Virus record (IMG/VR): IMGVR_UViG_3300028840_004217
Coordinates: 28,050 to 92,049 of that record
Origin: a virus
Reading direction: 5' to 3' (one strand)
Length of the DNA: 64,000 nucleotides
Each line of letters opens with the position of its first letter. Positions within the stretch are counted from its first letter, which is position 1. The notes beneath the pieces are model-generated. The model worked only from the letters and a program-made list of their open reading frames with translations, did no database searches and was not told the origin of the DNA. Of the stretch, positions 1-64,000 are shown piece after piece. The position numbers and the translations under genes are program-made.

Positions 1-2010
1 CGGGGCAAATACTACATCAAATACTGGAACGAGTCGGGCGAGGAACGCGTGCCCGTCGTCGCCGGGTACCGCGTCAAGAATGGCGCGAAGTGGCTCCGCA
101 TGAGCCTCAAGAAAACGCTCCAGGTGGTCGATCACGTCTGCATCCTCGACGACGGCAGCACCGACAGCACACCCCGCATCATCAACAGCCTGAAAAAGAA
201 ACACCCCGGCATGATCACCAACGTCCGGTACAACAGGCCGTTCCAGGAACTGCGCGACAGGAACGAGCTGTGGGACATGATGCACGCCGTGGGCAAAGAG
301 CTGCGGCCCGACCTGCCGGGGTGGGGCATCATCCTGGATGCCGACGAAGTGTTCGAGGACAAGGTGACGGCCGACTATCTCCAGATGCTGGCGCGGCCCG
401 TGCATCCCGACGTGCACGGGTATGTGTTCAAGGTGGACACCTTCTGGCGGGGCCGTGAGAAAATCAGGATCGACGGAACCTTCGGCAACCTGAAGGGCGT
501 CCGCATGGTTCGCTTCGGCGCCGAGCAACGCCTGTGGACGCCGCACCCGCAGGGTCTGCACTGCGGCAACACGCCGATGGTGCCGCCCGACTGGCTGGCC
601 CTCACCAACGTGCACCTCAAACACTACGGCTACGAGTCCTACGACCTGGCCAAGAAAAAATTCGAGTTCTATCATGTGACCGACTCGGTGAAGGACCCGG
701 TGAACGTCGGCGGCGACGGCTCCTACCGCCACCTGATCGACGAGACACAGCTGTCGATGGTGGACTGGCATGAGGAGAACACGCTGGGCCTCGGCATGAT
801 GGGCAGGAACGAAGCCGAGTTCCTGCCGCAGTTTTTCGAGCGCAACTTCTGGTGGACCGTGTTCGACCAGATGGTATTCGTGGACTGCGGATCGGAGGAC
901 GACACCAAAAACCTGGCCCTGGCCTACGGATGCCAGGTGTACGACATGCCCAAGAGCATCATCTTTCAGGAGGGTCCGCATGAAGGGAAGCTGAAGCACT
1001 TCGGCCAGGCCCGCAACTTCGTCAAGAGCAAGCTGGGCACGCGGTGGATCCTCATGATGGACGCCGACGAGTGGATAGAACGGGCGGACCACCTGGAGCT
1101 GTTGCGCCTCCTGGAGCATGACATCGTGGCCTACCGCATCAACGTGGCGAACCACCAGCCCAACGGAAGCATCTCCCACTCCGAGTCATTCAGGCTGTAC
1201 CGCAACATAGAGGACGTGTACTGGACGCAGCACGTGCATGAGTCGCTGGAAACGGCGTTGCAGCGCATGGGCCCTGCCGGGCTGACGGGCATCGCCCCGT
1301 TCATCGTTCATCATCTCGGCTACATGCGCGGCCCCGATTATGTGCAGGGCAAGCTGGAGCACTACGCCGACCTGAACAGGCTCGACGTGCGGGCCGACCC
1401 TGCGGACGCGCGGCCCTACTTCAACCTGGCCCTCCACGAACTCAACGAGGGCAACAACGAGGAGGGGGCGGAGCTGCTGTCCAAGGCGTGCGACCTGAAC
1501 CCCAACTTCATGCAGGCGTATAAAGAACTCGGCATGGTCTATTTCCGTCGTTCTCTGCCCCTGTTTGAACACGCCCTCAACGTGGTGTCGCCCGAGCATC
1601 CTGCCGCGCCGGGTCTCAAAGAGATCGTGGACTTCGCACGGAAGGCGGCGATAGAGCCGTTGAAGGTGGGCAACCCGAACAAGCCGTCGCCAGAGGACGC
1701 CGAAGAAACGCAGGAGACTGAAGAAGCGGCGGCGGACGTGGTACCAGAAGGGGAGGACGAGAAAACAGGGATAGACGCGCTGCGAGAGGCCCCTGTCGAT
1801 CCGGTGGCGGAGCAGTTGGGCGAAGCACTCACGGCGGCGGATGAGATCATCGCGGAACACACCGAGGAAGTCGTGAAGGAAATCGGTGAACAAGAGGACC
1901 GCGCCATAACAGGAGAACAGGATGTCATTCATAGCGGCGACGATGATACGGGTGAAGATGGACCCTCTGGACCCCGGAAATCCGACACCGATGATGAAGC
2001 GGCTGGATGA
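1..2010 (+). CDS. Multi-domain glycosyltransferase (two GT2 domains, TPR-like region, acidic tail); 5'-truncated by the window edge
   Basis: The frame is open from base 1 (RGKYYIKYWN...). Two GT-A modules: ILDDGSTD...ILDADE and FVDCGSED...MMDADE, followed by HYGY/HLGY. TPR-like DARPYFNLA...AYKELGMVY. Confidence 0.85.
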   Translation, partial: RGKYYIKYWNESGEERVPVVAGYRVKNGAKWLRMSLKKTLQVVDHVCILDDGSTDSTPRIINSLKKKHPGMITNVRYNRPFQELRDRNELWDMMHAVGKELRPDLPGWGIILDADEVFEDKVTADYLQMLARPVHPDVHGYVFKVDTFWRGREKIRIDGTFGNLKGVRMVRFGAEQRLWTPHPQGLHCGNTPMVPPDWLALTNVHLKHYGYESYDLAKKKFEFYHVTDSVKDPVNVGGDGSYRHLIDETQLSMVDWHEENTLGLGMMGRNEAEFLPQFFERNFWWTVFDQMVFVDCGSEDDTKNLALAYGCQVYDMPKSIIFQEGPHEGKLKHFGQARNFVKSKLGTRWILMMDADEWIERADHLELLRLLEHDIVAYRINVANHQPNGSISHSESFRLYRNIEDVYWTQHVHESLETALQRMGPAGLTGIAPFIVHHLGYMRGPDYVQGKLEHYADLNRLDVRADPADARPYFNLALHELNEGNNEEGAELLSKACDLNPNFMQAYKELGMVYFRRSLPLFEHALNVVSPEHPAAPGLKEIVDFARKAAIEPLKVGNPNKPSPEDAEETQETEEAAADVVPEGEDEKTGIDALREAPVDPVAEQLGEALTAADEIIAEHTEEVVKEIGEQEDRAITGEQDVIHSGDDDTGEDGPSGPRKSDTDDEAAG

Positions 2011-2452
2011 AGTCGAGTCGCACAAAGATTGGGCCCTGACGCACCAGCTCAACTGGGGCCTCATTCTGACGGACCACGACGCCCTCTACACCGGTCCTAT
2101 CGTCAAGTTCAAGTATGAGGGTGCGATGCTGCCCCTGTGGGCGCATCCCGACCAGCGCCTCGCCTGTCCCGGCAACTACGGCAAAGGGTACCGGTGGGTG
2201 TCGCTCAAGAAACTGGAACCCGGCTCGATCATCTGGTTCGTGGCGGCGGACACCCGGCATCCGGAGCCGCTCAAGACCGTGCGCATCACGGACTACGACG
2301 TGGTGCACGTCAACCACGAGCCTATGATGACCGTGACCGTGATGGAGGAGCTGTCCTTCATAGCGCACGACGTGATCTGTCACCGCAACCCTGAAGGGTT
2401 CAAAGCGGACCGGTCCTTGAGTCCGGCTGCGGCTTTCGGCAACGGGAGGTAA
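1922..2452 (+). CDS. Stand-alone, degenerate Hint (intein-like) domain protein
   Basis: Block A-like SFIAATMI, block B-like AHPDQRL, WVSLKKLEPG, and blocks F/G-like MMTVTV...SFIAHDVICHRN. Confidence 0.6.
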   Translation: MSFIAATMIRVKMDPLDPGNPTPMMKRLDEVESHKDWALTHQLNWGLILTDHDALYTGPIVKFKYEGAMLPLWAHPDQRLACPGNYGKGYRWVSLKKLEPGSIIWFVAADTRHPEPLKTVRITDYDVVHVNHEPMMTVTVMEELSFIAHDVICHRNPEGFKADRSLSPAAAFGNGR

Positions 2453-2454
2453 TC

Positions 2455-2880
2455 GTGGACAAGGTACGTCAGCTCATACGGTTGTCTATCGTGAACGAAA
2501 CGGGCGCGTCGGCGATCACGAACGTGGTGGCCGACCGGGTGTACCCGTCGCAGGTGGCGGCGCAGCCCAACCCGGTCTACCCGTGCCTGTGCTTTCAGAT
2601 ACAGGCGGGCGTGGGTGAGGCGGTGACGAACGTGTGGCAGGGCACGATGCGGACGTGGTGCTGGTCCGACCAGAATGAAGTGGGCACGTATGACGACGCG
2701 GTGGCTCTGCACCAGGCATTGGAGACCTACTGGCACCGCCAGTCGTTCAATGACGCGACCCTGTTGCGGGCGGTGGCCTTGTCGATCCTGGGTGTGCCGA
2801 CGCAATTTTTCGATCCTGACGTGCGGGCCTACGCCGCCGTCGCTGACTGGAACCTGTTCGCCTCGGAGCTGACTTCATGA
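2455..2880 (+). CDS. Tail terminator/completion protein (DUF3168-like)
   Basis: VADRVYP...YPCLCF motif, 141 aa, upstream of the tail tube gene. Confidence 0.7.
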   Translation: MDKVRQLIRLSIVNETGASAITNVVADRVYPSQVAAQPNPVYPCLCFQIQAGVGEAVTNVWQGTMRTWCWSDQNEVGTYDDAVALHQALETYWHRQSFNDATLLRAVALSILGVPTQFFDPDVRAYAAVADWNLFASELTS

Positions 2881-3191
2881 CGGAGCCACAGCGACCCCAC
2901 CACGAGGTCATCCTGGAGGCCACGCATGCCAAACTGCGCAACCGGTTCGGATCACGCGTGTGGGGATGCAAGCAGTGTGATGCCGTCCTGGGTGTGTTCA
3001 ACGAGGACTTCACCGCGCTGGAGATCGCTTCACAGCGCGTCAACATGACCATCGCCGGAGGGCAGATACAGCGCACCTGCTACCGGTGTGATACGGTCAA
3101 CCAGCTGGCGACACGGGGACACGACACCGTGGCCAGCTATTTGAAAGAGAACGATATTCGCCCCGTGTATGAGTCAAACGACGACTCATGA
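2877..3191 (+). CDS. Zinc-ribbon protein, Mu Com-like
   Basis: CKQCDAVLG...CYRCDTVN cysteine pairs. Confidence 0.5.
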   Translation: MTEPQRPHHEVILEATHAKLRNRFGSRVWGCKQCDAVLGVFNEDFTALEIASQRVNMTIAGGQIQRTCYRCDTVNQLATRGHDTVASYLKENDIRPVYESNDDS

Positions 3192-3244
3192 CACGCTCGT
3201 ACTGACGTACTGGCCTCTGCTCATATCAGTGAAAGGTGAGAGCG

Positions 3245-3826
3245 ATGGCACAGAACGTAAACACCAATGATGTATACCAGCTCGGATTCGGGCCGTGGAC
3301 GCTCAACATAGGGGCCTACAACCCGACGGCGGCGGGCGGCACGCCCGCCACCAGCGTGGGCGCAGTGTCGGGTCCCGCGACGTTGACGCCGAACCGGACG
3401 GTGGTGCCCGTCATGCAGGGTGCGCCGGCGAAGGAGATCGACGCCTTCGTGTCCGAGGAATCGCTGGAGGTCGCCTTCACGGGCATCCAGTGGAACCTGC
3501 CGCTGATACAGCAGGCCCTCGGCGGCGGACCGACACCGACGGTCAGCGGTGACGCCACCACGTTCGACATGGGCAACGACGTCCTGATGACGCAGCTTTC
3601 GTTGCAGGCGACGCACGTGATGCCCAACGGCGGAACCGTGGTGCTCAACGTCTGGAAGGCGCGCGGAAACGGAACGGTGCCCATCACGATACCGCCCGAC
3701 AACGTGCACCAGGCGTCCTACACGTTCATGGCCGTGGAAGGGCTGTCCGACTGGACCAATGCGGCGTTGGCAGCCAAGAGCAAGCTGTTCCAGATCGTGT
3801 ACACCAAGCCACCCGCAGCACCATAA
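3245..3826 (+). CDS. Major tail (tube) protein
   Basis: Size, composition and position between tail terminator and tail chaperone; SD-like GGTGAG upstream. Confidence 0.7.
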   Translation: MAQNVNTNDVYQLGFGPWTLNIGAYNPTAAGGTPATSVGAVSGPATLTPNRTVVPVMQGAPAKEIDAFVSEESLEVAFTGIQWNLPLIQQALGGGPTPTVSGDATTFDMGNDVLMTQLSLQATHVMPNGGTVVLNVWKARGNGTVPITIPPDNVHQASYTFMAVEGLSDWTNAALAAKSKLFQIVYTKPPAAP

Positions 3827-3841
3827 GGAAGGTGAAACAGA

Positions 3842-4294
3842 ATGACTCGTACACCAAAGGACAAGGCCGTGGACGACGCGTTCGCCCGGTCGTCCTCGTA
3901 CATCACCACTCTCGACGGCGAACAGGTCGAAGTGATCGGCTCGGCACGACAGACGATACGGTTCACGCAGACGCTGGGCACGCAGATCGACGTGATCAAG
4001 AAGGCCCTCCCTCTGCCCAAGGACATCACCGGGGTCAAGGCGAAAGACCTGCTGGAGATGTTGCCCGCCATCGCGCAGACGCTGCCTGAAACGATCCTGG
4101 CCCTGGCCGCCGCCGTACTCGACAGGGACGGGGAGGAAGTCGCGGACACGTTCAGCATGAACGAACTGTTCGACATGCTCGTCCCTTTTTTTCAGTCACA
4201 GCAGAAGATGATCATGACGATCGTGCAGGCCGTCAACCAGGCACAGGGACGGCAGGCGCGGACGCCACCGGCGACGCCAGAAGCAGAAGCATAG
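3842..4294 (+). CDS. Tail assembly chaperone (gpG-like)
   Basis: Follows the tail tube gene and contains the slippery site C CCT TTT TTT at 4183-4192. Confidence 0.75.
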   Translation: MTRTPKDKAVDDAFARSSSYITTLDGEQVEVIGSARQTIRFTQTLGTQIDVIKKALPLPKDITGVKAKDLLEMLPAIAQTLPETILALAAAVLDRDGEEVADTFSMNELFDMLVPFFQSQQKMIMTIVQAVNQAQGRQARTPPATPEAEA

Positions 4295-4512
4295 ATTCAA
4301 CGGCCGATCTGGTCGAGTTCTTCGCGGAGGTCTACGGTTGGACCGCCACGGAGACCCTGGACCAGCACACGATGCGCGAACTCCGCGCCATCCTCGACGC
4401 TCGTCACCGACGCGCCAACCCCCAGGCGGCGCAACCGCAGCATGAGTTGACCGAGGAGGACGTGTACGGCCTGATGTCGGCGGGTCTGCCGGTGGAGATC
4501 ATAGAGGAATGA
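4183..4512 (+). CDS. -1 frameshift extension of the tail chaperone (gpGT-like)
   Basis: The -1 frame is open from CCCTTTT (4183) to TGA (4510-4512) and encodes ...DLVEFFAEVYGWTATETLDQHTMRELRAIL..., a typical gpT-like segment. Not in the ORF track. Confidence 0.75.
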   Translation, partial: PFFSVTAEDDHDDRAGRQPGTGTAGADATGDARSRSIDSTADLVEFFAEVYGWTATETLDQHTMRELRAILDARHRRANPQAAQPQHELTEEDVYGLMSAGLPVEIIEE

Positions 4513-4515
4513 TCG

Positions 4516-4968
4516 ATGCCGCTCCGCGGACAAGAAAAAGTACTGGCGAACTTCGACAGAGAACGCCAACGCCTCATCACCTCCGTAGAGAAGAACGCCC
4601 GCGAGATGGCGGAATTTCTTCTCAAGAAGATACGCGAGAACGCTTCCCTCACAGACCACACCCTGGATGACCTGCGGCAGCTGGGCCACCCCTATGCGAA
4701 GCGCAACCCGCGCCCGCCGCACACCCCCTGGTGGCTCATACACAGACAGTCGGGTACACTCGTGGACGCCCTGGAGATGGACAACCCCGCGCCCGGTCAC
4801 TACCGCGTCGGGTTCGATGAAAACAGAGCGCCGCACGTACCCTATGTACTGCTCGGCACCCGCACGATGATAGGCCGTGACATACTCAATGAGACGGTCC
4901 GCGCGGAGGCCGAGAATCTGCGCAAGATATTCGCGAAGGACATACGGGCATTCAGGAGGGTATCATGA
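4516..4968 (+). CDS. HK97 gp10-like neck/tail completion protein
   Basis: GQEKVLANF start, SGTLVDAL, APHVPYVLLGTRTM motif. Confidence 0.6.
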   Translation: MPLRGQEKVLANFDRERQRLITSVEKNAREMAEFLLKKIRENASLTDHTLDDLRQLGHPYAKRNPRPPHTPWWLIHRQSGTLVDALEMDNPAPGHYRVGFDENRAPHVPYVLLGTRTMIGRDILNETVRAEAENLRKIFAKDIRAFRRVS

Positions 4969-7900
4969 GCCTCGGCCAGTGGTTGATCGACATCGACGTG
5001 GGCCTGTCGTCCTTGGGCAGCAAACTCGGGCAGGCGCGGACGCAGATCGTCAAGTTCGGAAACGACGCGTCAGCGGCGATCCTGAAAAACGAACAGGCGT
5101 TCCAGTCGGCGGGCATCGCCATAGCGGGGTTCGGCGCGGCCATCACGGGCGCCCTCGCCGTGGCCGTCAAGTTCGGTTCCGACTTCGACCAGAGCATGGC
5201 CAAGGTCAGAGCCGTGACGCAGGCCACGGGCAAGGACTTCACGGACCTGCGTGAGATGGCGATACAGCTCGGTATCGACACGGAGTTCAGCGCGAAGCAG
5301 GCGGCGGACGGCATCGCCATCCTGGGCCGCGCCGGTTTCGAGACCACCGAGATCATGGACGCCCTGCCGGGCGTCCTCGACCTGGCTGCGGCGGGTGAGC
5401 TGGCTCTGGCTGACGCCGCCGACATCGCGGCGTCCTCGCTCGGCGGCTTCAACGAAGAATCCTCGGAGGCCGCACGGCTGGCCGACATCCTGGCGGCAGC
5501 GGCGTCCAGCGCGAACACCACCGTGGCAAACATGGGCCAGGCATTCGTGTTCGCCGCTCCCATCGCTGGCACCCTCGGCATAGAGATGGAGGAGGTCGCC
5601 GCGGCCATCGGTCTGTTGGGCGACGCGGGTATACAGGCGACGATGGCCGGTACGGGTCTGCGCCGTATGCTCACCTCCCTGCTGAACCCCTCGAAAGAGA
5701 ACAAAGAGCTGATGCAGGAGTTGGGGCTGTCGGCCACCAACCTGGACGGCTCCTACAAGTCGCTCACCGAGATCGTGTCCGACCTGGAGGACGCGAACAT
5801 ATCTGCGGGCGACGCGTTCAAGATATTCGGGGAACGGGGCGGCAACATAGCGACCATCCTCAAGAACACGGGATCGCCCGCCCTCCAGCAGTTCACGCGT
5901 GACCTGGAGAACAGCGAGGGCGAGGCGCGGCGCATGGCCGAAACCTTGCTCGACTCGCTGGCGGGTTCCTTCCGGCTGTTGGGATCCTCGATAGAGACCT
6001 TCATGATCGCCCTGTCGGGTACGGGCCAGACCGGGCTGCAGGGCGGACTCCGCAGGGTCGTCGATACGGTGATCGAAGTGATCAACGCTATGACGCAGTG
6101 GATGACGCAGAATCCGGAGCTGACGCGCATCATCGTCGTGACCGTGGGCGTGATCGGCACGATGGCGACGGCGTTGGGCGCGGTCCTCCTCATCATTCCC
6201 AAATTAGCGGCGGCGTGGGTCGCCTTCGCCACCCTGCTCGGCACGTCTACAGCATTGACGGGGCCTATCGGGATCGCTCTGGCCGCGATCACCGCCATAG
6301 GTGTGGCTATAGGGTTGTGGCTCACGCGGACAGACGAGATGATCGACGCCTCCGCGCAGGGGGCCATAGCGATGGACAGGCAGGCCAAGGAGCTGTCCAA
6401 CCTGTTGCTGCGCTATGACGAGCTGAACGAAAAGACGGCCCTGACCAAAGAGGAGCAGAAGGAGCTGGCCAGCATCACCAAGACCCTCTCGCGTGAGGTG
6501 GGCGTGGAGGCCACCACGTTCAACGACGCGGGCGAGGCCGTCGCCGTCAACACGAAGGCGGTGAAGGCGCTCATTCTTGAGAAGCAGGAGCTGCGCGACG
6601 CGATGCTGGCCGAACTGAACCGCCAGGAGGCGGAGACGGAGGAGCGGCTCGTCGAGGTGCGGGAACAGCGTGCCCAGGTGACGGCGGACCTCACGAAGGC
6701 GGAGGCCGACCTGGTGACGGCGCAGGCGGCGGTGAACAAAGGGTTGGGCGGCGGGTTCGATGCGGTGAAACTCTACGAAGGCAAAGTCAAGACCCTCAAG
6801 AACGAGCACACCGGCCTCACCAATGAGATGCTGGAGCTGAACAAAACGCTGGACGACACGCGGGCCGAGATCGATGTGGTGACGGAGAAGGGCGACGAGT
6901 TCAGCCGGGTGTTGCAGCAACTCCAGGAGAACGCGGAGGACCTGGCGGACACGGCGGACATGGGCGTGGCCCCCACCCTGCGCGAGCTGGCCGTCAAGAC
7001 GCTGCCCAACACCACGGACATGGTGGGCCAGTTGGACCGCAAGATCGAAGAACTCGGTGAGGACGCGCCCCGCAAGTTGAAGCTGGTGGGTAGTGCCGCC
7101 GAGGACATGAGGGACGAAGTTGTGGAGGCGGCGGAGGCCATACAGCGGTCTATGTCGGCCAAGTTCGTGGACGGGTTCCTGGATGCCTACGTGGAGATCG
7201 TGTCCAAGTGGGGTGACACCACACAACAGCTTGAGGACCTGGGTGCGGGTACGGCCAGGGCGTTGGGCGACTTCTTCAAGGAGGGTTTCATCTCCGTCCT
7301 CAAACTCGACCTGGACGGCCTCCTGGATGCGTTCAAGAATTTCTTTGGCCGCGTGTTCGACATGTTCATCAACATGGTGGCCGAGATGCTGGCGGCGCGG
7401 GCGTTCACTGCTCTGCTCAATGCGATGTCGAGCATCTTCGGCGGCGGTGGTGGCGGTGGCGGCGGCGCAGGCAGCGTCGCGCAGACCGTGGTGGAAGCGG
7501 GCGCGAGTGCCGGGACCACGGCGGCGATAGGCGCACTGACCGGTGGTGGTGCGGCGGCTGCGGCTGGCGCGGGCGGTGGTGCGGCGGCGGCAGGAGCGAC
7601 GACGGCTGCGGCTGGCGGTGGTGCGACGGCTGCTGGTGGAGGTGGTGCGGCGGCGGCGGGTGCAGGCGCACTCGGCGGATTGGCGGCGGGCGCGGGTGGC
7701 CTTGTGTTCGGCGCACTCCTCGACGCATTTCTGCCGTCGGGCATCTCCCTCGAAGAACGCATCGCGGCGGGCAAGCTGCGCAACCAGGACTTCATGAAAC
7801 AGCGGACCATACAGGCCGAGGGCGTCGTCAGCGGTACGCTCAACGTGCTGCGCAAGATGTTCGAGGGCGGACAGCTCACGATGGCCCTTGCCAACGACCA

Positions 7901-8339
7901 GATCAACAACATGACGTCGCAGTTCGAACAGCTTCCGTTCAGCGTCGCCGGGTTCACCCTGTGGAAGCCGTTTGGCACGTTCGCGGAGTGGGTGACAGAC
8001 CTGCGGAGTAAGATCGCCATGTCGCTGGCCGAAGGAGAGCTGATGTTCCGGCGCGGCGGTGTGGTAACGAGTCCGTTCCGCGGCATGGTGTCTATGGCCG
8101 AGGACGAACCCGAGATCGTGGCCCCCCTGTCGCGCCTGGGTGAAGTGGTGGACCAGCTCGCGTCTGCGGGCGGCGGCGCGGGCACGACGGTCAACCTGAC
8201 CATACAGACGCTCGACATAGACCGGAACGCACCCGACATCATCCGGTTCGTCAGAGAGGATCTTATGCCGATCATTCGCGATGAGACGCACGACGGCACG
8301 CCCCTCGCTTTCGAGCAGGGCATCGAGGAGGACCTGTAA
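4965..8339 (+). CDS. Tape measure protein (TP901-type core)
   Basis: FDQSMAKVRAVT...FSAKQAADG...AGTGLRRM core, hydrophobic segment, coiled coil, Gly/Ala tract, GGVV..E.EPEIVAPL tail. Confidence 0.95.
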   Translation: MSLGQWLIDIDVGLSSLGSKLGQARTQIVKFGNDASAAILKNEQAFQSAGIAIAGFGAAITGALAVAVKFGSDFDQSMAKVRAVTQATGKDFTDLREMAIQLGIDTEFSAKQAADGIAILGRAGFETTEIMDALPGVLDLAAAGELALADAADIAASSLGGFNEESSEAARLADILAAAASSANTTVANMGQAFVFAAPIAGTLGIEMEEVAAAIGLLGDAGIQATMAGTGLRRMLTSLLNPSKENKELMQELGLSATNLDGSYKSLTEIVSDLEDANISAGDAFKIFGERGGNIATILKNTGSPALQQFTRDLENSEGEARRMAETLLDSLAGSFRLLGSSIETFMIALSGTGQTGLQGGLRRVVDTVIEVINAMTQWMTQNPELTRIIVVTVGVIGTMATALGAVLLIIPKLAAAWVAFATLLGTSTALTGPIGIALAAITAIGVAIGLWLTRTDEMIDASAQGAIAMDRQAKELSNLLLRYDELNEKTALTKEEQKELASITKTLSREVGVEATTFNDAGEAVAVNTKAVKALILEKQELRDAMLAELNRQEAETEERLVEVREQRAQVTADLTKAEADLVTAQAAVNKGLGGGFDAVKLYEGKVKTLKNEHTGLTNEMLELNKTLDDTRAEIDVVTEKGDEFSRVLQQLQENAEDLADTADMGVAPTLRELAVKTLPNTTDMVGQLDRKIEELGEDAPRKLKLVGSAAEDMRDEVVEAAEAIQRSMSAKFVDGFLDAYVEIVSKWGDTTQQLEDLGAGTARALGDFFKEGFISVLKLDLDGLLDAFKNFFGRVFDMFINMVAEMLAARAFTALLNAMSSIFGGGGGGGGGAGSVAQTVVEAGASAGTTAAIGALTGGGAAAAAGAGGGAAAAGATTAAAGGGATAAGGGGAAAAGAGALGGLAAGAGGLVFGALLDAFLPSGISLEERIAAGKLRNQDFMKQRTIQAEGVVSGTLNVLRKMFEGGQLTMALANDQINNMTSQFEQLPFSVAGFTLWKPFGTFAEWVTDLRSKIAMSLAEGELMFRRGGVVTSPFRGMVSMAEDEPEIVAPLSRLGEVVDQLASAGGGAGTTVNLTIQTLDIDRNAPDIIRFVREDLMPIIRDETHDGTPLAFEQGIEEDL

Positions 8340-9133
8340 TGCCTGCGACCCTGACGGGTATCAAGCCCCGTTTCCTCTATGACACGTCGGTGTTCGACGG
8401 AGCCACGGTGACGACCAACAGCGACACCACGGACCTGCCGGCGACCAACCTTCAAAACGCCATCGTGCGGCGACCCTGGCGCACCGCAGGCACGACGCAG
8501 ATGGCGTGGGCCGTCTACGACCTCGGCACGGCCACCGCCGTCGACATGATCGCCGTGTTCGGCCACAACCTGACCAGCGTGGCCCTCCTGACGATACAGG
8601 GGAACGCATCTGACAGCTGGGGGTCGCCCTCGCTCAACGTGGGCCTCACCATACCGGCCAACGCGGACAGCGTGCTGTTCGAGAAGGCCGTGTCCTTCGC
8701 CACCGGCACGTACCGGTACTGGCGGCTGGCTGTCCAGGGTGCGAATGACGGTACCTATTGGGAGGTGGGCCGCCTGATGGCAGGCCAGTACTTCGAGCCT
8801 ACCGTACCGCAAGACCTGCGGGCACAGCGCAGCATAGAGGACCCGTCGATCACGGACCGCGCCGACGGGATGCAGACCTACAGCCGAGAGGTGGACCAGT
8901 TCTACGTGTACCGCATCAACCAGACCAACCTGTCCCAGGGGGACCGCGACTCGTGGCTGGCCATGTTTCAGAACAGGGGGACACGCCTCCCCATGGCGAT
9001 CGCGTTCGACCCGACCAATGACCATAGATTCAACAGGGACACGATATACGGTAAGATAGCAAGCCCGTTGAAGGAAAGCCTCATACAACTCGAATACGGC
9101 ACCCTACGAATGAATTTCGCGGAGCAATGGTAA
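8339..9133 (+). CDS. Tail-tip/distal tail-like protein
   Basis: Directly after the tape measure gene; discoidin-like YDLG and YRYWRL motifs. Confidence 0.6.
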   Translation: MPATLTGIKPRFLYDTSVFDGATVTTNSDTTDLPATNLQNAIVRRPWRTAGTTQMAWAVYDLGTATAVDMIAVFGHNLTSVALLTIQGNASDSWGSPSLNVGLTIPANADSVLFEKAVSFATGTYRYWRLAVQGANDGTYWEVGRLMAGQYFEPTVPQDLRAQRSIEDPSITDRADGMQTYSREVDQFYVYRINQTNLSQGDRDSWLAMFQNRGTRLPMAIAFDPTNDHRFNRDTIYGKIASPLKESLIQLEYGTLRMNFAEQW

Positions 9134-11331
9134 TGGCCCTCGACACCACAGCTGTCAGTCTCAAGACGCACGTCCTCGTCACGATCAAACTGACGGGCAA
9201 GACCTTGCGCATCGCAGAACGGCACGTCACGCTGGACGACGGCTTCCCGTATGACGGGCGGCTCGACATCAAATCGACCGCCGACCTCCAGCAGTTTCAA
9301 TCGACCTACCAGCCCATCCCGCGTGTGAGTTCGTTCACCCTCAAACTCGACAACCGGGACCAGGGGCTGAGCGACGACCTGGACAACTACATCTGGGGCA
9401 ACAGGGACGTCGAGATACGGGCGGGTGAAGGCACGACGGTGGACGATTACTCCTTGATATTCACCGGCTTCATCGAGTTCCCCACCGGCATCAGCCGGTC
9501 CGAGGACTACGTGTGGGTCCGCGTCGTCAACGCGATGTCGCGCGACAACACCAAGTTTCCCACGGGGCAGTACACAGAGGATGACTTCCCCGACATCGAC
9601 CCGTTCCACGCGGGCCGTGTGGTGCCCATCCTGTACGGCGACTTCACGGACAGCCCGACGAACACCACGCCCTGCACCTGCATAGACACGACCACCAACC
9701 TGTTCGAGTGCTCCGGATCGAGCATCGTGTCCGTGGGCCAGGTGTTTCACAACGGCGTGGCCGTGGCCCACAGCCTGGTGTCCACGGCTCCGCAGGGGCG
9801 GTTCACCATCACGACCTATACGGCGTCGTCCGACATCGTGACGGCACGCATCGCGGGCAAGACCGGATCGGGCGTCGATCTGCCCGGCTCCTTCTCGGAC
9901 GCGATGACGCATCCCGTCGATCAGCTCTATGACATGATGAACGTGGAGGCCGCCATACCCGCGGCCCGCATCGACCTTCAGAGTTTCATAGACACCAAGA
10001 ACGTGGACACCACGCTCAAAGGACGCCGGTTCCTGGACGAGTCGAAAAACATCATGGCGTGGGCCGCAGAGGTCGCCAACGAGTTCAGCTACGACCTGTA
10101 CGTGACGGGCGGGTGCTATACGCTGGCCTTCCGCGAACCCGCCGCACCGTCGGGCACGCTCCTGCGGCAGGAGGACATGGTGGGCGGCTTCACTCAGCAC
10201 GACGACCCCAACCGCCAGTTCGCCAACCGCATCAAAGCCCGGTACAACTACGACCCGGCCCACCTGTCGTTCAACGGGTCCTTCACCGTGGACGGGACGA
10301 CCAGCCAGACAGACTACGATGTGATCACGGGCCGCACCGTCCGGTATTACTGGCAGTATGACACGTCGAAAGCCGAGAACCAGGCGCGGCGTGAACTGCT
10401 CATCAACAAGCGGGTCACGTCGCTGGTGACCGCCGAGTTCAAACACCGGGCCATGCTCCTGGAGTTGACGGACAGCGTGGTGTTCGACAGGGCCCACTTC
10501 TCGGAGGTGCCGATGCTGGTGCGCGGGGTGGACCGCGACTGGAACCGGCTGCGGTCACGCCTGACCCTGTGGAACGTGCCTTCCTTCGCGGACACGGCGC
10601 GGTGGAGCGCGGACAGTGAGTTCTCATACTTCGCCAACACGATACCCAAGCAGCAGGAGTTGGGCTTTTGGGCGGACGAGATCGGAACCGTCGGCCTGAC
10701 GCACACGATCCTCGACACGTTCACAGGTTCACCAGGTACGGCCATCGATGGTCGCCTGATGGACAGGGGCGGCACCTGGAAACAGATTTCGGCGCAGGGT
10801 GCGGCCACGCCCGACTTCCAGATCGTGGGCAACAACATTTGTTCCGGCATCATACCGTTCAGCGCGAACACGACGGCGGGCGCCATCGTTCTGTCGTCCG
10901 TCCTCGTGGGTGAAGTGGTCTGCACATTCCCGGTGCTGAACGACTCGGGCGTGCCCGCCTCCGGACTGCTCATACGGTGGGTCAGTCCGAGCCAACACTG
11001 GCGCGTCCAGATAGAGGACGCCTCCTCCAGTTTCTACATGATCAAGTTCGCCAACGGCCTTCAGGTCTCTGTGGGCGTGACCAACACGATGAACGTGAAC
11101 GCGGGCGACTCGATCCTGGTGACGTGCCTCATGACGGCCACGGGCGTCAGTGCCAAGGCGCACAACCTGAACGACGGCTCCAGCGCGGAGGTGGCGGAGC
11201 AGGCGGACACGACGGACAGCAAGTGGCACGGCATCTATCATCAGGCCCGATCCGGCTCGGGCGACATAGGATTCAATGACTTCAAGGTTATACCGGGCGC
11301 GAGTGGCCTAGGACAATCATACTGGTATTGA
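9133..11331 (+). CDS. Tail-tip/baseplate hub protein with C-terminal beta-sandwich (lectin-like) domain
   Basis: VVPILYGDF motif common in hub proteins; position; beta-rich C-terminus. Confidence 0.65.
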   Translation: MALDTTAVSLKTHVLVTIKLTGKTLRIAERHVTLDDGFPYDGRLDIKSTADLQQFQSTYQPIPRVSSFTLKLDNRDQGLSDDLDNYIWGNRDVEIRAGEGTTVDDYSLIFTGFIEFPTGISRSEDYVWVRVVNAMSRDNTKFPTGQYTEDDFPDIDPFHAGRVVPILYGDFTDSPTNTTPCTCIDTTTNLFECSGSSIVSVGQVFHNGVAVAHSLVSTAPQGRFTITTYTASSDIVTARIAGKTGSGVDLPGSFSDAMTHPVDQLYDMMNVEAAIPAARIDLQSFIDTKNVDTTLKGRRFLDESKNIMAWAAEVANEFSYDLYVTGGCYTLAFREPAAPSGTLLRQEDMVGGFTQHDDPNRQFANRIKARYNYDPAHLSFNGSFTVDGTTSQTDYDVITGRTVRYYWQYDTSKAENQARRELLINKRVTSLVTAEFKHRAMLLELTDSVVFDRAHFSEVPMLVRGVDRDWNRLRSRLTLWNVPSFADTARWSADSEFSYFANTIPKQQELGFWADEIGTVGLTHTILDTFTGSPGTAIDGRLMDRGGTWKQISAQGAATPDFQIVGNNICSGIIPFSANTTAGAIVLSSVLVGEVVCTFPVLNDSGVPASGLLIRWVSPSQHWRVQIEDASSSFYMIKFANGLQVSVGVTNTMNVNAGDSILVTCLMTATGVSAKAHNLNDGSSAEVAEQADTTDSKWHGIYHQARSGSGDIGFNDFKVIPGASGLGQSYWY

Positions 11332-11343
11332 GGAGGATTTCGT

Positions 11344-11586
11344 ATGGCATGGGCAGAAGTGACGGTGGGCGACGCGATCAAAGCGTCGGACCTCAACAAC
11401 CTGATCACGGCACTCGAAAACATGTTGTTGAGTACGGGGTATCTGGACACGTCGAACAAACCAGCGGCCACCGGGTCATCAGGCACGGCGGGTCACATCA
11501 CGTATGGCGATGATGCCGGTACGTCCTATATCTATGTCTGTACGGCAACCGACACCTGGAAGCGGGTGGCACTGGCCACGTGGTGA
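11344..11586 (+). CDS. Small tail-fibre-associated protein
   Basis: GDAIKASDLN and YIYVCTATDTWKRVAL motifs; strong SD GAGGAGG. Confidence 0.55.
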   Translation: MAWAEVTVGDAIKASDLNNLITALENMLLSTGYLDTSNKPAATGSSGTAGHITYGDDAGTSYIYVCTATDTWKRVALATW

Positions 11587-11592
11587 TGCGTC

Positions 11593-11811
11593 ATGAAACG
11601 GACACGAATACTCGTCTCCCCAAACATGAGTCCCCGGTACCCGGCCAACACGAAGGTCCAGGCTCCGCAGCCGAGAGAAACCGTTGTCGCGGAGCTGGTG
11701 TTCGACGCGGAACCCGTCGCGCCCCGCAGGTGGTATCGGCGGTGGTGGTGGTGGGCGATCACGGGTGGCGGTGGTGGCCTGGGGTATCTACTGTACAACC
11801 TGATATTTTGA
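11593..11811 (+). CDS. Small membrane-anchored hypothetical protein
   Basis: WYRRWWWWAI...LLYNLIF hydrophobic C-terminus. Confidence 0.45.
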   Translation: MKRTRILVSPNMSPRYPANTKVQAPQPRETVVAELVFDAEPVAPRRWYRRWWWWAITGGGGGLGYLLYNLIF

Positions 11812-11821
11812 GAGGCGGACC

Positions 11822-12751
11822 ATGAACCGACGAGGACCGAGAGTTTTATACAACACCGAGTATGCCGGCATGATACGCCCCGCCTTTGGCACGTACCCGG
11901 TCACGCAGTTGCGCAACCCTGGTCAAGCTTCACCCTTCGATCCGCGTGACTTCGGAACGACGGAGGACAACCTGATCCTCTTCTTGAAGTGCGGTGACAA
12001 CAACCAGTGGAGCGACGAAGAACGGACGAACCCGGCGACGGACGACGGCAACTGGGTATACACTATCGAGAACCTGAATCAGGTGTCGCCCGACCCGCTT
12101 GTTTACGGTGAGGCCATCAGTGATGCGACACGCGCCCGGTATTACATCGATGCCTACAGCAGCGGCTATCCGGCGTGGTACTTCGACGGGGTGGGCGACA
12201 TTATACGGTGGCTGAACGTCAGCCTGGCCTTCGAGGACATGAACGACAACGGGGCCACCGTCATCTTCGTGTTCAACAGCGTCACGCAGTACAGCACCTA
12301 CGGCGTGGGCGGGCTGTCCTCGATACCGAACAAAGATCAGTACGGCGCGGGCGTGTGGCACGATCCCGACGGCAACCTTCAACTCAACAGTCTCGACTCG
12401 GAGAGCGAACCGGGCCTGGCGAACGTGTCTCGGTGGAACCCCGAAGTCGGCGAGTACGATTACATCGACACGGACGGCCCGCATTACGCCGCAGTCACGC
12501 TCGACAACAAAACAAACAAGTGGCACCACACGTACAGCTACAACGACAAGCAGCTCGTGGGTACGCAGGCCGCCAACAACATGGCGATCGCGGAGAACTG
12601 GTCGACGTTCACCATCGGCGCGGTATCGTGGCAGGAGGGCACGAACTATGGTGAAGGCTATGTGCACGCCGTATTGGTGTATGACGAAGCCCTGGCCGCA
12701 GCGACCATCGTGAATCTTATTAACACGATGAAACGAGAATGGTACCCGTAA
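11822..12751 (+). CDS. LamG/concanavalin A-like virion protein
   Basis: YFDGVGD, HYAAVT, FTIGA and GYVHAVLVYDEAL LamG-type motifs. Confidence 0.7.
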   Translation: MNRRGPRVLYNTEYAGMIRPAFGTYPVTQLRNPGQASPFDPRDFGTTEDNLILFLKCGDNNQWSDEERTNPATDDGNWVYTIENLNQVSPDPLVYGEAISDATRARYYIDAYSSGYPAWYFDGVGDIIRWLNVSLAFEDMNDNGATVIFVFNSVTQYSTYGVGGLSSIPNKDQYGAGVWHDPDGNLQLNSLDSESEPGLANVSRWNPEVGEYDYIDTDGPHYAAVTLDNKTNKWHHTYSYNDKQLVGTQAANNMAIAENWSTFTIGAVSWQEGTNYGEGYVHAVLVYDEALAAATIVNLINTMKREWYP

Positions 12752-12763
12752 AAGGAGTATATT

Positions 12764-13120
12764 ATGCCGCCGCCAGTTGACAACGTATTCTATTTCATCA
12801 TCGTGCCCGTGGCCCACCGATACACCATCATCGAGCAGGGTCCGTTCATCGCCGTGTTCGGTCCCAAGAAATCAGAGGAGTGGTACGATGAGTATATGCA
12901 GTGTGAACTGGTGGGTGCTGCTGATGCGGTGGACGCGGCGGCGACCCACGTATGTGACGCCGGTGGAACGACGCGGGGCAAGTTCAACGCCCTGAACGGC
13001 GTGGTGGGCGCGTTCCCAGGCACGGTCTTTTTCGAGTATGACCCTGACACGCCGGGCGCGATACAGTCCCTACTGACGGCGCAGGGTCTGAAGAAGCGCA
13101 TCGTTCAACCCCCACCGTGA
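12764..13120 (+). CDS. Hypothetical protein
   Basis: ORF with SD AAGGAG, packed in the operon. Confidence 0.6.
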   Translation: MPPPVDNVFYFIIVPVAHRYTIIEQGPFIAVFGPKKSEEWYDEYMQCELVGAADAVDAAATHVCDAGGTTRGKFNALNGVVGAFPGTVFFEYDPDTPGAIQSLLTAQGLKKRIVQPPP

Positions 13121-13128
13121 GGTGAATC

Positions 13129-13302
13129 ATGGCCCCGATCAAAAGCACGATCATATCACCGGGCCGCGCCGGAATGGTGCAGCCCGCCTTGAACACGATC
13201 CGGACGCCGGGTGAAGGCAGCGTGTCCGCGGGCGCACCGGAACCAGAGGAACAGACCTATTACTTCACGCCTGTATTACTCGCGTTGATGGTGGCCGACT
13301 AA
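13129..13302 (+). CDS. Small hypothetical protein (57 aa)
   Basis: SD GAGGTG, ATG at 13129, TAA at 13300; fills the operon gap. Confidence 0.5.
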   Translation: MAPIKSTIISPGRAGMVQPALNTIRTPGEGSVSAGAPEPEEQTYYFTPVLLALMVAD

Positions 13303-13314
13303 ACATAGAGGTGC

Positions 13315-14373
13315 ATGATGGCCGTAGCAAAGCAGGTACAATTCACGGACGGCTCTACACTGTGGGTGCAGTTCGCCAGCGGTACGGGCGACGCTGAGGG
13401 CGACCCCCTGATACTGGTGACGGACCGCGCCTCGGAAACGACCCTGGCCTTGATCGACGCCGCCGTGGGTGACGTCGATGATGCGGCGATAACCTCCGAC
13501 TCGGACGGGACGCTCACCGGGTTCCTGCGCGGCCTGGTCAAGTGGGCCTATGAGCGCATGCCCGCCTCGCTCGGACAGAAAACCAAAGCCGCCTCCTTCC
13601 CCGTCACCCTGGCCAGCAATGAAGATACCGTCACGGTGTCCGGTACGGTGACGGCCAACGCCGGGTCGGGCAACTTTGCGACGACGGTGGCGAACGGGGC
13701 GAACGTCCCGTTGGGTTCCACCGCAGATGCGGCGGTAATCACGGACACCACCGGAACCGTGTCGGGCAAACTACGCGGTCTGGTCAAGTGGGCGTTCGAG
13801 CGTATGCCCGCCAGCCTGGGACAAAAAACGAAGTCGGCGTCGCTGCCCGTCACGCTCGCCTCCGATGAAGATACCGTCAACACGGCGGCGACGGCCACGG
13901 AGGTGCACGGCCAGAACGTGGGCGGTGAAGCGATCGTCAAAGAGGTCACGCTGACCCTCGACACGTCGGCCTACGCGGATGGGGATGTGCTGGCGGACAC
14001 GCAGGAGGTCGCCAACGCGATCCGCGTCAACAACGGGACCGGGATGCTGCACAGCATCGTCCTGCTCGACAAGGACGATCAGGGCGAGGCCCTCGACATC
14101 GTGATCCTGAAAACCAACGTGTCGATAGGTACGGAGAACTCGGCGGTGTCGATCACGGATGCCAACGCGGACGAGATACAGGGCATCATAGAGATACAGA
14201 CCGGCGACTATGTGGACCTGGTGGGTTCGCAGCTCGTCACCAAGCAGGGGCTGGCCATCTGCGTGCAGGCCGACACGTCGGCCACCAGCCTGTGGGTCGC
14301 CGCGATCAGCCGGGGCACGGGTACCTACACCGCCTCGGGCATCACCCTCAAACTCGGATTCCTCCAGAACTGA
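13315..14373 (+). CDS. Virion structural protein with an internal ~51-aa duplication
   Basis: DAA.T.D..GT..G.LRGLVKWA.ERMPASLGQKTK.AS.PVTLAS.EDTV occurs twice; T/A/V-rich. Confidence 0.65.
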   Translation: MMAVAKQVQFTDGSTLWVQFASGTGDAEGDPLILVTDRASETTLALIDAAVGDVDDAAITSDSDGTLTGFLRGLVKWAYERMPASLGQKTKAASFPVTLASNEDTVTVSGTVTANAGSGNFATTVANGANVPLGSTADAAVITDTTGTVSGKLRGLVKWAFERMPASLGQKTKSASLPVTLASDEDTVNTAATATEVHGQNVGGEAIVKEVTLTLDTSAYADGDVLADTQEVANAIRVNNGTGMLHSIVLLDKDDQGEALDIVILKTNVSIGTENSAVSITDANADEIQGIIEIQTGDYVDLVGSQLVTKQGLAICVQADTSATSLWVAAISRGTGTYTASGITLKLGFLQN

Positions 14374-14382
14374 GAAACGGCC

Positions 14383-15072
14383 ATGTCACTCATACTCCCG
14401 ACAGTCTTCGGACGGGCGGTGCAGACGGCTCCGCGATGGCGCACCATTCTGTTCGATGATTTCACAGTCACTTCGGATATAGCTATCACATCGCGGTTGC
14501 CGAACAAGAGCGTGTTCGGTACGAATTGGACGGAGTTATGGCGCGATGCTCAAATCTTGGCTACCAATGACTATGCAGAGGTTGACCCTTCATCGGCCAT
14601 TGGAGAAGCGCAATACAATGCCCTCGACGTCGGCGAGGAAAATATGTTGCGCGTGACGGCGCGCGTGGGGTTGTTTGATGCGAGTGACGATCAGGGATGT
14701 TCTGTGGCTGTATCGTTGCGAGAAAACGGTAGTTACGAAGGCTGGTCATTGTGGTTGGCCTCTGATGCTTACCCTGACATCGGTGGTTATATGATCTTGT
14801 ATCAGATGACCGACCTGGGGGCCACATTCACGCCGAGGGCATCGGTTGAGATACCGGGTGTCGTGGGAAACAACGAGTGGCATAATATCCGGTTGATCGC
14901 AGTGAACGATACACTGATCGGGGTTCATTTTCAAACCGGTTCCGTCATCAGTTACACGTCGAATTTTCATAGGGGGGAAACGCAGGTCGGTATACTTGGC
15001 GTCGATCTCGACGGCGCGGCGTGGACACCGATCCCCCGGTGGGATAATTTCAGGGTGGAGGTGTTGCGCTGA
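14383..15072 (+). CDS. Beta-sandwich/lectin-like putative receptor-binding protein
   Basis: LFDDFT start, WHNIRL, VGI and WDNFRV end; visibly more AT-rich than its neighbours. Confidence 0.55.
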   Translation: MSLILPTVFGRAVQTAPRWRTILFDDFTVTSDIAITSRLPNKSVFGTNWTELWRDAQILATNDYAEVDPSSAIGEAQYNALDVGEENMLRVTARVGLFDASDDQGCSVAVSLRENGSYEGWSLWLASDAYPDIGGYMILYQMTDLGATFTPRASVEIPGVVGNNEWHNIRLIAVNDTLIGVHFQTGSVISYTSNFHRGETQVGILGVDLDGAAWTPIPRWDNFRVEVLR

Positions 15073-15320
15073 TGCCCAAGAAACCAAAGAAATATGAACG
15101 CATGCCCCTGCTCATTGAAACGAAGTGGGACCGCGACAAGCTGCCCCACGGGTTCTGTCAGATACCGCGCATCATGAAGAAATACCAGGTCCGCCGTTAT
15201 GAAGACAAGAGCAAAGTGGACATCGTACCTGGCGTCACGGTGTCCGATGTTCTGGTGGAATTCATCGACAAGAAAAATGAAGATGACGCCAAAAACGACC
15301 CTGATTTCAAGGTCAAATGA
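15072..15320 (+). CDS. Hypothetical protein
   Basis: ORF translationally coupled to the upstream gene (TGATG). Confidence 0.5.
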   Translation: MPKKPKKYERMPLLIETKWDRDKLPHGFCQIPRIMKKYQVRRYEDKSKVDIVPGVTVSDVLVEFIDKKNEDDAKNDPDFKVK

Positions 15321-15327
15321 GAAGGTG

Positions 15328-15816
15328 ATGGTAATGAACCGCGAATGTTCAGACAACTATGTGGACATGCTGTTCATCGAAGACTCCCCGGTATTGGGCA
15401 AGATGCTGACCATGCGGTTTGAGATCATGACGGAGGGCGTGGTACAGTGTCATTCACGCGGCACGCTCGAAGACGCGTTCCTGTTTCTACTCGACCATGA
15501 AGCGGCGGCGATCGTTCTCGACCTGAATCTGGAAACCTCGAAGGGTGCGGACACGCTCAAAGAGGTCGAAGGTTTTCTGGCACGCCAGAACATGACGGAT
15601 GTACCGGTGATCATCTTCACGGGCAGCACCAATGAAACCGTGTTGCGCCAGGTGCGGCAGCGACGGCCCGTGTTCATCAAGGGCGACGACGCGGAGCTGA
15701 ACGGGCTGACGGAGGCTGTATACCAGGCGTTGGGTACGCATCTCAAAAAGGCCACGAAGGGTTTGACGAATGACGACATCACGCTGGCCGAACTCAACGT
15801 CAGATTGGGAGCCTAA
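15328..15816 (+). CDS. Single-domain response regulator (CheY-like receiver)
   Basis: LFIEDS acidic pocket, IVLDLNL phospho-acceptor Asp, PVIIFTG, FIK lysine. Confidence 0.8.
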   Translation: MVMNRECSDNYVDMLFIEDSPVLGKMLTMRFEIMTEGVVQCHSRGTLEDAFLFLLDHEAAAIVLDLNLETSKGADTLKEVEGFLARQNMTDVPVIIFTGSTNETVLRQVRQRRPVFIKGDDAELNGLTEAVYQALGTHLKKATKGLTNDDITLAELNVRLGA

Positions 15817-16391
15817 TGACCGAGGACAAACACCTCACGATCACCGGAGCCGAAAGCAACGGAGACCGCATCTCGCTGGAGGATACGGTTCGCATACAGG
15901 CGTTGCTCACCAAGCTGATCGGCGACACGGAGAAGAACTGCCAGGCGGTGATCGCGCTCGACAGGCTCATCAACGGGCGCAAGGACGACATGGAAACCGC
16001 GTCGCCGCCTCTGAAGGCTCTGGTCAACAATCATCAGCGCGTGTGTGAGGAGCTGAATGACCACCACATTCTATCCCGCGTGGACACGATGTGGGCACGC
16101 CACGAGAAGGAACAGAACGGCAAGGGCGTGTCCCACAAGTTCCTCTGGACGACGCTCGGCGGTACGGTGGGCATCCTGGTCGTCGTGTTCGGGTTGCTGT
16201 ATAACGGCCTGTCGAGCAAGGTGGACGGCGTGGACAAAGAGGTGGAACGCCGGGCCTTCATCATCGAGAGCAACACCACGATGAACGCGGAGCAGAAAGA
16301 GGACATCAAGAAATTGCAGGGTGATCTCGAAACTACGCGGCAGCACTTCCGGGACCACGAGACAGACAACAGCCACAACAGATCGAGGTGA
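15816..16391 (+). CDS. Membrane protein with coiled coils (lysis region)
   Basis: Single TM segment FLWTTLGGTVGILVVVFGLLY. Confidence 0.55.
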   Translation: MTEDKHLTITGAESNGDRISLEDTVRIQALLTKLIGDTEKNCQAVIALDRLINGRKDDMETASPPLKALVNNHQRVCEELNDHHILSRVDTMWARHEKEQNGKGVSHKFLWTTLGGTVGILVVVFGLLYNGLSSKVDGVDKEVERRAFIIESNTTMNAEQKEDIKKLQGDLETTRQHFRDHETDNSHNRSR

Positions 16392-16394
16392 CAC

Positions 16395-16853
16395 ATGGGC
16401 TTTCCGAATCCGCTGAAACTGATCGCAAAGGTAGGGTCCCTCATTCCCGGCCCTATCGGTGCGGTGGTCAATACGTTCCTCAATAAAGAAGGGGTCGCCC
16501 TCGATCCCGAACAGCGTGCCGCACTTGAAATGAAGATCAAAGAGCAGGTGATGGCAACGATGGACGAGGCGGGCCAGGCCGACGCGGACTGGCGTGACTT
16601 CATGCTCGCTTATGAAGGGGCGGCAGACGATCAGCACGTCGCCATAAAACTGCTGCGGGGATCGGTCCGTCCTATCATAACCTACGCGGTCATCATCGAG
16701 CTGTTCATTCTGCTGAACGGGTGGACGTCGATCACGATTGACAATGTGCCGGCGCAATTCTGGACCGTCGTACAGATGGTCCTCGGTTTTTGGTTCGGCG
16801 GCCGTATGCTCGAAGGGGTGATACAGTCCGTCAAGCAGGGGAGGAAAACCTGA
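16395..16853 (+). CDS. 3TM-type holin
   Basis: SVRPIITY...LGFWFGGRMLE signature. Confidence 0.75.
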   Translation: MGFPNPLKLIAKVGSLIPGPIGAVVNTFLNKEGVALDPEQRAALEMKIKEQVMATMDEAGQADADWRDFMLAYEGAADDQHVAIKLLRGSVRPIITYAVIIELFILLNGWTSITIDNVPAQFWTVVQMVLGFWFGGRMLEGVIQSVKQGRKT

Positions 16854-16958
16854 TGCCGTACAGTGAACGAACCAGGCGGATCATGCACGTCGTGATACCG
16901 GGGGCCATCATCATCATCGCGGGCCTGGCCTTCGCCTTCATGATCCTCGGGATAGGCG

Positions 16959-17297
16959 GTGAGTGACGTGGCCTATGAGATGCAGGTGCTGTTCGTGATC
17001 ATCGCCCTCGTCGTGCTGTGGTGCGGCCTGGGTGACGGGTGGCTGGCCCGCATGCCGGGCGGCTATTGGTGGACGGAGCACGCCCACCTGGTGGTCCTCT
17101 GTCTGCTGCCCCTGTCGTGGGGCTGGTGGGTCGTGCCCTTTTGGGCGTTCGGCGTGTACGCCTATGCCGACGATTTCTACCAGCACCGGAGGCGCATCCG
17201 GCCCGGTGAGGAAAACTACCGTTCGCCCCTCCACCTGTGGGCGTGGTATACGCTGCGGCTGGACAAGGTGTACGAGTGGCTGGGCATAGACCGATAG
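16959..17297 (+). CDS. Membrane protein
   Basis: Trp-rich hydrophobic segments. Confidence 0.5.
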   Translation: MSDVAYEMQVLFVIIALVVLWCGLGDGWLARMPGGYWWTEHAHLVVLCLLPLSWGWWVVPFWAFGVYAYADDFYQHRRRIRPGEENYRSPLHLWAWYTLRLDKVYEWLGIDR

Positions 17298-17307
17298 GGG
17301 GCCGTCG

Positions 17308-18138
17308 ATGAACCGGATGGTGTCGCGCGGCCTCATCAGCGATCGCAACAAAGCAACGATACTGAAATTTGAACGCATACGGAGGATGGGCCTGATGTCA
17401 TTCAGTGATTTCGACCTGGCGCGTGGCGCCGATGAAAATGTGGGCCTGGACGGTAAGTTCGGGTATTTCGGAGCCGTCACCACGGGGGGCGACGACATCT
17501 GGACGCTCGGCGGCGCATACTCCGGACATATCACGGCGGGCGCGTCGATAGAGGCCATCAGCGACGACGGCAACGACGACGACGGCGGATCCGGCTGTCA
17601 GATCATCACGGTGCAGGGACTCGCGCCCGTCACCCTGGCCGAGATCAGCGCGGACATCAACATGAACGGCACGGACCCCACGGCCTACGCGAACAAGCAG
17701 TTTTTCCGCGTCAACCGGTTCTTCCCGAAGGACGGCGGCGTGGGCACCTACCACGGCAACAATGCGGGCAACATCTGGGTGCGGACGGCTGCTGGCATCA
17801 CCCTCTCCTACATGGAGGCCGGCTTGGGCCAGACGGAGCAGTCGCATTTCTGCGTGCCTGCGGGCAAGCGGGCCTACCTGGACAACCTGGAAGCGTATGT
17901 GGAAACGACCAAGGCGGCGGAGCTGCGCCTATGGCAGTCCCGGAATGCCGACGACGTGACCACGCCGTTCAGCCCGAAGCGGCTGGTGCGCCGGTTCACG
18001 GGTCTCACCGACTACACGCCCCACGACCTGCACCAGTTGGAGATCGAGGAAAAGACGGACGTGTGGTTGGAGGGCATATCATCAGCGGGTACGGCGGCGG
18101 TGGCGACGGTGCTCGATTATAAGTTGAGCAACATTTAA
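17308..18138 (+). CDS. Hypothetical phage protein, possibly structural
   Basis: Long ORF with KFGYFG...DIW and FFRVNR motifs seen in phage virion-region proteins; start uncertain. Confidence 0.55.
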   Translation: MNRMVSRGLISDRNKATILKFERIRRMGLMSFSDFDLARGADENVGLDGKFGYFGAVTTGGDDIWTLGGAYSGHITAGASIEAISDDGNDDDGGSGCQIITVQGLAPVTLAEISADINMNGTDPTAYANKQFFRVNRFFPKDGGVGTYHGNNAGNIWVRTAAGITLSYMEAGLGQTEQSHFCVPAGKRAYLDNLEAYVETTKAAELRLWQSRNADDVTTPFSPKRLVRRFTGLTDYTPHDLHQLEIEEKTDVWLEGISSAGTAAVATVLDYKLSNI

Positions 18139-18513
18139 ATGAAGGAGGCGTTCGTGGACATCGTGATCATCATTCTATACTTCTATTTCTGGAGCGTGGT
18201 GGGTCTGCTGATACACCTGTTTAAGTCGATCAGCGTACGGCGCGGCTACATCAAGGACTACGGCCTGCGGCGGTATCTGGCGGACCACGCCTATGCGCTG
18301 GCGGCCACGCTCCTGTTCCTGCTGGTGGCGGCGCAGCAACACGCTACGGGCGTGCCCGACATATTGGGCAAGGTACTCGTCATCAACGACACCACCAAGG
18401 AGTTCCAGTACGCGGTGATCGGCTTTTTCTCTATGACCATCTTGAAGTGGATAACAGAGGTGGGCAAGACGCGGCTGGAGCGTTTCATCAAGAGTGTTCC
18501 CCAAAAATCCTGA
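18139..18513 (+). CDS. Membrane protein (3 TM, holin-like)
   Basis: Three hydrophobic segments and a basic C-terminus. Confidence 0.5.
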   Translation: MKEAFVDIVIIILYFYFWSVVGLLIHLFKSISVRRGYIKDYGLRRYLADHAYALAATLLFLLVAAQQHATGVPDILGKVLVINDTTKEFQYAVIGFFSMTILKWITEVGKTRLERFIKSVPQKS

Positions 18514-18627
18514 TTTAATCGAGAAGGGGCCATAAATGCGTTCTAACGGCATTTGGCCCCTCAGGTATATAATCACATAGCCACGCGTCCGTTTCTGCTG
18601 TAGCGATAGGAAAGCGTGGCCGCAATC

Positions 18628-21600
18628 CTACCTTCCGTCCTCCCCCTCCTCGAACTTGCGCGACTTCACGATCTCAGCGATGGCCCGTTCATCCGCCTTG
18701 GACCGCCACGCCAGATAGGTCTGCTCGTCCGACAGGTGTTCCCGCAGTTGCTTGATGGCGCTGGCCTGGCCCTCCCGTATGTTGCGCGCCTCCTTGCTCT
18801 CGGCAGACCGCACCATCCGCTTGTATTGCTCCTCCAGCTCGGACAGATACCGCATGAAATGATTCCAGCTCGCGTAATAGTGCATCAGTGTTTTCCTCCC
18901 GTCAGCCGGTCCCACTGTCTGTGGAACGCGGGTTCCCAACGCTTCTTGGTCATGACCGTGAATACGAGCAGCACCGCCAGGGCCGACAGCTTCAGCGGAT
19001 GCGTCTGGTAGGCGGGGAAGCCGTAGTAGGCCGACGCCCCGCACATGGCCCCTATGATTATACACTTGATGAAGTACAACATCAAAGCCTCCGTATGTGG
19101 GACATGGCGTTCTCGACCGTCAGGATGGTGAAATCCTGGAGGCCGCTGTGCTTGCACATGTCTATGATCTGATCGTCCGGTACACCGGCGGTCATCATCT
19201 CCTCGACGGCCTCCAGCAGACCGGGCATGTTGTTCTGCAAGGTCTCATAGCTGATCCGCTCGACCTGCTCGGTCAGCGTGGGGTTCAGGATGGGCTCCGT
19301 CATGACGCCTCCTCTTTGAGGGGTACCAGGTGCGGGTAGTGCGTGATCAGGTGGCGCAGCAAGCCCTCGGCCTCCTCGCGGCTCAGCCGGTTGATCTTGA
19401 GGGCCACGTCGGTCGCCGTCCGCTTCTCGAACATGAACGTATTGGCCAGGTTGTACGCGCCCTCTATGTCCTCCAGCCAGGCCATGTAGTCCTGGTGCTC
19501 GGCGTGCTGTTGCTCGAAGGCCCGCTCGGACGCCTTCTCATTCTCCCAATGTTCGAGGATGACGTCCGCGAATCGGTCGGCCGTCTGCGCCAGCGACTCC
19601 TTCTTGCGTTCCCGGTACTGCTTGCGACTGCCGTAGTTGCCTATGGTCAGGTGGGCCGTGTTCTCATATTGGGTGCGCCAGCCCGTGCCCCGGTTGATCG
19701 GCTTGAACTCGGTCCACACCAACGTGCCGTCGATGCGGTCGACGCGGAGGGGGCTGCGCTCCACCTCATGGCCGTGTGCCTGGAGGACGTGAACCACCAT
19801 GTCGACCACGCCCTTGACATAGGACCGTGCGGCGGCGTTGTTCGCGTCGCGTTCCTTCTGATCATAGATTGTCATGATGCTCTCCTCGTGCTTGGTTGTG
19901 CTATGCCGACGGTTCTTTCGAGCCGCCCCCGTTGTTTCGGGCGGGCCGCTGATCGCGGCCCCGCACACTCACACAGCTACGGATGCTCGTCGCCGGTTTC
20001 GGGTTCCGGTTCCTCTATCTCACCGACTTTGACTTCCACCGGCAGTTCGGGCGGGTTTTCGACGTCGTACTTGGCCTCAAGAAACCGGGCCAACTCGATG
20101 GCGGTGTTCACGAGGGCCATATACTTCTCGGCCTCATCGATGCTGCGTGAGCCTTGCGCCGACCAGTTGACGGCGGCGGTCCGCATCGGCTGGCCGTAGC
20201 GAATTTCACCGGGCCGGTTGACGGTGACGCGGTTAGTCCGATCATCTGTGTTCTCGATGTCGATGTGGCTGTCATACACCCGCATCGTCACGTTGTTGTC
20301 GGCGTCCTCTACGAGATGCTTGGCGAACTCATCGATGCGGTTCACCTGATTAAGATATTCAAACACCGTGGACAGTGAATCGGAGGTGTTGAAGTATTCC
20401 TCTGGTCCGACCTCTTCGTCGGTGCGGTAGGTGCTGCGGATTCTGAAACGTAACATGATTTGGTTCTCCTTGTGTCTGCTGCGTTGATTAAAGGGCTCTG
20501 AGCGTGTCGATGAAAACTTTGTGAAACAGCGGATAATTCTGGCCGGGCCGCAGTTCGTCAGCGTTGAACTCTTTCCACTTGGCTATGGCCACCTGCTTGT
20601 CGTCTGTGAAATAATAGTCGTTCCAGGCTTTGTTGTACACCGCGTACTCGGTGGTTTCTGTTTCCCGGTTGTGTGACTCGGGGCTGTAGTGAATCGTGAG
20701 TTCCTGGCGTGTCATCTGTCTGCTCCTTGTGTCGTGTGGTTTCCTCTTTGTTCTATATACAATATAACATATATTGATTACTTTGTCAAGAGGGCAAGGG
20801 CATTTTTTTTCATTTTTTTACGATTTTTTTTCAGGCAGGAAAGTGCTTTCGCACCAGGTGGGAAAATGCGTTCGCAGTCGGCGGGGGCAGTGCGAAGGCA
20901 CATCAGAGGCGCGTGCGAAGGCGCTAAAACAGGCTGGTCTGCTCGGCGTCCTTGTCCTCCGGTATGTCCTCGCTCTCGAAGGTCAGCAGGGCGCGGTGAT
21001 CCTCGCCCTCGATGATGATGTAGTCGTCCGACCACAGACACCGCCACTTGCCGTCTTTGAAATGATAGTGGCCGAGCCAGGAAAAGTCATTTTTCTGATA
21101 TTTCTTCTTGGGCGGCGCGTCGGCGTCGATGCAGGTGATGTGTATGTGGGGCGGGCTTTCGGGCGGCTCCACATAGTACCACTCGAAGGAGCCGTCCGGC
21201 AACTCACGCCGTCGGTGCGCGTTGATGATGTCATGGTATCGCGGGCAGGTACAGTCGGCCTTGATCTCACGTACCTTGTAAGGCCCGGTGTCATAGGACG
21301 TTCGTATGATACTGCCCACCTTCAGTTCGGGCATCAGTCATTCTCCAGGTGATCGCGGGGCAACAGACTGTTCTTCTTGATGACCTCGCTCAACTTGACC
21401 ATGCGCCACTTCGGTGGCACGTCGTACTCATCGGGACACACCTCTTTGCACTTGGCCACCGGCTGTCCGTTCGGAAAACCGAATGAACGGCAGTTCGGGC
21501 AGTCGTATATCTCACCCCAGTGATTCGTGCCGGTCTCGAATTCGTGGCCGCAGTTCTGACACTCATAGGGCTTGATGCTGTACTTTCCGGTCGTGGGTTT

Positions 21601-21857
21601 GCTCACGGTTACACCTCCCAATGACAGGCATACTTCGCCAGGAAAACGGCATAGGGCCGGTATAGGGTGGTCGCCAGTGTCCGCAGGGTACCCTTGGGTC
21701 CTGGCGCCACGCGGAACACGTTCCAGTTTCTGACGACCTGCGGAGAGCCTTTGGCCTGCTGCGCCACGTACGTGATGCGCCGTCCAGGGTACTGAAACTC
21801 GACGTATTTGCCCCCGGCGTTCTCGCCGGTTCGTTTGATCAGCTTCACCTTTGCCAC
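18628..21857 (-). CDS. Run of small early hypothetical genes (18628-18885, 18885-19082, 19082-19303, 19300-19875, 19977-20456, 20488-20715, 20924-21334, ~21334-21609, 21609-21857)
   Basis: Abutting or overlapping minus-strand ORFs with SD sequences; no family recognised. Confidence 0.6.
20761..20789 (-). promoter_or_regulatory. Early sigma70-type promoter
   Basis: TTGACA-17-TATATT with extended TG, preceded by an A-rich UP tract. Confidence 0.85.
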
Positions 21858-22618
21858 AGGTTGCTCCTCTCGATTTCGTCCTCACACGGATGGCCGGGGA
21901 ACAGGTTCAATCCGGTCAGACGCTCCACCGTGTTAATGGTCACGCGGTACGCCGACAGATCATCGAACACATTGCCGGGCGGCTTCTGCGGTATCACATA
22001 GGCCAGGCGTTCCAGCGTCTCAGGGTCGAAGACCACCTTGAAAAAGGCCACCGGAACCCGCACCCTGTTCTTACCTATCCGAATGACAGAACTGCCGCCG
22101 ATATGCACCGGACCGGTCACGACGTGTATCGTGTCGCGGTTCACCGCCGCCTGACGCACCCGCCCCTCCAGGACGCGCCAGATGCCCCGGTTGAACTTGG
22201 GCAGTTGCGGGCTGGCGTTGGACATCAGATACCCCTGCTTCATCACGACCTCGGACCACCGCAGGTCGGCGGCGGGCACCAGGTGGCCCCTGTCGAATCC
22301 CGTGTTGCGGTAGTCGTCCGGATGTGCGGAGCCGGTCCAGATGCGCGGGTCGAACCGGAACCGCCCCTTGCGTTCCTCTGTGCCGGCGACCTCCTCGGCC
22401 GTCAGCTCGTAGACCACCCAGGCCGCTTGCTCGTTGCCCTCGTCATAGGCCAGGACGAAACCCTCATAGGTCACGACCTGGAACGTGCCGCCGTCGGGCT
22501 GGTACGCGCCGTCCTGCGGATGGGCCGGATAGGTCCAGAGAAACAGTATCGTGCCGACCAGTATGATCGCGTATATGATGAACAGGCCGGTCAGCCTGCG
22601 CCTACTCTGTGGGTGCAT
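21845..22618 (-). CDS. DNA/RNA non-specific endonuclease (NucA/Serratia family) with N-terminal signal/anchor
   Basis: FDRGHLVP active site, MSNASPQ..FNRGIW..LE, VPVAFFKV; hydrophobic N-terminus. Confidence 0.92.
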   Translation of the reverse strand: MHPQSRRRLTGLFIIYAIILVGTILFLWTYPAHPQDGAYQPDGGTFQVVTYEGFVLAYDEGNEQAAWVVYELTAEEVAGTEERKGRFRFDPRIWTGSAHPDDYRNTGFDRGHLVPAADLRWSEVVMKQGYLMSNASPQLPKFNRGIWRVLEGRVRQAAVNRDTIHVVTGPVHIGGSSVIRIGKNRVRVPVAFFKVVFDPETLERLAYVIPQKPPGNVFDDLSAYRVTINTVERLTGLNLFPGHPCEDEIERSNLWQR

Positions 22619-23930
22619 CAGCTTCCTCCTTGGGGTGAAAGGCGGCGTATTTCTCGTCGTACATCTCGTCGCCTATGATGTACACGCCCCACGGGTTCCA
22701 CAGTACGTACTGCGGCAACTCCTTCTCCGTGGGTGCGTGGGACGCCGTGGCATACCTGTCGAACTGCTGGAACATGTCGGTGTCGTCCTCCAGCCGCCAC
22801 TCGCCCCGCGTGTATTTCGTGCCGGGCGTCCACAGCCTGTGGGCTTTGGGCGTACCCGTCACCTGAAGGTCCACCTGAACGATCCGGTCACCGGCGCGAC
22901 GGTAGAACTCTACGGTCGACTTGTGGCCGTAGTCCAGGCGGTAGATGAACGGCTCGATCTGCTGAACGAACTTCTCGCGCCAGTGCTTTTTCTTCATGCC
23001 CGTGATCGGCACGAAGGAGAGGAACGTGCCCCGCACCCTGACCATCGGGATCGGGTCGCTTTCGTGGACGATCGCCTTGGCCTCCTCGGGATCGTGCACC
23101 TGGAATTGTACGGTGGCGTCAGCGTGGCTGGTGTGCATGAACCCCGACGGGATGTTGGCGTCCGCGAGGTCGGGCATCGCCGCTTTCAGTTCCTCGATCA
23201 ACGCCAGGGCCGCGACGAACTTCTCACGGTCCCTGGCCTGCCGTCTGTCGAACTCCTCGATTGTCGTGATGGTCATGTGGCCTCCTCAGGAAAGCATCAG
23301 CTTCGTGCCGTGGGCGTACCGGGCGATGTCGATGATGCCCGGCGCGAACTGTACGAGGTCACCGTCGTCGGTCGTCCAGATGACCCCCTTGTAATCCTCT
23401 GTGAACGTCGGAAACAGCGTGCCCTTCTCTATGCGTTGAAGGGCGTCACCCAGGTTGTTGATCGTGACGGTCGCCATGTCGTACTCTCCTTGTGTTTAGT
23501 ACACCGTGATTTTGACGGTCGGGGCTTTGACTTTCGCCAGCCTGCTCGTCGTGACTGCCGGTACGGGTGACGTGCCGAACACGTAGGCGCAGCCACCGTC
23601 GATGAACACGTTGTTGATGACGCCCGCGTCACCCTCGAAGATCCGCTTGGCCACGTCGTACATCGCGTGGGCTATGCGGCGTGCCCGGCGCAGGTCGCGG
23701 AACGTCAGCTTCATCGTGACCCGGTGCTGGTGCTCTGCCGTGGGCGGTGTGTGACGCAGGTGCTCTACGCGGTCCTTCTCGAAATCCTGAACCGTGACCA
23801 CCGCTGTGGGATCCTCGGACCAGATTTCGTCGGCGAACTCGCGGACGGCTTTCATGCTGTTGTGAAGCTGGCCTGCTTCGATCTGGCGTGTGCCTGATGT
23901 GTAAGTCGTTGTCGTTTCGTACCGGGCCAT
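22602..23930 (-). CDS. Three hypothetical early genes (22602-23276, 23286-23477, 23496-23930)
   Basis: Consecutive ORFs with SD sequences downstream of the 23975-24003 promoter. Confidence 0.6.
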
Positions 23931-23974
23931 GATGCTCTCCTTGTGAGTGGTCGCTTTCCTCTCTGTCTATATAC

Positions 23975-24003
23975 AATATAACATATCTATGTTACTTTGT
24001 CAA
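23975..24003 (-). promoter_or_regulatory. Early sigma70-type promoter
   Basis: TTGACA-17-TATATT; near copy of the 20761 promoter, including flanks. Confidence 0.85.
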
Positions 24004-24055
24004 GAGGGCGACAGAAGTTTTTTGCATTTTTTTCAAACTTTTCTCACAAAGGGAA

Positions 24056-24079
24056 GCGGGGGCCGGGAGTGGCCCCCGC
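24056..24079 (-). terminator. GC-rich hairpin, probable terminator
   Basis: GCGGGGGCC-N6-GGCCCCCGC just after the stop at 24083, followed by TTCCCTTT on the minus strand. Confidence 0.5.
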
Positions 24080-24082
24080 AGG

Positions 24083-24520
24083 TCACGCTGTCTCGGCGAA
24101 TCCGACCTGGATGCTGGTGTGCACCCTGTGGCGTCCTCTGCGGACGATTTCGGATGTGACCAGGCCGTGACGTATCAGAACGCGGAGCGTCTTGTAGGGG
24201 CGTGACCCTTCCACCACGTCGGGCTGCACGCCTTCTTGTATGCGGTTCATCATCTCATGTTGCGTGATCGAGAGCTGGACGCCCCGCCGCTGTCGCGGCT
24301 TGGTTTTCCACGGCTGACTCTTGCGGTTCCAGTCGCTGCGGAACAGGGGGTTGCCCTTAACCGGCATCTTGAAATTGCGCACGTCCTCCTCGTTGAAATA
24401 ATAGTCGTGCCTGTCGCCGCCGACCTGCGGTTTGAGCCACCCCTTCTTCACGTACCGGGCGATGGTCGCGGGCGTCCTATGTAGTATCTGGCACGCCTGT
24501 CGTGTCGTTATCAGCTTCAT
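24083..24520 (-). CDS. MerR-like/excisionase-type HTH DNA-binding protein
   Basis: LITTRQACQIL...TIARYVKKGWL...YYFNEEDV. Confidence 0.7.
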   Translation of the reverse strand: MKLITTRQACQILHRTPATIARYVKKGWLKPQVGGDRHDYYFNEEDVRNFKMPVKGNPLFRSDWNRKSQPWKTKPRQRRGVQLSITQHEMMNRIQEGVQPDVVEGSRPYKTLRVLIRHGLVTSEIVRRGRHRVHTSIQVGFAETA

Positions 24521-25008
24521 GTTGATGTCCTCTCATCTTGATGGCGCTCTGGCACGCCTGCAATGCTTCGATCAGGTGGGCCAGCATATCCGTCGGAACG
24601 GCTCCTGCCATGTTGAGCGGCCACAGCGTCACCGACGCCGACGGAGCCGTGGTGATGTCCGTCTGTGCCGGCTGCATGATGTGTACCGTGACGGATGCCG
24701 GTGATGTGCCGTGGGCGTCCACGCGGATCGTGGTGTCCCGCCCGTCCTGTAGCGCCTTGGTCACTGTGATGACGTTTTTCATATCTGCGGACCTCCGTAA
24801 AATGATAAATCTGTCTTACTTTGTCAAGCGGTTCTTGGCGGCTCGTCCTCTGTGATCTCCTCGAATTGGGCGTGGCTGATGTGCTCGAAAGCATCATAGA
24901 GGTTCAGCAACGCCTGTTCCTCGTCCTCCCCCTCGACGATCGTGCGGCACCAGTGTATCACGCCGAGCGCACCGCGTGACCGCCCGTAGAAACCGGCCCT
25001 GTATCGTT

Positions 25009-25326
25009 TCATATATCACCGTCCCAACCGTTGTCGATGGCCTCCCGCCTGTACTGGTTGAACAGGGGCATGCAGCACCCTGCGCCTATGTCAAGTTGGC
25101 CCGCGTCGACGAGGCCGTCATCGACCAGGCCGCAACTGTAGAACCCCGGCCTGTCACCCCGCAGGAATGAACACGGGCCACCGCCGACAGGAGCCGGTTC
25201 ACCGTGACGCATACCGACCACGCAGACGGCCGTCTTGCAGCAGAGGCCGGAGCGCACACACGGGCGCCAGCGCGGTTCGTCGTCCGGGTTCAGTCGCTCC
25301 AGCTCCTCTATCATTCGGTCCTCCAC
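25009..25326 (-). CDS. Cys-cluster (YkgJ-like) protein
   Basis: CVRSGLCC...C...CSFL...YSC pattern. Confidence 0.5.
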   Translation of the reverse strand: MEDRMIEELERLNPDDEPRWRPCVRSGLCCKTAVCVVGMRHGEPAPVGGGPCSFLRGDRPGFYSCGLVDDGLVDAGQLDIGAGCCMPLFNQYRREAIDNGWDGDI

Positions 25327-25971
25327 CTCTGTAACACGGCGTATGTGTACTCGTCAAAATCACCGTCGCCGTGGGTGACGCGGTACGTGATCATCGGGGG
25401 CACGATCTCGAACCCGTGCTTGCCCAAGTCCTTCACCTCCGTCATGTCCACGAACTCGCGCCACCTCTCTTTGTCATCGACCACATTGCCCTCATTCGAC
25501 ACCCAGGTCAGTTTGCCGAAGATGTCGATGCGGACCATGGCCGTCTCGCGGCGGATGCGACCTTCCGATGTGAACTGCACTTCATGATGCTGCATCAGCT
25601 GACCTCCGTGATGCGCGGGATCGCGGCCCAAAGCTGCTGGCATATACGGTCGAACTGCGCGTGGCTTTTGATCTCGTACATACCCGCATTAAATGCGGTC
25701 TGATAGGTCTGGACGCCGGTTTCACCCGTCATGATGTTCAGCAGGTGGCGCAACAGATACGCCTCCTCGTCGTTCATGTGCAGCGTGACCTCTCCGCGTG
25801 CCATGTCATTCCTCCTTGTGTGAAAATACGAATCGCTTGATCTGATGCGGATATATACCGTACTCCTTGCAGTATTCGTACAGCGCGGCTTCCACGCTGG
25901 ACGTGTCCGGATCGGTACCCACCGGCACGTCATGCTCGTCGCCGTCTTTGAGCGTCAGACGGTAGATGAAC

Positions 25972-26187
25972 TCAGGCATCTGTCACCACCTCGAACTGAT
26001 CGGGCGGGCAGACCAGCGGCAGGCTGTACGGTCCGTCCCAATCGACCCACACCTGGTTGAACTTGTCGTCACGGGCCAGCTCGACCGGCGTCACCTCCGT
26101 CACCGTACCCAACGTGCCGGGCGGCACCGGCGTCGGGTCATCGACCATCGTGATCAGCTTGATACGCGTTCCTCTTTTCAACTTCAT
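25972..26187 (-). CDS. DUF4314-like protein
   Basis: GTRIKLITMVDDP.PVPPGTLGTV...VDWD..SLPL...DQF. Confidence 0.7.
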   Translation of the reverse strand: MKLKRGTRIKLITMVDDPTPVPPGTLGTVTEVTPVELARDDKFNQVWVDWDGPYSLPLVCPPDQFEVVTDA

Positions 26188-26605
26188 TTCGATACCCCCT
26201 CCTCTTTGGCTCGATTCCGCTGTATCCAGCTCACGCAGTTGCCGTGTGCCCTGCGGGAATTCGACCAGTACTTCTCCAGACCGGTGGCCGTTTCTATGAC
26301 GGCCCACCCGTCACGGCGTCCGCGTATTTCATAGCGGCGACGCGGACCCCCTCCTGTGCGCTCGATCTTCGGAACCGGGTACCGTCGCTCGAAATGCGGC
26401 CTGCCGCAGAACGACTCCCACTGACCACTCTTGGTCACGTTGGGGTGTACCGACAGCCCGCTCCGGACGGGAACGTGAGCCCCGCAGATCCTGCACCGCA
26501 CCGCGATCTTGTTCGGGAAACAGGGCGGTGCGCCGATGTACTTGACGTCCTCACTCATGGTCATTCGCTCCTTGTGTCTGGTTGCGACGTCATCTATCTT
26601 GTAAC

Positions 26606-26634
26606 AATATAATATCTATTGTTTATTTTGTCAA
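26606..26634 (-). promoter_or_regulatory. Early sigma70-type promoter
   Basis: TTGACA-17-TATATT. Confidence 0.8.
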
Positions 26635-26728
26635 GAGGTTTTTAGTGAGGACAGCGGCCCGCCCGAGGACGAACGGGCCGCCCCACCGGAACGTGGTGTA
26701 CGAGGCCGAGCGTACGAGTGTCCGGTGG

Positions 26729-27181
26729 TCATTCTTTGGGGTGCAGGAGCTGTCGGAATCTGTCGTAGGGAACCTTGATCGTGTACCGGCCCACCACGCC
26801 GTTCTCATAGTATTCGATCACGGTGTGGTCCGCGCTGTTCGACGCCTTGTGACCGCGTATCAACAACAGGTCATACCGGCGCGGTGCGTAGTGCTCCACG
26901 TTGTCCACGATCAGACCGAGTGTACGGGCCCACAGAATCCGGTGGCCGGTGCTGTCGGCGTACACGGCGACGGTGAGGGCATCATTGAGCTGTTCGTAGA
27001 TCAGGACGGCCTCCTCCACCGACAGGTACAGCATCGAGTTGTCGGCACGCTGAACCGTGATCTTGTCTGCCCGTTCGACGGCCTGGAGGCGGGCGATCTC
27101 CGAGAAGAAAACCCACTGTATGCCGATGATGAAGATCACCACGCCGATGAACAGCAGCTTCAATTTATTCTTGCGCGTCAT
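26729..27181 (-). CDS. Membrane-anchored hypothetical protein
   Basis: Basic N-terminus followed by one TM segment. Confidence 0.55.
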   Translation of the reverse strand: MTRKNKLKLLFIGVVIFIIGIQWVFFSEIARLQAVERADKITVQRADNSMLYLSVEEAVLIYEQLNDALTVAVYADSTGHRILWARTLGLIVDNVEHYAPRRYDLLLIRGHKASNSADHTVIEYYENGVVGRYTIKVPYDRFRQLLHPKE

Positions 27182-27445
27182 CGTTTTCCTTCTCTACCGC
27201 CGCCATCGCCTCCGAGTAATCCCCGCCGTTCGGGAGGGCACTCAGGTCGAGGCGGCGTTTGATCTGGTCGAGGTAGTTGCCCACCAGACGCATCGCGCCG
27301 AAGTGTTCGGGGATGAAGTCGGACGCGTTGATGTTCTCGTGGTTCATCACGCACATGGCCATCTGGAGTCCGTTGTAGAACCCGTGGGACCAGTCGGGGT
27401 TTTTGAATTGCTTTTTGAGTACCGCTTCAAATTGCTCTGCATCAG

Positions 27446-28060
27446 TCAAAACGAAGCCTCCGTGAAAAGCGTATACGTGAACGTGGTCCCGTGGCCGTGC
27501 TCGACCTGTCGCTGCGCCAGGCTGATGATCAGGTCGAACACGTCGGGGTCGGGAATCACCTGGCAGGCCGCAGACCACTTGCCGATCCTGACGGACCGCC
27601 GCAGTTCGGATGCCCGGTGTATATTGGCACCGATCACCGCCTTGTCCCACTCATGCATGTCGATATAGGAAACCTCCCCGGCATCAAGTCTCTGCCAGAA
27701 GTCGGGCTGCACACGCCAGAACTCTATCGGCGCGGCCTGCGTCAATGCCCGGTACTTGCCTCTGTGAAAACCGAGCTGGTACGCCGACCGATACTGGCCT
27801 GGCCGCATGATGGCCGTTCCACGCACGTTGAGGGGGTTCTGACGGTAGTACACGCCGGGGTCCGTAGTGCAGGGTGTCTGAATCATATTCCAGTCACCTG
27901 CGGCCTTCCAGACCACAAAAAACAGATCGTTGAACGTATCGGCCGTCAGGTCATTCGACCGGATGCCGCCGATGTTCAGATCGTAGTCGTCGCCCTCGAA
28001 AAAGGCATACATGGCGTTCTGGTATGCGGCCCGTATCTCGTCAAACGTCACCAGGTGCAT
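27446..28060 (-). CDS. Putative peptidoglycan-active enzyme/endolysin (L,D-transpeptidase-like His/Cys motif)
   Basis: LNIGGIR, FND, TTDPG, GANIH and WSAACQV motifs typical of a phage lysin-like family. Confidence 0.55.
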   Translation of the reverse strand: MHLVTFDEIRAAYQNAMYAFFEGDDYDLNIGGIRSNDLTADTFNDLFFVVWKAAGDWNMIQTPCTTDPGVYYRQNPLNVRGTAIMRPGQYRSAYQLGFHRGKYRALTQAAPIEFWRVQPDFWQRLDAGEVSYIDMHEWDKAVIGANIHRASELRRSVRIGKWSAACQVIPDPDVFDLIISLAQRQVEHGHGTTFTYTLFTEASF

Positions 28061-28217
28061 CAGCCAGCTCCTTTCGTGGTGTCTGCCGGTGCGCTGGTCG
28101 TGTCGGGCGGCGCAGGTGCGGGTTTCGGCTTTTCAGCCCAAAACATGCCCTCGATCGTCTTGCAGCACCCCGGCTCGTTCTGCTTGTTGTAGCTGCCCCG
28201 CTTTATGATGATGAATT

Positions 28218-29174
28218 TCATAGGACGTTCCTTTCCACTCTGTCGGCCCGCGCCTCGTCGTCGGGATCGGGTTTCAGGCCGAGTTCTATGAACCAGTCGC
28301 AGGTGGACCCGCTGTGCTCCGTCAGGAACCGGGCCACCGCCTCCAGCTTGCGGGCCTCATGCTCGAACGTCACGCGTGCCCGTTCCAGGTGCTCCTCGTT
28401 GTGCTTGACGTCGGACGCGCAACCGGCCACCTTGTCCTTCTGCTGGTAGGCCGCCTCCTGCATGACCAGGATGACGTTCTCCTCCACCAGAGCCAGCCCC
28501 GTGATCTCGTCCTTCGGATCCTCCGCCTGTTGAGACACGACGGCCACCTCACCCGTACCCGAACACACTGAGCAGTGTACGTCACCGCCGCCGATGATAC
28601 CCGTCCCCCCGCACTCCGGACACTCCGTTGTTTTCATGATGGGCACTTCTCCTTTCCCTTGACATTGACAACACTCGTCGGCGCCCGTACCGTCACAGGC
28701 CGGGCATTTGATGAACTCCAGGATGCTGGCCACGCCCTTCGAGCTGGCCCACGGTATCACGCCGCGCCCGCCGCACCAGGTACAGGCCGTCTGCCCGACC
28801 TTCCCGCCTTCATGCCCGCAGGCGGGACACGGGATGGTCTGTCCGCAGCCGTTGCAGACGTAACACCTTTCGTCCGGCTCCTCCTCATCGGTACTCCCCT
28901 TCAGTATGCCCTCACCCCGGCATTTGTAGCACGCCGTCGTCTTGCCGGGATCGAGGACGACGGGTACGCACCCCAGGCCGCGACAGAACGGACACAGGGT
29001 ATCCAGGGGCGTGGCTTTCGTCGTGCGGCCCATGCCCTCACACGGCGTACAGAAAACCAGCCCGCCCTTGCCCCCGCATTTGTAGCAGACCTGCGGCGCG
29101 CCGTCGTCATCGACCTGGCCCGTACCGTCACAGTTATTGCAGACCTCGGGTATAGGCAACGTACTGCTGCACAT
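28218..29174 (-). CDS. DnaJ-type zinc-finger repeat protein (no J domain)
   Basis: 12 CxxCxGxG-like repeats followed by a coiled-coil C-terminus. Confidence 0.75.
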   Translation of the reverse strand: MCSSTLPIPEVCNNCDGTGQVDDDGAPQVCYKCGGKGGLVFCTPCEGMGRTTKATPLDTLCPFCRGLGCVPVVLDPGKTTACYKCRGEGILKGSTDEEEPDERCYVCNGCGQTIPCPACGHEGGKVGQTACTWCGGRGVIPWASSKGVASILEFIKCPACDGTGADECCQCQGKGEVPIMKTTECPECGGTGIIGGGDVHCSVCSGTGEVAVVSQQAEDPKDEITGLALVEENVILVMQEAAYQQKDKVAGCASDVKHNEEHLERARVTFEHEARKLEAVARFLTEHSGSTCDWFIELGLKPDPDDEARADRVERNVL

Positions 29175-29360
29175 AGGACCTCCTTTTCTGTGGGAACCCG
29201 TAAAACCCGCACACGATGATGAAGCTGATGCAGTCGAGGTTGGACGGAAAGCCGTACCAGGTGAACGGCATCAACGGCCTGATGAGAGGTTCGATACTGA
29301 TGGTCACGCTGAATATGACTATCCCCAACCAGAGCAGCTTGAACAATCCGAATACCTTAC

Positions 29361-30479
29361 TCACGAAACCCTCCCCATGCAGGCGTCATTGAAATACTTC
29401 AGGTCGTCATAGGCCAGTGGGTATTTCTCTCCGTAGTGCGCGTCCGTCATCGAGTTGATGATGAACTTGATGTCGCGCACCGACCCTATGAGGCGGCACA
29501 TCGACCACGGGATGATCAGGCGGTCCGTCCGCGTGTCCTCGCCGTGCATGCCCTGTATGCCGAGCGTGGTGTGCTCGAACTGCAACGCGCTGTCGTGATC
29601 GAGGGGTACGTGCACCCACCGCACCCACTGGTCTTTGGGAGCCTCCAGGATCGGAAGGGGGCTGGCCCGCTTGTTCCAGATCGGATCGACCATGAACACG
29701 GTATGCAGGCACCGGTTCATCTGCTGGAGCAGTTCGAGGTACAGCATCTTGTGCGGCTCGAACAGGAATGACTTCGCCGGACAGCCGGGGTTGACGCGCT
29801 TGGTCTCGAAGAACTCGACCCTGCCGTTCACGATGGCCACGCCGTCCACGTCGGCGGGCCACCCGCAGTACCACGGGTGGAGGACGTGATACACGAACAG
29901 CCTGTTGTGTATCAGGCTTTCACGCTCCGCGTCGTCCAGCTTGGTCAGCACCGTTTCGAGGGCGGTAATACGCTGGTCCTCGGTGCGGTCCTTCTCCTCA
30001 TGCTGTCGGGCGCCCTCCCACGGGCGCACCAGGGGCCGGTGATCTCTGGTCAGCCTGTAGGTCGTCAGAAGCTGGTCGATGGGCATTTTGTCCTCCCACC
30101 CTCCGTTCTGGTACAGGCGGCCTGTGAAGTCCTTCCGCTTCGCGTCGTACTGCGCGGCTACGACGACCTGGTTGTACTGTGACAGGGTGCGGGCCACGTG
30201 GGAATCGACCTGCATACGCCACGGCTCCGTCTTGGTGACGACGCGGAACCAGTACCGGGGCGGGCCGTCCTTCTCGTCGGGCATGTAATACCAGTTCGAC
30301 GATACCAGGGACCCGTCGCCCACGGCGACGGCCAGGGACCGCAGGAACACGTCCTCGAATAGGAATGATTCGAGTCGCCGGCAGTTCTCATGCTGGAGCA
30401 GCTTGCGGGCGTCGTAGTGGCTGGCCGGGTCGAACTTGCCGTCCCTGAACTCCTGTATCACGTCACGCAGGGTATTCAT
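29361..30479 (-). CDS. Hypothetical protein with a putative C-terminal PD-(D/E)XK nuclease fold
   Basis: PADVDG...FFETK motif; SD AGGAGG. Confidence 0.45.
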   Translation of the reverse strand: MNTLRDVIQEFRDGKFDPASHYDARKLLQHENCRRLESFLFEDVFLRSLAVAVGDGSLVSSNWYYMPDEKDGPPRYWFRVVTKTEPWRMQVDSHVARTLSQYNQVVVAAQYDAKRKDFTGRLYQNGGWEDKMPIDQLLTTYRLTRDHRPLVRPWEGARQHEEKDRTEDQRITALETVLTKLDDAERESLIHNRLFVYHVLHPWYCGWPADVDGVAIVNGRVEFFETKRVNPGCPAKSFLFEPHKMLYLELLQQMNRCLHTVFMVDPIWNKRASPLPILEAPKDQWVRWVHVPLDHDSALQFEHTTLGIQGMHGEDTRTDRLIIPWSMCRLIGSVRDIKFIINSMTDAHYGEKYPLAYDDLKYFNDACMGRVS

Positions 30480-30490
30480 CAGTCCTCCTG

Positions 30491-30661
30491 TGGTTTGGTT
30501 TGGCTCGCATCACTTTACTCCGCGGAACGCTGCGACGGTGCGCGTTGGTCTGCGTGGAATGTGCTTGGCATTGCGCCGCTCCGGTCCGCCGTGCTTCGGT
30601 AGACATGGCAGGGTAGGGCAGTGGTACGCGACGCGTGAGTTGACATTGGTTTGCTCCGAAT
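30491..30661 (-). ncRNA. 5-nt periodic array A (candidate guide-like RNA)
   Basis: About 34 pentamers, NN-S-C-V on the minus strand, with one 1-nt slip; ends AACCACAG then SD. Confidence 0.7.
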
Positions 30662-30663
30662 GA

Positions 30664-30951
30664 TCATCTGGTGATCGCTTTTCTCAACATCGCCATCTCG
30701 ACTTCGAGCAGAATGACCTTTTCTACGAGTTTCGTTATACCCGACACCCGCATCGGTTCTCCCGGCTTCAACTCGTATTCATCTATGAAAGCATTGATCG
30801 CTCGGTAGGCGTCGGCCTCCGTGGGTTGCGTCGGACCGGACAGGACATCGAGGGCCTTGCCGGTACCGACTGTCACCGCGCCCGTGAGCAGGTTCTTCAG
30901 AAAGGCCCGGCGTTCGGTGATGTCTTCATCGGTGAACATGATCTTGCGCAT
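30664..30951 (-). CDS. Hypothetical protein (95 aa) between arrays
   Basis: SD GAGGT; starts MRKIMF; contains RRAFLK. Confidence 0.6.
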   Translation of the reverse strand: MRKIMFTDEDITERRAFLKNLLTGAVTVGTGKALDVLSGPTQPTEADAYRAINAFIDEYELKPGEPMRVSGITKLVEKVILLEVEMAMLRKAITR

Positions 30952-30963
30952 TGTAGATACCTC

Positions 30964-31290
30964 TGCTGTGGTTCGGTCAGCCCTGGAAAGGTCATGGTTG
31001 GCCTTGGTTTGGCACGCTATACAACGGGATGGTGCGCGAAACAGTGAAACGCTCCGGTTGGCTTCGGGTAGGTATGGCGTGCCGTGAACGCTGTATGTTG
31101 TCCTCCGTTCCTCCGATGTCCGCTTCGCTTGGGATTGCTCCGCTTTGGCGTGCAAAGCGCCGCAGCACTGCGCGAGGCCGAGGCTTGGTTATCTGCGCGT
31201 TGCCGGGGGCAGCTCTGATGTGCTCAGGTGCGCGTGGTTTCACTTTGGCGTGGACAGCTCCGCAAGGCAAAGGGGAGCGGAGGTACGTTG
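30964..31290 (-). ncRNA. 5-nt periodic array B (two blocks, 30964-31084 and 31121-31290)
   Basis: 31121-31290 is 34 in-phase pentamers; on the + strand position 2 is G in 31/34 and position 3 is G/C in 31/34 (hand count). Confidence 0.75.
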
Positions 31291-31848
31291 TCATTTGCCC
31301 GGCTTCAGTATCACCGGCTCCCACCCCACGACGAGGAAACGACCGAAGGAGCCTTTCTTGGCGGGCCGGTATGCGCCGACACCCACCAGGCGGCCTGAGT
31401 CGTCGACCACCTTCTTCAACTGCTGCTCAGTGATCAGCTCGTCGTCGTACTCTACCTGGAATTTCAAACGCCACTCGTCGAAGCGCGGCCTGTAGCACCA
31501 GACCCTGCCGCCGCCTATGAACTTGTTGACGACGGTGCGCTCGTCGATGGCATACTCGGTGACGCCCAGGAACAGCTTCTCGGGCGTGATGAAGATGCAG
31601 GCCGCGGCGATCTTGGCGAGGGTGGCGCGGCCCTTGCCCTTGCTGTAGGCCCCGCCGTCGATCACGCACCGCTTCACGTTCTCTGCGGGCACGTACAGCT
31701 CCTGCGTGTCCTCGTCGCGGTAGGCGGCGTGTTCGGCCTGTTCGTCTTTGGGCAGTTTGTCGAAGTTCTCGATGGGCTGTGAGGGAAAAGCGTGCATCAG
31801 CAACCCTGGCGGCAATCCTCTGATTTCAACATCGACTTTCGCTATCAT
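31291..31848 (-). CDS. Stand-alone Cas7/RAMP-like protein
   Basis: I.G..P.LLMH first strand, YVPAENVKRC helix, RPRFDEW, and C-terminal Gly-rich loop GRLVGVGAYRP..KGSFGRF. Confidence 0.75.
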   Translation of the reverse strand: MIAKVDVEIRGLPPGLLMHAFPSQPIENFDKLPKDEQAEHAAYRDEDTQELYVPAENVKRCVIDGGAYSKGKGRATLAKIAAACIFITPEKLFLGVTEYAIDERTVVNKFIGGGRVWCYRPRFDEWRLKFQVEYDDELITEQQLKKVVDDSGRLVGVGAYRPAKKGSFGRFLVVGWEPVILKPGK

Positions 31849-31862
31849 GGTGCGGTACCTCC

Positions 31863-32347
31863 TGGCGGTGGTTCGGTTTGGTGTGATCTGCGTTGCGCAG
31901 GATCACAGGGGTTGGCAGAACAAAGGTACGTCTGGCTTTGCTGTACATTGGTTTGCGTTGCCGTTGATCGCGACGGCAGGCCGCGCTGTGATCGTATGAT
32001 TTATGTCATGTGGTCGCTCCCCCCTCTCGGACTGTGCTTTGGCAGGCGTCGGTCGGGCCAGCGTAGGCTTGCAGCGACATGGCCTGGAACGCTTTGACGT
32101 GCTCGGCAATACTCTGCTTGGATACGCAATGATTGAGTTGGCAATGAAAGGCTTCGCTCGGCTTCGCTGATCGTGGCCTTGCCGTGGCACGCCACGCAAT
32201 GCGATGCGTCTGCCGTGGCACGCGACGCTTTGGTTCTCTATGCACTGGTATGGCGTACTCCGCTGTGGCTGTCGTTGGGACGCTTTGCTTTGCAGGTCTA
32301 TGAATAGGTTGGCACTGCTGCGTTTCGGGGTGCAGCGCATTGTTACG
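31863..32347 (-). ncRNA. 5-nt periodic arrays C1 (~31863-31995) and C2 (~32035-32347)
   Basis: + strand reads tggtt cggtt tggtg tgatc tgcgt... and tgctt tggca ggcgt cggtc...; the blocks are separated by an SD and a Met-Thr-stop mini-ORF. Confidence 0.75.
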
Positions 32348-32809
32348 CTACGCATCGTAATCCTCATGATCTTCAAGGTCTCCGAGAACCCGGCGACGCT
32401 GTTCACGGAGAATCCAGCCCTTCAACGACAGACCCTCCGGTATGGCACCCGTCGCTTTCAGCGCGTCGTATTCCTGTATCGTTTCCTTCCGGTGTATATC
32501 GGCCCACGAATCGACCGTGTGGTCCTTCGGTATCTCGCCGGCACGCTGCGCCGCCAGAAAACTCACGAAGGTGCGGACCCGGTTCGACACCTGTTCTACG
32601 GACAGGCCGGGCGGCAGGCACGTCTGCGCGCACATGTAGCCGACTTCATCATCCGCCTGAAACCGGGTCCAGCCGCTTTCCACGTTCGGGTCGCTCTGTT
32701 GCTCCCGCCCGCAGACGCCGCACCGCATCATCTCACCGGAGAACAGGCCGGTGGAGAAGGTGGGTTTCGATTTCCGTTTCTTCTTTTTCCTGCGTTTCGG
32801 CTTGATCAC
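32348..32809 (-). CDS. Hypothetical protein with Lys-rich N-terminus and CxxC motifs
   Basis: SD GGGAG and GTG start at 32809; the ORF track's longer start runs into array D. Confidence 0.55.
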   Translation of the reverse strand: MIKPKRRKKKKRKSKPTFSTGLFSGEMMRCGVCGREQQSDPNVESGWTRFQADDEVGYMCAQTCLPPGLSVEQVSNRVRTFVSFLAAQRAGEIPKDHTVDSWADIHRKETIQEYDALKATGAIPEGLSLKGWILREQRRRVLGDLEDHEDYDA

Positions 32810-32825
32810 TATGTACTCCCGTCTG

Positions 32826-33003
32826 AACTGTGGTTTGCAGTACTCGGCTTTACCTCGCATATCAAGACGTCGGATCGCCAAACACCGCCCTGCTATGGCC
32901 TGCTTTGCTCGGGTTCGCCATGCTGCTCTATGCTACGCAAAGCGTCACCGCGCTATGCCCCGCAAAAGTTCACCTGGGCTGGCCTCGACCAGCATCACTG
33001 TAA
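32826..33003 (-). ncRNA. 5-nt periodic array D
   Basis: 32831-33000 is 34 in-phase pentamers; on the + strand position 3 is G/C in 33/34 and position 2 is G in 24/34 (hand count). Confidence 0.75.
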
Positions 33004-33249
33004 TCACAAGTCAATAACTTCATCCTGGGGTGTCAGGTCCTCCAGCACCACGTCGGGCGGCTGGCTGTATACCCCCTCACCCGCCGTCAGCTTCCACAGG
33101 GTGTCCTCGAAGGTCACATAGACACTTCGATTGTTGTTCACCTGGAGGGCATTGAACACCTTGCCGCATACCTGGTGAAAGTTCTTCTTGGCGGCTTCGA
33201 GCGCGTTCAGCATTTCAAAATACTCTTTGGCGAGTTCAGGAGTCAGCAT
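33004..33249 (-). CDS. Hypothetical protein
   Basis: SD GGAGG; starts MLTPEL. Confidence 0.55.
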   Translation of the reverse strand: MLTPELAKEYFEMLNALEAAKKNFHQVCGKVFNALQVNNNRSVYVTFEDTLWKLTAGEGVYSQPPDVVLEDLTPQDEVIDL

Positions 33250-34687
33250 CAGCCGTTGCCTCCGTGAACGGGTCGATCCTGCCGCCCGCGATCTCACGCC
33301 ACCCTATGTTCTCCTTCACCGCCGCCTGTACCGTGTCATACAGCCACGACAGGATCGAATGACGATGTGCGCCCCAGAAGGCGGCCCTGTTCTTCTGGCC
33401 CTCCTCCAGACACGCCTGGCATACGCCCAACCTATGGTGGTCGGGCCGGTCGGGGTTGTCGTCCGGAAACGACAGCAAGCCCACGGACGGATCCCCGCAG
33501 CCGGTGCAGGGGCGCGTGATGATGAACTCGTACACCCTCGCCGTCAGGTCGCCTTCATAGGGTATGTCCTGAAAGGTGATGGCCTGCGCGGGTCGCGCCG
33601 GTTCCTGCTCGTCCTCACCGTCGGGTGACGTGACGTGGCTGAAGATGACGCCCGGTTCAATCTCCTCGGCCAGGGGCACGCCCTCCAGGGAGAACTGCGC
33701 GATGGCCCCGGCGACCTCCGTTCGGTATTCCTCCGGTATGCCGTGGTCCTTGTATTTCACCAGCGCATCCTTGGCCACTTCGAGGGACCGGATGAGGTGG
33801 TCCACCTGTGCGTCACGCCCACCCACCTTGTCGGCCTGCTTCGGGTCGGTGATCGGGTCGGGTGCGCCGAGCAGCCTGTGGCGGTTCCGTACGGACGTCC
33901 AGGTGCGGGAGAACCCCGCCGCCTCCAGGTTGTCCAGGAGGCCCAGGGCGTCGTTCCACGTGCCGAAGTCGTTGGCGAAGTCCACGGCCTGATACAGACT
34001 CTGGCGGTGGAGCTGCGCGTCGGCGGCGAACTGGTTGACCACGTTGTCACCGTAGGCCCCCAGGCGTCCGCCGTCCTTCCGGTACTCCAGGAGGACGGAA
34101 CCGACCATCCAGTATCCTTCGACCAGCATTTCCTGTCCGTTGCGTATGCGGCGCACACCGTCGCGACACCGTTTGCACATCTCGGCCCACGCTTCTGTTT
34201 CCGTCAGTTTGGGCAGCAGTTGATCAGGAGTCGTCACTTTTTCTTTCCTTTCTGAGCGCGGCCGTTCCAGTTCTATCGTTTCAATGATCTGCTCGGTCCC
34301 TCCGGTTTGACCGAGTTTACCTTCACAGAATTGATACTTCTTGGCTTTATATCTACCGTCGATCTGCACGCTGCCTTGTCCCAGGCCGTACCGTTTACCG
34401 GTGACGCCGCAGCGTTTACACCGCATCTTGTCATAGCCGCCGGCCTCCGTGACCAGCGACGTTTTTTCCCACTCATGCGGTGTCTCGTCAGCCCCGCTGT
34501 ACAGAACGATCTTGAGGGGCTTGCGTCTGTTCTCCCCTGGCCGCAGGGTTTGGTTAAAATGACTGAACATCGTCATGGCGTCCGTCGTGGCGGATTCCTG
34601 ACTCGTCACCTGCATCTCCTCCTCGACGGGTGTTCCTATCGGCTTGTTGTCGTCATCAAGTTTGGTGTACGTCACCACCGCTTTCAT
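33236..34687 (-). CDS. Large hypothetical protein with zinc-binding motifs
   Basis: CKRCG near the N-terminus; PCTGCG...CQAC near the C-terminus. Confidence 0.6.
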   Translation of the reverse strand: MKAVVTYTKLDDDNKPIGTPVEEEMQVTSQESATTDAMTMFSHFNQTLRPGENRRKPLKIVLYSGADETPHEWEKTSLVTEAGGYDKMRCKRCGVTGKRYGLGQGSVQIDGRYKAKKYQFCEGKLGQTGGTEQIIETIELERPRSERKEKVTTPDQLLPKLTETEAWAEMCKRCRDGVRRIRNGQEMLVEGYWMVGSVLLEYRKDGGRLGAYGDNVVNQFAADAQLHRQSLYQAVDFANDFGTWNDALGLLDNLEAAGFSRTWTSVRNRHRLLGAPDPITDPKQADKVGGRDAQVDHLIRSLEVAKDALVKYKDHGIPEEYRTEVAGAIAQFSLEGVPLAEEIEPGVIFSHVTSPDGEDEQEPARPAQAITFQDIPYEGDLTARVYEFIITRPCTGCGDPSVGLLSFPDDNPDRPDHHRLGVCQACLEEGQKNRAAFWGAHRHSILSWLYDTVQAAVKENIGWREIAGGRIDPFTEATADADS

Positions 34688-35159
34688 CAGTGACTCCTCT
34701 CGATTCTATCAGGCGTATTGTGTTCATGATGATCGCGGCCAGTTGGTCATCTATCTCAAATCGCTCGAAACACTTCTCTGCCGACTTGAGGATATTCCCG
34801 TTGCGGTTGCGCAGGGCGGCGGCGCACCAGTCGCAGACCATCTCGGTCACGTCGATCAACGTCATGTCCCACACGCCGTTTTCAAAGTGCTCCGGATGAT
34901 GACGCGAGTGTGCGTTGTGATGATCGATGGCGGGCCGTATGCTGGCAAGCTGTGCCCGGTATTCGGGTGAGCCGTACTCCGTGCCCTTCATCAGAGGCGT
35001 CACCCTGGCGAACGCGGACATCTCGGGTTCGAGCAGCTTGGTCGCGTCATGCGTTTCACCGCGCACGATCAGGTGGGCGATGACGTGGTTCAGCCGCTTC
35101 TGCACTTCGCGGACGTGCTGCAGGGTCTCGAAATGCACGGCCTTCTGTTCTTCAGTCAT
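34656..35159 (-). CDS. DUF5662-like (HD-related) protein
   Basis: HDATK...HH...HHPEHF...DM.L.D..EMVCDW. Confidence 0.75.
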   Translation of the reverse strand: MTEEQKAVHFETLQHVREVQKRLNHVIAHLIVRGETHDATKLLEPEMSAFARVTPLMKGTEYGSPEYRAQLASIRPAIDHHNAHSRHHPEHFENGVWDMTLIDVTEMVCDWCAAALRNRNGNILKSAEKCFERFEIDDQLAAIIMNTIRLIESRGVTDESGGDVHQT

Positions 35160-35733
35160 GTGACACCTCTCAAAATTCAGGCCAGATCAAGTTGTCCTCC
35201 CAGGTAGGCAAGGCCACCACGACATCGCTGCCAAGCGGTTCAGCGTACAGGCACTGAATGTAAAACCAGTTGACAGGCTTGCCCCGTTTCCAGTAATCAT
35301 ACTGTGCGGTCATAGCGGGTCCTATGAACACTTCACCCTGCGTCATAGTGTTTTATACCTCCCCTGTTGCGTTCGTCCGTTAGACTGCGTGTTTGGGGCC
35401 CGGTGCGCGGAGCCTGTGTCAAGCAGAACCTGTTATCGCGCACCGGGCTGACAATCCCCCGTTTGCTTCATAGGCAGCCTCCTCTCTGTCTCATAGTGCA
35501 TCCGAATCAGTCGAGCAAATTCAAAGCCTGTGGCGGCACGCGGCGCAGGAACGGACGGATGCCGCAGTGGGGACACGGGTCGGAGATGAGGTCCAGCCCG
35601 CCGAACTTGCGCTGGACGGTCAGGACCGTCCCTGCCGGTACCCGTATCTGGCCCGTCTGCAAATCGCGGGTCGCCACGACGCGCCGCCCTTTAAGCTGCG
35701 CCTCCGTCATCTTGCGGTACCAGTTCGTGTTGT

Positions 35734-36369
35734 TCAAACCCAGAATCCTCCCTGTCGTTGTTCGGCGCGCCGCTCGGACCGCAGGAACGACTGCATCCAG
35801 GAGCCCATCCAGCACTTCTCGTTCTCACGGTTGAGCGCGTACTTGTACCGTTGGTGCAGCCGGGCGATCTCCTTCAGGTTGTCCTCGCAGATGTCCGGCC
35901 AGATGTCGAAATAAATCGTATCGTATTTGATACTTCTGTCACGGTCCCACTCGAAGATGTCCGCGCAGATGACCGTCACCGGCTTGCCGTTCGGCAGGGT
36001 GGGCTGTATCAGGTCGATCACGTCGGGCGATCGCTCCACCACGGTCACCGTGCTCACGTCGTCGTTCGACATGAGGGGATGTACGATCATGCCGAGGCCC
36101 AACCCGCCTATGAGGACGTGGCCGTTCGCGTTCAGTATGAACGTCAGGTTGGAGGACCTCTCCATCTGTGTGTCCGACATGACGAGATAACCGTCAACGA
36201 TCAACTTGCAGTAGCGTCCTTCGGGCACGTGGGTGAGGCCGGGCCGGTGGGAAAGCATCGTCCGAAAGCTGTCGCCCTTGCCCACGTCATAGTGTTTGAC
36301 TTTGGCGGTACCCTTTTCACCTTCCGGTACAATCGTGTGCATGTCGGGGAATCCTGTGAAGTCACGCAT
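35734..36369 (-). CDS. Class I SAM-dependent methyltransferase-like protein (spermidine-synthase-like)
   Basis: VMSDT, VLIGGLGLG, VTVVE, ADIF, YDTIYFDIW. Confidence 0.8.
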   Translation of the reverse strand: MRDFTGFPDMHTIVPEGEKGTAKVKHYDVGKGDSFRTMLSHRPGLTHVPEGRYCKLIVDGYLVMSDTQMERSSNLTFILNANGHVLIGGLGLGMIVHPLMSNDDVSTVTVVERSPDVIDLIQPTLPNGKPVTVICADIFEWDRDRSIKYDTIYFDIWPDICEDNLKEIARLHQRYKYALNRENEKCWMGSWMQSFLRSERRAEQRQGGFWV

Positions 36370-36649
36370 CGGTCCCTCCGTTTTTATAGGGCCTCCCGCA
36401 CGTCGGACAGGCATTCGCTCTGTGGCCGTTGCTCTGCGTGGCCCCGGTCATCTCGTTATATATCGCCATGATCTCGGTGCGGGCGAAGCGGTGGTGTCCG
36501 CCCGGCGTATTCCAGGCTTTCATCTTACCGGCCTTCACCCAGTTCTTGACGGTCTCATAGGACACCTCGAACAGGTCGGCCACTTCACCGGACGTCATCA
36601 ACGTCGATGTGGTGTCGCGTTCGCTGTTGGGGTTGGGTCTGCTGGACAT
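36362..36649 (-). CDS. BldC/excisionase-like HTH protein
   Basis: MTSGEVADLFEVS.ETV.NW...G......TPGGH.RF. Confidence 0.8.
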   Translation of the reverse strand: MSSRPNPNSERDTTSTLMTSGEVADLFEVSYETVKNWVKAGKMKAWNTPGGHHRFARTEIMAIYNEMTGATQSNGHRANACPTCGRPYKNGGTDA

Positions 36650-36665
36650 CTGTTGCCTCCTTGTG

Positions 36666-36944
36666 GTTGGTGATTGCGGCGCCCGCCCACCGACGCCACG
36701 TAACGCGCCCTCCTATGTCCTCGTGTTGCGCGTACCCGCATCGCCCGGCTTTGTTCTCCCAGGACTGCGCCGGACTGATTGTATGTGATGCCTGCCCACC
36801 GACATCACGCAACGCGTCTCCCAAAACACTCAACCTTCTACGCGCACCCCCGTCCTGCACTGCTGCCCCGGTGGGACCGCCGCCGCGCGGTGGCGTGCCG
36901 ACGAAGGTTTTGGCCGCGACGACTACGACCACACCGGGGCCGAT
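36666..36944 (-). ncRNA. Structured intergenic RNA with twin co-varying hairpins
   Basis: 24-nt hairpins at 36676-36699 and 36785-36808 share a core and differ by compensatory pairs; GCCCCGGTG/CACCGGGGC long-range stem. Confidence 0.55.
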
Positions 36945-36946
36945 AA

Positions 36947-37708
36947 TCAGAAGGGCAAATCGTCATCCGCATCGAATGACTTGGGTTCCTCGTCACCGGG
37001 TTCAGCCGTGGCCGTACCCTCCGGTGTCTCGTCAACCGGGTCGGCGTCCGCCGCTTCCTTCGCGGCCTTGTCCTTCGCCTGGAAGTGGTCTATGATTTCC
37101 GATGCGTCGCCCTTCGACAGCGTGCCCGCCAGCTTCGCCTTCAGGCGTGACCGTTGTTCATCTGTGAGGTCCTTGCGGTTCGCGATCTTCTCGACCCACG
37201 CCCTCTGCTTGTCCGTGGCCGGGTCGTCGGGTTTGCGTACCGTACGGCCGTTGCTGGAGCCGCCGCGCTGTCCCGCCGTCGATGCGTCGTCATCCTCCTG
37301 CGCGATGTTGAGGATGCCGTTCATAGAATACCGTCGGGCATAGCTGATGATCTTGCCCGCCACCTGGCCGAGTGACAACGCCTCCTTGCCCTCGTCCGTC
37401 AGTTCGGGCTGAACGTGCATCACGATGCGTTCCGACAGCCACTGTCCGGACGTGTGCGACACGATCGTTTCGATGCCGGCGAAGGCCATCGGCGTGCCGT
37501 CGTGGGTGCTGATCTGCATCTCGGACACCGGGAACTGGCTGATGGCCAGCCCGTGCTTCGTCCAGATCGGACGGGCCATGTTGAGCACCTGTTCGAGATT
37601 GGCGTATTTGCCGTAGTAACTCTTTTGATCGGCGACCACGTTTTTAACCTCTGCCTGCACTGCGGTCAGCGCGGTAGACAGTTCACCGATCTCTGCGGAC
37701 ATGTTCAT
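36947..37708 (-). CDS. erf: ERF-family single-strand annealing protein
   Basis: YANLE, LAISQ, HTSGQW, GKIISYARRY...EDDDA; acidic DDDLPF tail. Confidence 0.9.
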   Translation of the reverse strand: MNMSAEIGELSTALTAVQAEVKNVVADQKSYYGKYANLEQVLNMARPIWTKHGLAISQFPVSEMQISTHDGTPMAFAGIETIVSHTSGQWLSERIVMHVQPELTDEGKEALSLGQVAGKIISYARRYSMNGILNIAQEDDDASTAGQRGGSSNGRTVRKPDDPATDKQRAWVEKIANRKDLTDEQRSRLKAKLAGTLSKGDASEIIDHFQAKDKAAKEAADADPVDETPEGTATAEPGDEEPKSFDADDDLPF

Positions 37709-37787
37709 GGTCTTGCCTCCTTGTGTTCAGGACACCGTGGCGGTGTCCGGGTGGGTTCGGTTGATGAAATCGTATCATCACTATCAC

Positions 37788-37816
37788 AAAATAATATGAT
37801 TGTATTATTTTGTCAA
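37788..37816 (-). promoter_or_regulatory. Leftward early promoter
   Basis: TTGACA-17-TATTTT; divergent from a rightward TTGACG...TATTAT-like promoter at ~37848-37878. Confidence 0.7.
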
Positions 37817-37899
37817 GAGAAAAAACGCTATGAGGTTGTGTTTTATCTTGACGGATAGACCTATCAAGTTCTATTATCCTATATCAAAAGGGGGAACGC

Positions 37900-38109
37900 A
37901 TGACATTCACGGAGTTTTGGGACGGTTTGAAATACGGCGAACGGACGGCGATGGCAGATCGCCTCGACCGCCACGTGATGTACCTGGAGGCGGTGGCCCA
38001 CCGAAGAAAGCGTCCGTCCTTCGCGCTGGCGCAGGCCATCGCGGACGACACGGGGCAGCAGGTGACGCTGGACAGTTGGGGTGACATTTTGCAGTGGGTG
38101 GGAAAATAA
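37900..38109 (+). CDS. Cro/YdaS-like HTH regulator
   Basis: YL..VA...KRPS.ALA.AI...T.QQVT pattern; first gene of the divergent operon. Confidence 0.7.
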   Translation: MTFTEFWDGLKYGERTAMADRLDRHVMYLEAVAHRRKRPSFALAQAIADDTGQQVTLDSWGDILQWVGK

Positions 38110-38112
38110 ATC

Positions 38113-38141
38113 TTTACAAATTGAGTATAGGATATTATATT
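38113..38141 (+). promoter_or_regulatory. Promoter for a putative small RNA
   Basis: TTTACA-17-TATATT(G), same class as the early promoters; no ORF follows for ~250 nt. Confidence 0.7.
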
Positions 38142-38147
38142 GATTAC

Positions 38148-38235
38148 TGTCAGGGCCGCCCTGGTCCTTGACACTCCTTGTGTTTGACACCGGGGTGGCG
38201 GACGCCATGCCGCCCCCCGGTCCGACGTCAGCATA
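38148..38235 (+). ncRNA. Putative anti-RBS small RNA
   Basis: Hairpin, then unpaired ACUCCUUGUGUUU (38173-38185), then a GC-rich hairpin. Confidence 0.6.
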
Positions 38236-38400
38236 AGGAAAAAATGTGGGGAGTGGCTTTCGTCAAGCCACCCAATTTGTTATCTTTGAATTTGAGGCTC
38301 CGGCTTGCAACCGGAGTGCCGACAGGCTGAAGCCCCGGCGCGGTGCCTGATTCACCCGCCGGGCGCGACTCACGGTCCTTGTCAGGAAGGAGCGCCGATC

Positions 38401-38646
38401 ATGCCATCTGCTATTCAATCAGAATTTCCGCAAGATCAATTTATCAAAATTCAAGCACCCTTCGACGGGCCGCTGTTTTACTTCTGTCAAGAAGATATGA
38501 CGCCGCGTTCCGCAGGAGCCGGTCACATACCGTCACATGAACAGGTGCAGTGGTTGATTGACGTTCTGGAGAGGTACCGCGCTACATTCACTGATGCTGA
38601 AATACAGGCTTTCAATGAGGGGCGTGGATATGAGCAAGTCAGATGA
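38401..38646 (+). CDS. Hypothetical protein
   Basis: SD AAGGAG; overlaps the start of the initiator gene. Confidence 0.5.
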   Translation: MPSAIQSEFPQDQFIKIQAPFDGPLFYFCQEDMTPRSAGAGHIPSHEQVQWLIDVLERYRATFTDAEIQAFNEGRGYEQVR

Positions 38647-39286
38647 TGATGCCACAGTTGAACTCAGTGATCATCCGATTTTCAACAGACACACGCAAAT
38701 TCCCAATGAACTGATCGACCATCAAGCCGCGTTGGGTTTGCGAAATCCTGTGTTCATACTTATTATTCATTTGTTACGCTATCGCTATAAGGCTACCCGG
38801 TTGCCCTATCCGTCGATGAATACCCTGCGCAAGAAGATGGGCCTTAAAACGCTCGATTCAATAAAGGACTCGACGCATTGGCTGGAGGAAAAAAAGTATC
38901 TGGTGCGACAATATGATCGAACAAAAAATCGCTATACCTGGGACCTATCCGGTCTGTTTGAAGCCGCATTAAAACTACCGCAATATGAGCCAGATAGGGG
39001 GGGGAGGGAAAAACCACCCCCCCCTGATGATGAGGGGGGTGGGAAAAACCATCCCCTGGGGGTGGGAAAAACTACCCCCCCAGGGGGGGAGAAAAATACC
39101 CCCCCAGTAAGAAAAATAGGTGTTACCAAGAATACGAGTAATGATCTTCATTTATCGTCACCTGAAACAGATAAACAAACTACCCCACCCCTGTCACCAG
39201 AGGAGGAGCTGAAACGCATAGCCAGAATGAAAGCCCACCTGAAAGCCACGCAACCCCAAGAGGAGGAGAAAAACGAATCCTCATAA
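38630..39286 (+). CDS. Replication initiator (winged-HTH, lambda O/DnaD-like)
   Basis: TQIPNELI...YPS..TL...L...YL HTH region followed by internal iteron-like repeats. Confidence 0.75.
   Translation: MSKSDDDATVELSDHPIFNRHTQIPNELIDHQAALGLRNPVFILIIHLLRYRYKATRLPYPSMNTLRKKMGLKTLDSIKDSTHWLEEKKYLVRQYDRTKNRYTWDLSGLFEAALKLPQYEPDRGGREKPPPPDDEGGGKNHPLGVGKTTPPGGEKNTPPVRKIGVTKNTSNDLHLSSPETDKQTTPPLSPEEELKRIARMKAHLKATQPQEEEKNESS
38997..39107. repeat. Iteron-like repeats (probable replication origin)
   Basis: Four G-run-GAAAAA-N-C-run units inside the initiator gene, followed by an AT-rich stretch. Confidence 0.65.
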
Positions 39287-39318
39287 ACCGAACACTCCTG
39301 GGCAGAGGAGTTACATCA

Positions 39319-42300
39319 ATGTTGAGGGACATCATGGCGAACATCATCGTGGTAGTCGGCGTCATAGTCGCCGCCGGATCACTCGTTTTCGGCACGTTCA
39401 TACTGGAGTGGACGTTGCTGCCTATAGGTATCGGCATCCTGATAGGCATGATCATGATTGTGGTCGGCTCCGCATGGGGCGGGCCGATCTACAGTCAGCA
39501 CAACTACCCGCCGTGGCACAGAAAGTAAACGGCGGTATACTTTTCAGGCAGACTATGTGAGAAACGCAAGGAGGTATCGCATGACGCAGGAAATGAGCCG
39601 CTTGATACGGAAAATGTCGCCCAACAAAGGCATGACCAAGAGGCAGAAAGCGGAGCAGGTGCGCATCTCCCTCTGGCGTGGTTTTGAGATGTTCGGAGGG
39701 TATGAAACCTGGGACGACGGTTTCATTATCACGCTCTACGATGATGCCGGTGAATCAATCGGCAGTGTTCAGTCCTCGAAACTCGACGTGGCCCTGGTGC
39801 GCGCACAAGGGCTGTATGACAGGTGGAAGGCGGGACAGACATGACCGGAGAAACCAAACGCCACAACCCCGCCTATGCCTGGCACAAGCAGATCGTCATA
39901 GCCGCCCTGGAGCAGCAGGCACGCCTACCCACACCCGACTACATCGAGCAGTGCATCGACTGTGTGATCACCATGACCGAGCCGCCCTTTAACTACACGA
40001 TGGCGGACATAGAGCGTCTGGTGCCCGCCGTGATCACGGCGGAACACGCCCACTCGGAGAACACCGGGTTCACGGTCCTGTTCCGCACGGAGCGCCGGCA
40101 GCCGTGGCAGCACCCGGTGGGCCGCATGCTCAGGGACGAGCGTGAGCGCGAGGAGGCGAAGCGAAAGGCGAGTGAACCGCGATTCAAGAACCTGTCCGAC
40201 CTGCCGGACGAGCAGGCGGCGGCGGCGATTAAAGAGCTGGCCGACAGCTTCGGCGTCAAGGCAAAGGTGGCCGTCAGCCACGCCCCCACGACAGAACGGG
40301 CGCCCACGGACGCAGAGGTGGAGAAGGCGGACGCCGCACGCCAGAAGATCAAACAGCAGCTTGAACTGCTGACAGGAGGTACACCGTGATACCCCAGGTT
40401 AAAATAATCGGAGCTGCACCGTATAAAATCGTATTCTGCGCACAGGACCTACCGATGGTTATTATCTTTATGACCATGTTTATGCTGATCGTCCTGGCCT
40501 ATGCCCGTCTGCGCGGATTCACATTCGGTATACCGGAGTTCGCGGCAGCACTGGAACGAAGGGAACGTCTTTGTGATCGAGGTACAGAAAAGTCCCGACA
40601 TGTGTCCGGAGTGCGGGCACACCAGAATACTCGTCATGATCGGTGAGTCATACAATTGGGACAGCGCGACGACCTTCATCTGCGCGGACTGTCTCAGACA
40701 CGCCCTCAGGATGCTGGAGGGAAAAGAGGAAAGCAGATGACCATGAATACATTAATAGGCATCACTTTATTCGTGGGTATGATTATCATCGTTGTTCTGA
40801 CACTGTTTCTATCATGCAAGAAACCGGTGGGTAGTCGGGAGGCTGGCAACGTCGAAATTATCGGAACGATGCTGCTGATGTTTTTCGTATTGGTATTCAT
40901 ACCTATGATGTTTGCATTATTTGGAGAATGGCCTGAATAGGAGGCGACATGAGAAACCCCTTTCGTTACCGATTCAAAGTCGTACAGCGCAAGTCCCACA
41001 GTACGTTTGATCCGGTGTGGTGCGTGAAGCGGTCCCGGTTCGGCATCATCTGGTTCCTGCTCAAGAGCACGCATACCGTAGGCGGCGATACATCACGGCC
41101 CCACGACTACCACGATTTCTTTTACCCGCTCAGCAACACCTACCTCTGCGGGCATCAGGTGGAGTGGTCGTCAGAGGGCGGAGCCAAACGGTTCGCCAAA
41201 GAGATGAACGACCACAAATACCTCGGCAGCACCAGCGCCTTCACCCAAGCATCGAATTGAGGAGGACAGATGAATTTCACGCCCATCCCGCCCGACCAAT
41301 ATGAGCAGACGAATGTGCCCGATGCGGCCCTCATCATCGACGCCCACCTGGAGAACAGGCGCGACCCGGTGGCCGACGTACTGCGCATGACCGTGTGGTA
41401 CTATTTCGGGGAGCAACGGCACTGGCTCGGCATGTGTCGTATCTTCGTGGAAACGGAGGACCGGCTGTATACCGCGATCCTGTCCCTGTCATTTACGATG
41501 AACACGATAGAGAACATAGACACCGTGGAGGCGGACCTGGCGCAGTTGCTGGAGGAGATCAGCAACGGCTGCATGTACTACCCGGCTGCCGCGCCGTTCC
41601 GGTTCAAGACGGCCTATGTCCAGCACGGCCGGTTTCATCTGCGGGAAGTGGAGATCATAGAATCAGAAATCGCAATCGAACTGCTCGGAGAGGAGAATGA
41701 CGATGAGTGAGCCCGTGCGTGTCCAGAGGGAACGCGGCAAAGGCAAGAAACTGACTTCGCCCAATGAGTTGCCCGTCAAATACGTGGGCCGTCCCACGCC
41801 CTTCGGCAACCCGTTCAAAGTGGGCAAAGACCTGACGCCCGAACAGGCGGTGTACCAGTACCGCAAGTGGGTGCGCTCGAAGCACCATCAACAGGTGGCC
41901 CTGCGTGAGAAGATACGGACCGAGCTGAAGGGCGTCAATCTTGCTTGCTGGTGCAGTCTGTCCGACCCGTGTCATGCGGACGTACTGCTGGAGATCGCCA
42001 ATGAGCAAGAATGAGAAGTGGATGGTGGACCTCGACTGTAGCGTCAAGAAAATCAAGTGGCCTATAGAGGTGGGCAGTCGTAGCGTGCATGACACGGAAG
42101 CGGAAGCCTACCGTGTCGCCTTGGAGTCGCTGTCCACGCGTGTTGTGGTTCACGAAAGGGCATTGAACAGTCTCAAACAACAACGCATCGACATGATGAA
42201 ACTCATGTTAAACAACGGATGGTGATGATGGCCTACTTGATTCTCGATCAAGCGTTTGAGAATGAGAAGCGGCGAGCGGAGGAGCTGGTGATCGCCAAAG

Positions 42301-43133
42301 CGGATCAGCTGGTCACCTTCAAAGGGGTTAACCCGAAGGCGGAAAGCGACCTGGTGTACGCGATAGGCCGGTGGCGTATGATACTGGAGATCGAGAAGCT
42401 GGCCCGCCGCGTCGATGACCTCTATGACAGGAAAAAGAAGGATGAGAGTTGAATACACCCGCGAACCCAATGCCGGGTGCTACAGTACCGCGTCCGTCAC
42501 GCACTGCTGCGACGACATGAAGGACGCCTGGGACGGCGGCGCGATACACTTCGGATCCGACTTTCCCAACTTCTCGGACTGTGACGTCAACATCTGGAAG
42601 TGGAACTGCTGGCCCGAAGGGGCGGGCCTTGATGAATACCCGATCCGGTTCTGCCCTTTCTGCGCGGAACCCGTCGAGGTCGTCGGCCCGGCCCGTTGTC
42701 CCGACTGCCGGGGTACCGGCAAAGACAAAGGGCCACCCCGCCCCGTGTTCCGGTACAGCGATCGTCCGTGTCCGACGTGCGGCGGATCAGGAAATACGCA
42801 ATAGACCCTTGCAAGACAGCCACCCGTATGTTTATATACCTGTGAGTCCGTTCGTCCGAGAGACGACAGCTATGGCCCCCAAAAAACGGAGCACAGGTCA
42901 TGCCTCAACTACCCACCGAACAGATCAAGGCGCTCGAACGTGTCGCCGCCGCCCGCAAGCGGGGCGATAGAGAAGCGGCCCGCCGTCACGCGAGAAAGGC
43001 GGAGGCCCTCACCAAAGACACGCCCACCAGCAAAGACCTACCGCCCGACATAGACATCGAGAAGATCGAGGCACAGCAACACGAACAGAAAGGAGGCGCG
43101 CATGCTGTGAAACGACGCCGACGGCGGCGGTGA
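39319..43133 (+). CDS. Run of small middle-region hypothetical genes (including 39841-40389, 40949-41260, 41270-41710, 42442-42804, 42900-43133)
   Basis: Consecutive + strand ORFs, several membrane or zinc-finger type. Confidence 0.55.
41697..42014 (+). CDS. DUF4326 protein
   Basis: YVGRPTPFGNPF...LKGVNLACWC...CHADVL. Confidence 0.9.
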   Translation: MTMSEPVRVQRERGKGKKLTSPNELPVKYVGRPTPFGNPFKVGKDLTPEQAVYQYRKWVRSKHHQQVALREKIRTELKGVNLACWCSLSDPCHADVLLEIANEQE

Positions 43134-43200
43134 ACCGCGGTCAGTGGAAGGCGCGATAATTCGGGACCGGGTGTAGGTAGGACCTATCACCGCCGTCGTC

Positions 43201-43430
43201 AGCGTGTACGCCGTGTAGAAGTGTCAGCGTGTACGCCGTGTAGAAATGTAGACGTGTACGCCGTGTAGAAATGTAGACGTGTAGACCGTGCGGAAATGTA
43301 GACGTGTAGACCGTGTAGAAATGTACGCCGTGTGGAATTGTCGAGATGTAGACCGTGTAGAATTGTCGAGATGTAGACCGTGTAGAACAATTCACTCGTA
43401 GACCGTGTAGAAATGTCGAAGTGTAGGCAC
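43201..43430. repeat. Tandem ~25-bp repeat array
   Basis: CCGTGTAGAA core (two copies slightly variant) at 43211, 43236, 43261, 43286, 43311, 43328, 43353, 43378 and 43403. Confidence 0.95.
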
Positions 43431-43459
43431 TTGACAAAATAAACTCTATTTGTTATATT
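43431..43459 (+). promoter_or_regulatory. Sigma70-type promoter abutting the repeat array
   Basis: TTGACA-17-TATATT with extended TG. Confidence 0.85.
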
Positions 43460-43490
43460 GACATGAGGGAGATATGAAAGGGGGAACCTC

Positions 43491-43817
43491 ATGTCGAATC
43501 GCAAACATCTGATCTGTCCCGATTGCGTCGGTGTCGGCACACTGCCGACCGAGGAACGGGCACAGTGTCCGCGCTGCAAAGGTGAAGGTTACGTATCGCC
43601 CGAGATGCGGAGCTGGATCACGCTTGGGTATGCACTTAGGACGGCCCGCACGGACGCGGGTATCAGCGCAGCCGACCTGTCCGTCTATCTCCGCATACCG
43701 CTCAATGACTACCTCGCGCAGGAGCGCGGCATGGCCGCGCCGGAGATCACGGTGCTGGACATTCACGCCGTGGCCCGCATACAGCGACGGCAGACGGCGG
43801 TGAAAGAAACGGCTTGA
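43491..43817 (+). CDS. Zinc-finger plus XRE-HTH protein
   Basis: CPDCVGVG/CPRCKGEG, then LRTARTDAGISAADLS...QERG. Confidence 0.7.
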   Translation: MSNRKHLICPDCVGVGTLPTEERAQCPRCKGEGYVSPEMRSWITLGYALRTARTDAGISAADLSVYLRIPLNDYLAQERGMAAPEITVLDIHAVARIQRRQTAVKETA

Positions 43818-44123
43818 CGCCTCCGCAGACGCCACGTATGTTTTCGGGCATAGCACAACCAACAGCATCTGACCGGGAGGACATCACGATGACCATCAAT
43901 CACGATTACACTGCTTTCTGGTTCTCGGACGCGGACGTGCGCAGCCTGCTCGCTACGGGCAAGGCCGACAGCTCTGCCTGTCCGGAGGGCGTGTGGAAGC
44001 CGTTTCACGTGGAGGTGGGTGAAGCCGCCAAATTCGACAAACGGAAGTTCGCCCTCACCATCACCCAGGAGGACGTCGAGTACCTGCACGTCCACCGCCG
44101 CATCGACGCGAAGGAGATCGCGC

Positions 44124-44810
44124 ATGGCAACCGCAAAAAAGAAGCAACCCTCATCGTCGACGACATCTGCGCAGAAAGAGGCACCCCCCCAGGCTGACAC
44201 GGAGGTGCTGAACATCACGCGGGGCGACGACGGCAGCATCACCGTCGCTATGCCGGACATCAACGACAACCCGCTCGCCCGCTTCCGGTCCCGCATCGTG
44301 GCCACCGGATTCAAGCCCGCCAACCAGTTCACGGCCAACCCCCTGAACTGGCGTGAGCACCCGCCCGAACAGCGACAGGCCATGCAGGAGATACTGGCCA
44401 TGTTCGGCTGGATCGCTGGCGTGATCGAGAACCAGCGCACGGGCAACCTGATCGACGGCCACGAACGGATATGGGACGCACTGGACCAGGACGAGCAGAC
44501 CCTGGTGCCCTTCACGCTCGTCGACGTGAGCGAGGAGGAGGAAAAGCAACTGCTGGTGTTCTTCGACAAGGTGGGCGAGATGATCTACGCCAACCGGGAG
44601 AACCTGCGGCTGCTGATGGGGTCTGTCGGTGAAGAAGTGACCAACGAGAACGACGGCCTGCGCCTCCTGGCCAATATGATACAGCACCAACACCTGGAGA
44701 ACGAAAAAGCCTATGAGCCGCCCGACGAATTCCCGGAACACGACGAAGAAATCGACACGGAGTACTGCTGCCCCAAGTGCGGGTACGAATGGTCCGGCAA
44801 AGCCAGTTGA
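44124..44810 (+). CDS. ParB/Srx-like N-terminal domain protein with C-terminal zinc ribbon
   Basis: NPLNWREH...FGW...NQRTGNLIDGHER; CPKCGYEW. Confidence 0.8.
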   Translation: MATAKKKQPSSSTTSAQKEAPPQADTEVLNITRGDDGSITVAMPDINDNPLARFRSRIVATGFKPANQFTANPLNWREHPPEQRQAMQEILAMFGWIAGVIENQRTGNLIDGHERIWDALDQDEQTLVPFTLVDVSEEEEKQLLVFFDKVGEMIYANRENLRLLMGSVGEEVTNENDGLRLLANMIQHQHLENEKAYEPPDEFPEHDEEIDTEYCCPKCGYEWSGKAS

Positions 44811-46122
44811 CAAGCCCCCCTTCGTCGTGCCCTCTATGTCAGAGATAGAAGCGACGCCGCCCAACGGGTACACCGTCGTCAGCACTTTCAGCGGTGCGGG
44901 CGGCTCCTGTCTCGGCATGCGGATGGCCGGGTTTCGTGTGGCGTGGGCCTCTGAATTCGTGGAGGCGGCCCAAGAGGTGTACCGGATGAACCACCCTATG
45001 ACGCCCCTCGACCACCGCGACATACGGGAGGTCAAGGGCCAGGACATCCTCGACACGCTCGGCATCAAAGTGGGTGAACTCGATCTCCTGGAGGGGTCGC
45101 CCCCCTGCGCCTCCTTCTCGCTGGCCGGCAAGCGTGAGAAGGGGTGGGGCAAGGTGAACGCCTATTCGGACACCAAACAGCGCGTGGACGACCTGTTCCT
45201 GGAGTTCGCCCGCCTGATCAAAGAGATGCAGCCCAAGGTGTTCCTGGCCGAGAACGTGCGGGGCCTCATATCAGGTGTGTCGAAGGGCATGTTCAAGGAG
45301 TTCCTCAAGACGTTCAAAGCACTCGGCTATGACACCAAAGCGTGTCTGCTCAACGCCAAGTGGCTCGGCGTTCCGCAGAACAGGGAGCGCGTGTTCTTCA
45401 TGGGCGTCCGCAACGACCTGAAGGTGCGTCCCGTTTTTCCCAAGCCCCTGCCCTATTACTACACGGTGCGGGAGGCCATACCCTGGATCGTGCGTCACAG
45501 CAAGAGCAAGTCGTCCGGACAGTGGAACACCGACGTGCCGTGCATAGAGCAGGCGCAGATGGTGCCGAGTGATCAGGAGGTCAGTTCGACGCTCCTGCAG
45601 GGCGGCAGCATGAAGGCGGCCCACTTCGCGGAGACCACGAAGGACGCGCCCGACGTGCCGGGCACCCGCCTGGTGATGGACAGCTCGGGCCAGTGGAAAA
45701 CGATAGACTTCACGGACGACGCCTCCCCCTGCGTCCGCGCCAGCGGCGTGGGCCACCTGTTCGTGGTGGAGGATGAATCGGAGATCAAAGAGGGTACGGC
45801 CCTGGCCGGTGAGTGGGACAAACTCGCGCCGGGACAGAAGGGCAAGTTCCTCAACTTCATCAAGGCGCGGCCCGACCTGCCGTGTCCCACGGTGACCGCG
45901 ATGGGCGGACAGCCCGCCGCCAGCGTCGCCCACCCGTACCAGCGTCGCAAATTCTCGATGGCCGAGCTGCGGCGCATCTGTGCTTTCCCTGACGACTTCA
46001 AGCTCACCGGATCCTACTCACAGCAGTGGGAACGCCTCGGACGCGCCGTCCCGCCGGTCATGATGTACCACATAGCCTCTGCCGTGCGCGATGGCGTCCT
46101 GCGGAGGATAGACCGTGGATGA
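44713..46122 (+). CDS. DNA cytosine-C5 methyltransferase fold; predicted carboxymethyltransferase (start uncertain, possibly 44827 or 44836)
   Basis: FSGAGG, GSPPCASFS, ENV, PQNRERVF; motif X reads LGRAVPP instead of GNAV. Confidence 0.9.
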   Translation: MSRPTNSRNTTKKSTRSTAAPSAGTNGPAKPVDKPPFVVPSMSEIEATPPNGYTVVSTFSGAGGSCLGMRMAGFRVAWASEFVEAAQEVYRMNHPMTPLDHRDIREVKGQDILDTLGIKVGELDLLEGSPPCASFSLAGKREKGWGKVNAYSDTKQRVDDLFLEFARLIKEMQPKVFLAENVRGLISGVSKGMFKEFLKTFKALGYDTKACLLNAKWLGVPQNRERVFFMGVRNDLKVRPVFPKPLPYYYTVREAIPWIVRHSKSKSSGQWNTDVPCIEQAQMVPSDQEVSSTLLQGGSMKAAHFAETTKDAPDVPGTRLVMDSSGQWKTIDFTDDASPCVRASGVGHLFVVEDESEIKEGTALAGEWDKLAPGQKGKFLNFIKARPDLPCPTVTAMGGQPAASVAHPYQRRKFSMAELRRICAFPDDFKLTGSYSQQWERLGRAVPPVMMYHIASAVRDGVLRRIDRG

Positions 46123-46954
46123 CGTCGCCGCCCTGTGGCGTGAAAAACTCCTCACCACGATGCAGCCCTACATCGACCTGCCCATCATGCTGTCGGGCGG
46201 CGTGGATTCGGGCACGCTCCTGTGTGCCGCCCTCGAACTCGGCGGCAGGCCACCCTGCTATTCTTTCAAGCTGACCGGACCCGACATACCGGACGTACAG
46301 GTGGCCCGTAAGATGGCCAACGACTTCGACCTTCCTTTTACCCTTATCGTCATACCCCGAAACGAAGAACAGCTCTTAAACGACATCAGAGAGGTCATCT
46401 CGCTGCTCGGCGTGTCCAAGAAGGCCAGCGTCCAGTGCAGCCAGCCCGTCATGTACATGTGCCGCCAGATGAAGGCCGACGGTTTCGACCGGGCCATCGT
46501 CGGGACGGGCGCCGTGTGTCTGGACGACAAGAAGGTGGCGATGCTGTGGGCCAAGGAGGGTGAGGAATCGGCCCGCGCCTACCGCGCGGCCAAGCTGAAT
46601 GACAAGAACACGAACTGCGGCACGGGCAACATGCACCGCATGGGCCGCATCTGCGGCGTCCCGCTCGTGGAACCGTACTCGGAGGAGCCCCTGGTGAGTC
46701 ACGCCCTGGCCCTCGACTATGCGGAGCTGAACAGGCCCAAGCAGAAGGGCATCGCCCTCCGCGCCTTTCCCGACTTCTGGAAACGGGGGTACTACCGTCG
46801 CAACTCGCCCCTCCAGGTGAACAGCGGCGTGCGTGAGTGGCACGACACGCTCCTGAAGTCGCCCGTCAACAACGGACACCAGGCGGTCGTCGCCATCTAC
46901 AACGAGATCCGAAAAGAACTGGAGGCCAAAGGTGAACTGGCCGAACCTCTATGA
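46115..46954 (+). CDS. Asparagine-synthase-like ATP-dependent amide ligase (no glutaminase domain)
   Basis: PP-loop LSGGVDS; K..LR.AF C-terminal motif; 279 aa. Confidence 0.75.
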   Translation: MDDVAALWREKLLTTMQPYIDLPIMLSGGVDSGTLLCAALELGGRPPCYSFKLTGPDIPDVQVARKMANDFDLPFTLIVIPRNEEQLLNDIREVISLLGVSKKASVQCSQPVMYMCRQMKADGFDRAIVGTGAVCLDDKKVAMLWAKEGEESARAYRAAKLNDKNTNCGTGNMHRMGRICGVPLVEPYSEEPLVSHALALDYAELNRPKQKGIALRAFPDFWKRGYYRRNSPLQVNSGVREWHDTLLKSPVNNGHQAVVAIYNEIRKELEAKGELAEPL

Positions 46955-48062
46955 TATGGCCTATCTCGAAGCCGCCGAGCGGGTGTTGCGATCGCAACGG
47001 TACACGCAGGGGGCGGAACAAGCGGCTCTGGAAGCTGAATTCGTCCGGTGGCTCGGCGTGGACGATATGCACGCGGTGGCTGTCACGAACGGGACGGCGG
47101 CGTTGCAGGCCGCGCTGCTGGCCCACGGCATCCTGCCCGGTGATGAGGTGATCGTGCCGGCGCTCACGTTCACCGCCACCGGCCTGGCCGTCAAGCGCGT
47201 CGGTGCCGTACCCGTGTTCGTGGACATCGACCCGCAGACCCTCACCATCGACGTGGACCAACTCAACTATGCGGTGACGCCGCGCACAAAGGCGGTCATA
47301 GCGGTCGACCTGGACGGCCACCCGGCGCACTACGACGCACTGGAACCGTTCTGTGAAGGGCGCGGCCTGTTCCTCCTGGAGGATGCCTGTCCCGCCCACG
47401 GCTCGGTCCTCGACGGCCGCATCTGCGGGACCTTCGGTGACGCCGCCGCCTTCTCTATGAACCAGACCAAGATACACGGCGTGGGTGAGGGCGGCATGGT
47501 CGTGACGCGCCACGCACACCTGGCAGTGCGGGTACGGGCCCTCCGCGACTTCGGAGAAGTGGAGCGGCGCAAGCTGCGGGTGTCCACCCTGATGGGCGAC
47601 AACTGGAAGCTGGATGAGATGGGCGCGGCCATGGCCCGCGTGAGCCTCGCCTTCCTCGAGGAGCGCATCCGGACGTGCGTGGAGAACTGCGGCGTGCTGG
47701 ACGAAGCGATGAACGGGTTGCACTGGATACGACGGCCCCACATCAGGCCGGGTGCGTATGTGGTGCGCCACAAGTACCGCGCCAGAATCAACGGCAAGCG
47801 GGAAGCGATAGAGAATGAGATGACCGTGGCCGGGATACCGGTGACCGTGACGGACGTGCTGCCCCTGCCGCACCATCCGGTTTTCGAGCATGAACAGGCT
47901 GACGTGCCCCAGGCCGACCTCGCCGTGGAGAACACGGTGGTGATCGGATCACGTGAGTCACCACTGTGGGCTGTGTCCCGCGATGCCGTCGCCGTGTGGG
48001 GCGACAAGCTGCGGGGCGTTGAGACGAGGTTGTGGTCAACGATGAAAGGAGCGAACCGTTGA
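46932..48062 (+). CDS. DegT/DnrJ/EryC1/StrS PLP-dependent aminotransferase
   Basis: AVTNGTAAL, GDEVIVPALTF, EDAC, FSMNQTK...GEGG. Confidence 0.92.
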   Translation: MNWPNLYDMAYLEAAERVLRSQRYTQGAEQAALEAEFVRWLGVDDMHAVAVTNGTAALQAALLAHGILPGDEVIVPALTFTATGLAVKRVGAVPVFVDIDPQTLTIDVDQLNYAVTPRTKAVIAVDLDGHPAHYDALEPFCEGRGLFLLEDACPAHGSVLDGRICGTFGDAAAFSMNQTKIHGVGEGGMVVTRHAHLAVRVRALRDFGEVERRKLRVSTLMGDNWKLDEMGAAMARVSLAFLEERIRTCVENCGVLDEAMNGLHWIRRPHIRPGAYVVRHKYRARINGKREAIENEMTVAGIPVTVTDVLPLPHHPVFEHEQADVPQADLAVENTVVIGSRESPLWAVSRDAVAVWGDKLRGVETRLWSTMKGANR

Positions 48063-48210
48063 ACCTGCGTGTACCACATACACGGGGCAGGGTGAACCGC
48101 ACATTTCGCACCCGGTCCTACGCAGGACGCTGGAAATGGGCAAATCGTCAACCTGGGTGCCAGGCATCACGGATGGCCCCGCAGGAGTAGGTAACGAAAG
48201 GAAACATCTC

Positions 48211-49371
48211 ATGAGCAATCTCACGGAAGTCAAACACGATCATCCTCGGGTGGCCATCGTCGGCGTGGGCAACTGTGCCAGCGCCCTGGTGCAGGGCACG
48301 CAATACTACGCGGACAACGACACGAAGGAAGGGCTGGTGCGCCACATGATCGGCCCCTATGCGCCGGAGCACGTCCAGTTCAGTGCGGCCTTCGACGTGG
48401 ACCCGCGCAAAGTGGGTCACGACCTCGGACGCGCCATCAACCTGGGTGAGAACAACACCTGGCAGATGGTGCGCGACCCGTGGCACCGCAACGTACAGGT
48501 GGTCGAAAGCCCGGTGATGGACGGCCTGGGCAGAACCTACCGATCGGTGCTGCCCGCCCTGAACGGACGCGGGGATCGACCCACCTCCGAGGAGGACGTC
48601 GAATTCTATGCCGACATCCTGAGTGAATCGGACACCACCGTCCTGGTCAACTACCTCCCGGTGGGTTCCGAAGTCGCCACCCGCTTCTGGGCCGACGTGT
48701 GCCTGACGGCGGGCGTGGGTATGGTGAACGCGATCCCGGTGTTCATAGCGTCCGACCCGCAGTATCAAGCCGCCTTCGAGGAGCGCAACCTGCCCCTCAT
48801 GGGCGACGACATCAAGAGTCAGTTCGGGGCGACGATACTGCATCGCCTTCTGGCTCGCCTCGTGGGTGCCAGGGGCTACACCCTGGACAAGACCTACCAG
48901 CTCAATTTCGGCGGCAACATGGACTTCCGCAACATGCTCGACCATGAACGCCTCGCCTCGAAAAAGAAAAGCAAGACGGGCGCGGTGCAGGCCGAGTATG
49001 ACATAGAGGACGACCTGGTGCACATCTCTCCGTCCGACTATGTGCCGTGGCTCAAAGACGAGAAGTGGTGCTACATCAACATGCACCTGTCGGGATTCGG
49101 CGGCGCGCCGTCCGAGCTGGAGTTGAAGCTGAAGGTGTGGGACAGTCCCAACAGCGCGGGGTGCGTGATCGACTGCGTGCGCATCTGCCACCTGGCACTG
49201 CGGTGCGGCCTGGGCGGCACGCTCAACTACCCGTCCGCCGTGTACATGAAGTCGCCGCCCGAACAGATCGCGGACAGTCAGGCCGACATCAACCTGGATG
49301 CCTGGATAGAGGCCATGATGAACATCCTCGATCCGGTCACAAGCAACCATGAGTATGAAATCGTCGAATGA
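48211..49371 (+). CDS. ino1: myo-Inositol-1-phosphate synthase
   Basis: VAIVGVGNCASALVQG, YLPVGSE, GDDIKSQFGAT, QLNFGGNMDF, SKKKSKT, VWDSPNSAG. Confidence 0.95.
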   Translation: MSNLTEVKHDHPRVAIVGVGNCASALVQGTQYYADNDTKEGLVRHMIGPYAPEHVQFSAAFDVDPRKVGHDLGRAINLGENNTWQMVRDPWHRNVQVVESPVMDGLGRTYRSVLPALNGRGDRPTSEEDVEFYADILSESDTTVLVNYLPVGSEVATRFWADVCLTAGVGMVNAIPVFIASDPQYQAAFEERNLPLMGDDIKSQFGATILHRLLARLVGARGYTLDKTYQLNFGGNMDFRNMLDHERLASKKKSKTGAVQAEYDIEDDLVHISPSDYVPWLKDEKWCYINMHLSGFGGAPSELELKLKVWDSPNSAGCVIDCVRICHLALRCGLGGTLNYPSAVYMKSPPEQIADSQADINLDAWIEAMMNILDPVTSNHEYEIVE

Positions 49372-49867
49372 CATCGCAATGAACGGCGTGATTGCCAAAG
49401 AGATACGGGAGCCCGTCAACGCAGGCCGCCCGTTCTTCGTGGGGCAGGCACCGGGGCGTGACGGAGGCCGCCCACTCCTGGGGGCGGCATACCGCCGCTT
49501 CGGCGCACCCCACGGTATGACCGTCGAAGAATTCGCAGCCGCCACGGACCGGGCCAACCTGATACCCTACTGGCCCGGCAAGTCGGGCAAAGGCGATGCC
49601 TTCCCCAAAGGCGAGGCCAGGACGGAAGCCTGTCGCCTACCTTTGCACGGACGTCACCGCGTCCTCCTGCTCGGACAGAACGTGGCGTCCTGTTTCAACA
49701 TAGCGGGCGGTGACATGCTGGAGTGGTTCGTACACCCGCGCGGATTCATCTGCGCCGTCCTGCCGCACCCGTCCGGCATCAACAGGCAGTGGAACGACGC
49801 GGCCACCGTCGACCAGGTGAACGACTTCATGGCCCGCGTGTGGGACAATGCGAAGGAGAGATCATGA
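49349..49867 (+). CDS. Uracil-DNA glycosylase-superfamily protein
   Basis: FVGQAPG motif A, VLLLG, LPHPSG motif B. Confidence 0.75.
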   Translation: MSMKSSNDIAMNGVIAKEIREPVNAGRPFFVGQAPGRDGGRPLLGAAYRRFGAPHGMTVEEFAAATDRANLIPYWPGKSGKGDAFPKGEARTEACRLPLHGRHRVLLLGQNVASCFNIAGGDMLEWFVHPRGFICAVLPHPSGINRQWNDAATVDQVNDFMARVWDNAKERS

Positions 49868-50586
49868 GTAAAGAAACCGGCACGGACCATGTGATGCCCG
49901 AGGACAAGTGGGCGTTCGACGACGAAGTGACCGACGTGTTCGATGACATGCTCGCACGCTCTATACCGCAGTATGACGTGATGCGCGAACTCACGTTTCA
50001 ACTGGCCGCACACTTCCAGCAGGACAAGACGGACATCCTCGACATGGGATGCTCACGCGGGGAAGCCGTCGCCGCCCTGATCGACAAGTTCGGCGCCAGC
50101 AACCGGTTCACGGGCATCGACGTGTCGGAGCCTATGCTGAAAGCGGCCACCGACAGATTCCAGGGCTACATCAACTGCGGCGTGGTCGACATACGGCACT
50201 GTGACCTGCGTACCGACTTCCCGAACGTGTCCGCCTCCGTCGTCCTCTGCGTTCTCACGCTCCAGTTCACGCCGATAGAATACAGGCTCCGCATCATACA
50301 GGACATCTATGACCATCTCGTTCCAGGCGGGGCCCTATTACTGGTCGAGAAGGTACTTGGGGCCTCAGCCCGTATAGATACCCTGATGGTAGATGAATAC
50401 CTCCTGATGAAGTCTACGCAGGGTTATTCAAGAGATGAGATAGACCGGAAGCGGCTTTCACTGGAAGGCGTACTCGTACCGGTGACGGCGCGTATGAACG
50501 AGGAATTCCTTCAGTCGGCAGGCTTCAGAGAGATCGACTGTTACTGGCGGTGGCTCAACTTCATGGGCTGGCTGGCCGTCAGGTAG
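49864..50586 (+). CDS. cmoA: Carboxy-SAM synthase (CmoA-like)
   Basis: WAFDDEVTDVFDDMLARSIPQY, DMGCSRG, LTLQF, VEK, KRLSLEGV (Arg retained), WLNF. Confidence 0.85.
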   Translation: MSKETGTDHVMPEDKWAFDDEVTDVFDDMLARSIPQYDVMRELTFQLAAHFQQDKTDILDMGCSRGEAVAALIDKFGASNRFTGIDVSEPMLKAATDRFQGYINCGVVDIRHCDLRTDFPNVSASVVLCVLTLQFTPIEYRLRIIQDIYDHLVPGGALLLVEKVLGASARIDTLMVDEYLLMKSTQGYSRDEIDRKRLSLEGVLVPVTARMNEEFLQSAGFREIDCYWRWLNFMGWLAVR

Positions 50587-50610
50587 ACGAACACGCGGGG
50601 GATAGCACGC

Positions 50611-51393
50611 ATGGCCAACAGCGGCGGCATCACGACAGATGAAAAAGGGCGGCGGTATTTGAACGGAGCCCCGCTGTGTACGCACGTATTTCGTAAGGGG
50701 CGACGCAAGGGCGAACCCTGTCGTCGCATAGCGGTCAAGAACAGGCCGTACTGCAAGGACCACGGCGGACGCAACCCGGTGGGTATCGACACGCCCATGT
50801 ACATTCACGGCCGTCGCTCGAAATACTCGCCCGCCACCATAGCGGCCACCATCGACGAGATCATGGCCGACCCGCCACAGCGGATTCTCGACATACGGGA
50901 GGACATCGCCACGACGGAAGGCCTCCTGCGTGACGCCCTTGAAAAGCTGGAGACCGGAGAAGGGCCCAATGCCTGGAAGCAGGTGCAGACGCACTACAGG
51001 GCGATGCAGACCGCGCTACGGACGGGTGACATAGAGGGGGCGCAGCGACACCTGAATGAGATGGGCCCGCCCCTGGCCGAAGGCGCGTCGGATTCGGAGG
51101 CGCGACAGCAAGTCGCTGCACTCACACGCCAGAGCGCGGATCTGCGGGGCCGACTGTTCAACATGATGAAAGAACACGACGAGATCATCACAACCAAGCA
51201 GCTCCTCGCCTTCCTCTCCACGCAGATGGTGCGCCTCGGAGAGCGTGTGGCCGCGTTCGACTTCGGCGACGAGTTCATAGACACGGTGGGACGCGACATT
51301 GAAGAACTCCTCTCAACAACATTTAAAGACCCTGTTCCTCGACCAAGCCAGAACGGGCCTGGCGAAATTCCAGCGGCCAACAGCGGGGCCTGA
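50611..51393 (+). CDS. Terminase small subunit-like protein
   Basis: C...C...CKDHGG and HGRRSK motifs; directly upstream of the large subunit. Confidence 0.7.
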   Translation: MANSGGITTDEKGRRYLNGAPLCTHVFRKGRRKGEPCRRIAVKNRPYCKDHGGRNPVGIDTPMYIHGRRSKYSPATIAATIDEIMADPPQRILDIREDIATTEGLLRDALEKLETGEGPNAWKQVQTHYRAMQTALRTGDIEGAQRHLNEMGPPLAEGASDSEARQQVAALTRQSADLRGRLFNMMKEHDEIITTKQLLAFLSTQMVRLGERVAAFDFGDEFIDTVGRDIEELLSTTFKDPVPRPSQNGPGEIPAANSGA

Positions 51394-52933
51394 TGTATAC
51401 CGGCGGTGGGAAGCGTCTGCCAAAGACCTGGGGCTGGACGAAGCGCCCTGGTGTGACTTCCTACTCAAATACTTCTATCCTTCGTTCATAGACGCGACGG
51501 GCCACTGCTTTGAACCCGCCGTGTTTCACCATCTGTTTTGGGCGTGGGTGTGGGACGTGCAGCGCGGAGAGCGTCCGCAGCCGCTCGTCAACTGCTGGTT
51601 CCGCGGCTCCTCGAAATCGACCAACGCCGAGATCATACCCTGTGTGTTCGGCGCGTATGACAAACGCTCCTACGGCATCTACGTGTGCAATACGCAGGCA
51701 CAGGCCGATGACCACGTTCAGAACATCGCAGACAAACTCTCCTCCCGCCCCTTTGCCGACGACTACCCCGCCCTGGCGGATCGCGCCGTCGGAGCCTTCG
51801 GCCACTCGAAGGGCTGGCGCAGAAACAGGCTCCGCACCAGATCGGGCATGACGATCGATGCCCTCGGCCTCGACACGGGCCGCATCCGCGGACTCAAGAT
51901 CGAGGATCAGCGTCCGGATTTCCTCGTCCTCGATGACATCGACGACATCACGGACAGTACGGGCACGATAGAGAAGAACACCGCCGTACTGACCAAGAGC
52001 ATCCTGCCCGCAGGCGCGGACGACCTGGCTGTGTGCGTCATTCAGAACAAGGTGCGCGACGACGGCATCATGGGCAGCCTGGTCAACGGCAACGCGGATT
52101 ATCTGCGGGACCGGTTTCTGAACGGCCCTATCCCGGCGATACAGAACTTCGAGTTCGAGCACCGGGCGAACCGCAACGTGATCGTCGCCGGCATCAGCAC
52201 CTGGAGCGGCAAGTCGCTGGCCCGGTGCCAGAAGGAAATCGACGACGAAGGCATCAGCGCGTTCCTCGAGGAGAACCAGCACGCCACCGCCACGATCAAG
52301 GGCGGCATCTTCGACCTGGTGCACTACCGCCACTGCAACCCTGGTGACGTACCCACGCCAGAGTTCACGTCCGTGTGGGTCGATCCCGCCGTGTCCGATA
52401 CGGACAACAGCGACGCCCACGGTGTCCAGGCGTCCTCGATGGACGCCAACGGGCTGGTGTACAAACGTCGCTCCTGGGAGCAACGGGCCACGCCGGAGCA
52501 GGCACTGATGCGGGCCATCATGTGGGCCGACGAGTTGAACGCCGACTGCGTGGGTGTCGAAACCGATCAGGGGGGCGACCTGTGGAAAGGAACCTACCGG
52601 CGCATGTGCGCCGAGCTGGGCAAACCGCGCAGGCCGTTCCGATCTGCGAAGGCGGGTTCGTCGCGGCAGAGCAAGACGGGCCGCGTGGGGCAGCAGGTGA
52701 CGGACTATGAAACCGGCCTGGTGGTTCACGTCCTCGGGACGCACCACGTCCTTGAGAACGCCCTGGACCGCTTTCCCAAGCAGAAGCCGTTCGACCTGGC
52801 CGACGCGGATTACTGGTGCTGGAAGGACCTGACGCAGTTCAGGGAGTCCGAGTCGAGTTCCTACTACGAGGAAACGACGCTCGAAGACGAGCTGGACGAA
52901 ATCGAGCGTCTGGAAGCGGAAGGGACGTTATAG
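51299..52933 (+). CDS. Terminase large subunit
   Basis: Walker A FRGSSKST, RG...RPDFLVLDD Walker B, VDPA, ETDQGG, DLADA nuclease motifs. Confidence 0.9.
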   Translation: MKNSSQQHLKTLFLDQARTGLAKFQRPTAGPDVYRRWEASAKDLGLDEAPWCDFLLKYFYPSFIDATGHCFEPAVFHHLFWAWVWDVQRGERPQPLVNCWFRGSSKSTNAEIIPCVFGAYDKRSYGIYVCNTQAQADDHVQNIADKLSSRPFADDYPALADRAVGAFGHSKGWRRNRLRTRSGMTIDALGLDTGRIRGLKIEDQRPDFLVLDDIDDITDSTGTIEKNTAVLTKSILPAGADDLAVCVIQNKVRDDGIMGSLVNGNADYLRDRFLNGPIPAIQNFEFEHRANRNVIVAGISTWSGKSLARCQKEIDDEGISAFLEENQHATATIKGGIFDLVHYRHCNPGDVPTPEFTSVWVDPAVSDTDNSDAHGVQASSMDANGLVYKRRSWEQRATPEQALMRAIMWADELNADCVGVETDQGGDLWKGTYRRMCAELGKPRRPFRSAKAGSSRQSKTGRVGQQVTDYETGLVVHVLGTHHVLENALDRFPKQKPFDLADADYWCWKDLTQFRESESSSYYEETTLEDELDEIERLEAEGTL

Positions 52934-53161
52934 AATGGTGATCGTGAAGGCGGGCGGGTTGATCTGCCTGATGGCGTGTTCGAGATCGCCGGGAGATGTA
53001 GAGTGACCCACGATGAATATGTCGGCACCCGTACTGTAGTAGGTCGGCGGTTCGCCCCCGTGGTCGAGATAGAGGGCAGCGATCTTGGCGTAGATGGCGG
53101 GGATCATCCCCTTGCCGTATCCTCCGCGTTTGCGTTTCAGTCTGACTGTTGTGGTCGTCAT
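52928..53161 (-). CDS. Small independently expressed (moron-like) gene
   Basis: Has its own promoter (53185-53213) and CACAAGGAG RBS; antisense to the late operon. Confidence 0.65.
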   Translation of the reverse strand: MTTTTVRLKRKRGGYGKGMIPAIYAKIAALYLDHGGEPPTYYSTGADIFIVGHSTSPGDLEHAIRQINPPAFTITIL

Positions 53162-53184
53162 CTGTTCCTCCTTGTGTTGTATAC

Positions 53185-53213
53185 AATATAATATCATTTA
53201 TTCACATTGTCAA
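53185..53213 (-). promoter_or_regulatory. Early sigma70-type promoter
   Basis: TTGACA-17-TATATT. Confidence 0.8.
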
Positions 53214-53284
53214 GAGGGTCGCCTGAAAAAAATTCATAAAAAGTTGTACGCTTTTGCGCGGCCCGTGCATATAATGAGTTCACC

Positions 53285-53512
53285 ATGACCGTCATATTCT
53301 ACTTCGTGCTTTGCGCATACATCTCATTCACGGGATTTTCCTGGTGGTGGGCCTTCAAGACAGCCAAACCCTCGAACACGACGACGGTGTTCGGCGTGAC
53401 CCTGTTCTGGCACGGGGTCGTGTCTATCGTCGTGCTGTTCGCGTTCGTCATCTGGACGCTGGCCCACGCCGCCGGACACATCATGGCGCACTCGCTCATT
53501 CAAGGATGGTGA
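53285..53512 (+). CDS. Small 2-TM membrane protein
   Basis: Two hydrophobic segments; TATAAT just upstream. Confidence 0.5.
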   Translation: MTVIFYFVLCAYISFTGFSWWWAFKTAKPSNTTTVFGVTLFWHGVVSIVVLFAFVIWTLAHAAGHIMAHSLIQGW

Positions 53513-53515
53513 TTT

Positions 53516-55840
53516 ATGTTCGGTGAAACTCTCCTCCGCGAACACTCGCGGCTGGACGTGGACCTGCTGCGACAGTCCACCGAGGCGCAAGGCATATCGA
53601 CGGGCATGACCGAGGAGGTCGCCCGCCACCCTATCCAGACGGGACCGGGCGGGGCACTCAAACCTGAAACGCTCCGCAGGCTGGCCGAGAGTTCGTCAGC
53701 GGTGCGGCCCGCCGTGGAGACCATCAAGCGCACCATCGCCTTCATGCGGTGGGACATCGTGTTGAAGGACGAGGAGGCGGAGGAAACGGACGACATCAAG
53801 GCGCGGCGCGATGAACTGCGCGCCCTGTTCAGCCAGCCCAACGTCAACCCGTTCCCGTTCTCGAACCTGCTCTCGATGGTCCTCGACGACCTGCTCATCC
53901 TGGACAAGTACACGATAGAGGTCGTCAAGAACCGGGCGGGCGACAAGGTGGTGGAGCTGTGGGAACGCGACGCGGCCACCATCACGCCCGACATCGACGA
54001 GCAGGGTGTCTGGACCGGCTTCACGCAGAAGATACCGAACAAGCTGGGGCAGACCAAAAAAGTCATTCCGTTCACGCCGGAGCAGATCATATTCTGCTCT
54101 ATGTTCCCCCGCAGCAACAGACCGACCGGCACGCCCATAATAGAGACCATCATCAACGAGGTCACGTCCCTCCTGTTCATGATACAGCACATCGGCGTCA
54201 CGTTCACGGAGGACGAGATACCGCCCGGCATCCTGTGGCTCGGCGACGGCATAGCGCGTGAGGTGTTCGCCCGCGTCACCGCCTCGCTCAAGCAGGGACG
54301 CCGCCGCAAATTCGAGGACCTCAAGTTCCGCGTGTACGGCGGCGGACAGCAGGCACCGAAGTGGGTCGAACTGAAACGGGCCAACCGGGACGAGCAGATG
54401 CGGGAGCTGCGCCACGACATCGAAGACATCGTGTTCATCAACTTCGGTGTGATGCCCGCCCGCATGGGCCGCACCGACCGCGTGAACCGAAGCAACATAG
54501 AACAGCAGGCCCGGTGGGAGGAATCGACCCTCATCCGACCGATCATGAAGCTGCTGGAGTTCGCCGTCACCCTGGCCGTCATAGAACGCGGCTACGGATA
54601 CAACGACCTCGCCTGGCGGCTCATACCCGACCGGGAGGAGACCGAGGAGAGCCGCGCCGAAGTCGCCAACAAGATGCTCGGTCCCGACATCCCGGTGTTC
54701 ACCATCAACGGCGTTCGGGCCAAGCTGTACGACGAGGAGCCGTGGGACATCATCGCCGCCAATGAGCCGTTCATCATGACACCCACCGGCCCTATGTTCC
54801 TCAAGGACATGATGCCCCTGGCCGATCAGCCGGATGACGAAGGCGACGATGACGGCGACACGGACGGCGACGACGACGACACGCAGGGACCGGACGGGGC
54901 GGGACCGGAGGAAGGACCCGACGCGGAACCGGCGGACGGCGATGCGGCGGCGAGTGTGAACGGCCGTCGTCTGCCGCCAGCGGCGGTTTCAATGTCGGTA
55001 GACGCATTTCTGGAACGGGCGCAGAGTACTCAAACGGTTGACGTATCGAACTGGCACTCGATGCAGTCTATGGCCGTTTTCGAGCAGATACGGCCTATGG
55101 TCGAGAAACAGGAGATCGAAGGCCGCCGATTCCTCACGACACTGACGGGCACGATCTTCACCGCCTATTCGCTGACCATGCTTGCCGCCTGGAACGAGGC
55201 GCGGAAGAACATAGCGGACAGCCTGGCGGCGCAGACGCAGCTGGTGGGTGACAACCTGATCATTGCCGACCCGCAGACGCGGCAGGAGGAGATGGCCCTG
55301 GTGCTGGCGGGCATGCTGACCCTGTTTCAGCAGGCCGCAGGCGAGGCGTTCTCTATGGCGGGCGTGGTGGGACGCAACGCGGCCCAATCTATAGAAGCGG
55401 GCGCGGCCCTGACGCCGCGTGACCTGGCCGACCTGGTGCGCGAACACGAACTGGACAACAGCACGTTCCTCCGCAACAGGCTCGTCCGCAAAGTGGGCAC
55501 TGCCCTGTGGGCCGTATCTCGGAATACGTTCGACACGTCCGAGGCGGCGCGGGATGCGGCGCGCAAGGCGTTCGACAGCCAGGTGTACCGCCTGGACCGG
55601 TATGCCCGGCGTGTACATTCTATAGGGACGGACATATATGTGCGGGCCCTCGACCTGACGCGCAAGTACCGGTGGCGGTGGTGGGATGTGGGGGACGACG
55701 TGGAGTGTTCGGCGTGCGTGGACGCCCAGGCCCGGTCGCCCTACGCCAACCGAGGAGAGATGCCGTTCCTGCCCGGCCAGAGTCCCGAATGCAACGGCAA
55801 CTGCCGGTGTGAAATCGAAGCGGAGGTCCTGCCGACCTGA
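53516..55840 (+). CDS. Portal protein fused to a MuF/minor-head-like C-terminal domain
   Basis: Portal motifs (PN, GTPIIE, FGVMP..MG, TINGVR), acidic linker, then W...GDDVECSAC...CNGNCRC. Confidence 0.85.
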   Translation: MFGETLLREHSRLDVDLLRQSTEAQGISTGMTEEVARHPIQTGPGGALKPETLRRLAESSSAVRPAVETIKRTIAFMRWDIVLKDEEAEETDDIKARRDELRALFSQPNVNPFPFSNLLSMVLDDLLILDKYTIEVVKNRAGDKVVELWERDAATITPDIDEQGVWTGFTQKIPNKLGQTKKVIPFTPEQIIFCSMFPRSNRPTGTPIIETIINEVTSLLFMIQHIGVTFTEDEIPPGILWLGDGIAREVFARVTASLKQGRRRKFEDLKFRVYGGGQQAPKWVELKRANRDEQMRELRHDIEDIVFINFGVMPARMGRTDRVNRSNIEQQARWEESTLIRPIMKLLEFAVTLAVIERGYGYNDLAWRLIPDREETEESRAEVANKMLGPDIPVFTINGVRAKLYDEEPWDIIAANEPFIMTPTGPMFLKDMMPLADQPDDEGDDDGDTDGDDDDTQGPDGAGPEEGPDAEPADGDAAASVNGRRLPPAAVSMSVDAFLERAQSTQTVDVSNWHSMQSMAVFEQIRPMVEKQEIEGRRFLTTLTGTIFTAYSLTMLAAWNEARKNIADSLAAQTQLVGDNLIIADPQTRQEEMALVLAGMLTLFQQAAGEAFSMAGVVGRNAAQSIEAGAALTPRDLADLVREHELDNSTFLRNRLVRKVGTALWAVSRNTFDTSEAARDAARKAFDSQVYRLDRYARRVHSIGTDIYVRALDLTRKYRWRWWDVGDDVECSACVDAQARSPYANRGEMPFLPGQSPECNGNCRCEIEAEVLPT

Positions 55841-55923
55841 AGCGGGTCGGAAAAAATAGATTGACAACGTGAGCCGCCCCGTGTATTGATTGGGGCATAA
55901 GACAACAACGAAACATCGTGCCC

Positions 55924-55955
55924 AGCGCACTTCTCGTTTGAGAGGTGCGCTTTTT
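55924..55955 (+). terminator. Intrinsic terminator-like hairpin
   Basis: AGCGCACTTCTC-GTTT-GAGAGGTGCGCT followed by a T run. Confidence 0.7.
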
Positions 55956-56064
55956 GCGTTTGGAGCGCAGATCAACATGAAAGATGCACCCGACAAAATC
56001 GCCGTCATCGAATGGCCCGACGTCCGGACAAGCGGCCTGGGTGACAAGCAAAAGGTGGCAGAGC

Positions 56065-57657
56065 ATGAAGCGACGCATCGTAAATCTCGACGGCGCACCC
56101 GTAAGGTTCGAGGCGCCCGCTATGATCACGCGGGCCTGGATCGACAAAGAGGACGGGACGCGGAAGGTTGAGATGCTGGCGTCGGGCACCAAGATCGACG
56201 CCTATGACGACCGGTTCTCGCCTGACGCGGTTCGCGCGATGGCCAGTGATTTCATAGGCAAGGATTTCCTGCCCGACCACCGCGCCGAGTGGGACGAAAT
56301 CCTGGGGACCATCGTGGACGGACGCGTGGACGATCAGGTGCAGTACTTCGCCACGGCGCAGCTCGATCCTATGGGGGCCGAAGCGGAGCAGAAAGTGGAC
56401 GCCCTGTTTTCGATGGTGCAGGCGGGCAAGCGTGTGGGCGTGAGCATCGCGGGCTGGATCAAGCGTGTGATGTTCGAGGAGGACGAGGAAACGGGCAAGG
56501 AGATCCGCGTGATCGACAGCCTGGACCCCGACCACATCGCGGTGACGCGCAGGCCGGCCTATGAGGACGCCATGATCACGGGCCTGGTGCGCAGCATGAA
56601 CGAGAAGGACAACGCCGCCCTCATCAATAAGATACTGGCCGACGCGCCCGTGGAGGACGAAGCCACATCCGAACCGGAGCATACCCGCGATACCGACGTG
56701 ACCGACCCACCGCCCACCGACAACGTGACCTTCACCGGAACAGTATCATCGACGCTGCGCGAGCTGGTGCGTGAGGTGCTGGCTGAAGTCACCGTTGAAG
56801 GCGAGGTCGAAGGCGACGGCACCGGTGAGGTGCTGCCCGAGTTCGATCCGGACGTGGAACGTGAGGCCGGGCCCGCCGATGCCGCCGACGAGCTGCGCGA
56901 GTTGATCAGGCGCGTGTTCGGCAAGCGTGACGGGGTGGAGACCGATCTGAGGGACGACTATCAAGAGCTGGTGGCGGCACGTGGAGCACTACGCACCGCG
57001 CCGGAGTTCACTGACATCGAGCCTACGCTCATCAAGTGGCTTGCTCACGTGGAGCAGGCCGATATAACCGAGGACGAGTTGGAGTGCGCCGCAGACCTCA
57101 TGTTGGCCGGTGACCTTCCAGACTGCCTCAAAACAGAGGAGAACGACATGACTCCCGAACAACTCGAAGCACTGCTGACCCGCATCAATCAGCAGAATTC
57201 CGAGACGATCGCGGCGTCCGTTGCTGCGGCGGTCCAGCCCATCACCGAAGGTATGGCGGCCATCCTGCAGAAGCAGGAGGAGATCGACCAGAAGGCCGAC
57301 GGCGCGGTGGAAGCGGCACAGGCGGCACAGCAGAGGGCGGACAGCGTGGCGGACGAGCCCGACCGTCAGGGTGCGTCCACAGCGCGGACGATGCCCGACG
57401 GCTCCCCTATACCGGAGGACCTGATCGACCCGTTCGCCCAGGTCGCCCGTGATGCGAAGTCGCCGGAATTTGACGAAGCGTGCCGGAAGGATCCGCACGG
57501 CATGTTGCGCAACGTACTCACGGCCCTCTCGGATTCTTCGGGGTTCTGCTATCTGGCAGACCGGCTTCGTGAGGAAGGCAAGACCTCTCCGCTCGGCAAT
57601 CTGGCGGAGGGCGTGACGGCGTGGGCACCGAACTCTCACATACCCCCGGCGGCGTAA
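56065..57657 (+). CDS. Prohead protease (HK97-type) fused to a scaffold region
   Basis: AS...DAYDD, PDH, GVSIAG, HIAVTRRPAYEDA; acidic/helical C-terminus. Confidence 0.8.
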   Translation: MKRRIVNLDGAPVRFEAPAMITRAWIDKEDGTRKVEMLASGTKIDAYDDRFSPDAVRAMASDFIGKDFLPDHRAEWDEILGTIVDGRVDDQVQYFATAQLDPMGAEAEQKVDALFSMVQAGKRVGVSIAGWIKRVMFEEDEETGKEIRVIDSLDPDHIAVTRRPAYEDAMITGLVRSMNEKDNAALINKILADAPVEDEATSEPEHTRDTDVTDPPPTDNVTFTGTVSSTLRELVREVLAEVTVEGEVEGDGTGEVLPEFDPDVEREAGPADAADELRELIRRVFGKRDGVETDLRDDYQELVAARGALRTAPEFTDIEPTLIKWLAHVEQADITEDELECAADLMLAGDLPDCLKTEENDMTPEQLEALLTRINQQNSETIAASVAAAVQPITEGMAAILQKQEEIDQKADGAVEAAQAAQQRADSVADEPDRQGASTARTMPDGSPIPEDLIDPFAQVARDAKSPEFDEACRKDPHGMLRNVLTALSDSSGFCYLADRLREEGKTSPLGNLAEGVTAWAPNSHIPPAA

Positions 57658-57738
57658 CCGGGCACAGGGACCGCTGCTGACTCTCGTCCCGCAATAGAGG
57701 ACTGGAAGCAGTGCATCACTTCAACGAAAGGACGAACC

Positions 57739-58704
57739 ATGTTTTTCAATGATCCTCAAGACCAGATGGCGATACGCCGTTCCCTGGATGTCCAGCGCGC
57801 CCTTGCTTCGAGTGGTGCGGGGGCCGTTCTGGTGCAGCCCGTGGTCGATCAGGTCATCGCCAATCTGGTGACGTATGACAACCCGCTCCGCGCCAACCTC
57901 CCAAGACGGCCTGGTTCTGGCCAGGCGTGGTTGCTCAATCGCCGGAGCGCACCGGGCACGACACCGGCCTCCTGGGTTGCCGACACGGACACCCTCGTGG
58001 AGGACAACGGGACCTACGCCCGTTCGACGTTCACCTACCGCACGCTGGCTGCACGCGGGAAGGTGACACGACTCCTGCAAGCCACCGGACGGACCTACAT
58101 GGACATCCTGGCCGAGGAGATGGAGTACCGCGCCGAAGATTTGGGCAACACGGAAGACCAGGCGTGGCTCATCGGCAACAACACGGACGACAGCAACCAG
58201 CCCGACGGCTTGTGTGTTTTGATCGCCGCCGCGACGTGCGTGCTCACCACGACAGCCACAGCAGGTGAAGCGCCGACGCTGGAGGAGATCGACGAGACCA
58301 TCGACGCGTGCCGGTACAACCCGAACATGATCATCTGTTCGAAGCGTACCCGCCGTCAGATGCAGACCATCCTGCGTGCCAACCAGATCATCGTCGAGGA
58401 AGTGGAAGTGAACGGCGGGTTCCGGTTGATGTCCTACAACGGCATACCGATCTTCGTGTCCAGCAACATGACGGACACCAAGACGTTCGACGGCTCGGTT
58501 ATCAGCGCGGAGACGGGCGGCTCGATTTCGGAGCTGTACGTGGTGGACACGGCGCGCACCTGGATCGGCGAGTTGACACCGCTGACGATGGCACCGCTGG
58601 CCCGCACATCTTCTCAGTTCGACCAGTTCGATCTGTACGAGGACGTGGTGATGGTGGTCCGCGATGCTGCCGCGAACGCGAAACTCATCGGCCTCGCTCC
58701 GTAA
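57739..58704 (+). CDS. Major capsid protein
   Basis: 321 aa after the protease; PDGL, YNGIPI, YVVD, PLART motifs typical of HK97-fold capsids. Confidence 0.85.
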   Translation: MFFNDPQDQMAIRRSLDVQRALASSGAGAVLVQPVVDQVIANLVTYDNPLRANLPRRPGSGQAWLLNRRSAPGTTPASWVADTDTLVEDNGTYARSTFTYRTLAARGKVTRLLQATGRTYMDILAEEMEYRAEDLGNTEDQAWLIGNNTDDSNQPDGLCVLIAAATCVLTTTATAGEAPTLEEIDETIDACRYNPNMIICSKRTRRQMQTILRANQIIVEEVEVNGGFRLMSYNGIPIFVSSNMTDTKTFDGSVISAETGGSISELYVVDTARTWIGELTPLTMAPLARTSSQFDQFDLYEDVVMVVRDAAANAKLIGLAP

Positions 58705-58778
58705 CCAAGACGGTCACGCCGTCCTGACTGATGGGACGGGCGGCGTCCCGTCACCTACTTGACGAAAGGAGCGATGTA

Positions 58779-59848
58779 ATGCCAAAGGTAACACTCAGAA
58801 ATCTGACGCAGATGCAGCAGAACCACATCTCGGGCATCAACAGCGCGTTGCAGGAGATCGACTTCGGTAAGGCCGTCGCCGACATGGCCACGGGTACCGA
58901 TTCGCTCGATCCCACTGTGGAACGTATACGCGCCCTGTACGGGAACGTGGGTCTGTCGCTGACCGTCGGTAACAGCACGCTGGCCGTGGTCAACGCGGGT
59001 GCGACCATGTTCCTCAACGTCGGCGGCACGAACGCCTTCGGCTCTGACGGCGTGAACACGTTCATCGTGGTCGGTGGACAGACGTATGTGTTCAACCTGA
59101 CCGCCACGGGTTCCACGATCGGCGTCAATTAAAGATCGCCCGCATCGTGCAGCATAGAAGGATGATCGCACATGAACACTCCCAAATTTCTCGACAAGCT
59201 CAAACAAACCGTGACGGGCGCAACCGACGAGGATGTTGACGTCCTCGCCGCCGACCCGACCATCGGGGCGGACACCCCGGCGGCGGAGCCGGAGGAGGAG
59301 GTGGCGCGTGAAGACGGCGTGACCCTGCTCCGCGTGCCCGAACATAATCGACAGGCGTACATCACGGCGCGGCGCGTGCCCACCTACGGAGAGATCGTTC
59401 AGATCGACGCCGAAGGTGTGGCCCGTTGCCACACCGTGCCTGCCGTCACGGCCCTGTTGCACCGGGGATTCAAACGTATACACGCGGAGGACGCGTAATG
59501 CCTGGAGCCGTAGACATAACCTTTCCACGCGATGCAAATGGGGAGCCTATCCCCATCCTGCCGCATGACTTTAATTCGGTTCAGAACGGCCTCGGGCAGC
59601 TCGCGGGCGAATGTCTGTCGGTGGCCGCGGACGGCGTATATCGCATCGTGGCCGACACGGACCTGATGTACAGCTACGGAGACACCACGGTGGCCGCGCT
59701 CACCATCGACAATGCGCCTGGCGCCAAGACCATCAGACTGCCGGCCAACCAGATCGAATACATCTGGATGAAGACGGGGCAGACCACCATCGCCTATGCG
59801 TCGCCGTGGGCCGACGGCGGGTGCGTGTCCCTGATCCGGATGCGATAA
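58779..59848 (+). CDS. Three head-associated hypothetical genes (58779-59132, 59172-59498, 59498-59848)
   Basis: ORFs with SD sequences between the capsid and connector genes. Confidence 0.6.
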
Positions 59849-59866
59849 AGGCCACAGGAGGAACCG

Positions 59867-60466
59867 ATGTCCGTCGTGGCCATCACCGTGCTGCAAGAAT
59901 ACCTGCGCATCGACCTGACCGACACCAGCCAGAACAGCCTGCTCGGACAGCTGCAAGTGGACGCCGTGGGTATGATCGAAGGATTCCTCGGCCGTCAGCT
60001 GGAGCAGACGACGACCCACGAGCAGTTCGACATCGACGACGAGCAGGACACGATCTGGCTCAAGAACTTTCCCATACAGTCTATCGCCGCCCTCACGAAC
60101 GACGGCTCCCTGGTCGCCAACGCCGACTACAAGGTGTACTCGGACGAAGGCATGATCAAGCTGGCCGACCGCATCAGCCTCCTGACGCGGCGCGGAGAGC
60201 TGACGCCGTTTTTCGATGAAGGCAAGAAAAGCGTGGAGATCACCTATGTGGGCGGGTTCACCACCGTACCCGCAGACATACAGAGCGTGATCAAGCGTAC
60301 CGTGGCCCGCATGTTCAACACGGGCGACAAGCAGGGGTTCAAGTCCGAGGACATCGGCGAGTACGAATATACGCTGGCCGACGGCGGGAAGGACCACGGG
60401 TTCTCTCAGAACGACCTGGCCGTACTCCAGAAGTACAAGCCCGTCCTGTTTTTGGAAGGCTATTGA
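59867..60466 (+). CDS. Head-tail connector (gp6-like)
   Basis: LQEYLRI, IEGFLGR, PIQSI, ITYVGGF..VPADI, SEDIGEYEY. Confidence 0.85.
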   Translation: MSVVAITVLQEYLRIDLTDTSQNSLLGQLQVDAVGMIEGFLGRQLEQTTTHEQFDIDDEQDTIWLKNFPIQSIAALTNDGSLVANADYKVYSDEGMIKLADRISLLTRRGELTPFFDEGKKSVEITYVGGFTTVPADIQSVIKRTVARMFNTGDKQGFKSEDIGEYEYTLADGGKDHGFSQNDLAVLQKYKPVLFLEGY

Positions 60467-60522
60467 CATCGCTTGCTGCTGCCGCAGCGACCCGCAGACG
60501 TGAGGCGTCTGCGCGAGTGAGG

Positions 60523-60556
60523 AACCCGGCGTATACTGGGGAACGCCGGGTTTTCT
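60523..60556. terminator. Terminator between convergent operons
   Basis: AACCCGGCGT-N10-ACGCCGGGTT followed by TTCT; second hairpin at 60493-60513. Confidence 0.65.
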
Positions 60557-60563
60557 CATGCCG

Positions 60564-61388
60564 TCAGACGCGGCGCAGGGGCATGATATACGCATCCCGC
60601 CCCTGGGCCACCCACCTGCTGATACCCACCGTCGGATCCTCCGGTAAGAAAATCTGTACCTTCCGTTCTACGCCCTTCAGACAGGACAGCACATAATCAG
60701 CCGAGAGAAACAGGGACAGGTCGGCGGTATGCCCGGCGGCGTACATCTCGATCCGGCCTGACATGAACACATCATGATGTTCCGCGTCGATGTGCATCAG
60801 GCTGATGTCACATTCACGGACACCCCGGTTGGCATTGGGAATGTGCATCAGCATCCCGTAGGTCGGGTATTTGGTGGCTGACGATTTATACAGGGCCACG
60901 ATAGCCGACGCCACCTGGCGCAGCCGCGCCGCCTCGATCTCCCAATACCGGTCAGCCTGCATGTTCGGTATGACCTTCTCCGTATCAGGAAATCGCTCAG
61001 TCATGTGTACCTTACGAATAGGGCCGGGTTCACCAGTACCGTAGTTCGGTGCTATCTGGAACTGCGCGGTAGGGCCGTGTACCGGATCGGTCATAAAGGC
61101 AAAAGCAACGCGATCACTCTTGGCTGTTTTCTGCTTGAGGATGGCACCGTCGATCACCCAGGCCATGTCCTCGCCTTCCTTAAGGGCGACACCGTTGACC
61201 TGACAGACACGGGCGGTATAGATGCTGATGACGTGGCCGTTGGTGACGCGGAATTCCAGGTCACCCGTTTGCTCTGTTACCTGGATATGACACATGCCGA
61301 GACGCGTTGCGTCCTTACTGATGGCCCACTGCAATGCCCTCTTGATGTCGTTGAATTCATCGCCGGCAAGCTGATAGGTGCGGTTCAT
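60564..61388 (-). CDS. DNA polymerase III beta-clamp-like protein
   Basis: AISKDATR, VTNGH, FPD.EKVIP, YV..CL and YIMPLR correspond to DnaN motifs; about two of three domains. Confidence 0.7.
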   Translation of the reverse strand: MNRTYQLAGDEFNDIKRALQWAISKDATRLGMCHIQVTEQTGDLEFRVTNGHVISIYTARVCQVNGVALKEGEDMAWVIDGAILKQKTAKSDRVAFAFMTDPVHGPTAQFQIAPNYGTGEPGPIRKVHMTERFPDTEKVIPNMQADRYWEIEAARLRQVASAIVALYKSSATKYPTYGMLMHIPNANRGVRECDISLMHIDAEHHDVFMSGRIEMYAAGHTADLSLFLSADYVLSCLKGVERKVQIFLPEDPTVGISRWVAQGRDAYIMPLRRV

Positions 61389-61493
61389 AGATTGATTCCT
61401 CCGATAACAGGGTTTAAATGAAGTCTAACGGACGCCGGGCCGTCAGGTATATACTCACACGTCTGACGGCCCGTTCTGCGCCTACGTGCCCGT

Positions 61494-63134
61494 CTATGAC
61501 GTCACAGATTTGAGATCGTCCTTCACGATCTCCTCATCGTAGTACACCCGCACGTTCTCCAGGTGCGGCCAGATGTCCTCGTATACCGCCAGGGGCACTT
61601 TCCACTCAGGGTCCAGGGTGACGCAGAAATAGTGCTGCTTCCGGTGTCTGTTCAGCCACGCCACGATATGCGCCGGTTTGGTGGACCGGTACAGGCGGGT
61701 CGTCCTGTTCCTGCCGGGCCTCGACTTGATGGCCTTGCCGTAGGACCGTATGTGAAACACCGGCCCCCGAAACCTGTTCGTAAAGTCGCCGTTGTTCTGG
61801 TAGGACACGATCAGGCCGGGAAATATCTTGAGGTGGTCGGTCAGGTTCATTCGTTCACCTCCGAGTTGACGCGTCTGCGGGCCTCCAGCACCTGGAGGCA
61901 GGACAGGCAGGTGACGTCGCCTTCATTGATGGTGTAGGCGCTCACCTCCGTCAGCCGCTCCCCGCAGAGCGTGTGCTTGTGGTTCTCGGTGTAGTGCATC
62001 ATGCGGTATCCTCCCGTGGTTTGAAGCGTTTGATGTGCATGCGCCCGTTGGGAAAAACAGCCCACAGTTCCGGCTGTCCGCGCCGGGCCATCCTGTCGAA
62101 TATGTAATGCACGATGGCCGTGTCCTTTGCCCGTCGCCGGGCCGACCCGAAGGCCGAGCCTTTGTCGCGCATGAATTCGATCACGCCGTCCGTGTCGTTG
62201 CCGATCTCGAAACGTGACGCCGGTGTGCTGATACGGTCCGTCATGTGTCCTCCCTGTGCTTATGACTGTCGCCGGGCCATCTCTCTGGCGGCTTGCTCGT
62301 CGCCCTGCGCGGCGTGGTGTTTCAGTTGAAAGAAAGTGGCGACGGCGTAATCGGTTATGGGCCGTGATGCCTCTGCCTCCAGCTTGCGGACGTATGCCTG
62401 CTCTGCGGCCTGCCGTTTAGCGGATAGCTGATTCGGGCGTGTCATCATGCGCTCCTCGTGTTCGTGTAAATCAACCTCTGGTTGCCTATGCCGACCACCT
62501 GACTGGTGGCCCCCGTCGTGTCGGGCGGGCCGGTTGCCCGGCCCCGCACACTCAGCTCAGTTCTTCAAGTATGATCATCTTGGCGACGTTGAGGCGTTGC
62601 CGGGCCAGCTCGCGCTGGTCGAGTACGATCAGCTCCTGAACGTCGGACAGCAACGAAACCAGCGTCATGCGCTGTGCGCCTTTCAACTCGTCGTCCGTCG
62701 GCTCGTCGCCACCCGTATAGCAACGGTCCTCGACATCGGCGTTGAACTGATTCAGGACGTCCTCTTTGGTCGTGCCGTAGCAGGCAAGCTGCATCGCGTG
62801 TTGTTCTTCCGGTGTCCGTGGCATCTTAATTCTCCTTGTGCTTGGGGGGATAGAGACCGAACTGCAACAACCGTCGGGCCTCCTGTACTGCTATGTCGAT
62901 GATCTGTGTGCGGACGTTGCGGCTCGGCCAGGGGCAGCAGTCGTCGTCGGTGTCGATACCTTTGAGCCGAAGGTGCAACTCGATGGCCGCGTCGATGATG
63001 CCGTTCTGATCGCGCAGTTGCTTGGGCGTCCCGCCCTCGGACGTCACCTTGAGGGCGAAGTCGATGAAGTCGGTGGCGATCTTGTAGGCTATGATCTGCT
63101 TGTCGAGGCTCTTGATTTGAACGGTGGCTTTCAT
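61494..63134 (-). CDS. Early island of small hypothetical genes (61494-61850, 61999-62244, 62260-62448, 62552-62824, 62826-63134)
   Basis: Consecutive ORFs with SD sequences downstream of the 63180-63208 promoter. Confidence 0.6.
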
Positions 63135-63179
63135 CGTAGGCTCCTGGTTGTCTGTCCGCTTTCCTCTCTGTCTATATAC

Positions 63180-63208
63180 AATATAATATATTTGTATCAC
63201 ATTGTCAA
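63180..63208 (-). promoter_or_regulatory. Early sigma70-type promoter
   Basis: TTGACA-17-TATATT; shares the downstream GTATATAGACAGAGAGGAAAGCG with the 23975 promoter. A divergent TTGACA-17-TATCTT lies at 63280-63308. Confidence 0.85.
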
Positions 63209-63348
63209 TAGGGCAACGGAAGAAAATTGAAAATAATTCAGAAAAAGTGATAAAAACCGGCGTGCCTCCAGGAACGCACTTGACATAATGATATATGAGT
63301 ATTATCTTGTTTGTATCGGCAATCACCATTCAACCACAAGGAGGTACC

Positions 63349-63855
63349 GTGAACCACACAGAGGAAACCAAGCAGAAACTGTCCGAGATGCGGAAGGGCA
63401 AACGCAACCCGTTCTACGGACGAAAGCACACCGAGGAAACGAAACGCCGCATGGCCGAGTGGAGTCGTAAGGACCATAAGACACGCCGATATATACCAAC
63501 CCCGGCAGACATCACGATTCCTACCGGTCCCGACCTCGGTTATGTAGCGGGCATCATCGACGGTGAAGGATCGATCAGATTCTTGAAGGGTCGTCCCAAC
63601 ATCACCGTATACAACACGGAGGAACAGTTGATGCGGTGGTTGGTATTCAACATCGGCGGTAACTATCGAGTGGGTGACAAGCGCGGTAGGCTTCCGGTTT
63701 GGGAGTGGAATATCGGGTCCGTTATGAATTGCTACACGCTGTGCGTCGCCCTTCTACCCCACCTGATTATCAAAAAGGAGAATGCGGAAGCAGTCATCAA
63801 ATACAAGGAGAATAAATATGGCAGATTACACGAAAATATCGTGGACGGATCATAG
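63349..63855 (+). mobile_element. Free-standing homing endonuclease (NUMOD3 plus LAGLIDADG)
   Basis: HTEETKQKLS...NPFYGRKHTEETK NUMOD3 repeats; YVAGIIDGEGSI; LLPHLIIKKE. Confidence 0.85.
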
Positions 63856-64000
63856 TTGGAATCCGTGGAGGGGATGCCGCAAAGTCAGTACCGGGTGCGC
63901 GCAGTGTTACATGTTCCGCGACCAGAAGCGGTACGGAAAGGACCCGACCATGATCGTCCGGAGCAAGGATGGTACGTTCTACCAGCCCCACAAGTACAAG
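63818..64000 (+). CDS. DUF5131 / phage Gp37-Gp68 family protein, 3'-truncated
   Basis: MADYTKISWTDHSWNPWRGCRKVSTGCAQCYM; SD AAGGAG. Not in the ORF track. Confidence 0.85.
   Translation, partial: MADYTKISWTDHSWNPWRGCRKVSTGCAQCYMFRDQKRYGKDPTMIVRSKDGTFYQPHKYK

What the first reader, a model, noticed from the sequence alone, without database searches (positions are those of the whole stretch)
30483..33006. Each pentamer array runs from a stop codon to a conserved AACCACAG-like end and an SD; a two-codon mini-ORF separates two arrays
Seen on the minus strand: arrays start within a few nt of stop codons (33004, 32348, 32001, 31291, 30664). They end in AACCACAG (D, B, A), AACCACCG (C1) or AAGCACAG (C2), directly before a Shine-Dalgarno. 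Between C2 and C1 the only gene is GGAG-N7-ATG ACA TAA (32001-32009). The break inside array B (31085-31120) also carries two GGAGG motifs. Inference: with no Cas6 present, guide boundaries may be set by ribosomes or by a 3' handle. Alternatively, filament assembly on each array could control translation of the next gene.
Basis: partly seen in the sequence, partly recalled or inferred. Interest (0 to 1): 0.7.

Follow-up and report, generated by a model that had tools for sequence, protein, structure and literature searches.

The report
Guide-array ends in a phage VIPR locus
The five-base-periodic tracts are the guide-RNA arrays of a phage VIPR system (a CRISPR-related RNA-guided DNA silencer first described in 2026 preprints), here a divergent version in which each array fills the gap between two genes and ends in a conserved two-unit motif next to the following ribosome-binding site.

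Summary
Six tracts on the minus strand (30488-33001) keep a strict 5-nt rhythm. Each starts 0-11 nt after a stop codon or spacer. Five end in AA[C/G]CAC[A/C]G, and a GGAG-type motif follows 0-11 nt later.

The 185-aa gene among them is a Vipr protein: its predicted fold matches Csm3/Cas7, and its family profile hits solved SUSP1 Vipr at E 2.3e-11. So this is a VIPR locus, a kind published in 2026 preprints. This scan has already noted VIPR loci in at least 15 other genomes.

It is a variant in three ways:
- The repeat is (A)-(G/C)-C-N-N, not GGY-NN.
- The Asp that reads the first G is Ala here, but Asp or Glu in all 111 relatives.
- There is no structured tail and no ribozyme.

In 196 array ends from relatives, the last three units are A-rich whether a gene, another array or nothing follows. 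The conserved end therefore belongs to the guide RNA, not to the ribosome site.

Ribosome-set boundaries are not supported as a general rule. Translational control by the filament fits the geometry but is untested. The mini-ORF has no support beyond chance. No RNA data exist, so the true RNA ends are unknown.

The parts
32828..33001 (-). Array D: about 35 pentamer units, ending in AACCACAG (32835-32828)
   Evidence: Phase-tracking model; sequence. It starts 3 nt after the stop at 33004.
32348..32809 (-). 153-aa ORF. GTG start at 32809, with SD GGGAG at 32820-32816. Lys/Arg-rich N-terminus and a CxxC...CxxxC motif. Function unknown.
   Evidence: Coding-type GC1/2/3 of 0.61/0.44/0.74. No Pfam, PHROG, NCBIfam or PADLOC hit. 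Not present in 31 relatives' loci.
32032..32357 (-). Array C2: 63 five-base units plus one 6-nt unit near 32215, ending in AAGCACAG (32039-32032)
32001..32031 (-). C2/C1 spacer holding GGAG (32020-32017), 7 nt, then ATG ACA TAA (32009-32001)
   Evidence: There is only weak similarity to the B1/B2 spacer, where the ATG is missing (31 of 500 shuffles reach the score).
31866..31990 (-). Array C1: about 24 units, ending in AACCACCG (31873-31866). AGGAGG at 31863-31858 is the vipr SD.
31291..31848 (-). vipr: 185-aa minimal RAMP protein. His19, Arg120, Tyr160 and Arg161 are kept. Ala159 stands at the position of SUSP1 Asp177.
   Evidence: AlphaFold pLDDT 88. Foldseek to Csm3, E 2.5e-7; VIA Z 10.1. 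Family profile to PDB 36pp SUSP1 Vipr, E 2.3e-11. BLASTP to a Felixounavirus Vipr, 6e-16. phrog_4652.
31122..31287 (-). Array B1: 32 units, with the weaker end AAGCGAAG (31130-31123)
   Evidence: Its two ends form a 20-nt inverted repeat that is 75% complementary.
31087..31121 (-). B1/B2 spacer with GGAGG at 31114-31110 and 31106-31102. No start codon follows.
30966..31086 (-). Array B2: about 24 units with one +1 slip, ending in AACCACAG (30973-30966). GAGG at 30963-30960.
30664..30951 (-). 95-aa ORF, function unknown
   Evidence: Coding-type GC profile; no family hits apart from one borderline NCBIfam Tat-signal match
30488..30658 (-). Array A: 33 units with one +1 slip, ending in AACCACAG (30495-30488). 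The end overlaps GGAGG (30488-30484).
29361..30479 (-). 372-aa ORF directly behind array A, with weak hints of a PD-(D/E)XK nuclease fold
   Evidence: Atlas structure rows with TM 0.31-0.34 to PDDEXK and RecU clusters. No HMM hits. Not conserved next to vipr in relatives.

Best explanation
This is a VIPR locus inside a long early phage operon. All six intergenic tracts are vrRNA arrays.

Shown here:
- The protein is a Vipr homologue.
- The arrays keep the register Y-N-N-x-S, with C at 0.84 in the fixed pyrimidine position.
- The first G of the canonical GGY is lost, together with the Asp that reads it.
- Each array ends in two units with fixed 'variable' bases, C-(A/G)A-A(C/G) then C-AC-(A/C)G. 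This corresponds to the A-rich terminal units ...GGY-AA-GGY-AN-GG of relatives.

Taken from the preprints, for type II systems:
- One Vipr protomer binds per pentamer.
- The NN pairs read double-stranded DNA with a one-base skip.
- A conserved 3' element caps the guide.

Inferred:
- The terminal units are the 3' handle of this tail-less clade. They mark where the filament ends or starts.
- The guide is released from the polycistronic RNA because Vipr protects the array while host nucleases remove the rest.
- The flush fit between stop codon and ribosome site reflects arrays filling all the intergenic space of a compact operon.
- A likely side effect is that the filament or the 3' cut competes with the 30S subunit at the next start, including that of vipr.
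For: - Fold and sequence identity of Vipr.
- Array phase model and its position weights.
- 108 of 111 relatives carry GGY arrays beside the gene.
- All 111 relatives have Asp or Glu at the Asp177-equivalent position with G1 near 0.93. The window has Ala with G1 at 0.19. In SUSP1, D177A abolishes silencing (bioRxiv 10.64898/2026.04.26.720927).
- At 196 array ends, A at N4 of the last three units is 0.55, 0.74 and 0.69, against 0.31 in interior units. This does not depend on what follows.
- AACCACAG occurs 3 times in the window, all at array ends.
- The motif stays in phase with the array while its distance to the SD varies.
- NN usage matches sense codon positions 1-2 only (r 0.55 here, 0.64 in relatives; other frames -0.52 to 0.09). 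This is what the published wobble-skip code predicts.
- There is no strong minus-strand promoter (one weak 9/12 match lies just before array A) and no terminator between the arrays.
Against: - No RNA data exist for this phage, so no RNA end has been seen.
- The arrays have 24-63 units, against 9-16 in the characterised guides, so each array may yield several guides with unknown internal borders.
- The array ends fold no better than shuffled sequence (z -0.05 to +1.46), unlike the SUSP1 pseudoknot tail. The handle role therefore rests on conservation alone.
- B1 has only a weak version of the motif.
- No target was found.
- The Asp-to-Ala and G1-loss link rests on a single lineage.
Confidence: 0.6

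Rival explanations
1. The arrays act in cis as translational operators. Vipr polymerises on the array upstream of each start codon and blocks, or is displaced by, the 30S subunit. This gives autoregulation of vipr and timed control of the neighbouring genes. It could hold in addition to guide production.
For: The terminal G lies 8-18 nt before real start codons, inside the known 30S footprint of about -35 to +19 (established knowledge; coordinates). In relatives, 53 of 81 loci have an array ending within 86 nt (mostly 6-36 nt) upstream of the vipr start, and 90 of 196 array ends are followed by an SD plus ORF.
Against: More than half of the array ends in relatives have no gene behind them. The genes behind the arrays are not conserved. 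Tight packing is also expected from a compact operon alone. There is no expression data.
Confidence: 0.25
2. Ribosomes set the guide boundaries. Terminating and initiating ribosomes, including one parked on the mini-ORF, protect or expose the RNA so that nucleases cut exactly at the array edges.
For: Arrays start 0-11 nt after stop codons or spacers and end next to SD motifs. SD-like motifs also follow the two internal array ends. SD-like 4-mers occur in 36 of 70 inter-array spacers of relatives, against 26.3 +/- 3.4 in shuffles.
Against: The mini-ORF ATG is missing in the paralogous B1/B2 spacer. By the author's own rough estimate, a start codon at a suitable distance after an SD arises by chance in roughly 1 of 4 cases for ATG/GTG/TTG and about 1 of 14 for ATG alone. 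Many relatives' spacers have no SD at all, or carry ribozyme-like or promoter-like elements. The conserved end is independent of a following gene.
Confidence: 0.08
3. AACCACAG is only a version of this phage's general ribosome-site context (CACAAGGAG) and has nothing to do with the arrays.
For: CACAAGGAG occurs 12 times in the window, mostly before early minus-strand genes, and array A ends in CCACAGGAGG.
Against: In the phage-wide motif, CACAA abuts GGAG directly. At the arrays the gap is 0-11 nt, while the motif keeps the array's 5-nt phase in all five cases. It also occurs before the gene-less C2/C1 spacer. Relatives with other ribosome-site contexts have an equivalent A-rich end without a following gene.
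Confidence: 0.07
4. The periodicity is a DNA-level feature, for example protein-binding iterons or curvature, and not an RNA.
For: GC is a palindromic dinucleotide and the lag-10 signal is also high.
Against: Orientation is strict: arrays lie on the vipr coding strand in the 111 relatives' loci. The variable bases are strand-asymmetric and match sense codon usage. The partner protein is an RNA-binding RAMP with solved RNA complexes.
Confidence: 0.02

Closest known systems
Type II VIPR of Escherichia phage SUSP1 and a P. fulva prophage (bioRxiv 10.64898/2026.04.26.720920 and .720927; PDB 36pp)
   Same: A minimal RAMP protein of about 20 kDa, with pentamer repeats made of a fixed trinucleotide and a variable NN, on the same strand beside the gene and phage-encoded. 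A conserved element sits at the 3' end of each guide. His17, Arg138, Trp/Tyr178 and Arg179 equivalents are kept.
   Different: The repeat here is (A)(G/C)C-NN, not GGY-NN. Asp177 is Ala. Arrays have 24-63 units instead of 9-16. There is no ~40-nt structured tail or pseudoknot. Arrays lie between ORFs of one operon and are not separate small transcripts. No conserved vap gene is present.
VIPR arrays with hammerhead ribozymes or 'staggered' guides (types I and V; figs S18-S19 of the discovery preprint)
   Same: The ~50%-identical relatives of this Vipr include loci with a hammerhead-like spacer (L059, 30 bits, E 0.022) or conserved 60-70-nt spacers, and long arrays with occasional 6-nt units. 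The window also has three +1 slips.
   Different: No ribozyme reaches E<=1 in the window. Slips are rare here, at 3 in about 211 units. The spacers are short and carry SD-like motifs.
Non-canonical VIPR repeats (NNNGG, YNNNG, NNNNG in the discovery preprint; GAC/NN, CAC/NN, WGT/NN, TGH/NN in bioRxiv 10.64898/2026.10.21.760802)
   Same: A divergent fixed trinucleotide paired with a Vipr-like fold.
   Different: The ASC-NN consensus is not among the examples named in the text available to me. The matching Asp-to-Ala change in the G-loop is shown here for this lineage only.
Class 1 CRISPR backbone (Csm3/Cmr4/Cas7 filament on crRNA with a repeat-derived handle)
   Same: The protein fold matches (Z about 10). 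A helical filament forms along a guide, a conserved handle sits at one end of the guide, and the other end is trimmed by host nucleases in type III systems.
   Different: The period is 5 nt instead of 6. There is no repeat-spacer array and no Cas6, Cas5 or Cas10. The guide bases are non-contiguous.

Membership tests
VIPR system | Vipr protein: a small stand-alone RAMP (RRM core, G-loop, thumb) homologous to characterised Vipr | tested here: met
   Model pLDDT 88. All top fold hits are Csm3/Cmr4/Cas7. Family profile to SUSP1 Vipr 36pp, E 2.3e-11. BLASTP to a Felixounavirus Vipr, 6e-16.
VIPR system | Tandem pentanucleotide repeats with a fixed trinucleotide and a variable dinucleotide, beside vipr on its strand | tested here: met
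   Six arrays totalling about 211 units. Position weights are A .45 / G .62 C .30 / C .84 / N / N. The same layout is found in 108 of 111 relatives.
VIPR system | Canonical GGY consensus of the repeat | tested here: not met
   A GGY model trained on the relatives finds no array in the window. G at position 1 is only 0.19. The preprints allow 'a related consensus'.
VIPR system | Residues that read G1 (His17 and Asp177 of SUSP1) | tested here: not met
   His19 is present, but Ala159 aligns with Asp177. All 111 relatives have Asp or Glu at this position. This matches the loss of G1 in the repeat.
VIPR system | Residues that hold G2 and Y3 (Arg138, Trp/Tyr178, Arg179) | tested here: met
   Arg120, Tyr160 and Arg161 align with them.
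VIPR system | Invariable 3' tail after the repeats (~40 nt and structured in the SUSP1 clade) | tested here: inconclusive
   A conserved end exists, but it is 8-10 nt long and lies inside the repeat register. The 76-nt end regions fold no better than shuffles. Flanks beyond the motif are not similar to each other.
VIPR system | Accessory vap gene next to vipr | tested here: inconclusive
   The ORFs of 153, 95 and 372 aa interleaved with the arrays have no family hits, and no counterpart near the relatives' vipr genes.
VIPR system | vrRNAs are expressed and co-purify with Vipr | not testable with these tools
   Needs small-RNA sequencing and a Vipr pull-down.
VIPR system | NN bases match DNA targets with a one-base skip | tested here: inconclusive
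   There is no self-target above shuffled controls in the 92-kb contig. Two pattern scans of viral contigs gave 0 hits and 1 chance hit. NN usage does match sense codon positions 1-2.
Class 1 CRISPR-Cas | Repeat-spacer array with a 6-nt backbone periodicity, plus Cas5, Cas6 or a large subunit | tested here: not met
   Tandem Repeats Finder reports no CRISPR-like repeats. The period is 5. No Cas family hit appears in PADLOC or Pfam for the six neighbouring ORFs.
Ribozyme-separated VIPR arrays | Hammerhead ribozyme between arrays | tested here: not met
   An Rfam search of 27-39 kb at E<=1 gives no ribozyme. One relative, L059, has a sub-threshold hammerhead II match.

The most novel reading that the evidence does not exclude
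In this tail-less VIPR clade the guides are not free-standing small RNAs. They are intergenic parts of an mRNA. A short linear handle, the last two or three repeat units with fixed A-rich 'variable' bases, would nucleate or cap the Vipr filament directly at the next ribosome-binding site. Guide maturation and translation of vipr and its neighbours would then be mechanically coupled, giving an autoregulatory circuit. The window would also show a natural re-coding of the repeat (GGY to ASC) through one Asp-to-Ala change in the G-loop.
Probability: 0.2. Interest if true: 0.6.

Novelty: new variant of a known kind. Interest (0 to 1): 0.35.

Why it matters
The VIPR preprints characterise guides with a structured 3' tail. 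The text I could read has no mention of 'biogenesis', RNase treatment or RNA processing of guides. How guides are cut out of longer transcripts therefore appears to be open.

This locus and its roughly 110 relatives give a concrete, testable layout: arrays flush between a stop codon and a ribosome site, ending in conserved A-rich units that do not depend on the downstream gene.

The window also offers a natural specificity variant. The first G of the repeat is lost together with the Asp that reads it. This could be tested with a single A159D or D177A swap and would inform the design of orthogonal VIPR tools.

None of this changes what kind of system it is.

Tried and rejected
The contexts of the 234 metagenome homologues could not be fetched that way, so the search for related loci was used instead.
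- Public runs: no RNA holder is listed, and the two DNA holders may be the source samples.
- Single-protein scan of viral contigs: no close relative. The nearest homologues are 57% identical or less, so array ends could only be compared with distant relatives.
- Self-targets under skip rules 0-3: the best score is 19-20 of 24, the same as shuffled guides. Skip 3 only finds the arrays themselves.
- Target scans with nine-unit NNx patterns from arrays A and D gave 0 hits and 1 hit (L113). Outside the pattern the hit matches only 14 of 52 positions, which is chance level.
- Conserved structure at the array ends: none.
- Idea that the mini-ORF is a relic copy of the vipr start: C2 and C1 flank similarity has p about 0.16, so it is not supported.
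- Array-bracketing stems: only B1 has one, 20 nt at 75% complementarity, and it is not general.
- Rfam at gathering score on 20 relatives: nothing.
- Two further period-5 peaks, at 37.7 kb and 61.6 kb, are not arrays.
- TRAP-like triplet operators, Hfq or CsrA sites, G-quadruplex tracts and DNA iterons were considered before the Vipr identification and then dropped.
- Literature searches for 5-nt periodicity found nothing relevant. The VIPR papers came up with the terms 'pentanucleotide repeat', 'Cas7' and 'RAMP'.
- The supplementary tables of the discovery preprint are not held, so the VIPR type could not be assigned.
Full report
**What is in the sequence**

Read on the minus strand, the five gaps between the genes at 30.4-33.0 kb show same-base matches at lag 5 of 0.38-0.45. 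Neighbouring lags give about 0.25. Written in fives, the gaps show a fixed dinucleotide followed by three variable bases.

A sliding scan of the whole window, and later of the whole 92-kb contig, marks these gaps. The only other places that pass are a few weak ones; the two in the window that I looked at are not arrays.

A six-state phase-tracking model trained on the region gives six arrays:
- D, 33001-32828
- C2, 32357-32032
- C1, 31990-31866
- B1, 31287-31122
- B2, 31086-30966
- A, 30658-30488

Unit weights are A .45 / G .62 or C .30 / C .84 / N / N. There are only three one-base slips in about 211 units.

Every coordinate in the finding checks out. One correction applies: the gene after D most likely starts at GTG 32809, six bases after GGGAG. 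The three small ORFs between the arrays have GC1/2/3 profiles like the phage's other genes, so the stop codons are real gene ends.

**The end motif**

AACCACAG occurs three times on both strands of the window, and all three are array ends. The looser AA[CG]CAC[AC]G pattern adds the ends of C1 and C2.

In the register used by the VIPR authors (Y-N-N-G-G), the motif is simply the last two units: C-(A/G)A-A(C/G), then C-AC-(A/C)G. It stays in phase with the array in all five cases. The distance to the following GGAG, GAGG or GGGAG motif varies from 0 to 11 nt.

The phage does have a general ribosome-site context, CACAAGGAG, at 12 places. That motif is locked to the SD, however, whereas the array motif is locked to the array. 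B1 has only a weak version of the end motif, AAGCGAAG.

**What the system is**

The 185-aa ORF between C1 and B1 has no Pfam hit and belongs to phrog_4652, of unknown function. It has more than 230 metagenome homologues at about 50% identity.

An AlphaFold model built on 30 of them has pLDDT 88. Its best matches are all CRISPR backbone subunits: Csm3 by Foldseek at E 2.5e-7, and VIA Z 10.1 over 157 residues, followed by Cmr4, type VII Cas7 and type IV Csf2.

A literature search then found three 2026 preprints on VIPR systems. In these systems:
- A phage-encoded minimal RAMP protein, Vipr, polymerises one protomer per pentamer on vrRNAs of 9-16 YNNGG repeats.
- An invariable 3' tail follows the repeats.
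- The NN pairs read double-stranded DNA with a one-base skip.

The profile of the window's family hits the solved SUSP1 Vipr (PDB 36pp) at E 2.3e-11. BLASTP to the Vipr of a Felixounavirus, whose residue numbering matches that published for SUSP1, gives 6e-16.

This is therefore a VIPR locus. The scan has already noted such loci in at least 15 other genomes, and boundary or punctuation notes exist for at least six.

**How it differs**

I collected 111 loci encoding relatives: 31 from IMG/VR and 80 from metagenomes.
- 108 of them carry arrays beside the gene on its strand, with weights G .95 / G .96 / Y / N / N. The three exceptions are short contigs.
- The same GGY model finds nothing in the window. 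The window's repeat has lost the first G and accepts C at the second position.
- In the published structures, G1 is read by His17 and by Asp177 of the G-loop, and D177A abolishes silencing.
- All 111 relatives have Asp (103) or Glu (8) at that position. The window alone has Ala159, while His19, Arg120, Tyr160 and Arg161 are kept.

Protein and RNA have thus changed together. This rests on one lineage. Non-canonical VIPR repeats as such have been reported before.

**Do the boundaries generalise?**

I compared 196 non-redundant array 3' ends from the relatives.
- The last three units have A at N4 in 0.55, 0.74 and 0.69 of cases, against 0.31 in 4354 interior units.
- A at N5 is 0.49, 0.62 and 0.54, against 0.36.
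- The array closes with GG, followed by A/T-rich sequence.
- Beyond that point there is no conservation across loci.

The enrichment is the same whether an SD plus ORF follows (90 ends), another array follows (59) or neither does (47). The conserved end therefore belongs to the array. The window's CAAAC-CACAG is its counterpart in a changed repeat.

At the 5' side there is only a weak preference for a leading pyrimidine.

The flush layout is also general:
- In 53 of 81 loci an array ends within 86 nt of the vipr start, mostly within 6-36 nt.
- In 40 of 68 loci an array starts between -8 and +30 nt of its stop.

No neighbouring gene is conserved across the clade. The large ORF 'families' that appear in clustering are spurious frames running through the arrays.

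**What separates arrays**

The 70 distinct inter-array spacers of the relatives are heterogeneous. They include:
- short A/T-rich spacers;
- spacers with an SD-like motif, such as the three tandem copies in L001, of which only the last serves vipr;
- promoter-like spacers;
- conserved 60-70-nt spacers.

One spacer, in L059, matches hammerhead type II below threshold (30 bits, E 0.022). This agrees with the preprint's ribozyme-interspersed arrays.

In the window there is no ribozyme at E<=1. Between the arrays there is no strong minus-strand promoter and no terminator; the only candidate is a weak 9/12 promoter-like match just before array A. The array ends show no structure above shuffles (z -0.05 to +1.46), and their flanks are not similar to each other.

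The two internal spacers resemble each other only weakly (31 of 500 shuffles reach the score), and the ATG of the mini-ORF is absent from the second. I therefore give the mini-ORF no weight.

**Are the arrays guides?**

The NN usage of the window's arrays correlates with the codon position 1-2 dinucleotides of the phage's genes in sense orientation (r 0.55; r 0.64 for relatives). It does not correlate with any other frame or with the antisense (r -0.52 to 0.09). The published wobble-skip code predicts exactly this.

No target was found:
- There is no self-match above shuffled guides.
- Two pattern scans of viral contigs gave nothing, apart from one chance hit that does not extend.
- No RNA run holds this phage, so the RNA ends remain unobserved.

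**Reading**

- The 3' handle idea is supported by conservation and by analogy with the published tail.
- Ribosome-set boundaries are not supported as a general mechanism.
- Control of the next gene's translation by the filament is physically plausible, because the last units lie inside the 30S footprint, but it is untested.
- The simplest account of 'stop codon to SD' is that arrays occupy all the intergenic space of a compact operon.

The locus is a new variant of a known kind. It has an ASC-NN repeat with the matching Asp-to-Ala change. Its arrays are long, lack a structured tail and are embedded in an operon.

Noticed in passing
window, 12 sites, e.g. 37725, 36665, 26576, 25820, 23945, 20731 (minus strand): The phage-wide ribosome-site context CACAAGGAG occurs 12 times, mostly before early minus-strand genes. 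It resembles the array-end motif but is distinct from it.
   Followed up: partly
window about 32215 (C2), about 30995 (B2), about 30565 (A), minus strand: Three single 6-nt units (+1 phase slips) occur inside otherwise unbroken arrays. In other VIPR loci, such slips were read by earlier agents of this scan as borders between guides. Here they would split the arrays into blocks of about 6-36 units.
   Followed up: no
window 31119-31138 and 31262-31281: The two ends of array B1 form a 20-nt inverted repeat that is 75% complementary. It is the longest in the region, and no other array has one.
   Followed up: partly
L059:1006-1062; also spacers in L036, L039, L053, L062, L064 and in L097, L110, L112: Relatives separate arrays with conserved 60-70-nt spacers. 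One matches hammerhead type II below threshold (30 bits). The others carry GUC, C(U/C)GAUGA or CUGACGGAG-like cores but were not called by Rfam.
   Followed up: partly
L001-L112, arrays, mostly antisense strand: Open frames of about 100 codons run through the pentamer arrays and cluster together across 102 loci. Gene callers are likely to annotate them as hypothetical proteins.
   Followed up: no
window arrays and 257 arrays of relatives: The NN dinucleotide usage of the arrays follows sense codon positions 1-2 (r 0.55 and 0.64) and no other frame. This suggests the guides mostly have the polarity of their targets' coding strand.
   Followed up: yes
window 29361-30479 (minus strand): The 372-aa ORF behind array A has weak structural hints of a PD-(D/E)XK or RecU-like core (TM 0.31-0.34). 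It has relatives of unknown function in bacteria and phages, and it is not linked to vipr in the relatives' loci.
   Followed up: partly
window 28218-29174 (minus strand): This 318-aa ORF has a DnaJ-type CXXCXGXG zinc-finger domain (Pfam E 2.5e-13).
   Followed up: no
L021:4714-4756; L025 and L026 just after their downstream arrays: Some spacers or array flanks in relatives carry near-consensus TTGACA-17-TAxxxT promoters, so arrays there may be transcribed on their own.
   Followed up: no

Follow-up and report, generated by a model that had tools for sequence, protein, structure and literature searches.

The element described here lies in a viral record of 92,049 bp, complete with direct terminal repeats, that was assembled from a sediment/seawater metagenome; the window referred to throughout is the whole stretch of DNA that was analyzed, the 64,000 nucleotides corresponding to bases 28050-92049 of that record. 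The phage has a GC content of 60% and a GC3 of ~0.8 for the genome. To the left of the element (coordinates in Table 1), a divergent promoter region separates an ERF recombinase gene (Pfam ERF, E=2.5e-18), which faces leftward, from a Cro-like gene, which faces rightward, and the leftward genes also encode an HTH_17/excisionase-like protein and a methyltransferase. The 69-aa product of the Cro-like gene has no Pfam match, and a protein atlas relates it to YdaS/Cro-type HTH proteins (feature score 0.95, TM up to 0.89), so that the description of this neighbor as Cro-like in an earlier sequence-only reading of the locus stands as a lead only. Downstream of this gene come the sigma-70-type promoter at 38113-38141, an untranslated leader of 253 nt and ORF81 with the overlapping replication-initiator gene; the ribosome site of ORF81 reads GGAAGGAG (38385-38392), and a consensus scan found no other promoter-like site between 38148 and 38401. 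Because the GC3 of ORF81 and of the replication initiator is only 0.44-0.48, compared with ~0.8 elsewhere in the genome, this replication module was probably acquired horizontally, with a mosaic joint near the element. Around the Cro/YdaS-like gene, the sequence TATCCTATA occurs in exactly two window copies, inverted with respect to each other (37875-37883 on the plus strand and 38126-38134 on the minus strand), the first overlapping the -10 element of the cro-like promoter and the second being situated within the promoter at 38113-38141; they form a candidate operator pair on either side of the gene. A promoter-like site on the minus strand, CTGACA-18-TATACT (38153 to 38124), would direct antisense transcription into the same gene, and a perfect 11-bp palindrome, ACAAAATAATA/TATTATTTTGT (37786-37796 / 37803-37813), is located between the divergent ERF and cro-like promoters.

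Table 1. Features at and around the element, in window coordinates
Feature	Position	Strand	Basis or remark
Family promoters	20761-20789, 23975-24003, 26606-26634	-	13-member family
Family promoters	37788-37816, 53184-53213, 63179-63208	-	13-member family
Family promoters	38113-38141, 43431-43460, 63280-63309	+	13-member family
Family promoters, four more	upstream of window		13-member family
ERF promoter, leader hairpin and CACAAGGAG cassette	37717-37816	-	Closest paralogue of the minus-strand surroundings of the orphan
Cro/YdaS-like HTH gene, 69 aa	37900-38109	+	Own promoter at 37848-37877; assignment a lead only
Sigma-70-type promoter TTTACA, 17 nt, TATATT	38113-38141	+	Consensus scan; family block TATTATATTG
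Hairpin 1	38148-38173	+	Predicted transcript 5' end; 10 pairs, one G-U pair working only on the plus strand
Orphan CACAAGGAG	38174-38182	-	Sole copy without a start codon; plus-strand RNA reads CUCCUUGUG
Long imperfect hairpin	38175-38239	+	Predicted basal helix, then GAC/GUC, then GC-rich upper stem 38189-38221
Weak terminator-like hairpin, stem GUGGCUU/AAGCCAC, with CCAAUUUGUUAUCUUU after it	38253-38282	+	7-bp stem, interrupted U-tract
Remainder of the untranslated leader, 253 nt overall	38283-38400	+	More stems; SD of ORF81 partly paired (predicted)
ORF81 and overlapping replication-initiator gene	38401-39286	+	ATG at 38401; HTH_36 / DnaD_N, PHROG 'replication initiation O-like'

The promoter at 38113-38141 is one of 13 near-identical members of a family with the near-consensus sigma-70 sequence cTTGACAaa..T(A/G)TTATATTG, and it bears the exact 10-mer of the family block. 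Transcription from it would start at about 38147-38149. An exact copy of the 9-mer CACAAGGAG together with a start codon is found within 100 nt after 8 of the 13 family promoters, and GACAAGGAG follows one further member; the promoter at 38113-38141 is the only one that precedes a mirror image of the motif and no gene. Small minus-strand genes are driven by most of the family promoters, some of which share the initial transcribed sequence GTATATAGACAGAGAGGAAAGCG. The sequence-only reading had reported both this promoter and the lack of an open reading frame after it, and both observations hold: the only candidate, an ATG-initiated frame of 28 codons (38244-38330), has a GC3 of 0.59, compared with ~0.8 in real genes.

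The motif itself is strongly over-represented, with 12 copies in the window against 0.37 expected by chance, a number reached in none of 100 shuffles. All 12 window coordinates given by the sequence-only reading are correct, and 11 of these copies carry an ATG or GTG at 3-9 nt with an open reading frame of at least 50 aa. Across the 92-kb genome, 18 copies are present, of which 17 are followed by ATG or GTG after 3-9 nt and open reading frames of 50-507 codons; six of the start-linked copies lie in the rest of the genome, outside the window, and all but one of the 17 (16 copies) occupy non-structural blocks of the minus strand. The single copy devoid of a start codon is that at 38174, on the minus strand, which the sequence-only reading had described as not being a ribosome-binding site (RBS) itself. 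A real minus-strand gene behind this orphan was considered and rejected, there being no start codon at 3-11 nt and the sole open reading frame running antisense to the Cro-like gene. Allowing one mismatch added ~11 real ribosome sites, e.g. CACGAGGAG, CGCAAGGAG and GACAAGGAG, and no second intergenic orphan. A tolerance for wobble pairing among these targets was also considered, as 7 of the 11 one-mismatch sites are transitions that would keep the pairing, and was dropped since this hand count is not significant once transition bias and improvement of the Shine-Dalgarno (SD) sequence are taken into account. The trinucleotide CAC precedes AAGGAG at 14 of 20 minus-strand sites and at 1 of 13 plus-strand sites (Fisher p=0.0009); the CAC extension is thus specific to a gene class and not general to the SD sites of this genome, and the earlier remark that the 9-mer is missing from late structural gene starts is correct for this reason. 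Both the motif and its class specificity are real, as are the promoter and the orphan copy.

Because members of the promoter family precede it, CACAAGGAG is the ribosome site of a repeated promoter-leader-RBS cassette, and it is also present at some operon-internal genes. In the motif, an ACA trinucleotide lies directly upstream of the SD sequence (c-ACA-AGGAG), with A/C-rich sequence before it, and the whole looks like a CA-rich (ACA-type) enhancer fused to an SD sequence. ACA motifs just upstream of the SD sequence are translational enhancers, and they are targets of the GU-rich seed of the small RNA GcvB (PMC3879156). The 9-mer would then be the standard ribosome-binding module of an "early cassette," made of a CA-rich ACA-type enhancer and the AAGGAG SD sequence, and it would serve mostly the first gene behind the strong sigma-70 promoters of the family on the minus strand.

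Comparison with other phages bears on this view of the motif. In the phage database, blastn returned no match and no close relative, and a search with the portal protein found no relatives. Against 5.8 billion proteins, and with the window's own proteins set aside, the best matches of the ERF protein and of the replication initiator were 46% and 35% identical, respectively, and the Cro-like protein had no match; among viral contigs, the ERF search gave one relative at best, with 29% identity. An ERF relative in a gammaproteobacterial metagenome-assembled genome (L012) is without the regulatory design. Two phages, L007 (JAAOEI010000120.1) and L010 (IMGVR_UViG_3300002231_007626), have major capsid proteins 67% and 75% identical to that of the phage; their GC content is 41-43%, ~20 points under the 60% seen here, and the DNA available for both is of the structural region only. 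Both carry minus-strand cassettes, scattered among the structural genes, in which a TTGACA...TATATT promoter, a CA-rich leader and an SD sequence stand ahead of small genes, and CA-rich leaders are absent at the structural genes of these two phages. The exact leader sequences differ, e.g. caacacacaaCACGAGGAG, acaacaaaGGGAG and aaacCACAAGGAG, with cacacaacaaaGGGAG, cacaacacacaacGGAG and aaacCACAAGGAGtatttcATG as further examples, and caacacacaac tracts occur in them; caacacacaaCACGAGGAGacacatcATG is syntenic with the window's site at 53168, beside the portal gene. In L010, two cassettes, at positions 80 and 8929, have an identical leader and gene start. That the design is kept in the lineage and the exact sequence varied fits a CA-rich translational enhancer. 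Pattern searches with the promoter family gave matches in unrelated low-GC phages only, the promoter-plus-leader pattern had L010 as its sole match and the exact seed-plus-hairpin pattern had none, and no relatives spanning the element region were found by nucleotide, protein or pattern searches. Among the sequencing runs listed for the sequence there is no RNA run and there are two DNA runs (X1 and X2), in which it is present as identical 22,498-nt contigs of similar depth and with no variants; since the runs resemble one data set filed under two studies, probably a single data set filed twice, they do not count as independent occurrences.

In the fold predicted for 38142-38300, both as minimum-energy structure and as centroid, UCCUUGUGUU (38175-38184) pairs with AGCAUAAGGA (38230-38239) in a basal helix that includes two G-U pairs, and the pairing partner of the mirror sequence is thus predicted to be an SD-like AAGGA at 38235-38239. 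All structure and accessibility figures given here are predictions. The sequence-only reading had proposed a small RNA ending at 38235 in which hairpins frame an unpaired, exposed seed, and the parts of this proposal fared differently. Hairpin 1 and the GC-rich hairpin at 38189-38221 do fold as claimed. The supposedly unpaired ACUCCUUGUGUUU, on the other hand, is base-paired in the predicted RNA, with a probability of being unpaired of 0.00-0.10 for positions 38175-38182 in transcripts with a 3' end at 38282, 38295 or 38430 and in those reading through from the cro-like promoter, and even in an RNA ending at 38235 the UGUG remains paired. A base-paired seed was one of the outcomes that the sequence-only reading itself had named as refuting its model, so that at the level of prediction the result goes against it. 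That end turned out to be arbitrary, there being no U-tract after the second hairpin and a sole terminator-like site at 38253-38271. The hairpin and U-rich stretch at 38253-38282 could act as a leaky 3' end giving an RNA of ~135 nt; terminator-like sites are not enriched here, with 13 found compared with 16.8 expected from shuffles over 20 kb. Opening the helix over the 9-mer is predicted to cost 9.4-11.7 kcal/mol in every transcript extending past 38240, and only a hypothetical RNA truncated at 38225 would expose the motif. The extent to which the seed is hidden is moderately unusual at most, being equalled in 15% of RNAs with shuffled tails. The predicted fold energy is -67.7 kcal/mol for the plus strand and -58.0 kcal/mol for the minus strand (z of -3.9 vs -2.1), and structure in the plus-strand RNA is favored because three stem pairs are G-U. 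The leader further contains three UCCUUG-type anti-SD-like elements, GGTCCTTGACA (38163-38173), CTCCTTGTGTT (38174-38184) and GGTCCTTGTCA (38374-38384), the last of which sits 6 nt before the ORF81 ribosome site, so that local pairing is possible.

The RNA is more simply explained as the leader of a messenger, because the transcript continues into ORF81 and the replication initiator. The promoter at 38113-38141, together with read-through from the cro-like promoter, would drive the replication operon rightward, and positions 38148-38400 would form its leader, with the motif copy inside it in the opposite sense. In this leader the mirror sequence would not be a free seed; it would form the 5' half of the basal helix, and leaky termination would possibly yield the ~135-nt species as a by-product. 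We infer that this RNA serves chiefly as the leader of an mRNA, without any trans role dedicated to the anti-motif; the full reading, in which a structured leader of the replication operon carries a fossil or duplicated ribosome site in antisense, appears to us about evenly poised between right and wrong. The structure of the plus-strand RNA may have been selected for a purpose outside this explanation.

The way in which the motif may have come to lie at 38174 is suggested by the ERF cassette. On the minus strand, the orphan is flanked by a -35-like CTTGACGAAAG 84 nt upstream, which resembles the family -35 region CTTGACAAAG, then by a GC hairpin and then by AAACACAAGGAG; the ERF cassette is laid out likewise, its -35 element standing 91 nt upstream and being followed by a hairpin and by tgaaCACAAGGAG. 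A direct repeat, CTCCTTGTGTT..GACACCG..TGGCGG, is shared by the orphan flank and the ERF cassette, 457 bp apart. The promoter parts have 27 identities in the best ungapped 50-nt window (p=0.0045 by shuffling and 0.0005 by block shuffling), homology of the cassettes being judged by this ungapped-window statistic, as global alignment with free end gaps is unsuited; the hairpin arm taken alone has a weak similarity to the ERF leader (p ~0.04, uncorrected). On account of the common layout, the direct repeat and the promoter-part identities, it is reasonable to regard the surroundings of the orphan as a decayed duplicate of the ERF promoter-leader-RBS cassette, and such a duplication would explain the arrival of the motif at this position. 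Within this copy, AAACACAAGGAG (11-12 nt) is perfectly intact (11/11), compared with ~54% identity in the putatively duplicated promoter part. An intact motif beside such diverged flanks leaves room for selection on it and hints at a constraint on the motif itself.

The intact motif also speaks for a wider form of the model of the sequence-only reading, in which the RNA would act in trans: it would pair through CUCCUUGUGUUU with up to 17 early-type messages (28 with one mismatch), cover their CA-rich enhancer and SD sequence and block their translation, as a GcvB counterpart encoded by the phage. Its active form could be the ~135-nt species, a fragment made by processing or the leader as such. 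The promoter is a genuine family member, and the motif behind it, 26 nt from the putative start site, is the sole gene-less copy, in the sense opposite to that of its would-be targets; it also fits the consensus flank AAA, and the class-specific CAC extension is not a general SD property. The Cro/YdaS-like assignment of the neighboring gene, itself a lead only, agrees with the model as well. Contiguous complementarity to the 17 ribosome sites is 9-13 pairs, and the predicted hybrid energies at motif sites are -17 to -22 kcal/mol, compared with a median of -11 at other gene starts (seed-restricted calculation, as unrestricted duplex folding gave meaningless long duplexes). GcvB acts likewise on CA-rich targets (PMC3879156). 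However, the predicted pairing of the seed speaks against this scheme: once the energy needed to open both RNAs is counted, the net value has a median of +1.4 kcal/mol for the RNA spanning 38148-38282 and of -11.2 kcal/mol for the hypothetical short RNA cut at 38225, so that net binding is around zero unless the RNA is cut before 38230, and a single unpaired base is available to begin pairing. In addition, there is no clear terminator, and the leaders of the relatives vary in sequence, which an enhancer fits better than a seed match does. Because a hairpin is predicted to enclose the mirror copy, a small-RNA off-switch is possible but unsupported, and we regard pairing in trans as unlikely. 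It is just as doubtful that the RNA starting at ~38148 works as a GcvB-like global silencer, through which the onset of rightward replication transcription would shut the leftward early program of 17-28 messages; the gene for such a silencer may have arisen by inverted use of a duplicated target leader.

The same helix could also be read as a switch in cis, in which the anti-SD segment at 38175-38184 and the SD-like AAGGA at 38235-38239 gate ribosome entry on the 28-codon leader frame and thereby set read-through into, or translation of, the replication operon. The 10-bp helix with its GAC/GUC pairs stacks on the GC hairpin in the predicted fold, AAGGA followed after 4 nt by the ATG at 38244 makes a plausible start, the frame traverses the terminator-like hairpin at 38253-38271 and the SD sequence of ORF81 is partly paired as well. 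Yet the base composition of the frame resembles that of non-coding sequence and the frame has no family match, the helix is not strongly above chance, the terminator is weak and no alternative fold within 9 kcal/mol releases the SD-like site, and we regard such gating as improbable. Least likely is that a protein reads CACAAGGAG, be it a phage or host translational repressor or an endoribonuclease like T4 RegA/RegB or a reader like that of the Start-Associated Sequence (SAS) of Cluster K mycobacteriophages, in which case the orphan would be of no relevance or would act as a decoy or in autoregulation. In favor of such a reader, the 9-mer varies very little and is confined to one gene class, RegB cuts the GGAG of early SD sequences (PMC1702504) and the SAS authors allow for a protein or an RNA reader (PMC3203893), but no candidate protein was identified, a RegB-family search of the genome gave no match (a control search being likewise empty) and a single-strand RNA-binding protein would miss the orphan because the transcribed plus strand reads its complement.

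From a broader point of view, the solid part of these results is a clean phage-private start-associated tag, in which 13 near-identical promoters, a CA-rich enhancer and an SD sequence are joined ahead of a defined gene class, and the promoter/CA-rich leader/SD design is kept by relatives of very different base composition. The function of such tags, of which the SAS is an example, has been open since 2011, and a mirror copy in a promoter-driven non-coding RNA provides a concrete and cheap probe of whether RNA reads them. If this were true, the phage would possess a counterpart of GcvB timing the early-to-replication switch; if false, the element would be an ordinary structured leader with a fossil ribosome site.

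Several known systems are analogues of the locus in part. In T4 (PMC1702504; PMC3014915), early messages share an SD-centered signal that allows class-wide shut-off, as the motif might here, and the reader described there is a protein nuclease, RegB, assisted by S1. The c4 RNA of P1/P7 resembles the RNA proposed for this locus in that a phage-encoded RNA occludes a phage ribosome-binding site by base pairing (reviewed in PMC12197685), but its complementary segments are in loops, and it controls a single operon (icd/ant), being processed out of the very same transcript. Ribosome sites are also masked by P22 sar and lambda OOP, which are cis-encoded antisense RNAs acting on a single operon each (PMC12197685). 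A search of Rfam, C4 included, gave no match at gathering score in the window and chance-level matches at E up to 10 for 37700-38500. GcvB, on the other hand, has a G/U-rich segment complementary to CA-rich sequence directly upstream of the SD sequence of many messages, as would be the case here, and the ACA elements that it targets themselves boost translation (PMC3879156). In contrast to the RNA considered here, it is a host small RNA, Hfq-dependent, whose seed is single-stranded and whose terminator is clear; in the phage RNA the corresponding segment is predicted to be paired, and the 3' end has no more than a weak candidate.

Of the phenomena described so far, the SAS of Cluster K mycobacteriophages comes closest, for whose reader the authors allow "either RNA or protein" (Pope et al. 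2011; PMC3203893). Like CACAAGGAG, the SAS is a phage-private asymmetric motif containing the SD core, found a few nucleotides before the starts of a subset of non-structural genes, nearly always oriented the same way and for the most part where the intergenic gap is larger; the leaders upstream of it are CA-rich, and K1 genomes have a single opposite-orientation copy without a gene start, as seen here. It differs in its sequence, GGGATAGGAGCCC, in its length of 13 nt and in its actinobacterial host. In Adephagia (L013, JF704105), the inverse SAS is at 58682-58694 of the record (L013 38683-38695), between gp92 and gp93, which are separated by 432 nt; it occupies a hairpin loop (stem GCGCGG/CCGCGC), whereas the inverse copy of CACAAGGAG is predicted to be in a stem. 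The Adephagia hairpin is within a stretch of ~330 nt that 182 Cluster K records have in conserved form, with a GCTTTTAGACT block, likewise conserved, ahead of it, and in some of the Cluster K records a CDS is annotated across the region. In other subclusters, as in Amgine, Phrank and Shandong1, the loop reads CUUCCCUUCCC, and since the SAS of Amgine is still GGGATAGGAGCCC, loop and tag do not co-vary. The parallel between the inverse SAS and the orphan is suggestive, without settling either case, and the motif described here is an analogue of the SAS rather than a member of it.

Follow-up and report, generated by a model that had tools for sequence, protein, structure and literature searches.

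A putative inositol-derived amine-supply module within a CmoA/CmoX/CmoY-type cytosine hypermodification cluster of an uncultured phage

What do a DegT-family aminotransferase and an inositol-phosphate synthase contribute to a phage gene cluster that otherwise resembles a machinery for modifying cytosine in DNA? The question is posed by an uncultured virus whose IMG/VR record is complete (92,049 bp, with direct terminal repeats), and whose final 64 kb make up the window analysed here. At positions 44124-50586 of the window, just upstream of the terminase, lie seven co-oriented plus-strand genes that overlap or are separated by gaps of at most 73 nt, and which encode, in this order, a ParB-like protein, a CmoX-type transferase, a CmoY-type ligase, a DegT aminotransferase, a myo-inositol-1-phosphate synthase (MIPS) homologue, a UDG-fold protein, and CmoA. 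An earlier note on this DNA had described such a mostly overlapping run before the terminase, and all of its genes were found on that strand and at that place. Downstream follow, on the plus strand, a 260-aa gene with no family match that may encode the small terminase (50611-51393) and the large terminase (51299-52933; PHROG 38, "terminase large subunit", E 5.6e-36), and then the portal (53516-55840) and a protease-like gene. Our preferred reading, to which we give even chances, is that the cluster performs post-replicative cytosine hypermodification of the CmoA/CmoX/CmoY type and possesses its own module for supplying an inositol-derived amine; the interpretation of the cluster as a whole in the earlier note, which had predicted an aminocyclitol amide of 5-carboxymethylcytosine, is partly supported.

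The core of such a system was described in December 2025 in phage S-B43, where the sequential action of CmoA, CmoX and CmoY yields the glycine amide of 5-carboxymethylcytosine (5cxmC), and further ligase clusters exist whose amines are unknown (Yang et al., Nat Commun 2025, PMC12783734). The window's transferase (44713-46122, 469 aa; PF00145, E 7e-60) has SpCmoX as its closest solved structure (8YF3, E 9e-62) and bears both published CmoX hallmarks, namely the SPPC motif, within GSPPCASFS, and an arginine in place of the usual methylase asparagine: its GRAVPP aligns with the GRMVPP of SpCmoX that includes R350, where HaeIII and HhaI have GNAVP. Since both hallmarks are present, the core trio belongs to the system already known, as the earlier note had foreseen in assigning methyltransferase, CmoA and ligase to 5-carboxymethylcytosine synthesis. 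The ligase (46115-46954, 279 aa; PF00733, E 7.6e-11; PHROG 26038, E 6.8e-30) consists of an asparagine-synthetase C-domain with the PP-loop LSGGVDSGT and, like its S-B43 counterpart, lacks a glutaminase domain. Its family is purely viral (53 database clusters): among 185,579 prokaryote species, each represented by a single genome, there is no true homologue. Its clade is absent from cultured phages, the closest of 50,697 phage records being about 31% identical. The carboxy-SAM synthase candidate (49864-50586, 240 aa; PHROG 4752, E 1.6e-70) matches TIGR00740 with E 8.8e-49 and 166 bits, below the cut-off of 193, and the solved structures nearest to it are those of YecO (1IM8, 7e-31) and the CmoA of E. 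coli (4GEK, 6e-29). Its start was placed at the ATG at 49864, which overlaps the stop of the UDG-like gene (ATGA) and is preceded by GGAGAG; the start of the open reading frame at 49723 was rejected. The CmoA and CmoX steps and the ligase chemistry are thus predicted from homology, residue tests and the published biochemistry of relatives.

Besides the carboxy-SAM synthase, the C5 transferase with SPPC and a carboxymethyl-binding arginine, and the PP-loop ligase, the window shares with S-B43 a ParBc-type neighbour and, as proposed here, modification of DNA after replication. It differs in sequence, with identities to the S-B43 proteins of 43-46% for CmoX, 27% for CmoY (271 aa in S-B43) and 25% for CmoA, and in that its ligase falls in a separate clade, usually with MIPS after DegT. 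The S-B43 paper makes no mention of DegT, MIPS or a UDG-fold gene (PMC12783734). Given this separate clade and its companions DegT and, usually, MIPS, the amine used is probably not glycine.

The DegT gene (46932-48062, 376 aa; PF01041, E 4.9e-79) overlaps that of the ligase by 23 nt, and this association extends well beyond the window. The ligase-DegT(-MIPS) block was found in 12 further distinct contigs, whose CmoX proteins carry GSPPC and GR[AS]VP and whose ligases are 39-63% identical to that of the window; recurrence in contigs so divergent shows that the arrangement is not due to chance. In every one of the 13 distinct loci DegT begins within about 100 nt of the end of CmoY, and in eight of them it is followed directly by MIPS, and, while the positions of CmoX and CmoA differ between loci, DegT always lies inside the cmoX...cmoA block. 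The tree places the 11 DegT-linked ligases that it contains within one clade (SH-aLRT 99), and DegT accompanies none of the eight ligases outside it, although the same clade includes a sub-clade (L022, L023, L025) without DegT. The DegT proteins linked to CmoY form, together with others linked to PAPS reductase, a phage-specific clade (support 99) separate from 116 other database DegTs, and the DegT-linked MIPS proteins likewise form a single phage-specific clade (support 91), which indicates that the pair is co-inherited. Comparative genomics therefore supports a joint action of DegT and MIPS with the ligase, in keeping with the pathway membership that the earlier note had claimed for them, and it is this ligase-DegT-MIPS block, rather than the core trio, that is new. 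In L045/L012, the slot between CmoY and CmoA held elsewhere by DegT is occupied by an AdoMet-decarboxylase/spermidine-synthase fusion, and a polyamine-synthesis gene in that slot agrees with the notion that whichever gene is embedded there provides the amine.

The MIPS homologue (48136-49371, 411 aa; PF01658, E 4e-32) resembles M. tuberculosis Ino1 (1GR0, E 3.6e-100) and Ari2 (6K96, 1.3e-48), and scores 373 bits with TIGR03450, below its cut-off of 638. Each of the 34 columns with at least 90% conservation among 78 reference MIPS is retained in it, and it shows no clade-specific change. Canonical at every such position, the enzyme gives no sign of releasing an inosose, and its expected product is inositol phosphate, which DegT could not use without an oxidation step. 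No MIPS-DegT fusion occurs among the best 150 MIPS relatives. As the earlier note had supposed, no inositol dehydrogenase is evident: the complete genome encodes no member of the Gfo/Idh/MocA, SDR, NAD-epimerase or IMPase families, and the partial relatives also lack a dehydrogenase of the families searched. As to the aminotransferase, its Schiff-base lysine is retained (FSMNQTK, aligned with FSFYPTK in 7b0d and FSFYPGK in DesV). Among solved structures it matches 7b0d (1e-47), DesV (3e-46) and BtrR (1.5e-36), the BtrR/BtrS-type inosose aminotransferases 2C7T and 5W70 and, more distantly, the keto-sugar phosphate aminotransferase NtdA (4K2B/4K2I, E 2e-26); it is similarly distant from inosose and NDP-sugar aminotransferases. 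The inosose aminotransferases and NtdA give the proposed reaction a chemical precedent inside the DegT family.

We propose that CmoA would convert SAM and host prephenate to carboxy-SAM, from which CmoX would move the carboxymethyl group onto cytosine C5 in phage DNA, producing 5cxmC. In parallel, the MIPS homologue would cyclise glucose-6-phosphate to an inositol-phosphate skeleton, whose keto form DegT would transaminate to an inosamine or inosamine phosphate. That ketone might be scyllo- or myo-inosose, formed by host IMPase and inositol dehydrogenase, or inosose-1-phosphate from the redox cycle of the synthase itself, withdrawn by the aminotransferase; both the nature of the amine and the way in which the ketone arises are inferred. 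CmoY would then adenylate the 5cxmC carboxylate and couple it to the inositol-derived amine, placing in the major groove a bulky polyhydroxylated carbocyclic amide that might shield against restriction as T4 glucosyl-hmC does. The block thus points to a putative inositol-amine DNA base that has not been described.

Individual parts of this proposal have counterparts elsewhere. In the aminocyclitol pathways of actinomycetes, exemplified by StrI/StsC for streptomycin, Hyg18/Hyg25/Hyg17/Hyg8 for hygromycin A, and BtrC/BtrS for 2-deoxystreptamine, a phosphatase together with an NAD-dependent inositol dehydrogenase, or else a DHQS-like ketone-releasing cyclase, provides the ketone. There, as proposed for the phage, a cyclitol-forming enzyme and a DegT-family aminotransferase lead to an inosamine, but the phage encodes no such phosphatase, dehydrogenase or cyclase, and the antibiotic pathways join the product to a sugar, whereas that of the phage would be joined to DNA. 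The kanosamine pathway of Bacillus subtilis (NtdC/NtdA/NtdB), in which an NAD enzyme oxidises glucose-6-phosphate and the DegT-family NtdA transaminates the resulting keto-sugar phosphate, pulling an unfavourable oxidation forward, offers a precedent for reaching an amine from glucose-6-phosphate with two enzymes, although its oxidoreductase is of the Gfo/Idh/MocA family rather than a MIPS and its product is not a carbocycle. Thymidine hypermodification, with its 5-hmdU DNA kinase and amino acid:DNA transferase/aGPT-Pplase, and T4 glucosyl-hmC similarly add a bulky, polar, nuclease-blocking decoration to a handle at pyrimidine C5, but there the handle is hydroxymethyl or phosphate instead of carboxylate, the chemistry is substitution or glycosyl transfer instead of ATP-dependent amide formation, and the clusters lack DegT. 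MIPS itself is no stranger to such settings: most MIPS loci in IMG/VR are base-hypermodification clusters, with 47 of 87 classified loci having ADDT, 5-hmdU kinase (5-HMUDK) or ThyA-like genes alongside, and 13 having 7-deazaguanine genes and a QueC-like PP-loop enzyme. In five PAPS-reductase loci MIPS directly follows DegT, and the pair occurs also without CmoY.

Could the cluster be read otherwise? That the 5cxmC-amide pathway operates with a DegT amine of other than inositol origin (for instance an amino sugar, NDP-4-amino-6-deoxyhexose, or an amino-sugar phosphate derived from a keto sugar of the host), while MIPS separately supplies a second substituent or rewires host metabolism, strikes us as rather unlikely. 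It would accommodate a canonical MIPS with no dehydrogenase encoded, the occurrence of CmoY-DegT without MIPS at that site in L030 and L031, and the kinship of DegT to NDP-sugar enzymes, its best NCBIfam matches being DesI, PseC and ArnB and its nearest database relatives being named perosamine synthetase or dTDP-amino-sugar transaminase. Those names, however, are automatic, and the complete genome has no nucleotide-sugar enzymes of PF01370 or PF00483, and hence neither NDP-sugar dehydratase nor nucleotidyltransferase; the cluster contains no other transferase able to attach inositol phosphate, and MIPS directly follows DegT in 8 Cmo as well as the 5 PAPS-reductase loci, in co-inherited phage clades. 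Less probable still is that the cyclitol or amino sugar produced by DegT and MIPS goes into a glycan of the virion or host envelope, while CmoY draws on an amine commonly present in cells, for example glycine, ammonia or a polyamine. SpCmoY indeed requires no dedicated supply gene, and an open frame of 935 aa, at 27.3-29.3 kb of the genome, contains three GT2 domains and could use an amino sugar; yet it lies about 45 kb from the block in which DegT is invariably tied to the ligase gene, the related records G001 and G002 (only about 50% complete) carry the block with no GT2 match, and phage MIPS reside mostly in DNA-base modification clusters.

We consider it very improbable that DegT acts later, tailoring a group already tethered to DNA after CmoY has attached a keto or aldehyde compound or an amino acid. 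The order of the genes does not by itself fix that of the reactions, and PLP enzymes are said, in work by Lee and co-workers from 2018, to tailor 5-hmdU-derived bases on DNA, but an amide ligase requires an amine nucleophile prior to ligation, the substrates of DegT-family enzymes are small keto sugars or cyclitols, and the DegT-MIPS pair exists apart from CmoY. Scarcely credible, finally, is an ordinary 5-methylcytosine methylase surrounded by unrelated auxiliary metabolic genes: the matches to PF00145 and TIGR00675 are generic and would allow it, but the motif-X asparagine is replaced by arginine as in SpCmoX, whose R350N mutant is inactive and whose wild type takes Cx-SAM only, and CmoA and a CmoY-type ligase are part of the same series of overlapping genes, a combination repeated in dozens of loci.

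The two remaining genes of the run, ParB-like and UDG-fold, are accessories of Cmo systems generally, and their products may aid DNA binding or the repair of deaminated or half-modified bases. The ParB-like gene (44124-44810; PHROG 620, E 1.9e-12) starts at an ATG within the open reading frame 44019-44810, and its product has no Pfam match. A ParB_N homologue lies upstream of CmoY in locus L034, and ParBc proteins were found in 1660 CmoX contigs (Yang et al., PMC12783734). The 172-aa UDG-like protein (49349-49867; PHROG 12275, E 1.8e-16) has the motifs GQAPG and PHPSG and scores 22.1 bits with PF03167, slightly under the gathering score. Its predicted fold was confirmed by an AF2 model (pLDDT 73), for which nearly all of the 49 PDB matches listed by Foldseek belong to the UDG superfamily (TM about 0.5), family 4 UDG, TDG, UdgX and MUG among them, and its homologues adjoin cmo genes in five other loci (L014, L015, L019, L038, L041).

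The 92,049-bp IMG/VR record, of which the window is the final 64 kb, is complete and bears direct terminal repeats, and positions 44124-50586 of the window hold seven plus-strand genes that overlap or lie no more than 73 nt apart. In order, they encode a ParB-like protein (44124-44810), a C5-methyltransferase-fold protein of the CmoX type (44713-46122; PF00145, E 7e-60), a PP-loop protein of the CmoY type that has the asparagine-synthetase C-domain only (46115-46954), a DegT-family aminotransferase (46932-48062; PF01041, E 4.9e-79), a homologue of myo-inositol-1-phosphate synthase (MIPS; 48136-49371; PF01658), a UDG-like protein of 172 residues (49349-49867; PF03167 just under threshold) and a CmoA homologue (49864-50586; TIGR00740, E 8.8e-49), whose start was taken as the ATG at 49864, overlapping the preceding stop, in place of that of the longer open reading frame. 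The earlier note, which had described this run, was correct on it in every item. Downstream of cmoA come a gene without assignment, the large terminase (51299-52933), the portal and a protease-like gene. Neither megablast with the cluster DNA nor tblastn with the large terminase (E<1e-10) gave a match among 50,697 GenBank phage records, and the phage therefore belongs to a lineage without a cultured relative in that set; no tRNA is present.

The CmoA-CmoX-CmoY core of the cluster is an already known pathway. In phage S-B43 of Synechococcus, carboxy-SAM (Cx-SAM) is the product of CmoA, the methyltransferase homologue CmoX forms 5-carboxymethylcytosine (5cxmC) in DNA, and CmoY, an AsnB-like ligase, amidates 5cxmC with glycine (Yang et al., Nat Commun 2025, PMC12783734). 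The same study defined candidate CmoX proteins by an SPPC motif and by Arg350, which in the S-B43 enzyme (SpCmoX) contacts the Cx-SAM carboxylate and is equivalent in position to Asn304 of M.HhaI; it also reported that ParBc genes are often close by and that the amines of several ligase clusters are unknown, and makes no mention of inositol, aminotransferases or glycosylases (Yang et al., PMC12783734). The solved protein closest to the window methyltransferase is SpCmoX itself (8YF3, E 9e-62), with GSPPCASFS aligned to GSPPCSAFS, the SPPC motif thus being present, and GRAVPP aligned to the GRMVPP that contains R350, where HaeIII has GNAVP. By its C5-methyltransferase fold, SPPC motif and arginine at the R350 position it is a predicted CmoX. 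Identity to the S-B43 proteins is 43-46% for CmoX, 27% for CmoY (over 254 residues) and 25% for CmoA, and the phage CmoAs, to judge from the last figure, appear divergent. For the window CmoA, TIGR00740 is the best family by far (positions 13-238 of 239), at a score of 166 bits, which is under the 193-bit cut-off, and the closest solved relatives are YecO (1IM8) and E. coli CmoA (4GEK).

The window ligase, of 279 residues, has the PF00733 domain and an SGGVDS PP-loop, is without a glutaminase domain, and is encoded by a gene that overlaps cmoX; its domain make-up and its position beside CmoX and CmoA identify it as a probable CmoY-type enzyme. The family of this ligase comprises 53 database clusters. 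A PDB sequence search with the window ligase returned no match, and no relative above ~31% identity was found among the 50,697 phage records. A scan with the ligase alignment of one genome for each of 185,579 prokaryote species recovered no true homologue; its weak, partial PP-loop matches offer no prophage or host clue.

What sets the cluster apart is the pair of genes attached to this ligase. Scans of viral and metagenome contigs with alignments as queries yielded 56 ligase loci (designated by L numbers), which were screened by tblastn with the window proteins. A DegT gene starts within ~100 nt 3' of the ligase in 13 distinct loci (the window, L005/L016, L013, L014, L015, L019, L020, L021, L030, L031, L034, L036 and L050), and MIPS comes directly after DegT in eight of these, with three contigs ending too early to tell and with CmoA or CmoX directly after DegT in L030 and L031. 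The ligases of the DegT loci other than the window are 39-63% identical to that of the window. CmoX, which in the DegT loci carries GSPPC and GR[AS]VP, lies 5' of the ligase in some and 3' of MIPS in others, which leaves ligase-DegT-MIPS as the invariant unit; no other gene is conserved inside this block, and neither a dehydrogenase nor a phosphatase was seen in these loci. In the ligase tree, a single clade (SH-aLRT 99) includes all 11 DegT-linked sequences, and none of the eight ligases outside it, SpCmoY among them, has a DegT gene. Since the window ligase and SpCmoY fall in different clades, glycine specificity is not to be assumed for the former. A sub-clade without DegT (L022, L023 and L025) lies inside the DegT-linked clade. 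The attached DegT-MIPS module is undescribed, recurrent and phylogenetically tied to one ligase clade. A parallel comes from a further contig (L045/L012, IMGVR_UViG_3300026516_000166), in which an AdoMet decarboxylase-spermidine synthase fusion (L045 8867-10012) is flanked by CmoA and by a more distantly related CmoY: it is a polyamine-supply gene in the slot held by DegT-MIPS in the window, and it predicts a polyamine amide of 5cxmC. By analogy, the gene embedded after the ligase would be the one that supplies the amine.

The window MIPS matches M. tuberculosis Ino1 (E 3.6e-100) and keeps each of the 34 columns whose conservation among 78 full-length relatives is 90% or more, including the motifs GDDIKSQ, NxGGNxDF and SKKxSK and lysines 276, 280, 310 and 372 of the window protein. 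Its score against the NCBIfam equivalog TIGR03450, 373 bits, does not reach the cut-off of 638, and it is accordingly a superfamily member, not a certified equivalog. Ari2, a relative of this protein, makes another cyclitol. The conserved residues suggest a canonical enzyme, no clade-specific substitution hinting at ketone release was found in the DegT-linked MIPS, and inositol phosphate is the product to be expected, a compound that no aminotransferase can use unless it is first oxidised. Among the best 150 MIPS relatives there is no fusion to DegT or to the ligase; in the long forms the extension is a GNAT, an NTP-transferase, an intein or of unknown type. An intein bearing a LAGLIDADG endonuclease domain splits one MIPS homologue of 837 residues (P0083).

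The aminotransferase scores 266.6 bits against PF01041 (cut-off 19.8) and keeps the PLP-binding lysine, that in FSMNQTK, which aligns to the lysines of 7b0d and DesV, as predicted for a member of the DegT/DnrJ/EryC1/StrS aminotransferases. Its best solved match, 7b0d (1.1e-47), is named a glutamine-scyllo-inositol transaminase; DesV (3e-46) and WbpE (8e-43) score near it and BtrR lower (1.5e-36), so that the window protein appears about equally distant from inosose and from NDP-sugar aminotransferases. An amine made by DegT and not derived from inositol is the main rival to be considered, and we regard it as unlikely. The best-supported reading, to which we give roughly even chances, is an amide of 5cxmC with an inositol-derived amine. 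Of the aminocyclitol amide that the earlier note had predicted, the tie of DegT and MIPS to the ligase is upheld by the recurrent block and by the clades; the inositol origin of the amine we infer, and against it count a MIPS that looks canonical and a DegT that is not specifically of the inosose type. The remark that no inositol dehydrogenase is visible was borne out, as the complete genome holds no Gfo/Idh/MocA or SDR family member, nor any of the NAD-epimerase/dehydratase, IMPase or nucleotidyltransferase families; HAD_2 (PF13419) was not found in it, and Gfo/Idh/MocA is absent also from two related partial phage records. For the inositol-derived amine, the required ketone might be formed by host enzymes, IMPase and inositol dehydrogenase together giving inosose, or the aminotransferase might draw inosose-1-phosphate off the NAD cycle of the synthase, by analogy with NtdC/NtdA.

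Alternatively, though improbably, the module might serve a glycan. Three GT2 glycosyltransferase domains lie in a 935-residue open frame that runs from ~27.3 kb of the genome among structural genes and whose C-terminal part occupies window positions 49-2010, ~45 kb from the cluster; a weak GT1 match lies at 23790-24041 of the genome. In the related phage records G001 and G002 the block is present and GT2 gave no match, both being only ~50% complete.

MIPS genes also occur in other phage clusters. A scan of viral contigs with the single MIPS protein found no match, and alignment-based scans were therefore needed; that with the MIPS alignment gave 80 more viral loci. In five of them (L108, L110, L111, L112 and L119; e.g., L111 6811-12743) DegT lies directly 5' of MIPS in the absence of cmo genes; two PAPS-reductase/DUF3440 (IbrA-like PP-loop) proteins come next, with ParB_N and GP88-family proteins nearby; these may represent another DNA-modification system with the same amine module. 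The GP88-family genes (PF17338) lie at 4084-5850 in L110 and 4967-5746 in L111. In the DegT tree, all 11 Cmo-linked sequences (those from cmo loci) form one clade with three PAPS-reductase-linked and three database sequences (support 99), separate from 116 other relatives. The MIPS tree joins eight Cmo-linked with five PAPS-reductase-linked sequences (support 91) and sets them apart from two further clades, one of thymidine and one of 7-deazaguanine context. Since both trees unite the Cmo-linked and PAPS-reductase-linked members, the two genes travel together, as a pair combined with different ATP-dependent PP-loop enzymes.

Clustering of the genes next to MIPS covered 87 loci, the 80 from the MIPS scan and seven cmo loci. 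In 47, an amino acid:DNA transferase (PF18724), a 5-hmdU DNA kinase (PF18723) and/or a ThyA-like gene is nearby, a thymidine hypermodification context (examples within L067-L121 are L094 7986-10575 and L067 7992-10041). A recurrent protein of ~194 residues occurs near MIPS in 33 loci. Thirteen loci have FolE, QueE or DpdA genes, a 7-deazaguanine context in which the common order is MIPS, a small 130-residue protein with no Pfam match and a QueC-like PP-loop enzyme; they include Menderavirus phages cultured on Stenotrophomonas, among them Moby (L001, MN095772.1, 6321-11735), and further cases are L123-L126, L131-L136 and L143. Relative to the family consensus, the MIPS of this context carry the substitutions T233S and H236S, to which Moby and RP13 add D224S, and these clusters may make an inositol-linked 7-deazaguanine derivative. 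Literature searches turned up no paper that connects phage DNA with inositol or inosamine; the presence of MIPS in three or four chemically different types of base-modification cluster suggests a widespread chemistry of inositol on DNA that has so far escaped notice.

A bolder extension, which we put forward tentatively and think rather improbable, is that MIPS is a shared phage donor module for a family of cyclitol-bearing DNA bases, self-sufficient where DegT-MIPS meets a carboxylate handle. At least three handles would then be served, with CmoY acting on 5cxmC, ADDT on 5-hmdU phosphate and a QueC-like ligase on 7-carboxy-7-deazaguanine; DegT would take inosose-1-phosphate from the MIPS redox cycle to give inosamine phosphate with no separate dehydrogenase or phosphatase, and 5-(inosaminyl-phosphate)-carbamoylmethylcytosine would be the base so formed. 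Such a system would offer a new and minimal pathway to aminocyclitols, possibly of two enzymes from glucose-6-phosphate. Should the prediction of an inositol-derived amide be true, a natural DNA base would for the first time be seen to carry a carbocyclic (cyclitol) group, and the five genes cmoA, cmoX, cmoY, degT and ino1 make a defined set for expression in E. coli, with predictable product masses. T4 DNA resists most restriction enzymes and some CRISPR effectors because its major groove is filled with bulky, sugar-like groups, and a new group of this kind would matter for the phage-host arms race, for the way environmental phage DNA is sequenced and base-called, and for enzymatic DNA labelling.

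Among the accessory genes, the small protein at 49349-49867 scores just below the PF03167 gathering cut-off and has no match in a PDB sequence search; it shows GQAPG (motif A, GxxPG-type) and PHPSG (motif B, HPS), conserved in five homologues from other cmo loci. Nearly all of the 49 Foldseek PDB matches listed for its structural model (pLDDT 73) are UDG family 4, TDG, UdgX or MUG (probability 0.96-1.0, TM ~0.5), and model and motifs together place it, by fold, in the UDG superfamily. A homologue is present in L038, where DegT is absent between ligase and CmoX, which associates the UDG-like protein with Cmo systems at large. TDG handles 5-carboxylcytosine, and plausible roles for the UDG-like protein would be repair of deamination products of the transferase reaction or recognition of the half-modified base. 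The ParB-like protein, without a match in Pfam, resembles PHROG 620 (ParB-like; E 1.9e-12) and PHROG 498 (a methyltransferase with a ParB-like part; 1.2e-11). A second methyltransferase, of the FkbM type (PF05050), lies between CmoX and the ligase of one DegT-MIPS locus (L021 6430-7977), FkbM-type methyltransferases occurring near MIPS in 11 loci, and in L022 a GP88-family protein (PF17338, function unknown; 8807-9571) stands directly 3' of a CmoY without DegT.

Follow-up and report, generated by a model that had tools for sequence, protein, structure and literature searches.

The locus described here belongs to a complete IMG/VR virus record of 92,049 bp with direct terminal repeats, in which an exact terminal repeat of 144 bp was detected by script, and the window, that is, the whole stretch of 64 kb that was analysed, is the final part of this record and has a GC content of 60%. 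Among public sequencing runs, the stretch is present in one sediment and one seawater metagenome, one or the other of which may have been the sample of origin, no RNA run carrying it is found among the runs listed, and megablast of positions 44000-52000 against GenBank phages returned zero matches. The genes are arranged in the following order, those given with coordinates lying on the plus strand: a conserved upstream partner, a candidate ParB-like gene by its position (44124-44810); a gene for a predicted CmoX-type DNA cytosine-C5 carboxymethyltransferase of 469 aa, here termed P0001 (44713-46122); a CmoY-like ATP-dependent amide ligase of 279 aa without a glutaminase domain (46115-46954; PF00733, E 7.6e-11); a PLP aminotransferase of the DegT/DnrJ/EryC1/StrS family (46932-48062, with a true start possibly at ATG 46956; PF01041, E 5e-79); a homologue of inositol-3-phosphate synthase (48136-49371; TIGR03450, E 1e-111, under the equivalog cut-off); a protein of the uracil-DNA-glycosylase (UDG) superfamily with GQAPG and HPS motifs (49349-49867; PF03167, E 1.8e-4, under the cut-off); and CmoA, the carboxy-SAM synthase (49864-50586), followed by a 260-aa ORF and the terminase large subunit. 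Most gene junctions overlap, and the start of the ligase gene overlaps the CmoX stop by 8 nt. Two minus-strand ORFs (45573-46007 and 45271-45933) were rejected as genes, as they lie wholly inside the well-supported methyltransferase frame of a genome with 60% GC.

Tblastn with the upstream partner finds similarity in most of the related loci, in the gene that precedes CmoX (at most 39% identity over 173 aa). The product of the upstream partner carries a C-terminal CPxC...WSGK tail, and a CPxC tail is common to gp122 of Streptomyces phage TurkishDelight, annotated as ParB-like, this tail being the only part that matches. A Pfam search of the product gave no hit and, specifically, no ParB domain.

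The CmoX family was published in December 2025, with SpCmoX of Synechococcus phage S-B43 as its founder (Yang et al., Nat Commun 2025, PMC12783734). SpCmoX produces 5-carboxymethylcytosine, the wild-type enzyme takes carboxy-SAM (Cx-SAM) only, and its complex with this cofactor is available as PDB entry 8YF3 (PMC12783734). In that structure, Arg350 takes the place of M.HhaI Asn304 and contacts the carboxymethyl group, that is, the carboxylate of Cx-SAM, which is supplied by a phage CmoA; an Asn-synthetase-like ligase, CmoY, then adds glycine to the modified base (PMC12783734). By means of the SPPC motif and the Arg criterion, 5,615 CmoX candidates were gathered in the same study, with linkage to CmoA, a feature not strictly required of a CmoX, in 4,257 contigs (PMC12783734).

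Several lines of evidence place P0001 in this family. Across its whole length, it has matches to the models PF00145 (E 7e-60) and TIGR00675 (E 5e-53), and its closest sequence match in the PDB is SpCmoX (8YF3, E 9e-62). An AF2 model built with 69 relatives has a pLDDT of 83, which lies above 90 throughout the catalytic domain, and a Foldseek search of this model against the PDB again places 8yf3 at the top (E 2.7e-28, TM 0.82 on target). Motif IV is SPPC (S129-C132, 45097-45108), invariant in alignments A1-A3, and includes, by homology, the catalytic nucleophile Cys132; motif VI is ENV (E180-V182, 45250-45258), invariant in alignment A3 and in all loci; and motif VIII is R224-E-R226 (45382-45390), both arginines of which are invariant in alignment A3. 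The active-site residues that contact N4 and O2 of the cytosine (E180 and R224/R226) are thus kept. In the three-way alignment A1, residues F25, E47, F48 and D69 of SpCmoX correspond to F59, E81, F82 and D103 of P0001, S95-C98 to S129-C132 (C98 being C132) and R350 to R444, identical in every case. The features of CmoX membership are therefore found together in P0001: the PF00145 fold, SPPC, the R350-equivalent Arg, the Cx-SAM contacts, the active-site Glu and Arg residues and the linkage to CmoA. Identity amounts to approximately 40-44% with SpCmoX in the catalytic domain and to at most 60% with uncultured relatives, and by its sequence the product of 44713-46122 is best accommodated in the CmoX family, as a new member.

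The residue on which the cofactor assignment turns lies in motif X. The translation of 44713-46122 (+) contains ...QQWERLGRAVPP... (the peptide of 46021-46056), and P0001 ends with ...QQWERLGRAVPPVMMYHIAS..., so that motif X is ERLGRAVPP (46030-46056), with R444 as the predicted carboxylate-binding Arg. The sequence-only reading had reported GRAV in place of the usual GNAV, with the Arg codon at 46042-46044, and translation reproduces this exactly (codon CGC; 44713 + 3 x 443). A sequencing error as the source of this Arg was ruled out, given that CGC lies at least two substitutions from either Asn codon (AAC/AAT), so that one base-call error would be insufficient to explain it, and that Arg is conserved in relatives: it occupies the position in 84 of the 95 related loci with a readable residue, every time inside an E-R-x-G-R pentad.

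The earlier claim that this Arg aligns to the motif X Asn also holds. When the last 65 residues of P0001 were searched against the PDB with HMMER (phmmer), fragment positions 7-52 (query 411-456) aligned to residues 271-316 of M.HhaI, two segments of equal length, and R444, which is position 40 of the fragment, falls on HhaI N304. In the printed alignments, GRAVPP is paired with GNAVPP of DNMT1 and R444 with the GNAVP Asn of M.HaeIII; opposite ERLGR of P0001, the 8YF3 chain reads ERVGR, whose second Arg is chain residue 350 when counted along the alignment. For M.MpeI (4DKJ, 8C56), phmmer aligned the N-terminal half only, and it is absent from the matches listed for the C-terminal fragment; the equivalence of M.MpeI N374 to R444 rests on the papers and not on a sequence alignment.

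M.HhaI, M.HaeIII and DNMT1 share with P0001 the fold and the ordered series of motifs I, IV, VI, VIII and X, but they have Asn in motif X (N304 in HhaI), Gln after the catalytic Cys and SAM as cofactor; in P0001, the residue after C132 is Ala133 and not the usual Gln.

Taken together, these data indicate that 44713-46122 encodes a CmoX-family DNA cytosine-C5 carboxymethyltransferase, a prediction from sequence to which a probability of about 90% can be given. As in any C5-methyltransferase, Cys132 would attack C6 of the flipped-out cytosine, with the base held by Glu180 and Arg224/Arg226, after which the C5 carbanion would attack the sulfonium substituent of the cofactor. The latter would be Cx-SAM, made from SAM and prephenate by the phage's own CmoA (49864-50586), and Arg444, which replaces the methyl-adjacent Asn of motif X, would form a salt bridge with its extra carboxylate, the expected product being 5-carboxymethylcytosine. 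Both the salt bridge of R444 and an exclusive use of Cx-SAM are predicted by analogy with the structure and the assays of SpCmoX.

CmoA is encoded on the same strand as CmoX, 3.7 kb downstream, and consists of 240 aa from its true start, ATG 49864, which is preceded by AAGGAG and overlaps in ATGA the stop codon of the gene before it. It matches TIGR00740 (E 5e-49) over model positions 13-238 of 239 with 167 bits. This score is under the equivalog cut-off of 193 and higher than that of SpCmoA, which has been validated by experiment and reaches 116 bits with this model.

Related loci were collected from IMG/VR by a protein query followed by an alignment query and, together with two GenBank loci, gave a set of 96 loci, in 95 of which the motif X residue could be read; a CmoA homologue was scored in the flanks. 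Arg forms have CmoA in the flank in 81 cases and lack it in 3 (n=84), each of these three with one flank shorter than 2 kb, and Asn/Leu forms (10 Asn and 1 Leu) have it in none of 11. When the set is limited to loci whose two flanks each reach 2.5 kb or more, the counts are 33 with CmoA and 0 without it for Arg, and 0 and 3 for Asn/Leu. As the loci are related to each other, the naive Fisher value of 5e-12 is not to be taken as a probability. In a quick ML tree, the Asn/Leu forms fall in about five groups among the Arg forms (5 changes), of which the well-supported branches force 1 change only, leaving 1 supported independent pair and a sign test without power. The association between Arg and CmoA is hence perfect, with 1 to 5 independent contrasts, and repeated independent switches are not claimed. 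The gap between CmoX and CmoA is within 2,500 nt in 80 of the 81 relatives (median 386 nt, maximum 2,514), so the distance in the window is greater than in all of them. A more distant methyltransferase lineage (approximately 33% identity), located beside CmoA and a ligase, also has ERCGR.

Two further sites vary together with R444. Position 440 (46030-46032 in the window) is Glu in 84 of 84 Arg forms, and in the 10 Asn forms it is Ala in six, Glu in three and His in one, the single Leu form having Ala. The residue following the catalytic Cys is Ala, Ser, Cys or Arg in the 84 Arg forms and never Gln, and it is the canonical Gln in 5 of the 9 Asn forms that could be read there. The combination of E-R-x-G-R with a small residue after the catalytic Cys thus holds across about a hundred uncultured phages and may serve to annotate carboxymethyltransferases on short contigs without CmoA. 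It may also explain why R350N alone does not make SpCmoX a methyltransferase: this variant accepts neither SAM nor Cx-SAM (PMC12783734), and for the same reason an R-to-N revertant, which had been put forward as a check, is unlikely to be informative. By this variant, the Arg is necessary, though perhaps not the sole determinant.

Among the other explanations, the one that survives best, although improbable, is a dual-cofactor transferase, which would use Cx-SAM when CmoA is expressed and would methylate with SAM too. The model for this behaviour is provided by engineered methyltransferases. A positive charge placed at the motif X Asn enables M.MpeI N374K and M.MedI N377K to use Cx-SAM, with the Lys of M.MpeI N374K reported in a salt bridge with the carboxylate of Cx-SAM (PMC12015181), and this M.MpeI variant has been treated as the mirror of SpCmoX Arg350 (PMC12783734); what the sequence-only reading states on the Asn-to-Lys change in M.MpeI is correct. 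Like P0001, these variants have a positive side chain at the Asn position equated with SpCmoX R350, but it is Lys and not Arg, their specificity is CG, and they are laboratory mutants of true methyltransferases that have kept their SAM activity: M.MedI-N377K gives >99% protection with SAM and >99% with Cx-SAM, and M.MpeI-N374K retains partial methylation activity (PMC12015181). Since SAM still serves as a methyl donor for these variants, P0001 may, as far as its sequence tells, retain some use of SAM as well. Against a genuinely dual enzyme, wild-type SpCmoX, all of whose pocket residues are common to P0001, accepted Cx-SAM only (PMC12783734), and the natural enzymes carry the co-varying PC(A/S) and Glu440, which the engineered variants lack.

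Even less probable is an ordinary SAM-dependent 5-methylcytosine methyltransferase, in which the Arg would be neutral and CmoA would serve for SAM depletion or tRNA modification. The fold and motifs I, IV, VI and VIII are indeed canonical, and SAM depletion by CmoA has been raised as an open question (PMC12783734). However, the Arg adjoins the position of the transferred group, it is found in all 84 Arg-type relatives, 81 of them with CmoA, and is absent from the 11 loci without CmoA, and the CmoX gene shows translational coupling to the gene for a carboxylate-dependent amide ligase. CmoB uses the same CmoA product in the tRNA uridine-5-oxyacetic acid pathway, but acts on 5-hydroxyuridine of tRNA and has a class I methyltransferase fold of another family; recognition of the carboxymethyl group by an Arg has been proposed for this enzyme (cited in PMC12783734). 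No CmoB-like Cx-SAM user is found among the proteins scanned at 44019-52933. Finally, a catalytically dead homologue that only binds DNA or cofactor, for which nothing specific speaks beyond an unusual long insert modelled at low confidence (residues 270-348), can be practically dismissed, since Cys132, Glu180 of ENV, R224/R226 and every cofactor contact are intact and the catalytic domain is modelled with high confidence.

A carboxymethyltransferase matched to the linked CmoA, as originally proposed, is thus supported by the equivalence to SpCmoX R350, by the conserved residues and by the co-occurrence of Arg and CmoA. That first reading was right, but the idea had already been published, the Arg being an established criterion of the CmoX family. 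From one residue in the raw sequence, a change of cofactor chemistry is correctly predicted, and the value of the observation is that of a confirmation; no principle is gained beyond the CmoX paper, in which this Arg already serves to define the family.

P0001 and SpCmoX share the C5-methyltransferase fold, SPPC, the Arg within E-R-x-G-R, identical cofactor contacts and the linked CmoA and Asn-synthetase-like ligase genes. They differ in the target-recognition region (approximately residues 238-400 of P0001), which cannot be aligned and is about 100 aa longer in P0001, so that the GC specificity of SpCmoX is not transferable, and in an N-terminal low-complexity extension of approximately 30 aa in P0001. 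They also differ in their genomic surroundings, as phage S-B43 lacks the genes for DegT and inositol-phosphate synthase, both of which follow the ligase in the window. The closest cultured relative is gp123 of TurkishDelight (48% identity over 94% of the protein), whose motif X is ERIGRAVPP. The order ParB-like gene, methyltransferase, ligase and CmoA is the same in that phage (gp123, gp124 and gp125 being the last three), but there the ligase, of AsnB type, has 466 aa and a glutaminase domain, and its presumed amine is ammonia; genes for DegT, inositol-phosphate synthase and a UDG-like protein are all absent from that phage.

The wider locus is of more consequence than the single residue. The ligase has an Asn-synthetase-type PP-loop ATP pyrophosphatase domain and is encoded adjacent to CmoX, as in the definition of CmoY; its PP-loop SGGVDS is invariant in alignment A4. 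It shows 27% identity to SpCmoY (E 8e-20) and is closer to 53 other homologues, up to 63% identical and all without a glutaminase domain. For the DegT product, the top PDB match is 7B0D (E 1e-47), deposited as a glutamine--scyllo-inositol transaminase, and sugar-nucleotide aminotransferases score nearly as high; for the synthase, the nearest PDB entry is Ino1 of M. tuberculosis (1GR0, E 4e-100). No relative was recovered from IMG/VR when the ligase or the inositol-phosphate synthase served as a single query sequence. By scanning IMG/VR and the JGI metagenomes with an alignment of ligase homologues, DegT was found straight after the ligase in 14 metagenome loci, which represent about ten lineages. 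The genes for ligase, DegT and, where present, synthase are contiguous and in fixed order (L099/L100, L107-L115, L124, L125, L128, L130 and L144), at 30-63% identity, and the trio is placed before CmoX in L128 and L144 and after it in L108-L115. The synthase is absent from L124, as would be expected of a precursor-supply gene. In every CmoX of the trio loci in which motif X is covered, the residue is Arg.

Neither DegT nor the synthase occurs in any of the first 96 related loci, and in two of these (L035 and L043) the order is CmoX, UDG-like gene and CmoA, so that the window looks like such an arrangement with a three-gene insertion. In sister lineages, polyamine genes take up the slot after the ligase: a SET-domain protein and an AdoMet decarboxylase in L073, and an AdoMet decarboxylase/spermidine synthase fusion with a second decarboxylase in L106. 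The slot next to the ligase, which in the window extends from the ligase to CmoA, is read as a swappable amine-supply cassette. Its states would be an empty slot, the exchange of the short ligase for one of AsnB type that includes a glutaminase domain, genes for polyamine synthesis, or DegT plus inositol-phosphate synthase. In this phage, 5-carboxymethylcytosine may be an intermediate that the ligase amidates with an inositol-derived amine and not with glycine or ammonia, to give an undescribed cyclitol-bearing DNA base, a tentative proposal that falls somewhat short of even odds. The amine, perhaps phosphorylated, would be an aminocyclitol of the inosamine type; the DegT aminotransferase would form it from a keto-inositol, the precursor of which would be supplied by the phage inositol-3-phosphate synthase. 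The constant order of the trio, its placement as a unit on either side of CmoX, the absence of the synthase from L124 and the polyamine genes of the sister lineages speak for this proposal. Neither a dehydrogenase of the Gfo/Idh/MocA family (PF01408) nor an inositol monophosphatase (PF00459) is found in the complete genome or in the L099 and L100 records, so the inosamine route would need host enzymes or a non-canonical path. A literature search for inosamine-bearing DNA found none, and the accessible part of the text of the CmoX paper makes no mention of aminotransferases, inositol or polyamines (PMC12783734). The locus and its relatives suggest that phage DNA carries several amide hypermodifications not yet described, and that there are natural ligases with new specificities for the amine, which could find use in DNA functionalisation.

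The remaining gene of the cluster encodes the UDG-like protein, for which a PDB sequence search found no relative, and whose homologues directly adjoin the methyltransferase gene in L006, L035, L043 and L045.

Two sites of P0001, the CmoX-type DNA cytosine-C5 carboxymethyltransferase (MTase), co-vary with its motif X arginine: A133, the residue that follows the catalytic cysteine (window 45109-45111), and E440 (window 46030-46032). In the 84 relatives that carry arginine in motif X (Arg forms), the site after the catalytic cysteine is occupied by Ala, Ser, Cys or Arg and in none of them by Gln, which is the commonest residue at this site among the Asn forms. Glu440 is constant across the Arg forms, resulting in the signature E-R-x-G-R. 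This Arg signature reaches past the close family, since motif X reads YERCGRTVT(I/V)P in a divergent MTase lineage at 31-35% identity, found in the JGI metagenome contigs L116-L118 and L120, where the genes follow the order MTase, CmoA (carboxy-SAM synthase) and ligase. The target-recognition region of P0001 holds an insert, some 80 residues long (residues ~270-348, window 45520-45760), that the founder enzyme SpCmoX and most relatives lack and for which the predicted model has a pLDDT below 50.

The genes for the CmoY-like amide ligase, the DegT aminotransferase and the inositol-3-phosphate synthase (window 46115-49371) are contiguous and in unchanged order in about 10 divergent metagenomic lineages (L099/L100, L107-L115, L124, L125, L128, L130 and L144), on either side of CmoX depending on the lineage; L124 has the ligase and DegT genes and lacks the synthase. 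A synthase with 39% identity is encoded by Stenotrophomonas phage Moby (L025, MN095772.1, 28981-30231), within a 7-deazaguanine DNA-modification cluster composed of FolE, the synthase and QueC-like, TGT/DpdA-like and QueE-like proteins, an arrangement present in 16 Stenotrophomonas phage records. This cluster is a second, unrelated DNA-modification setting for the synthase. In two sister loci, ligases with 33-35% identity are followed, in the same slot ahead of CmoA, by polyamine genes, which encode a SET-domain protein and an AdoMet decarboxylase in L073 (11341-14063), and an AdoMet decarboxylase/spermidine synthase fusion and a second decarboxylase in L106 (9034-13086). This gene content suggests 5-carboxymethylcytosine carrying polyamine amides.

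A small UDG-superfamily protein with GQAPG and HPS motifs (window 49349-49867) directly adjoins the MTase in L006, L035, L043, L045, L108, L109 and L113. As its neighbour in L006 is an Asn-type MTase, in a locus without CmoA, the protein accompanies the MTase and not carboxymethylation, and it may act in uracil repair after MTase-promoted cytosine deamination. The protein encoded upstream of CmoX (window 44124-44810; L002, 8375-8968) has no Pfam match to ParB; its C-terminus, an acidic stretch followed by CPxC...WSGK, is shared by the ParB-like protein of the phage TurkishDelight and many related loci.
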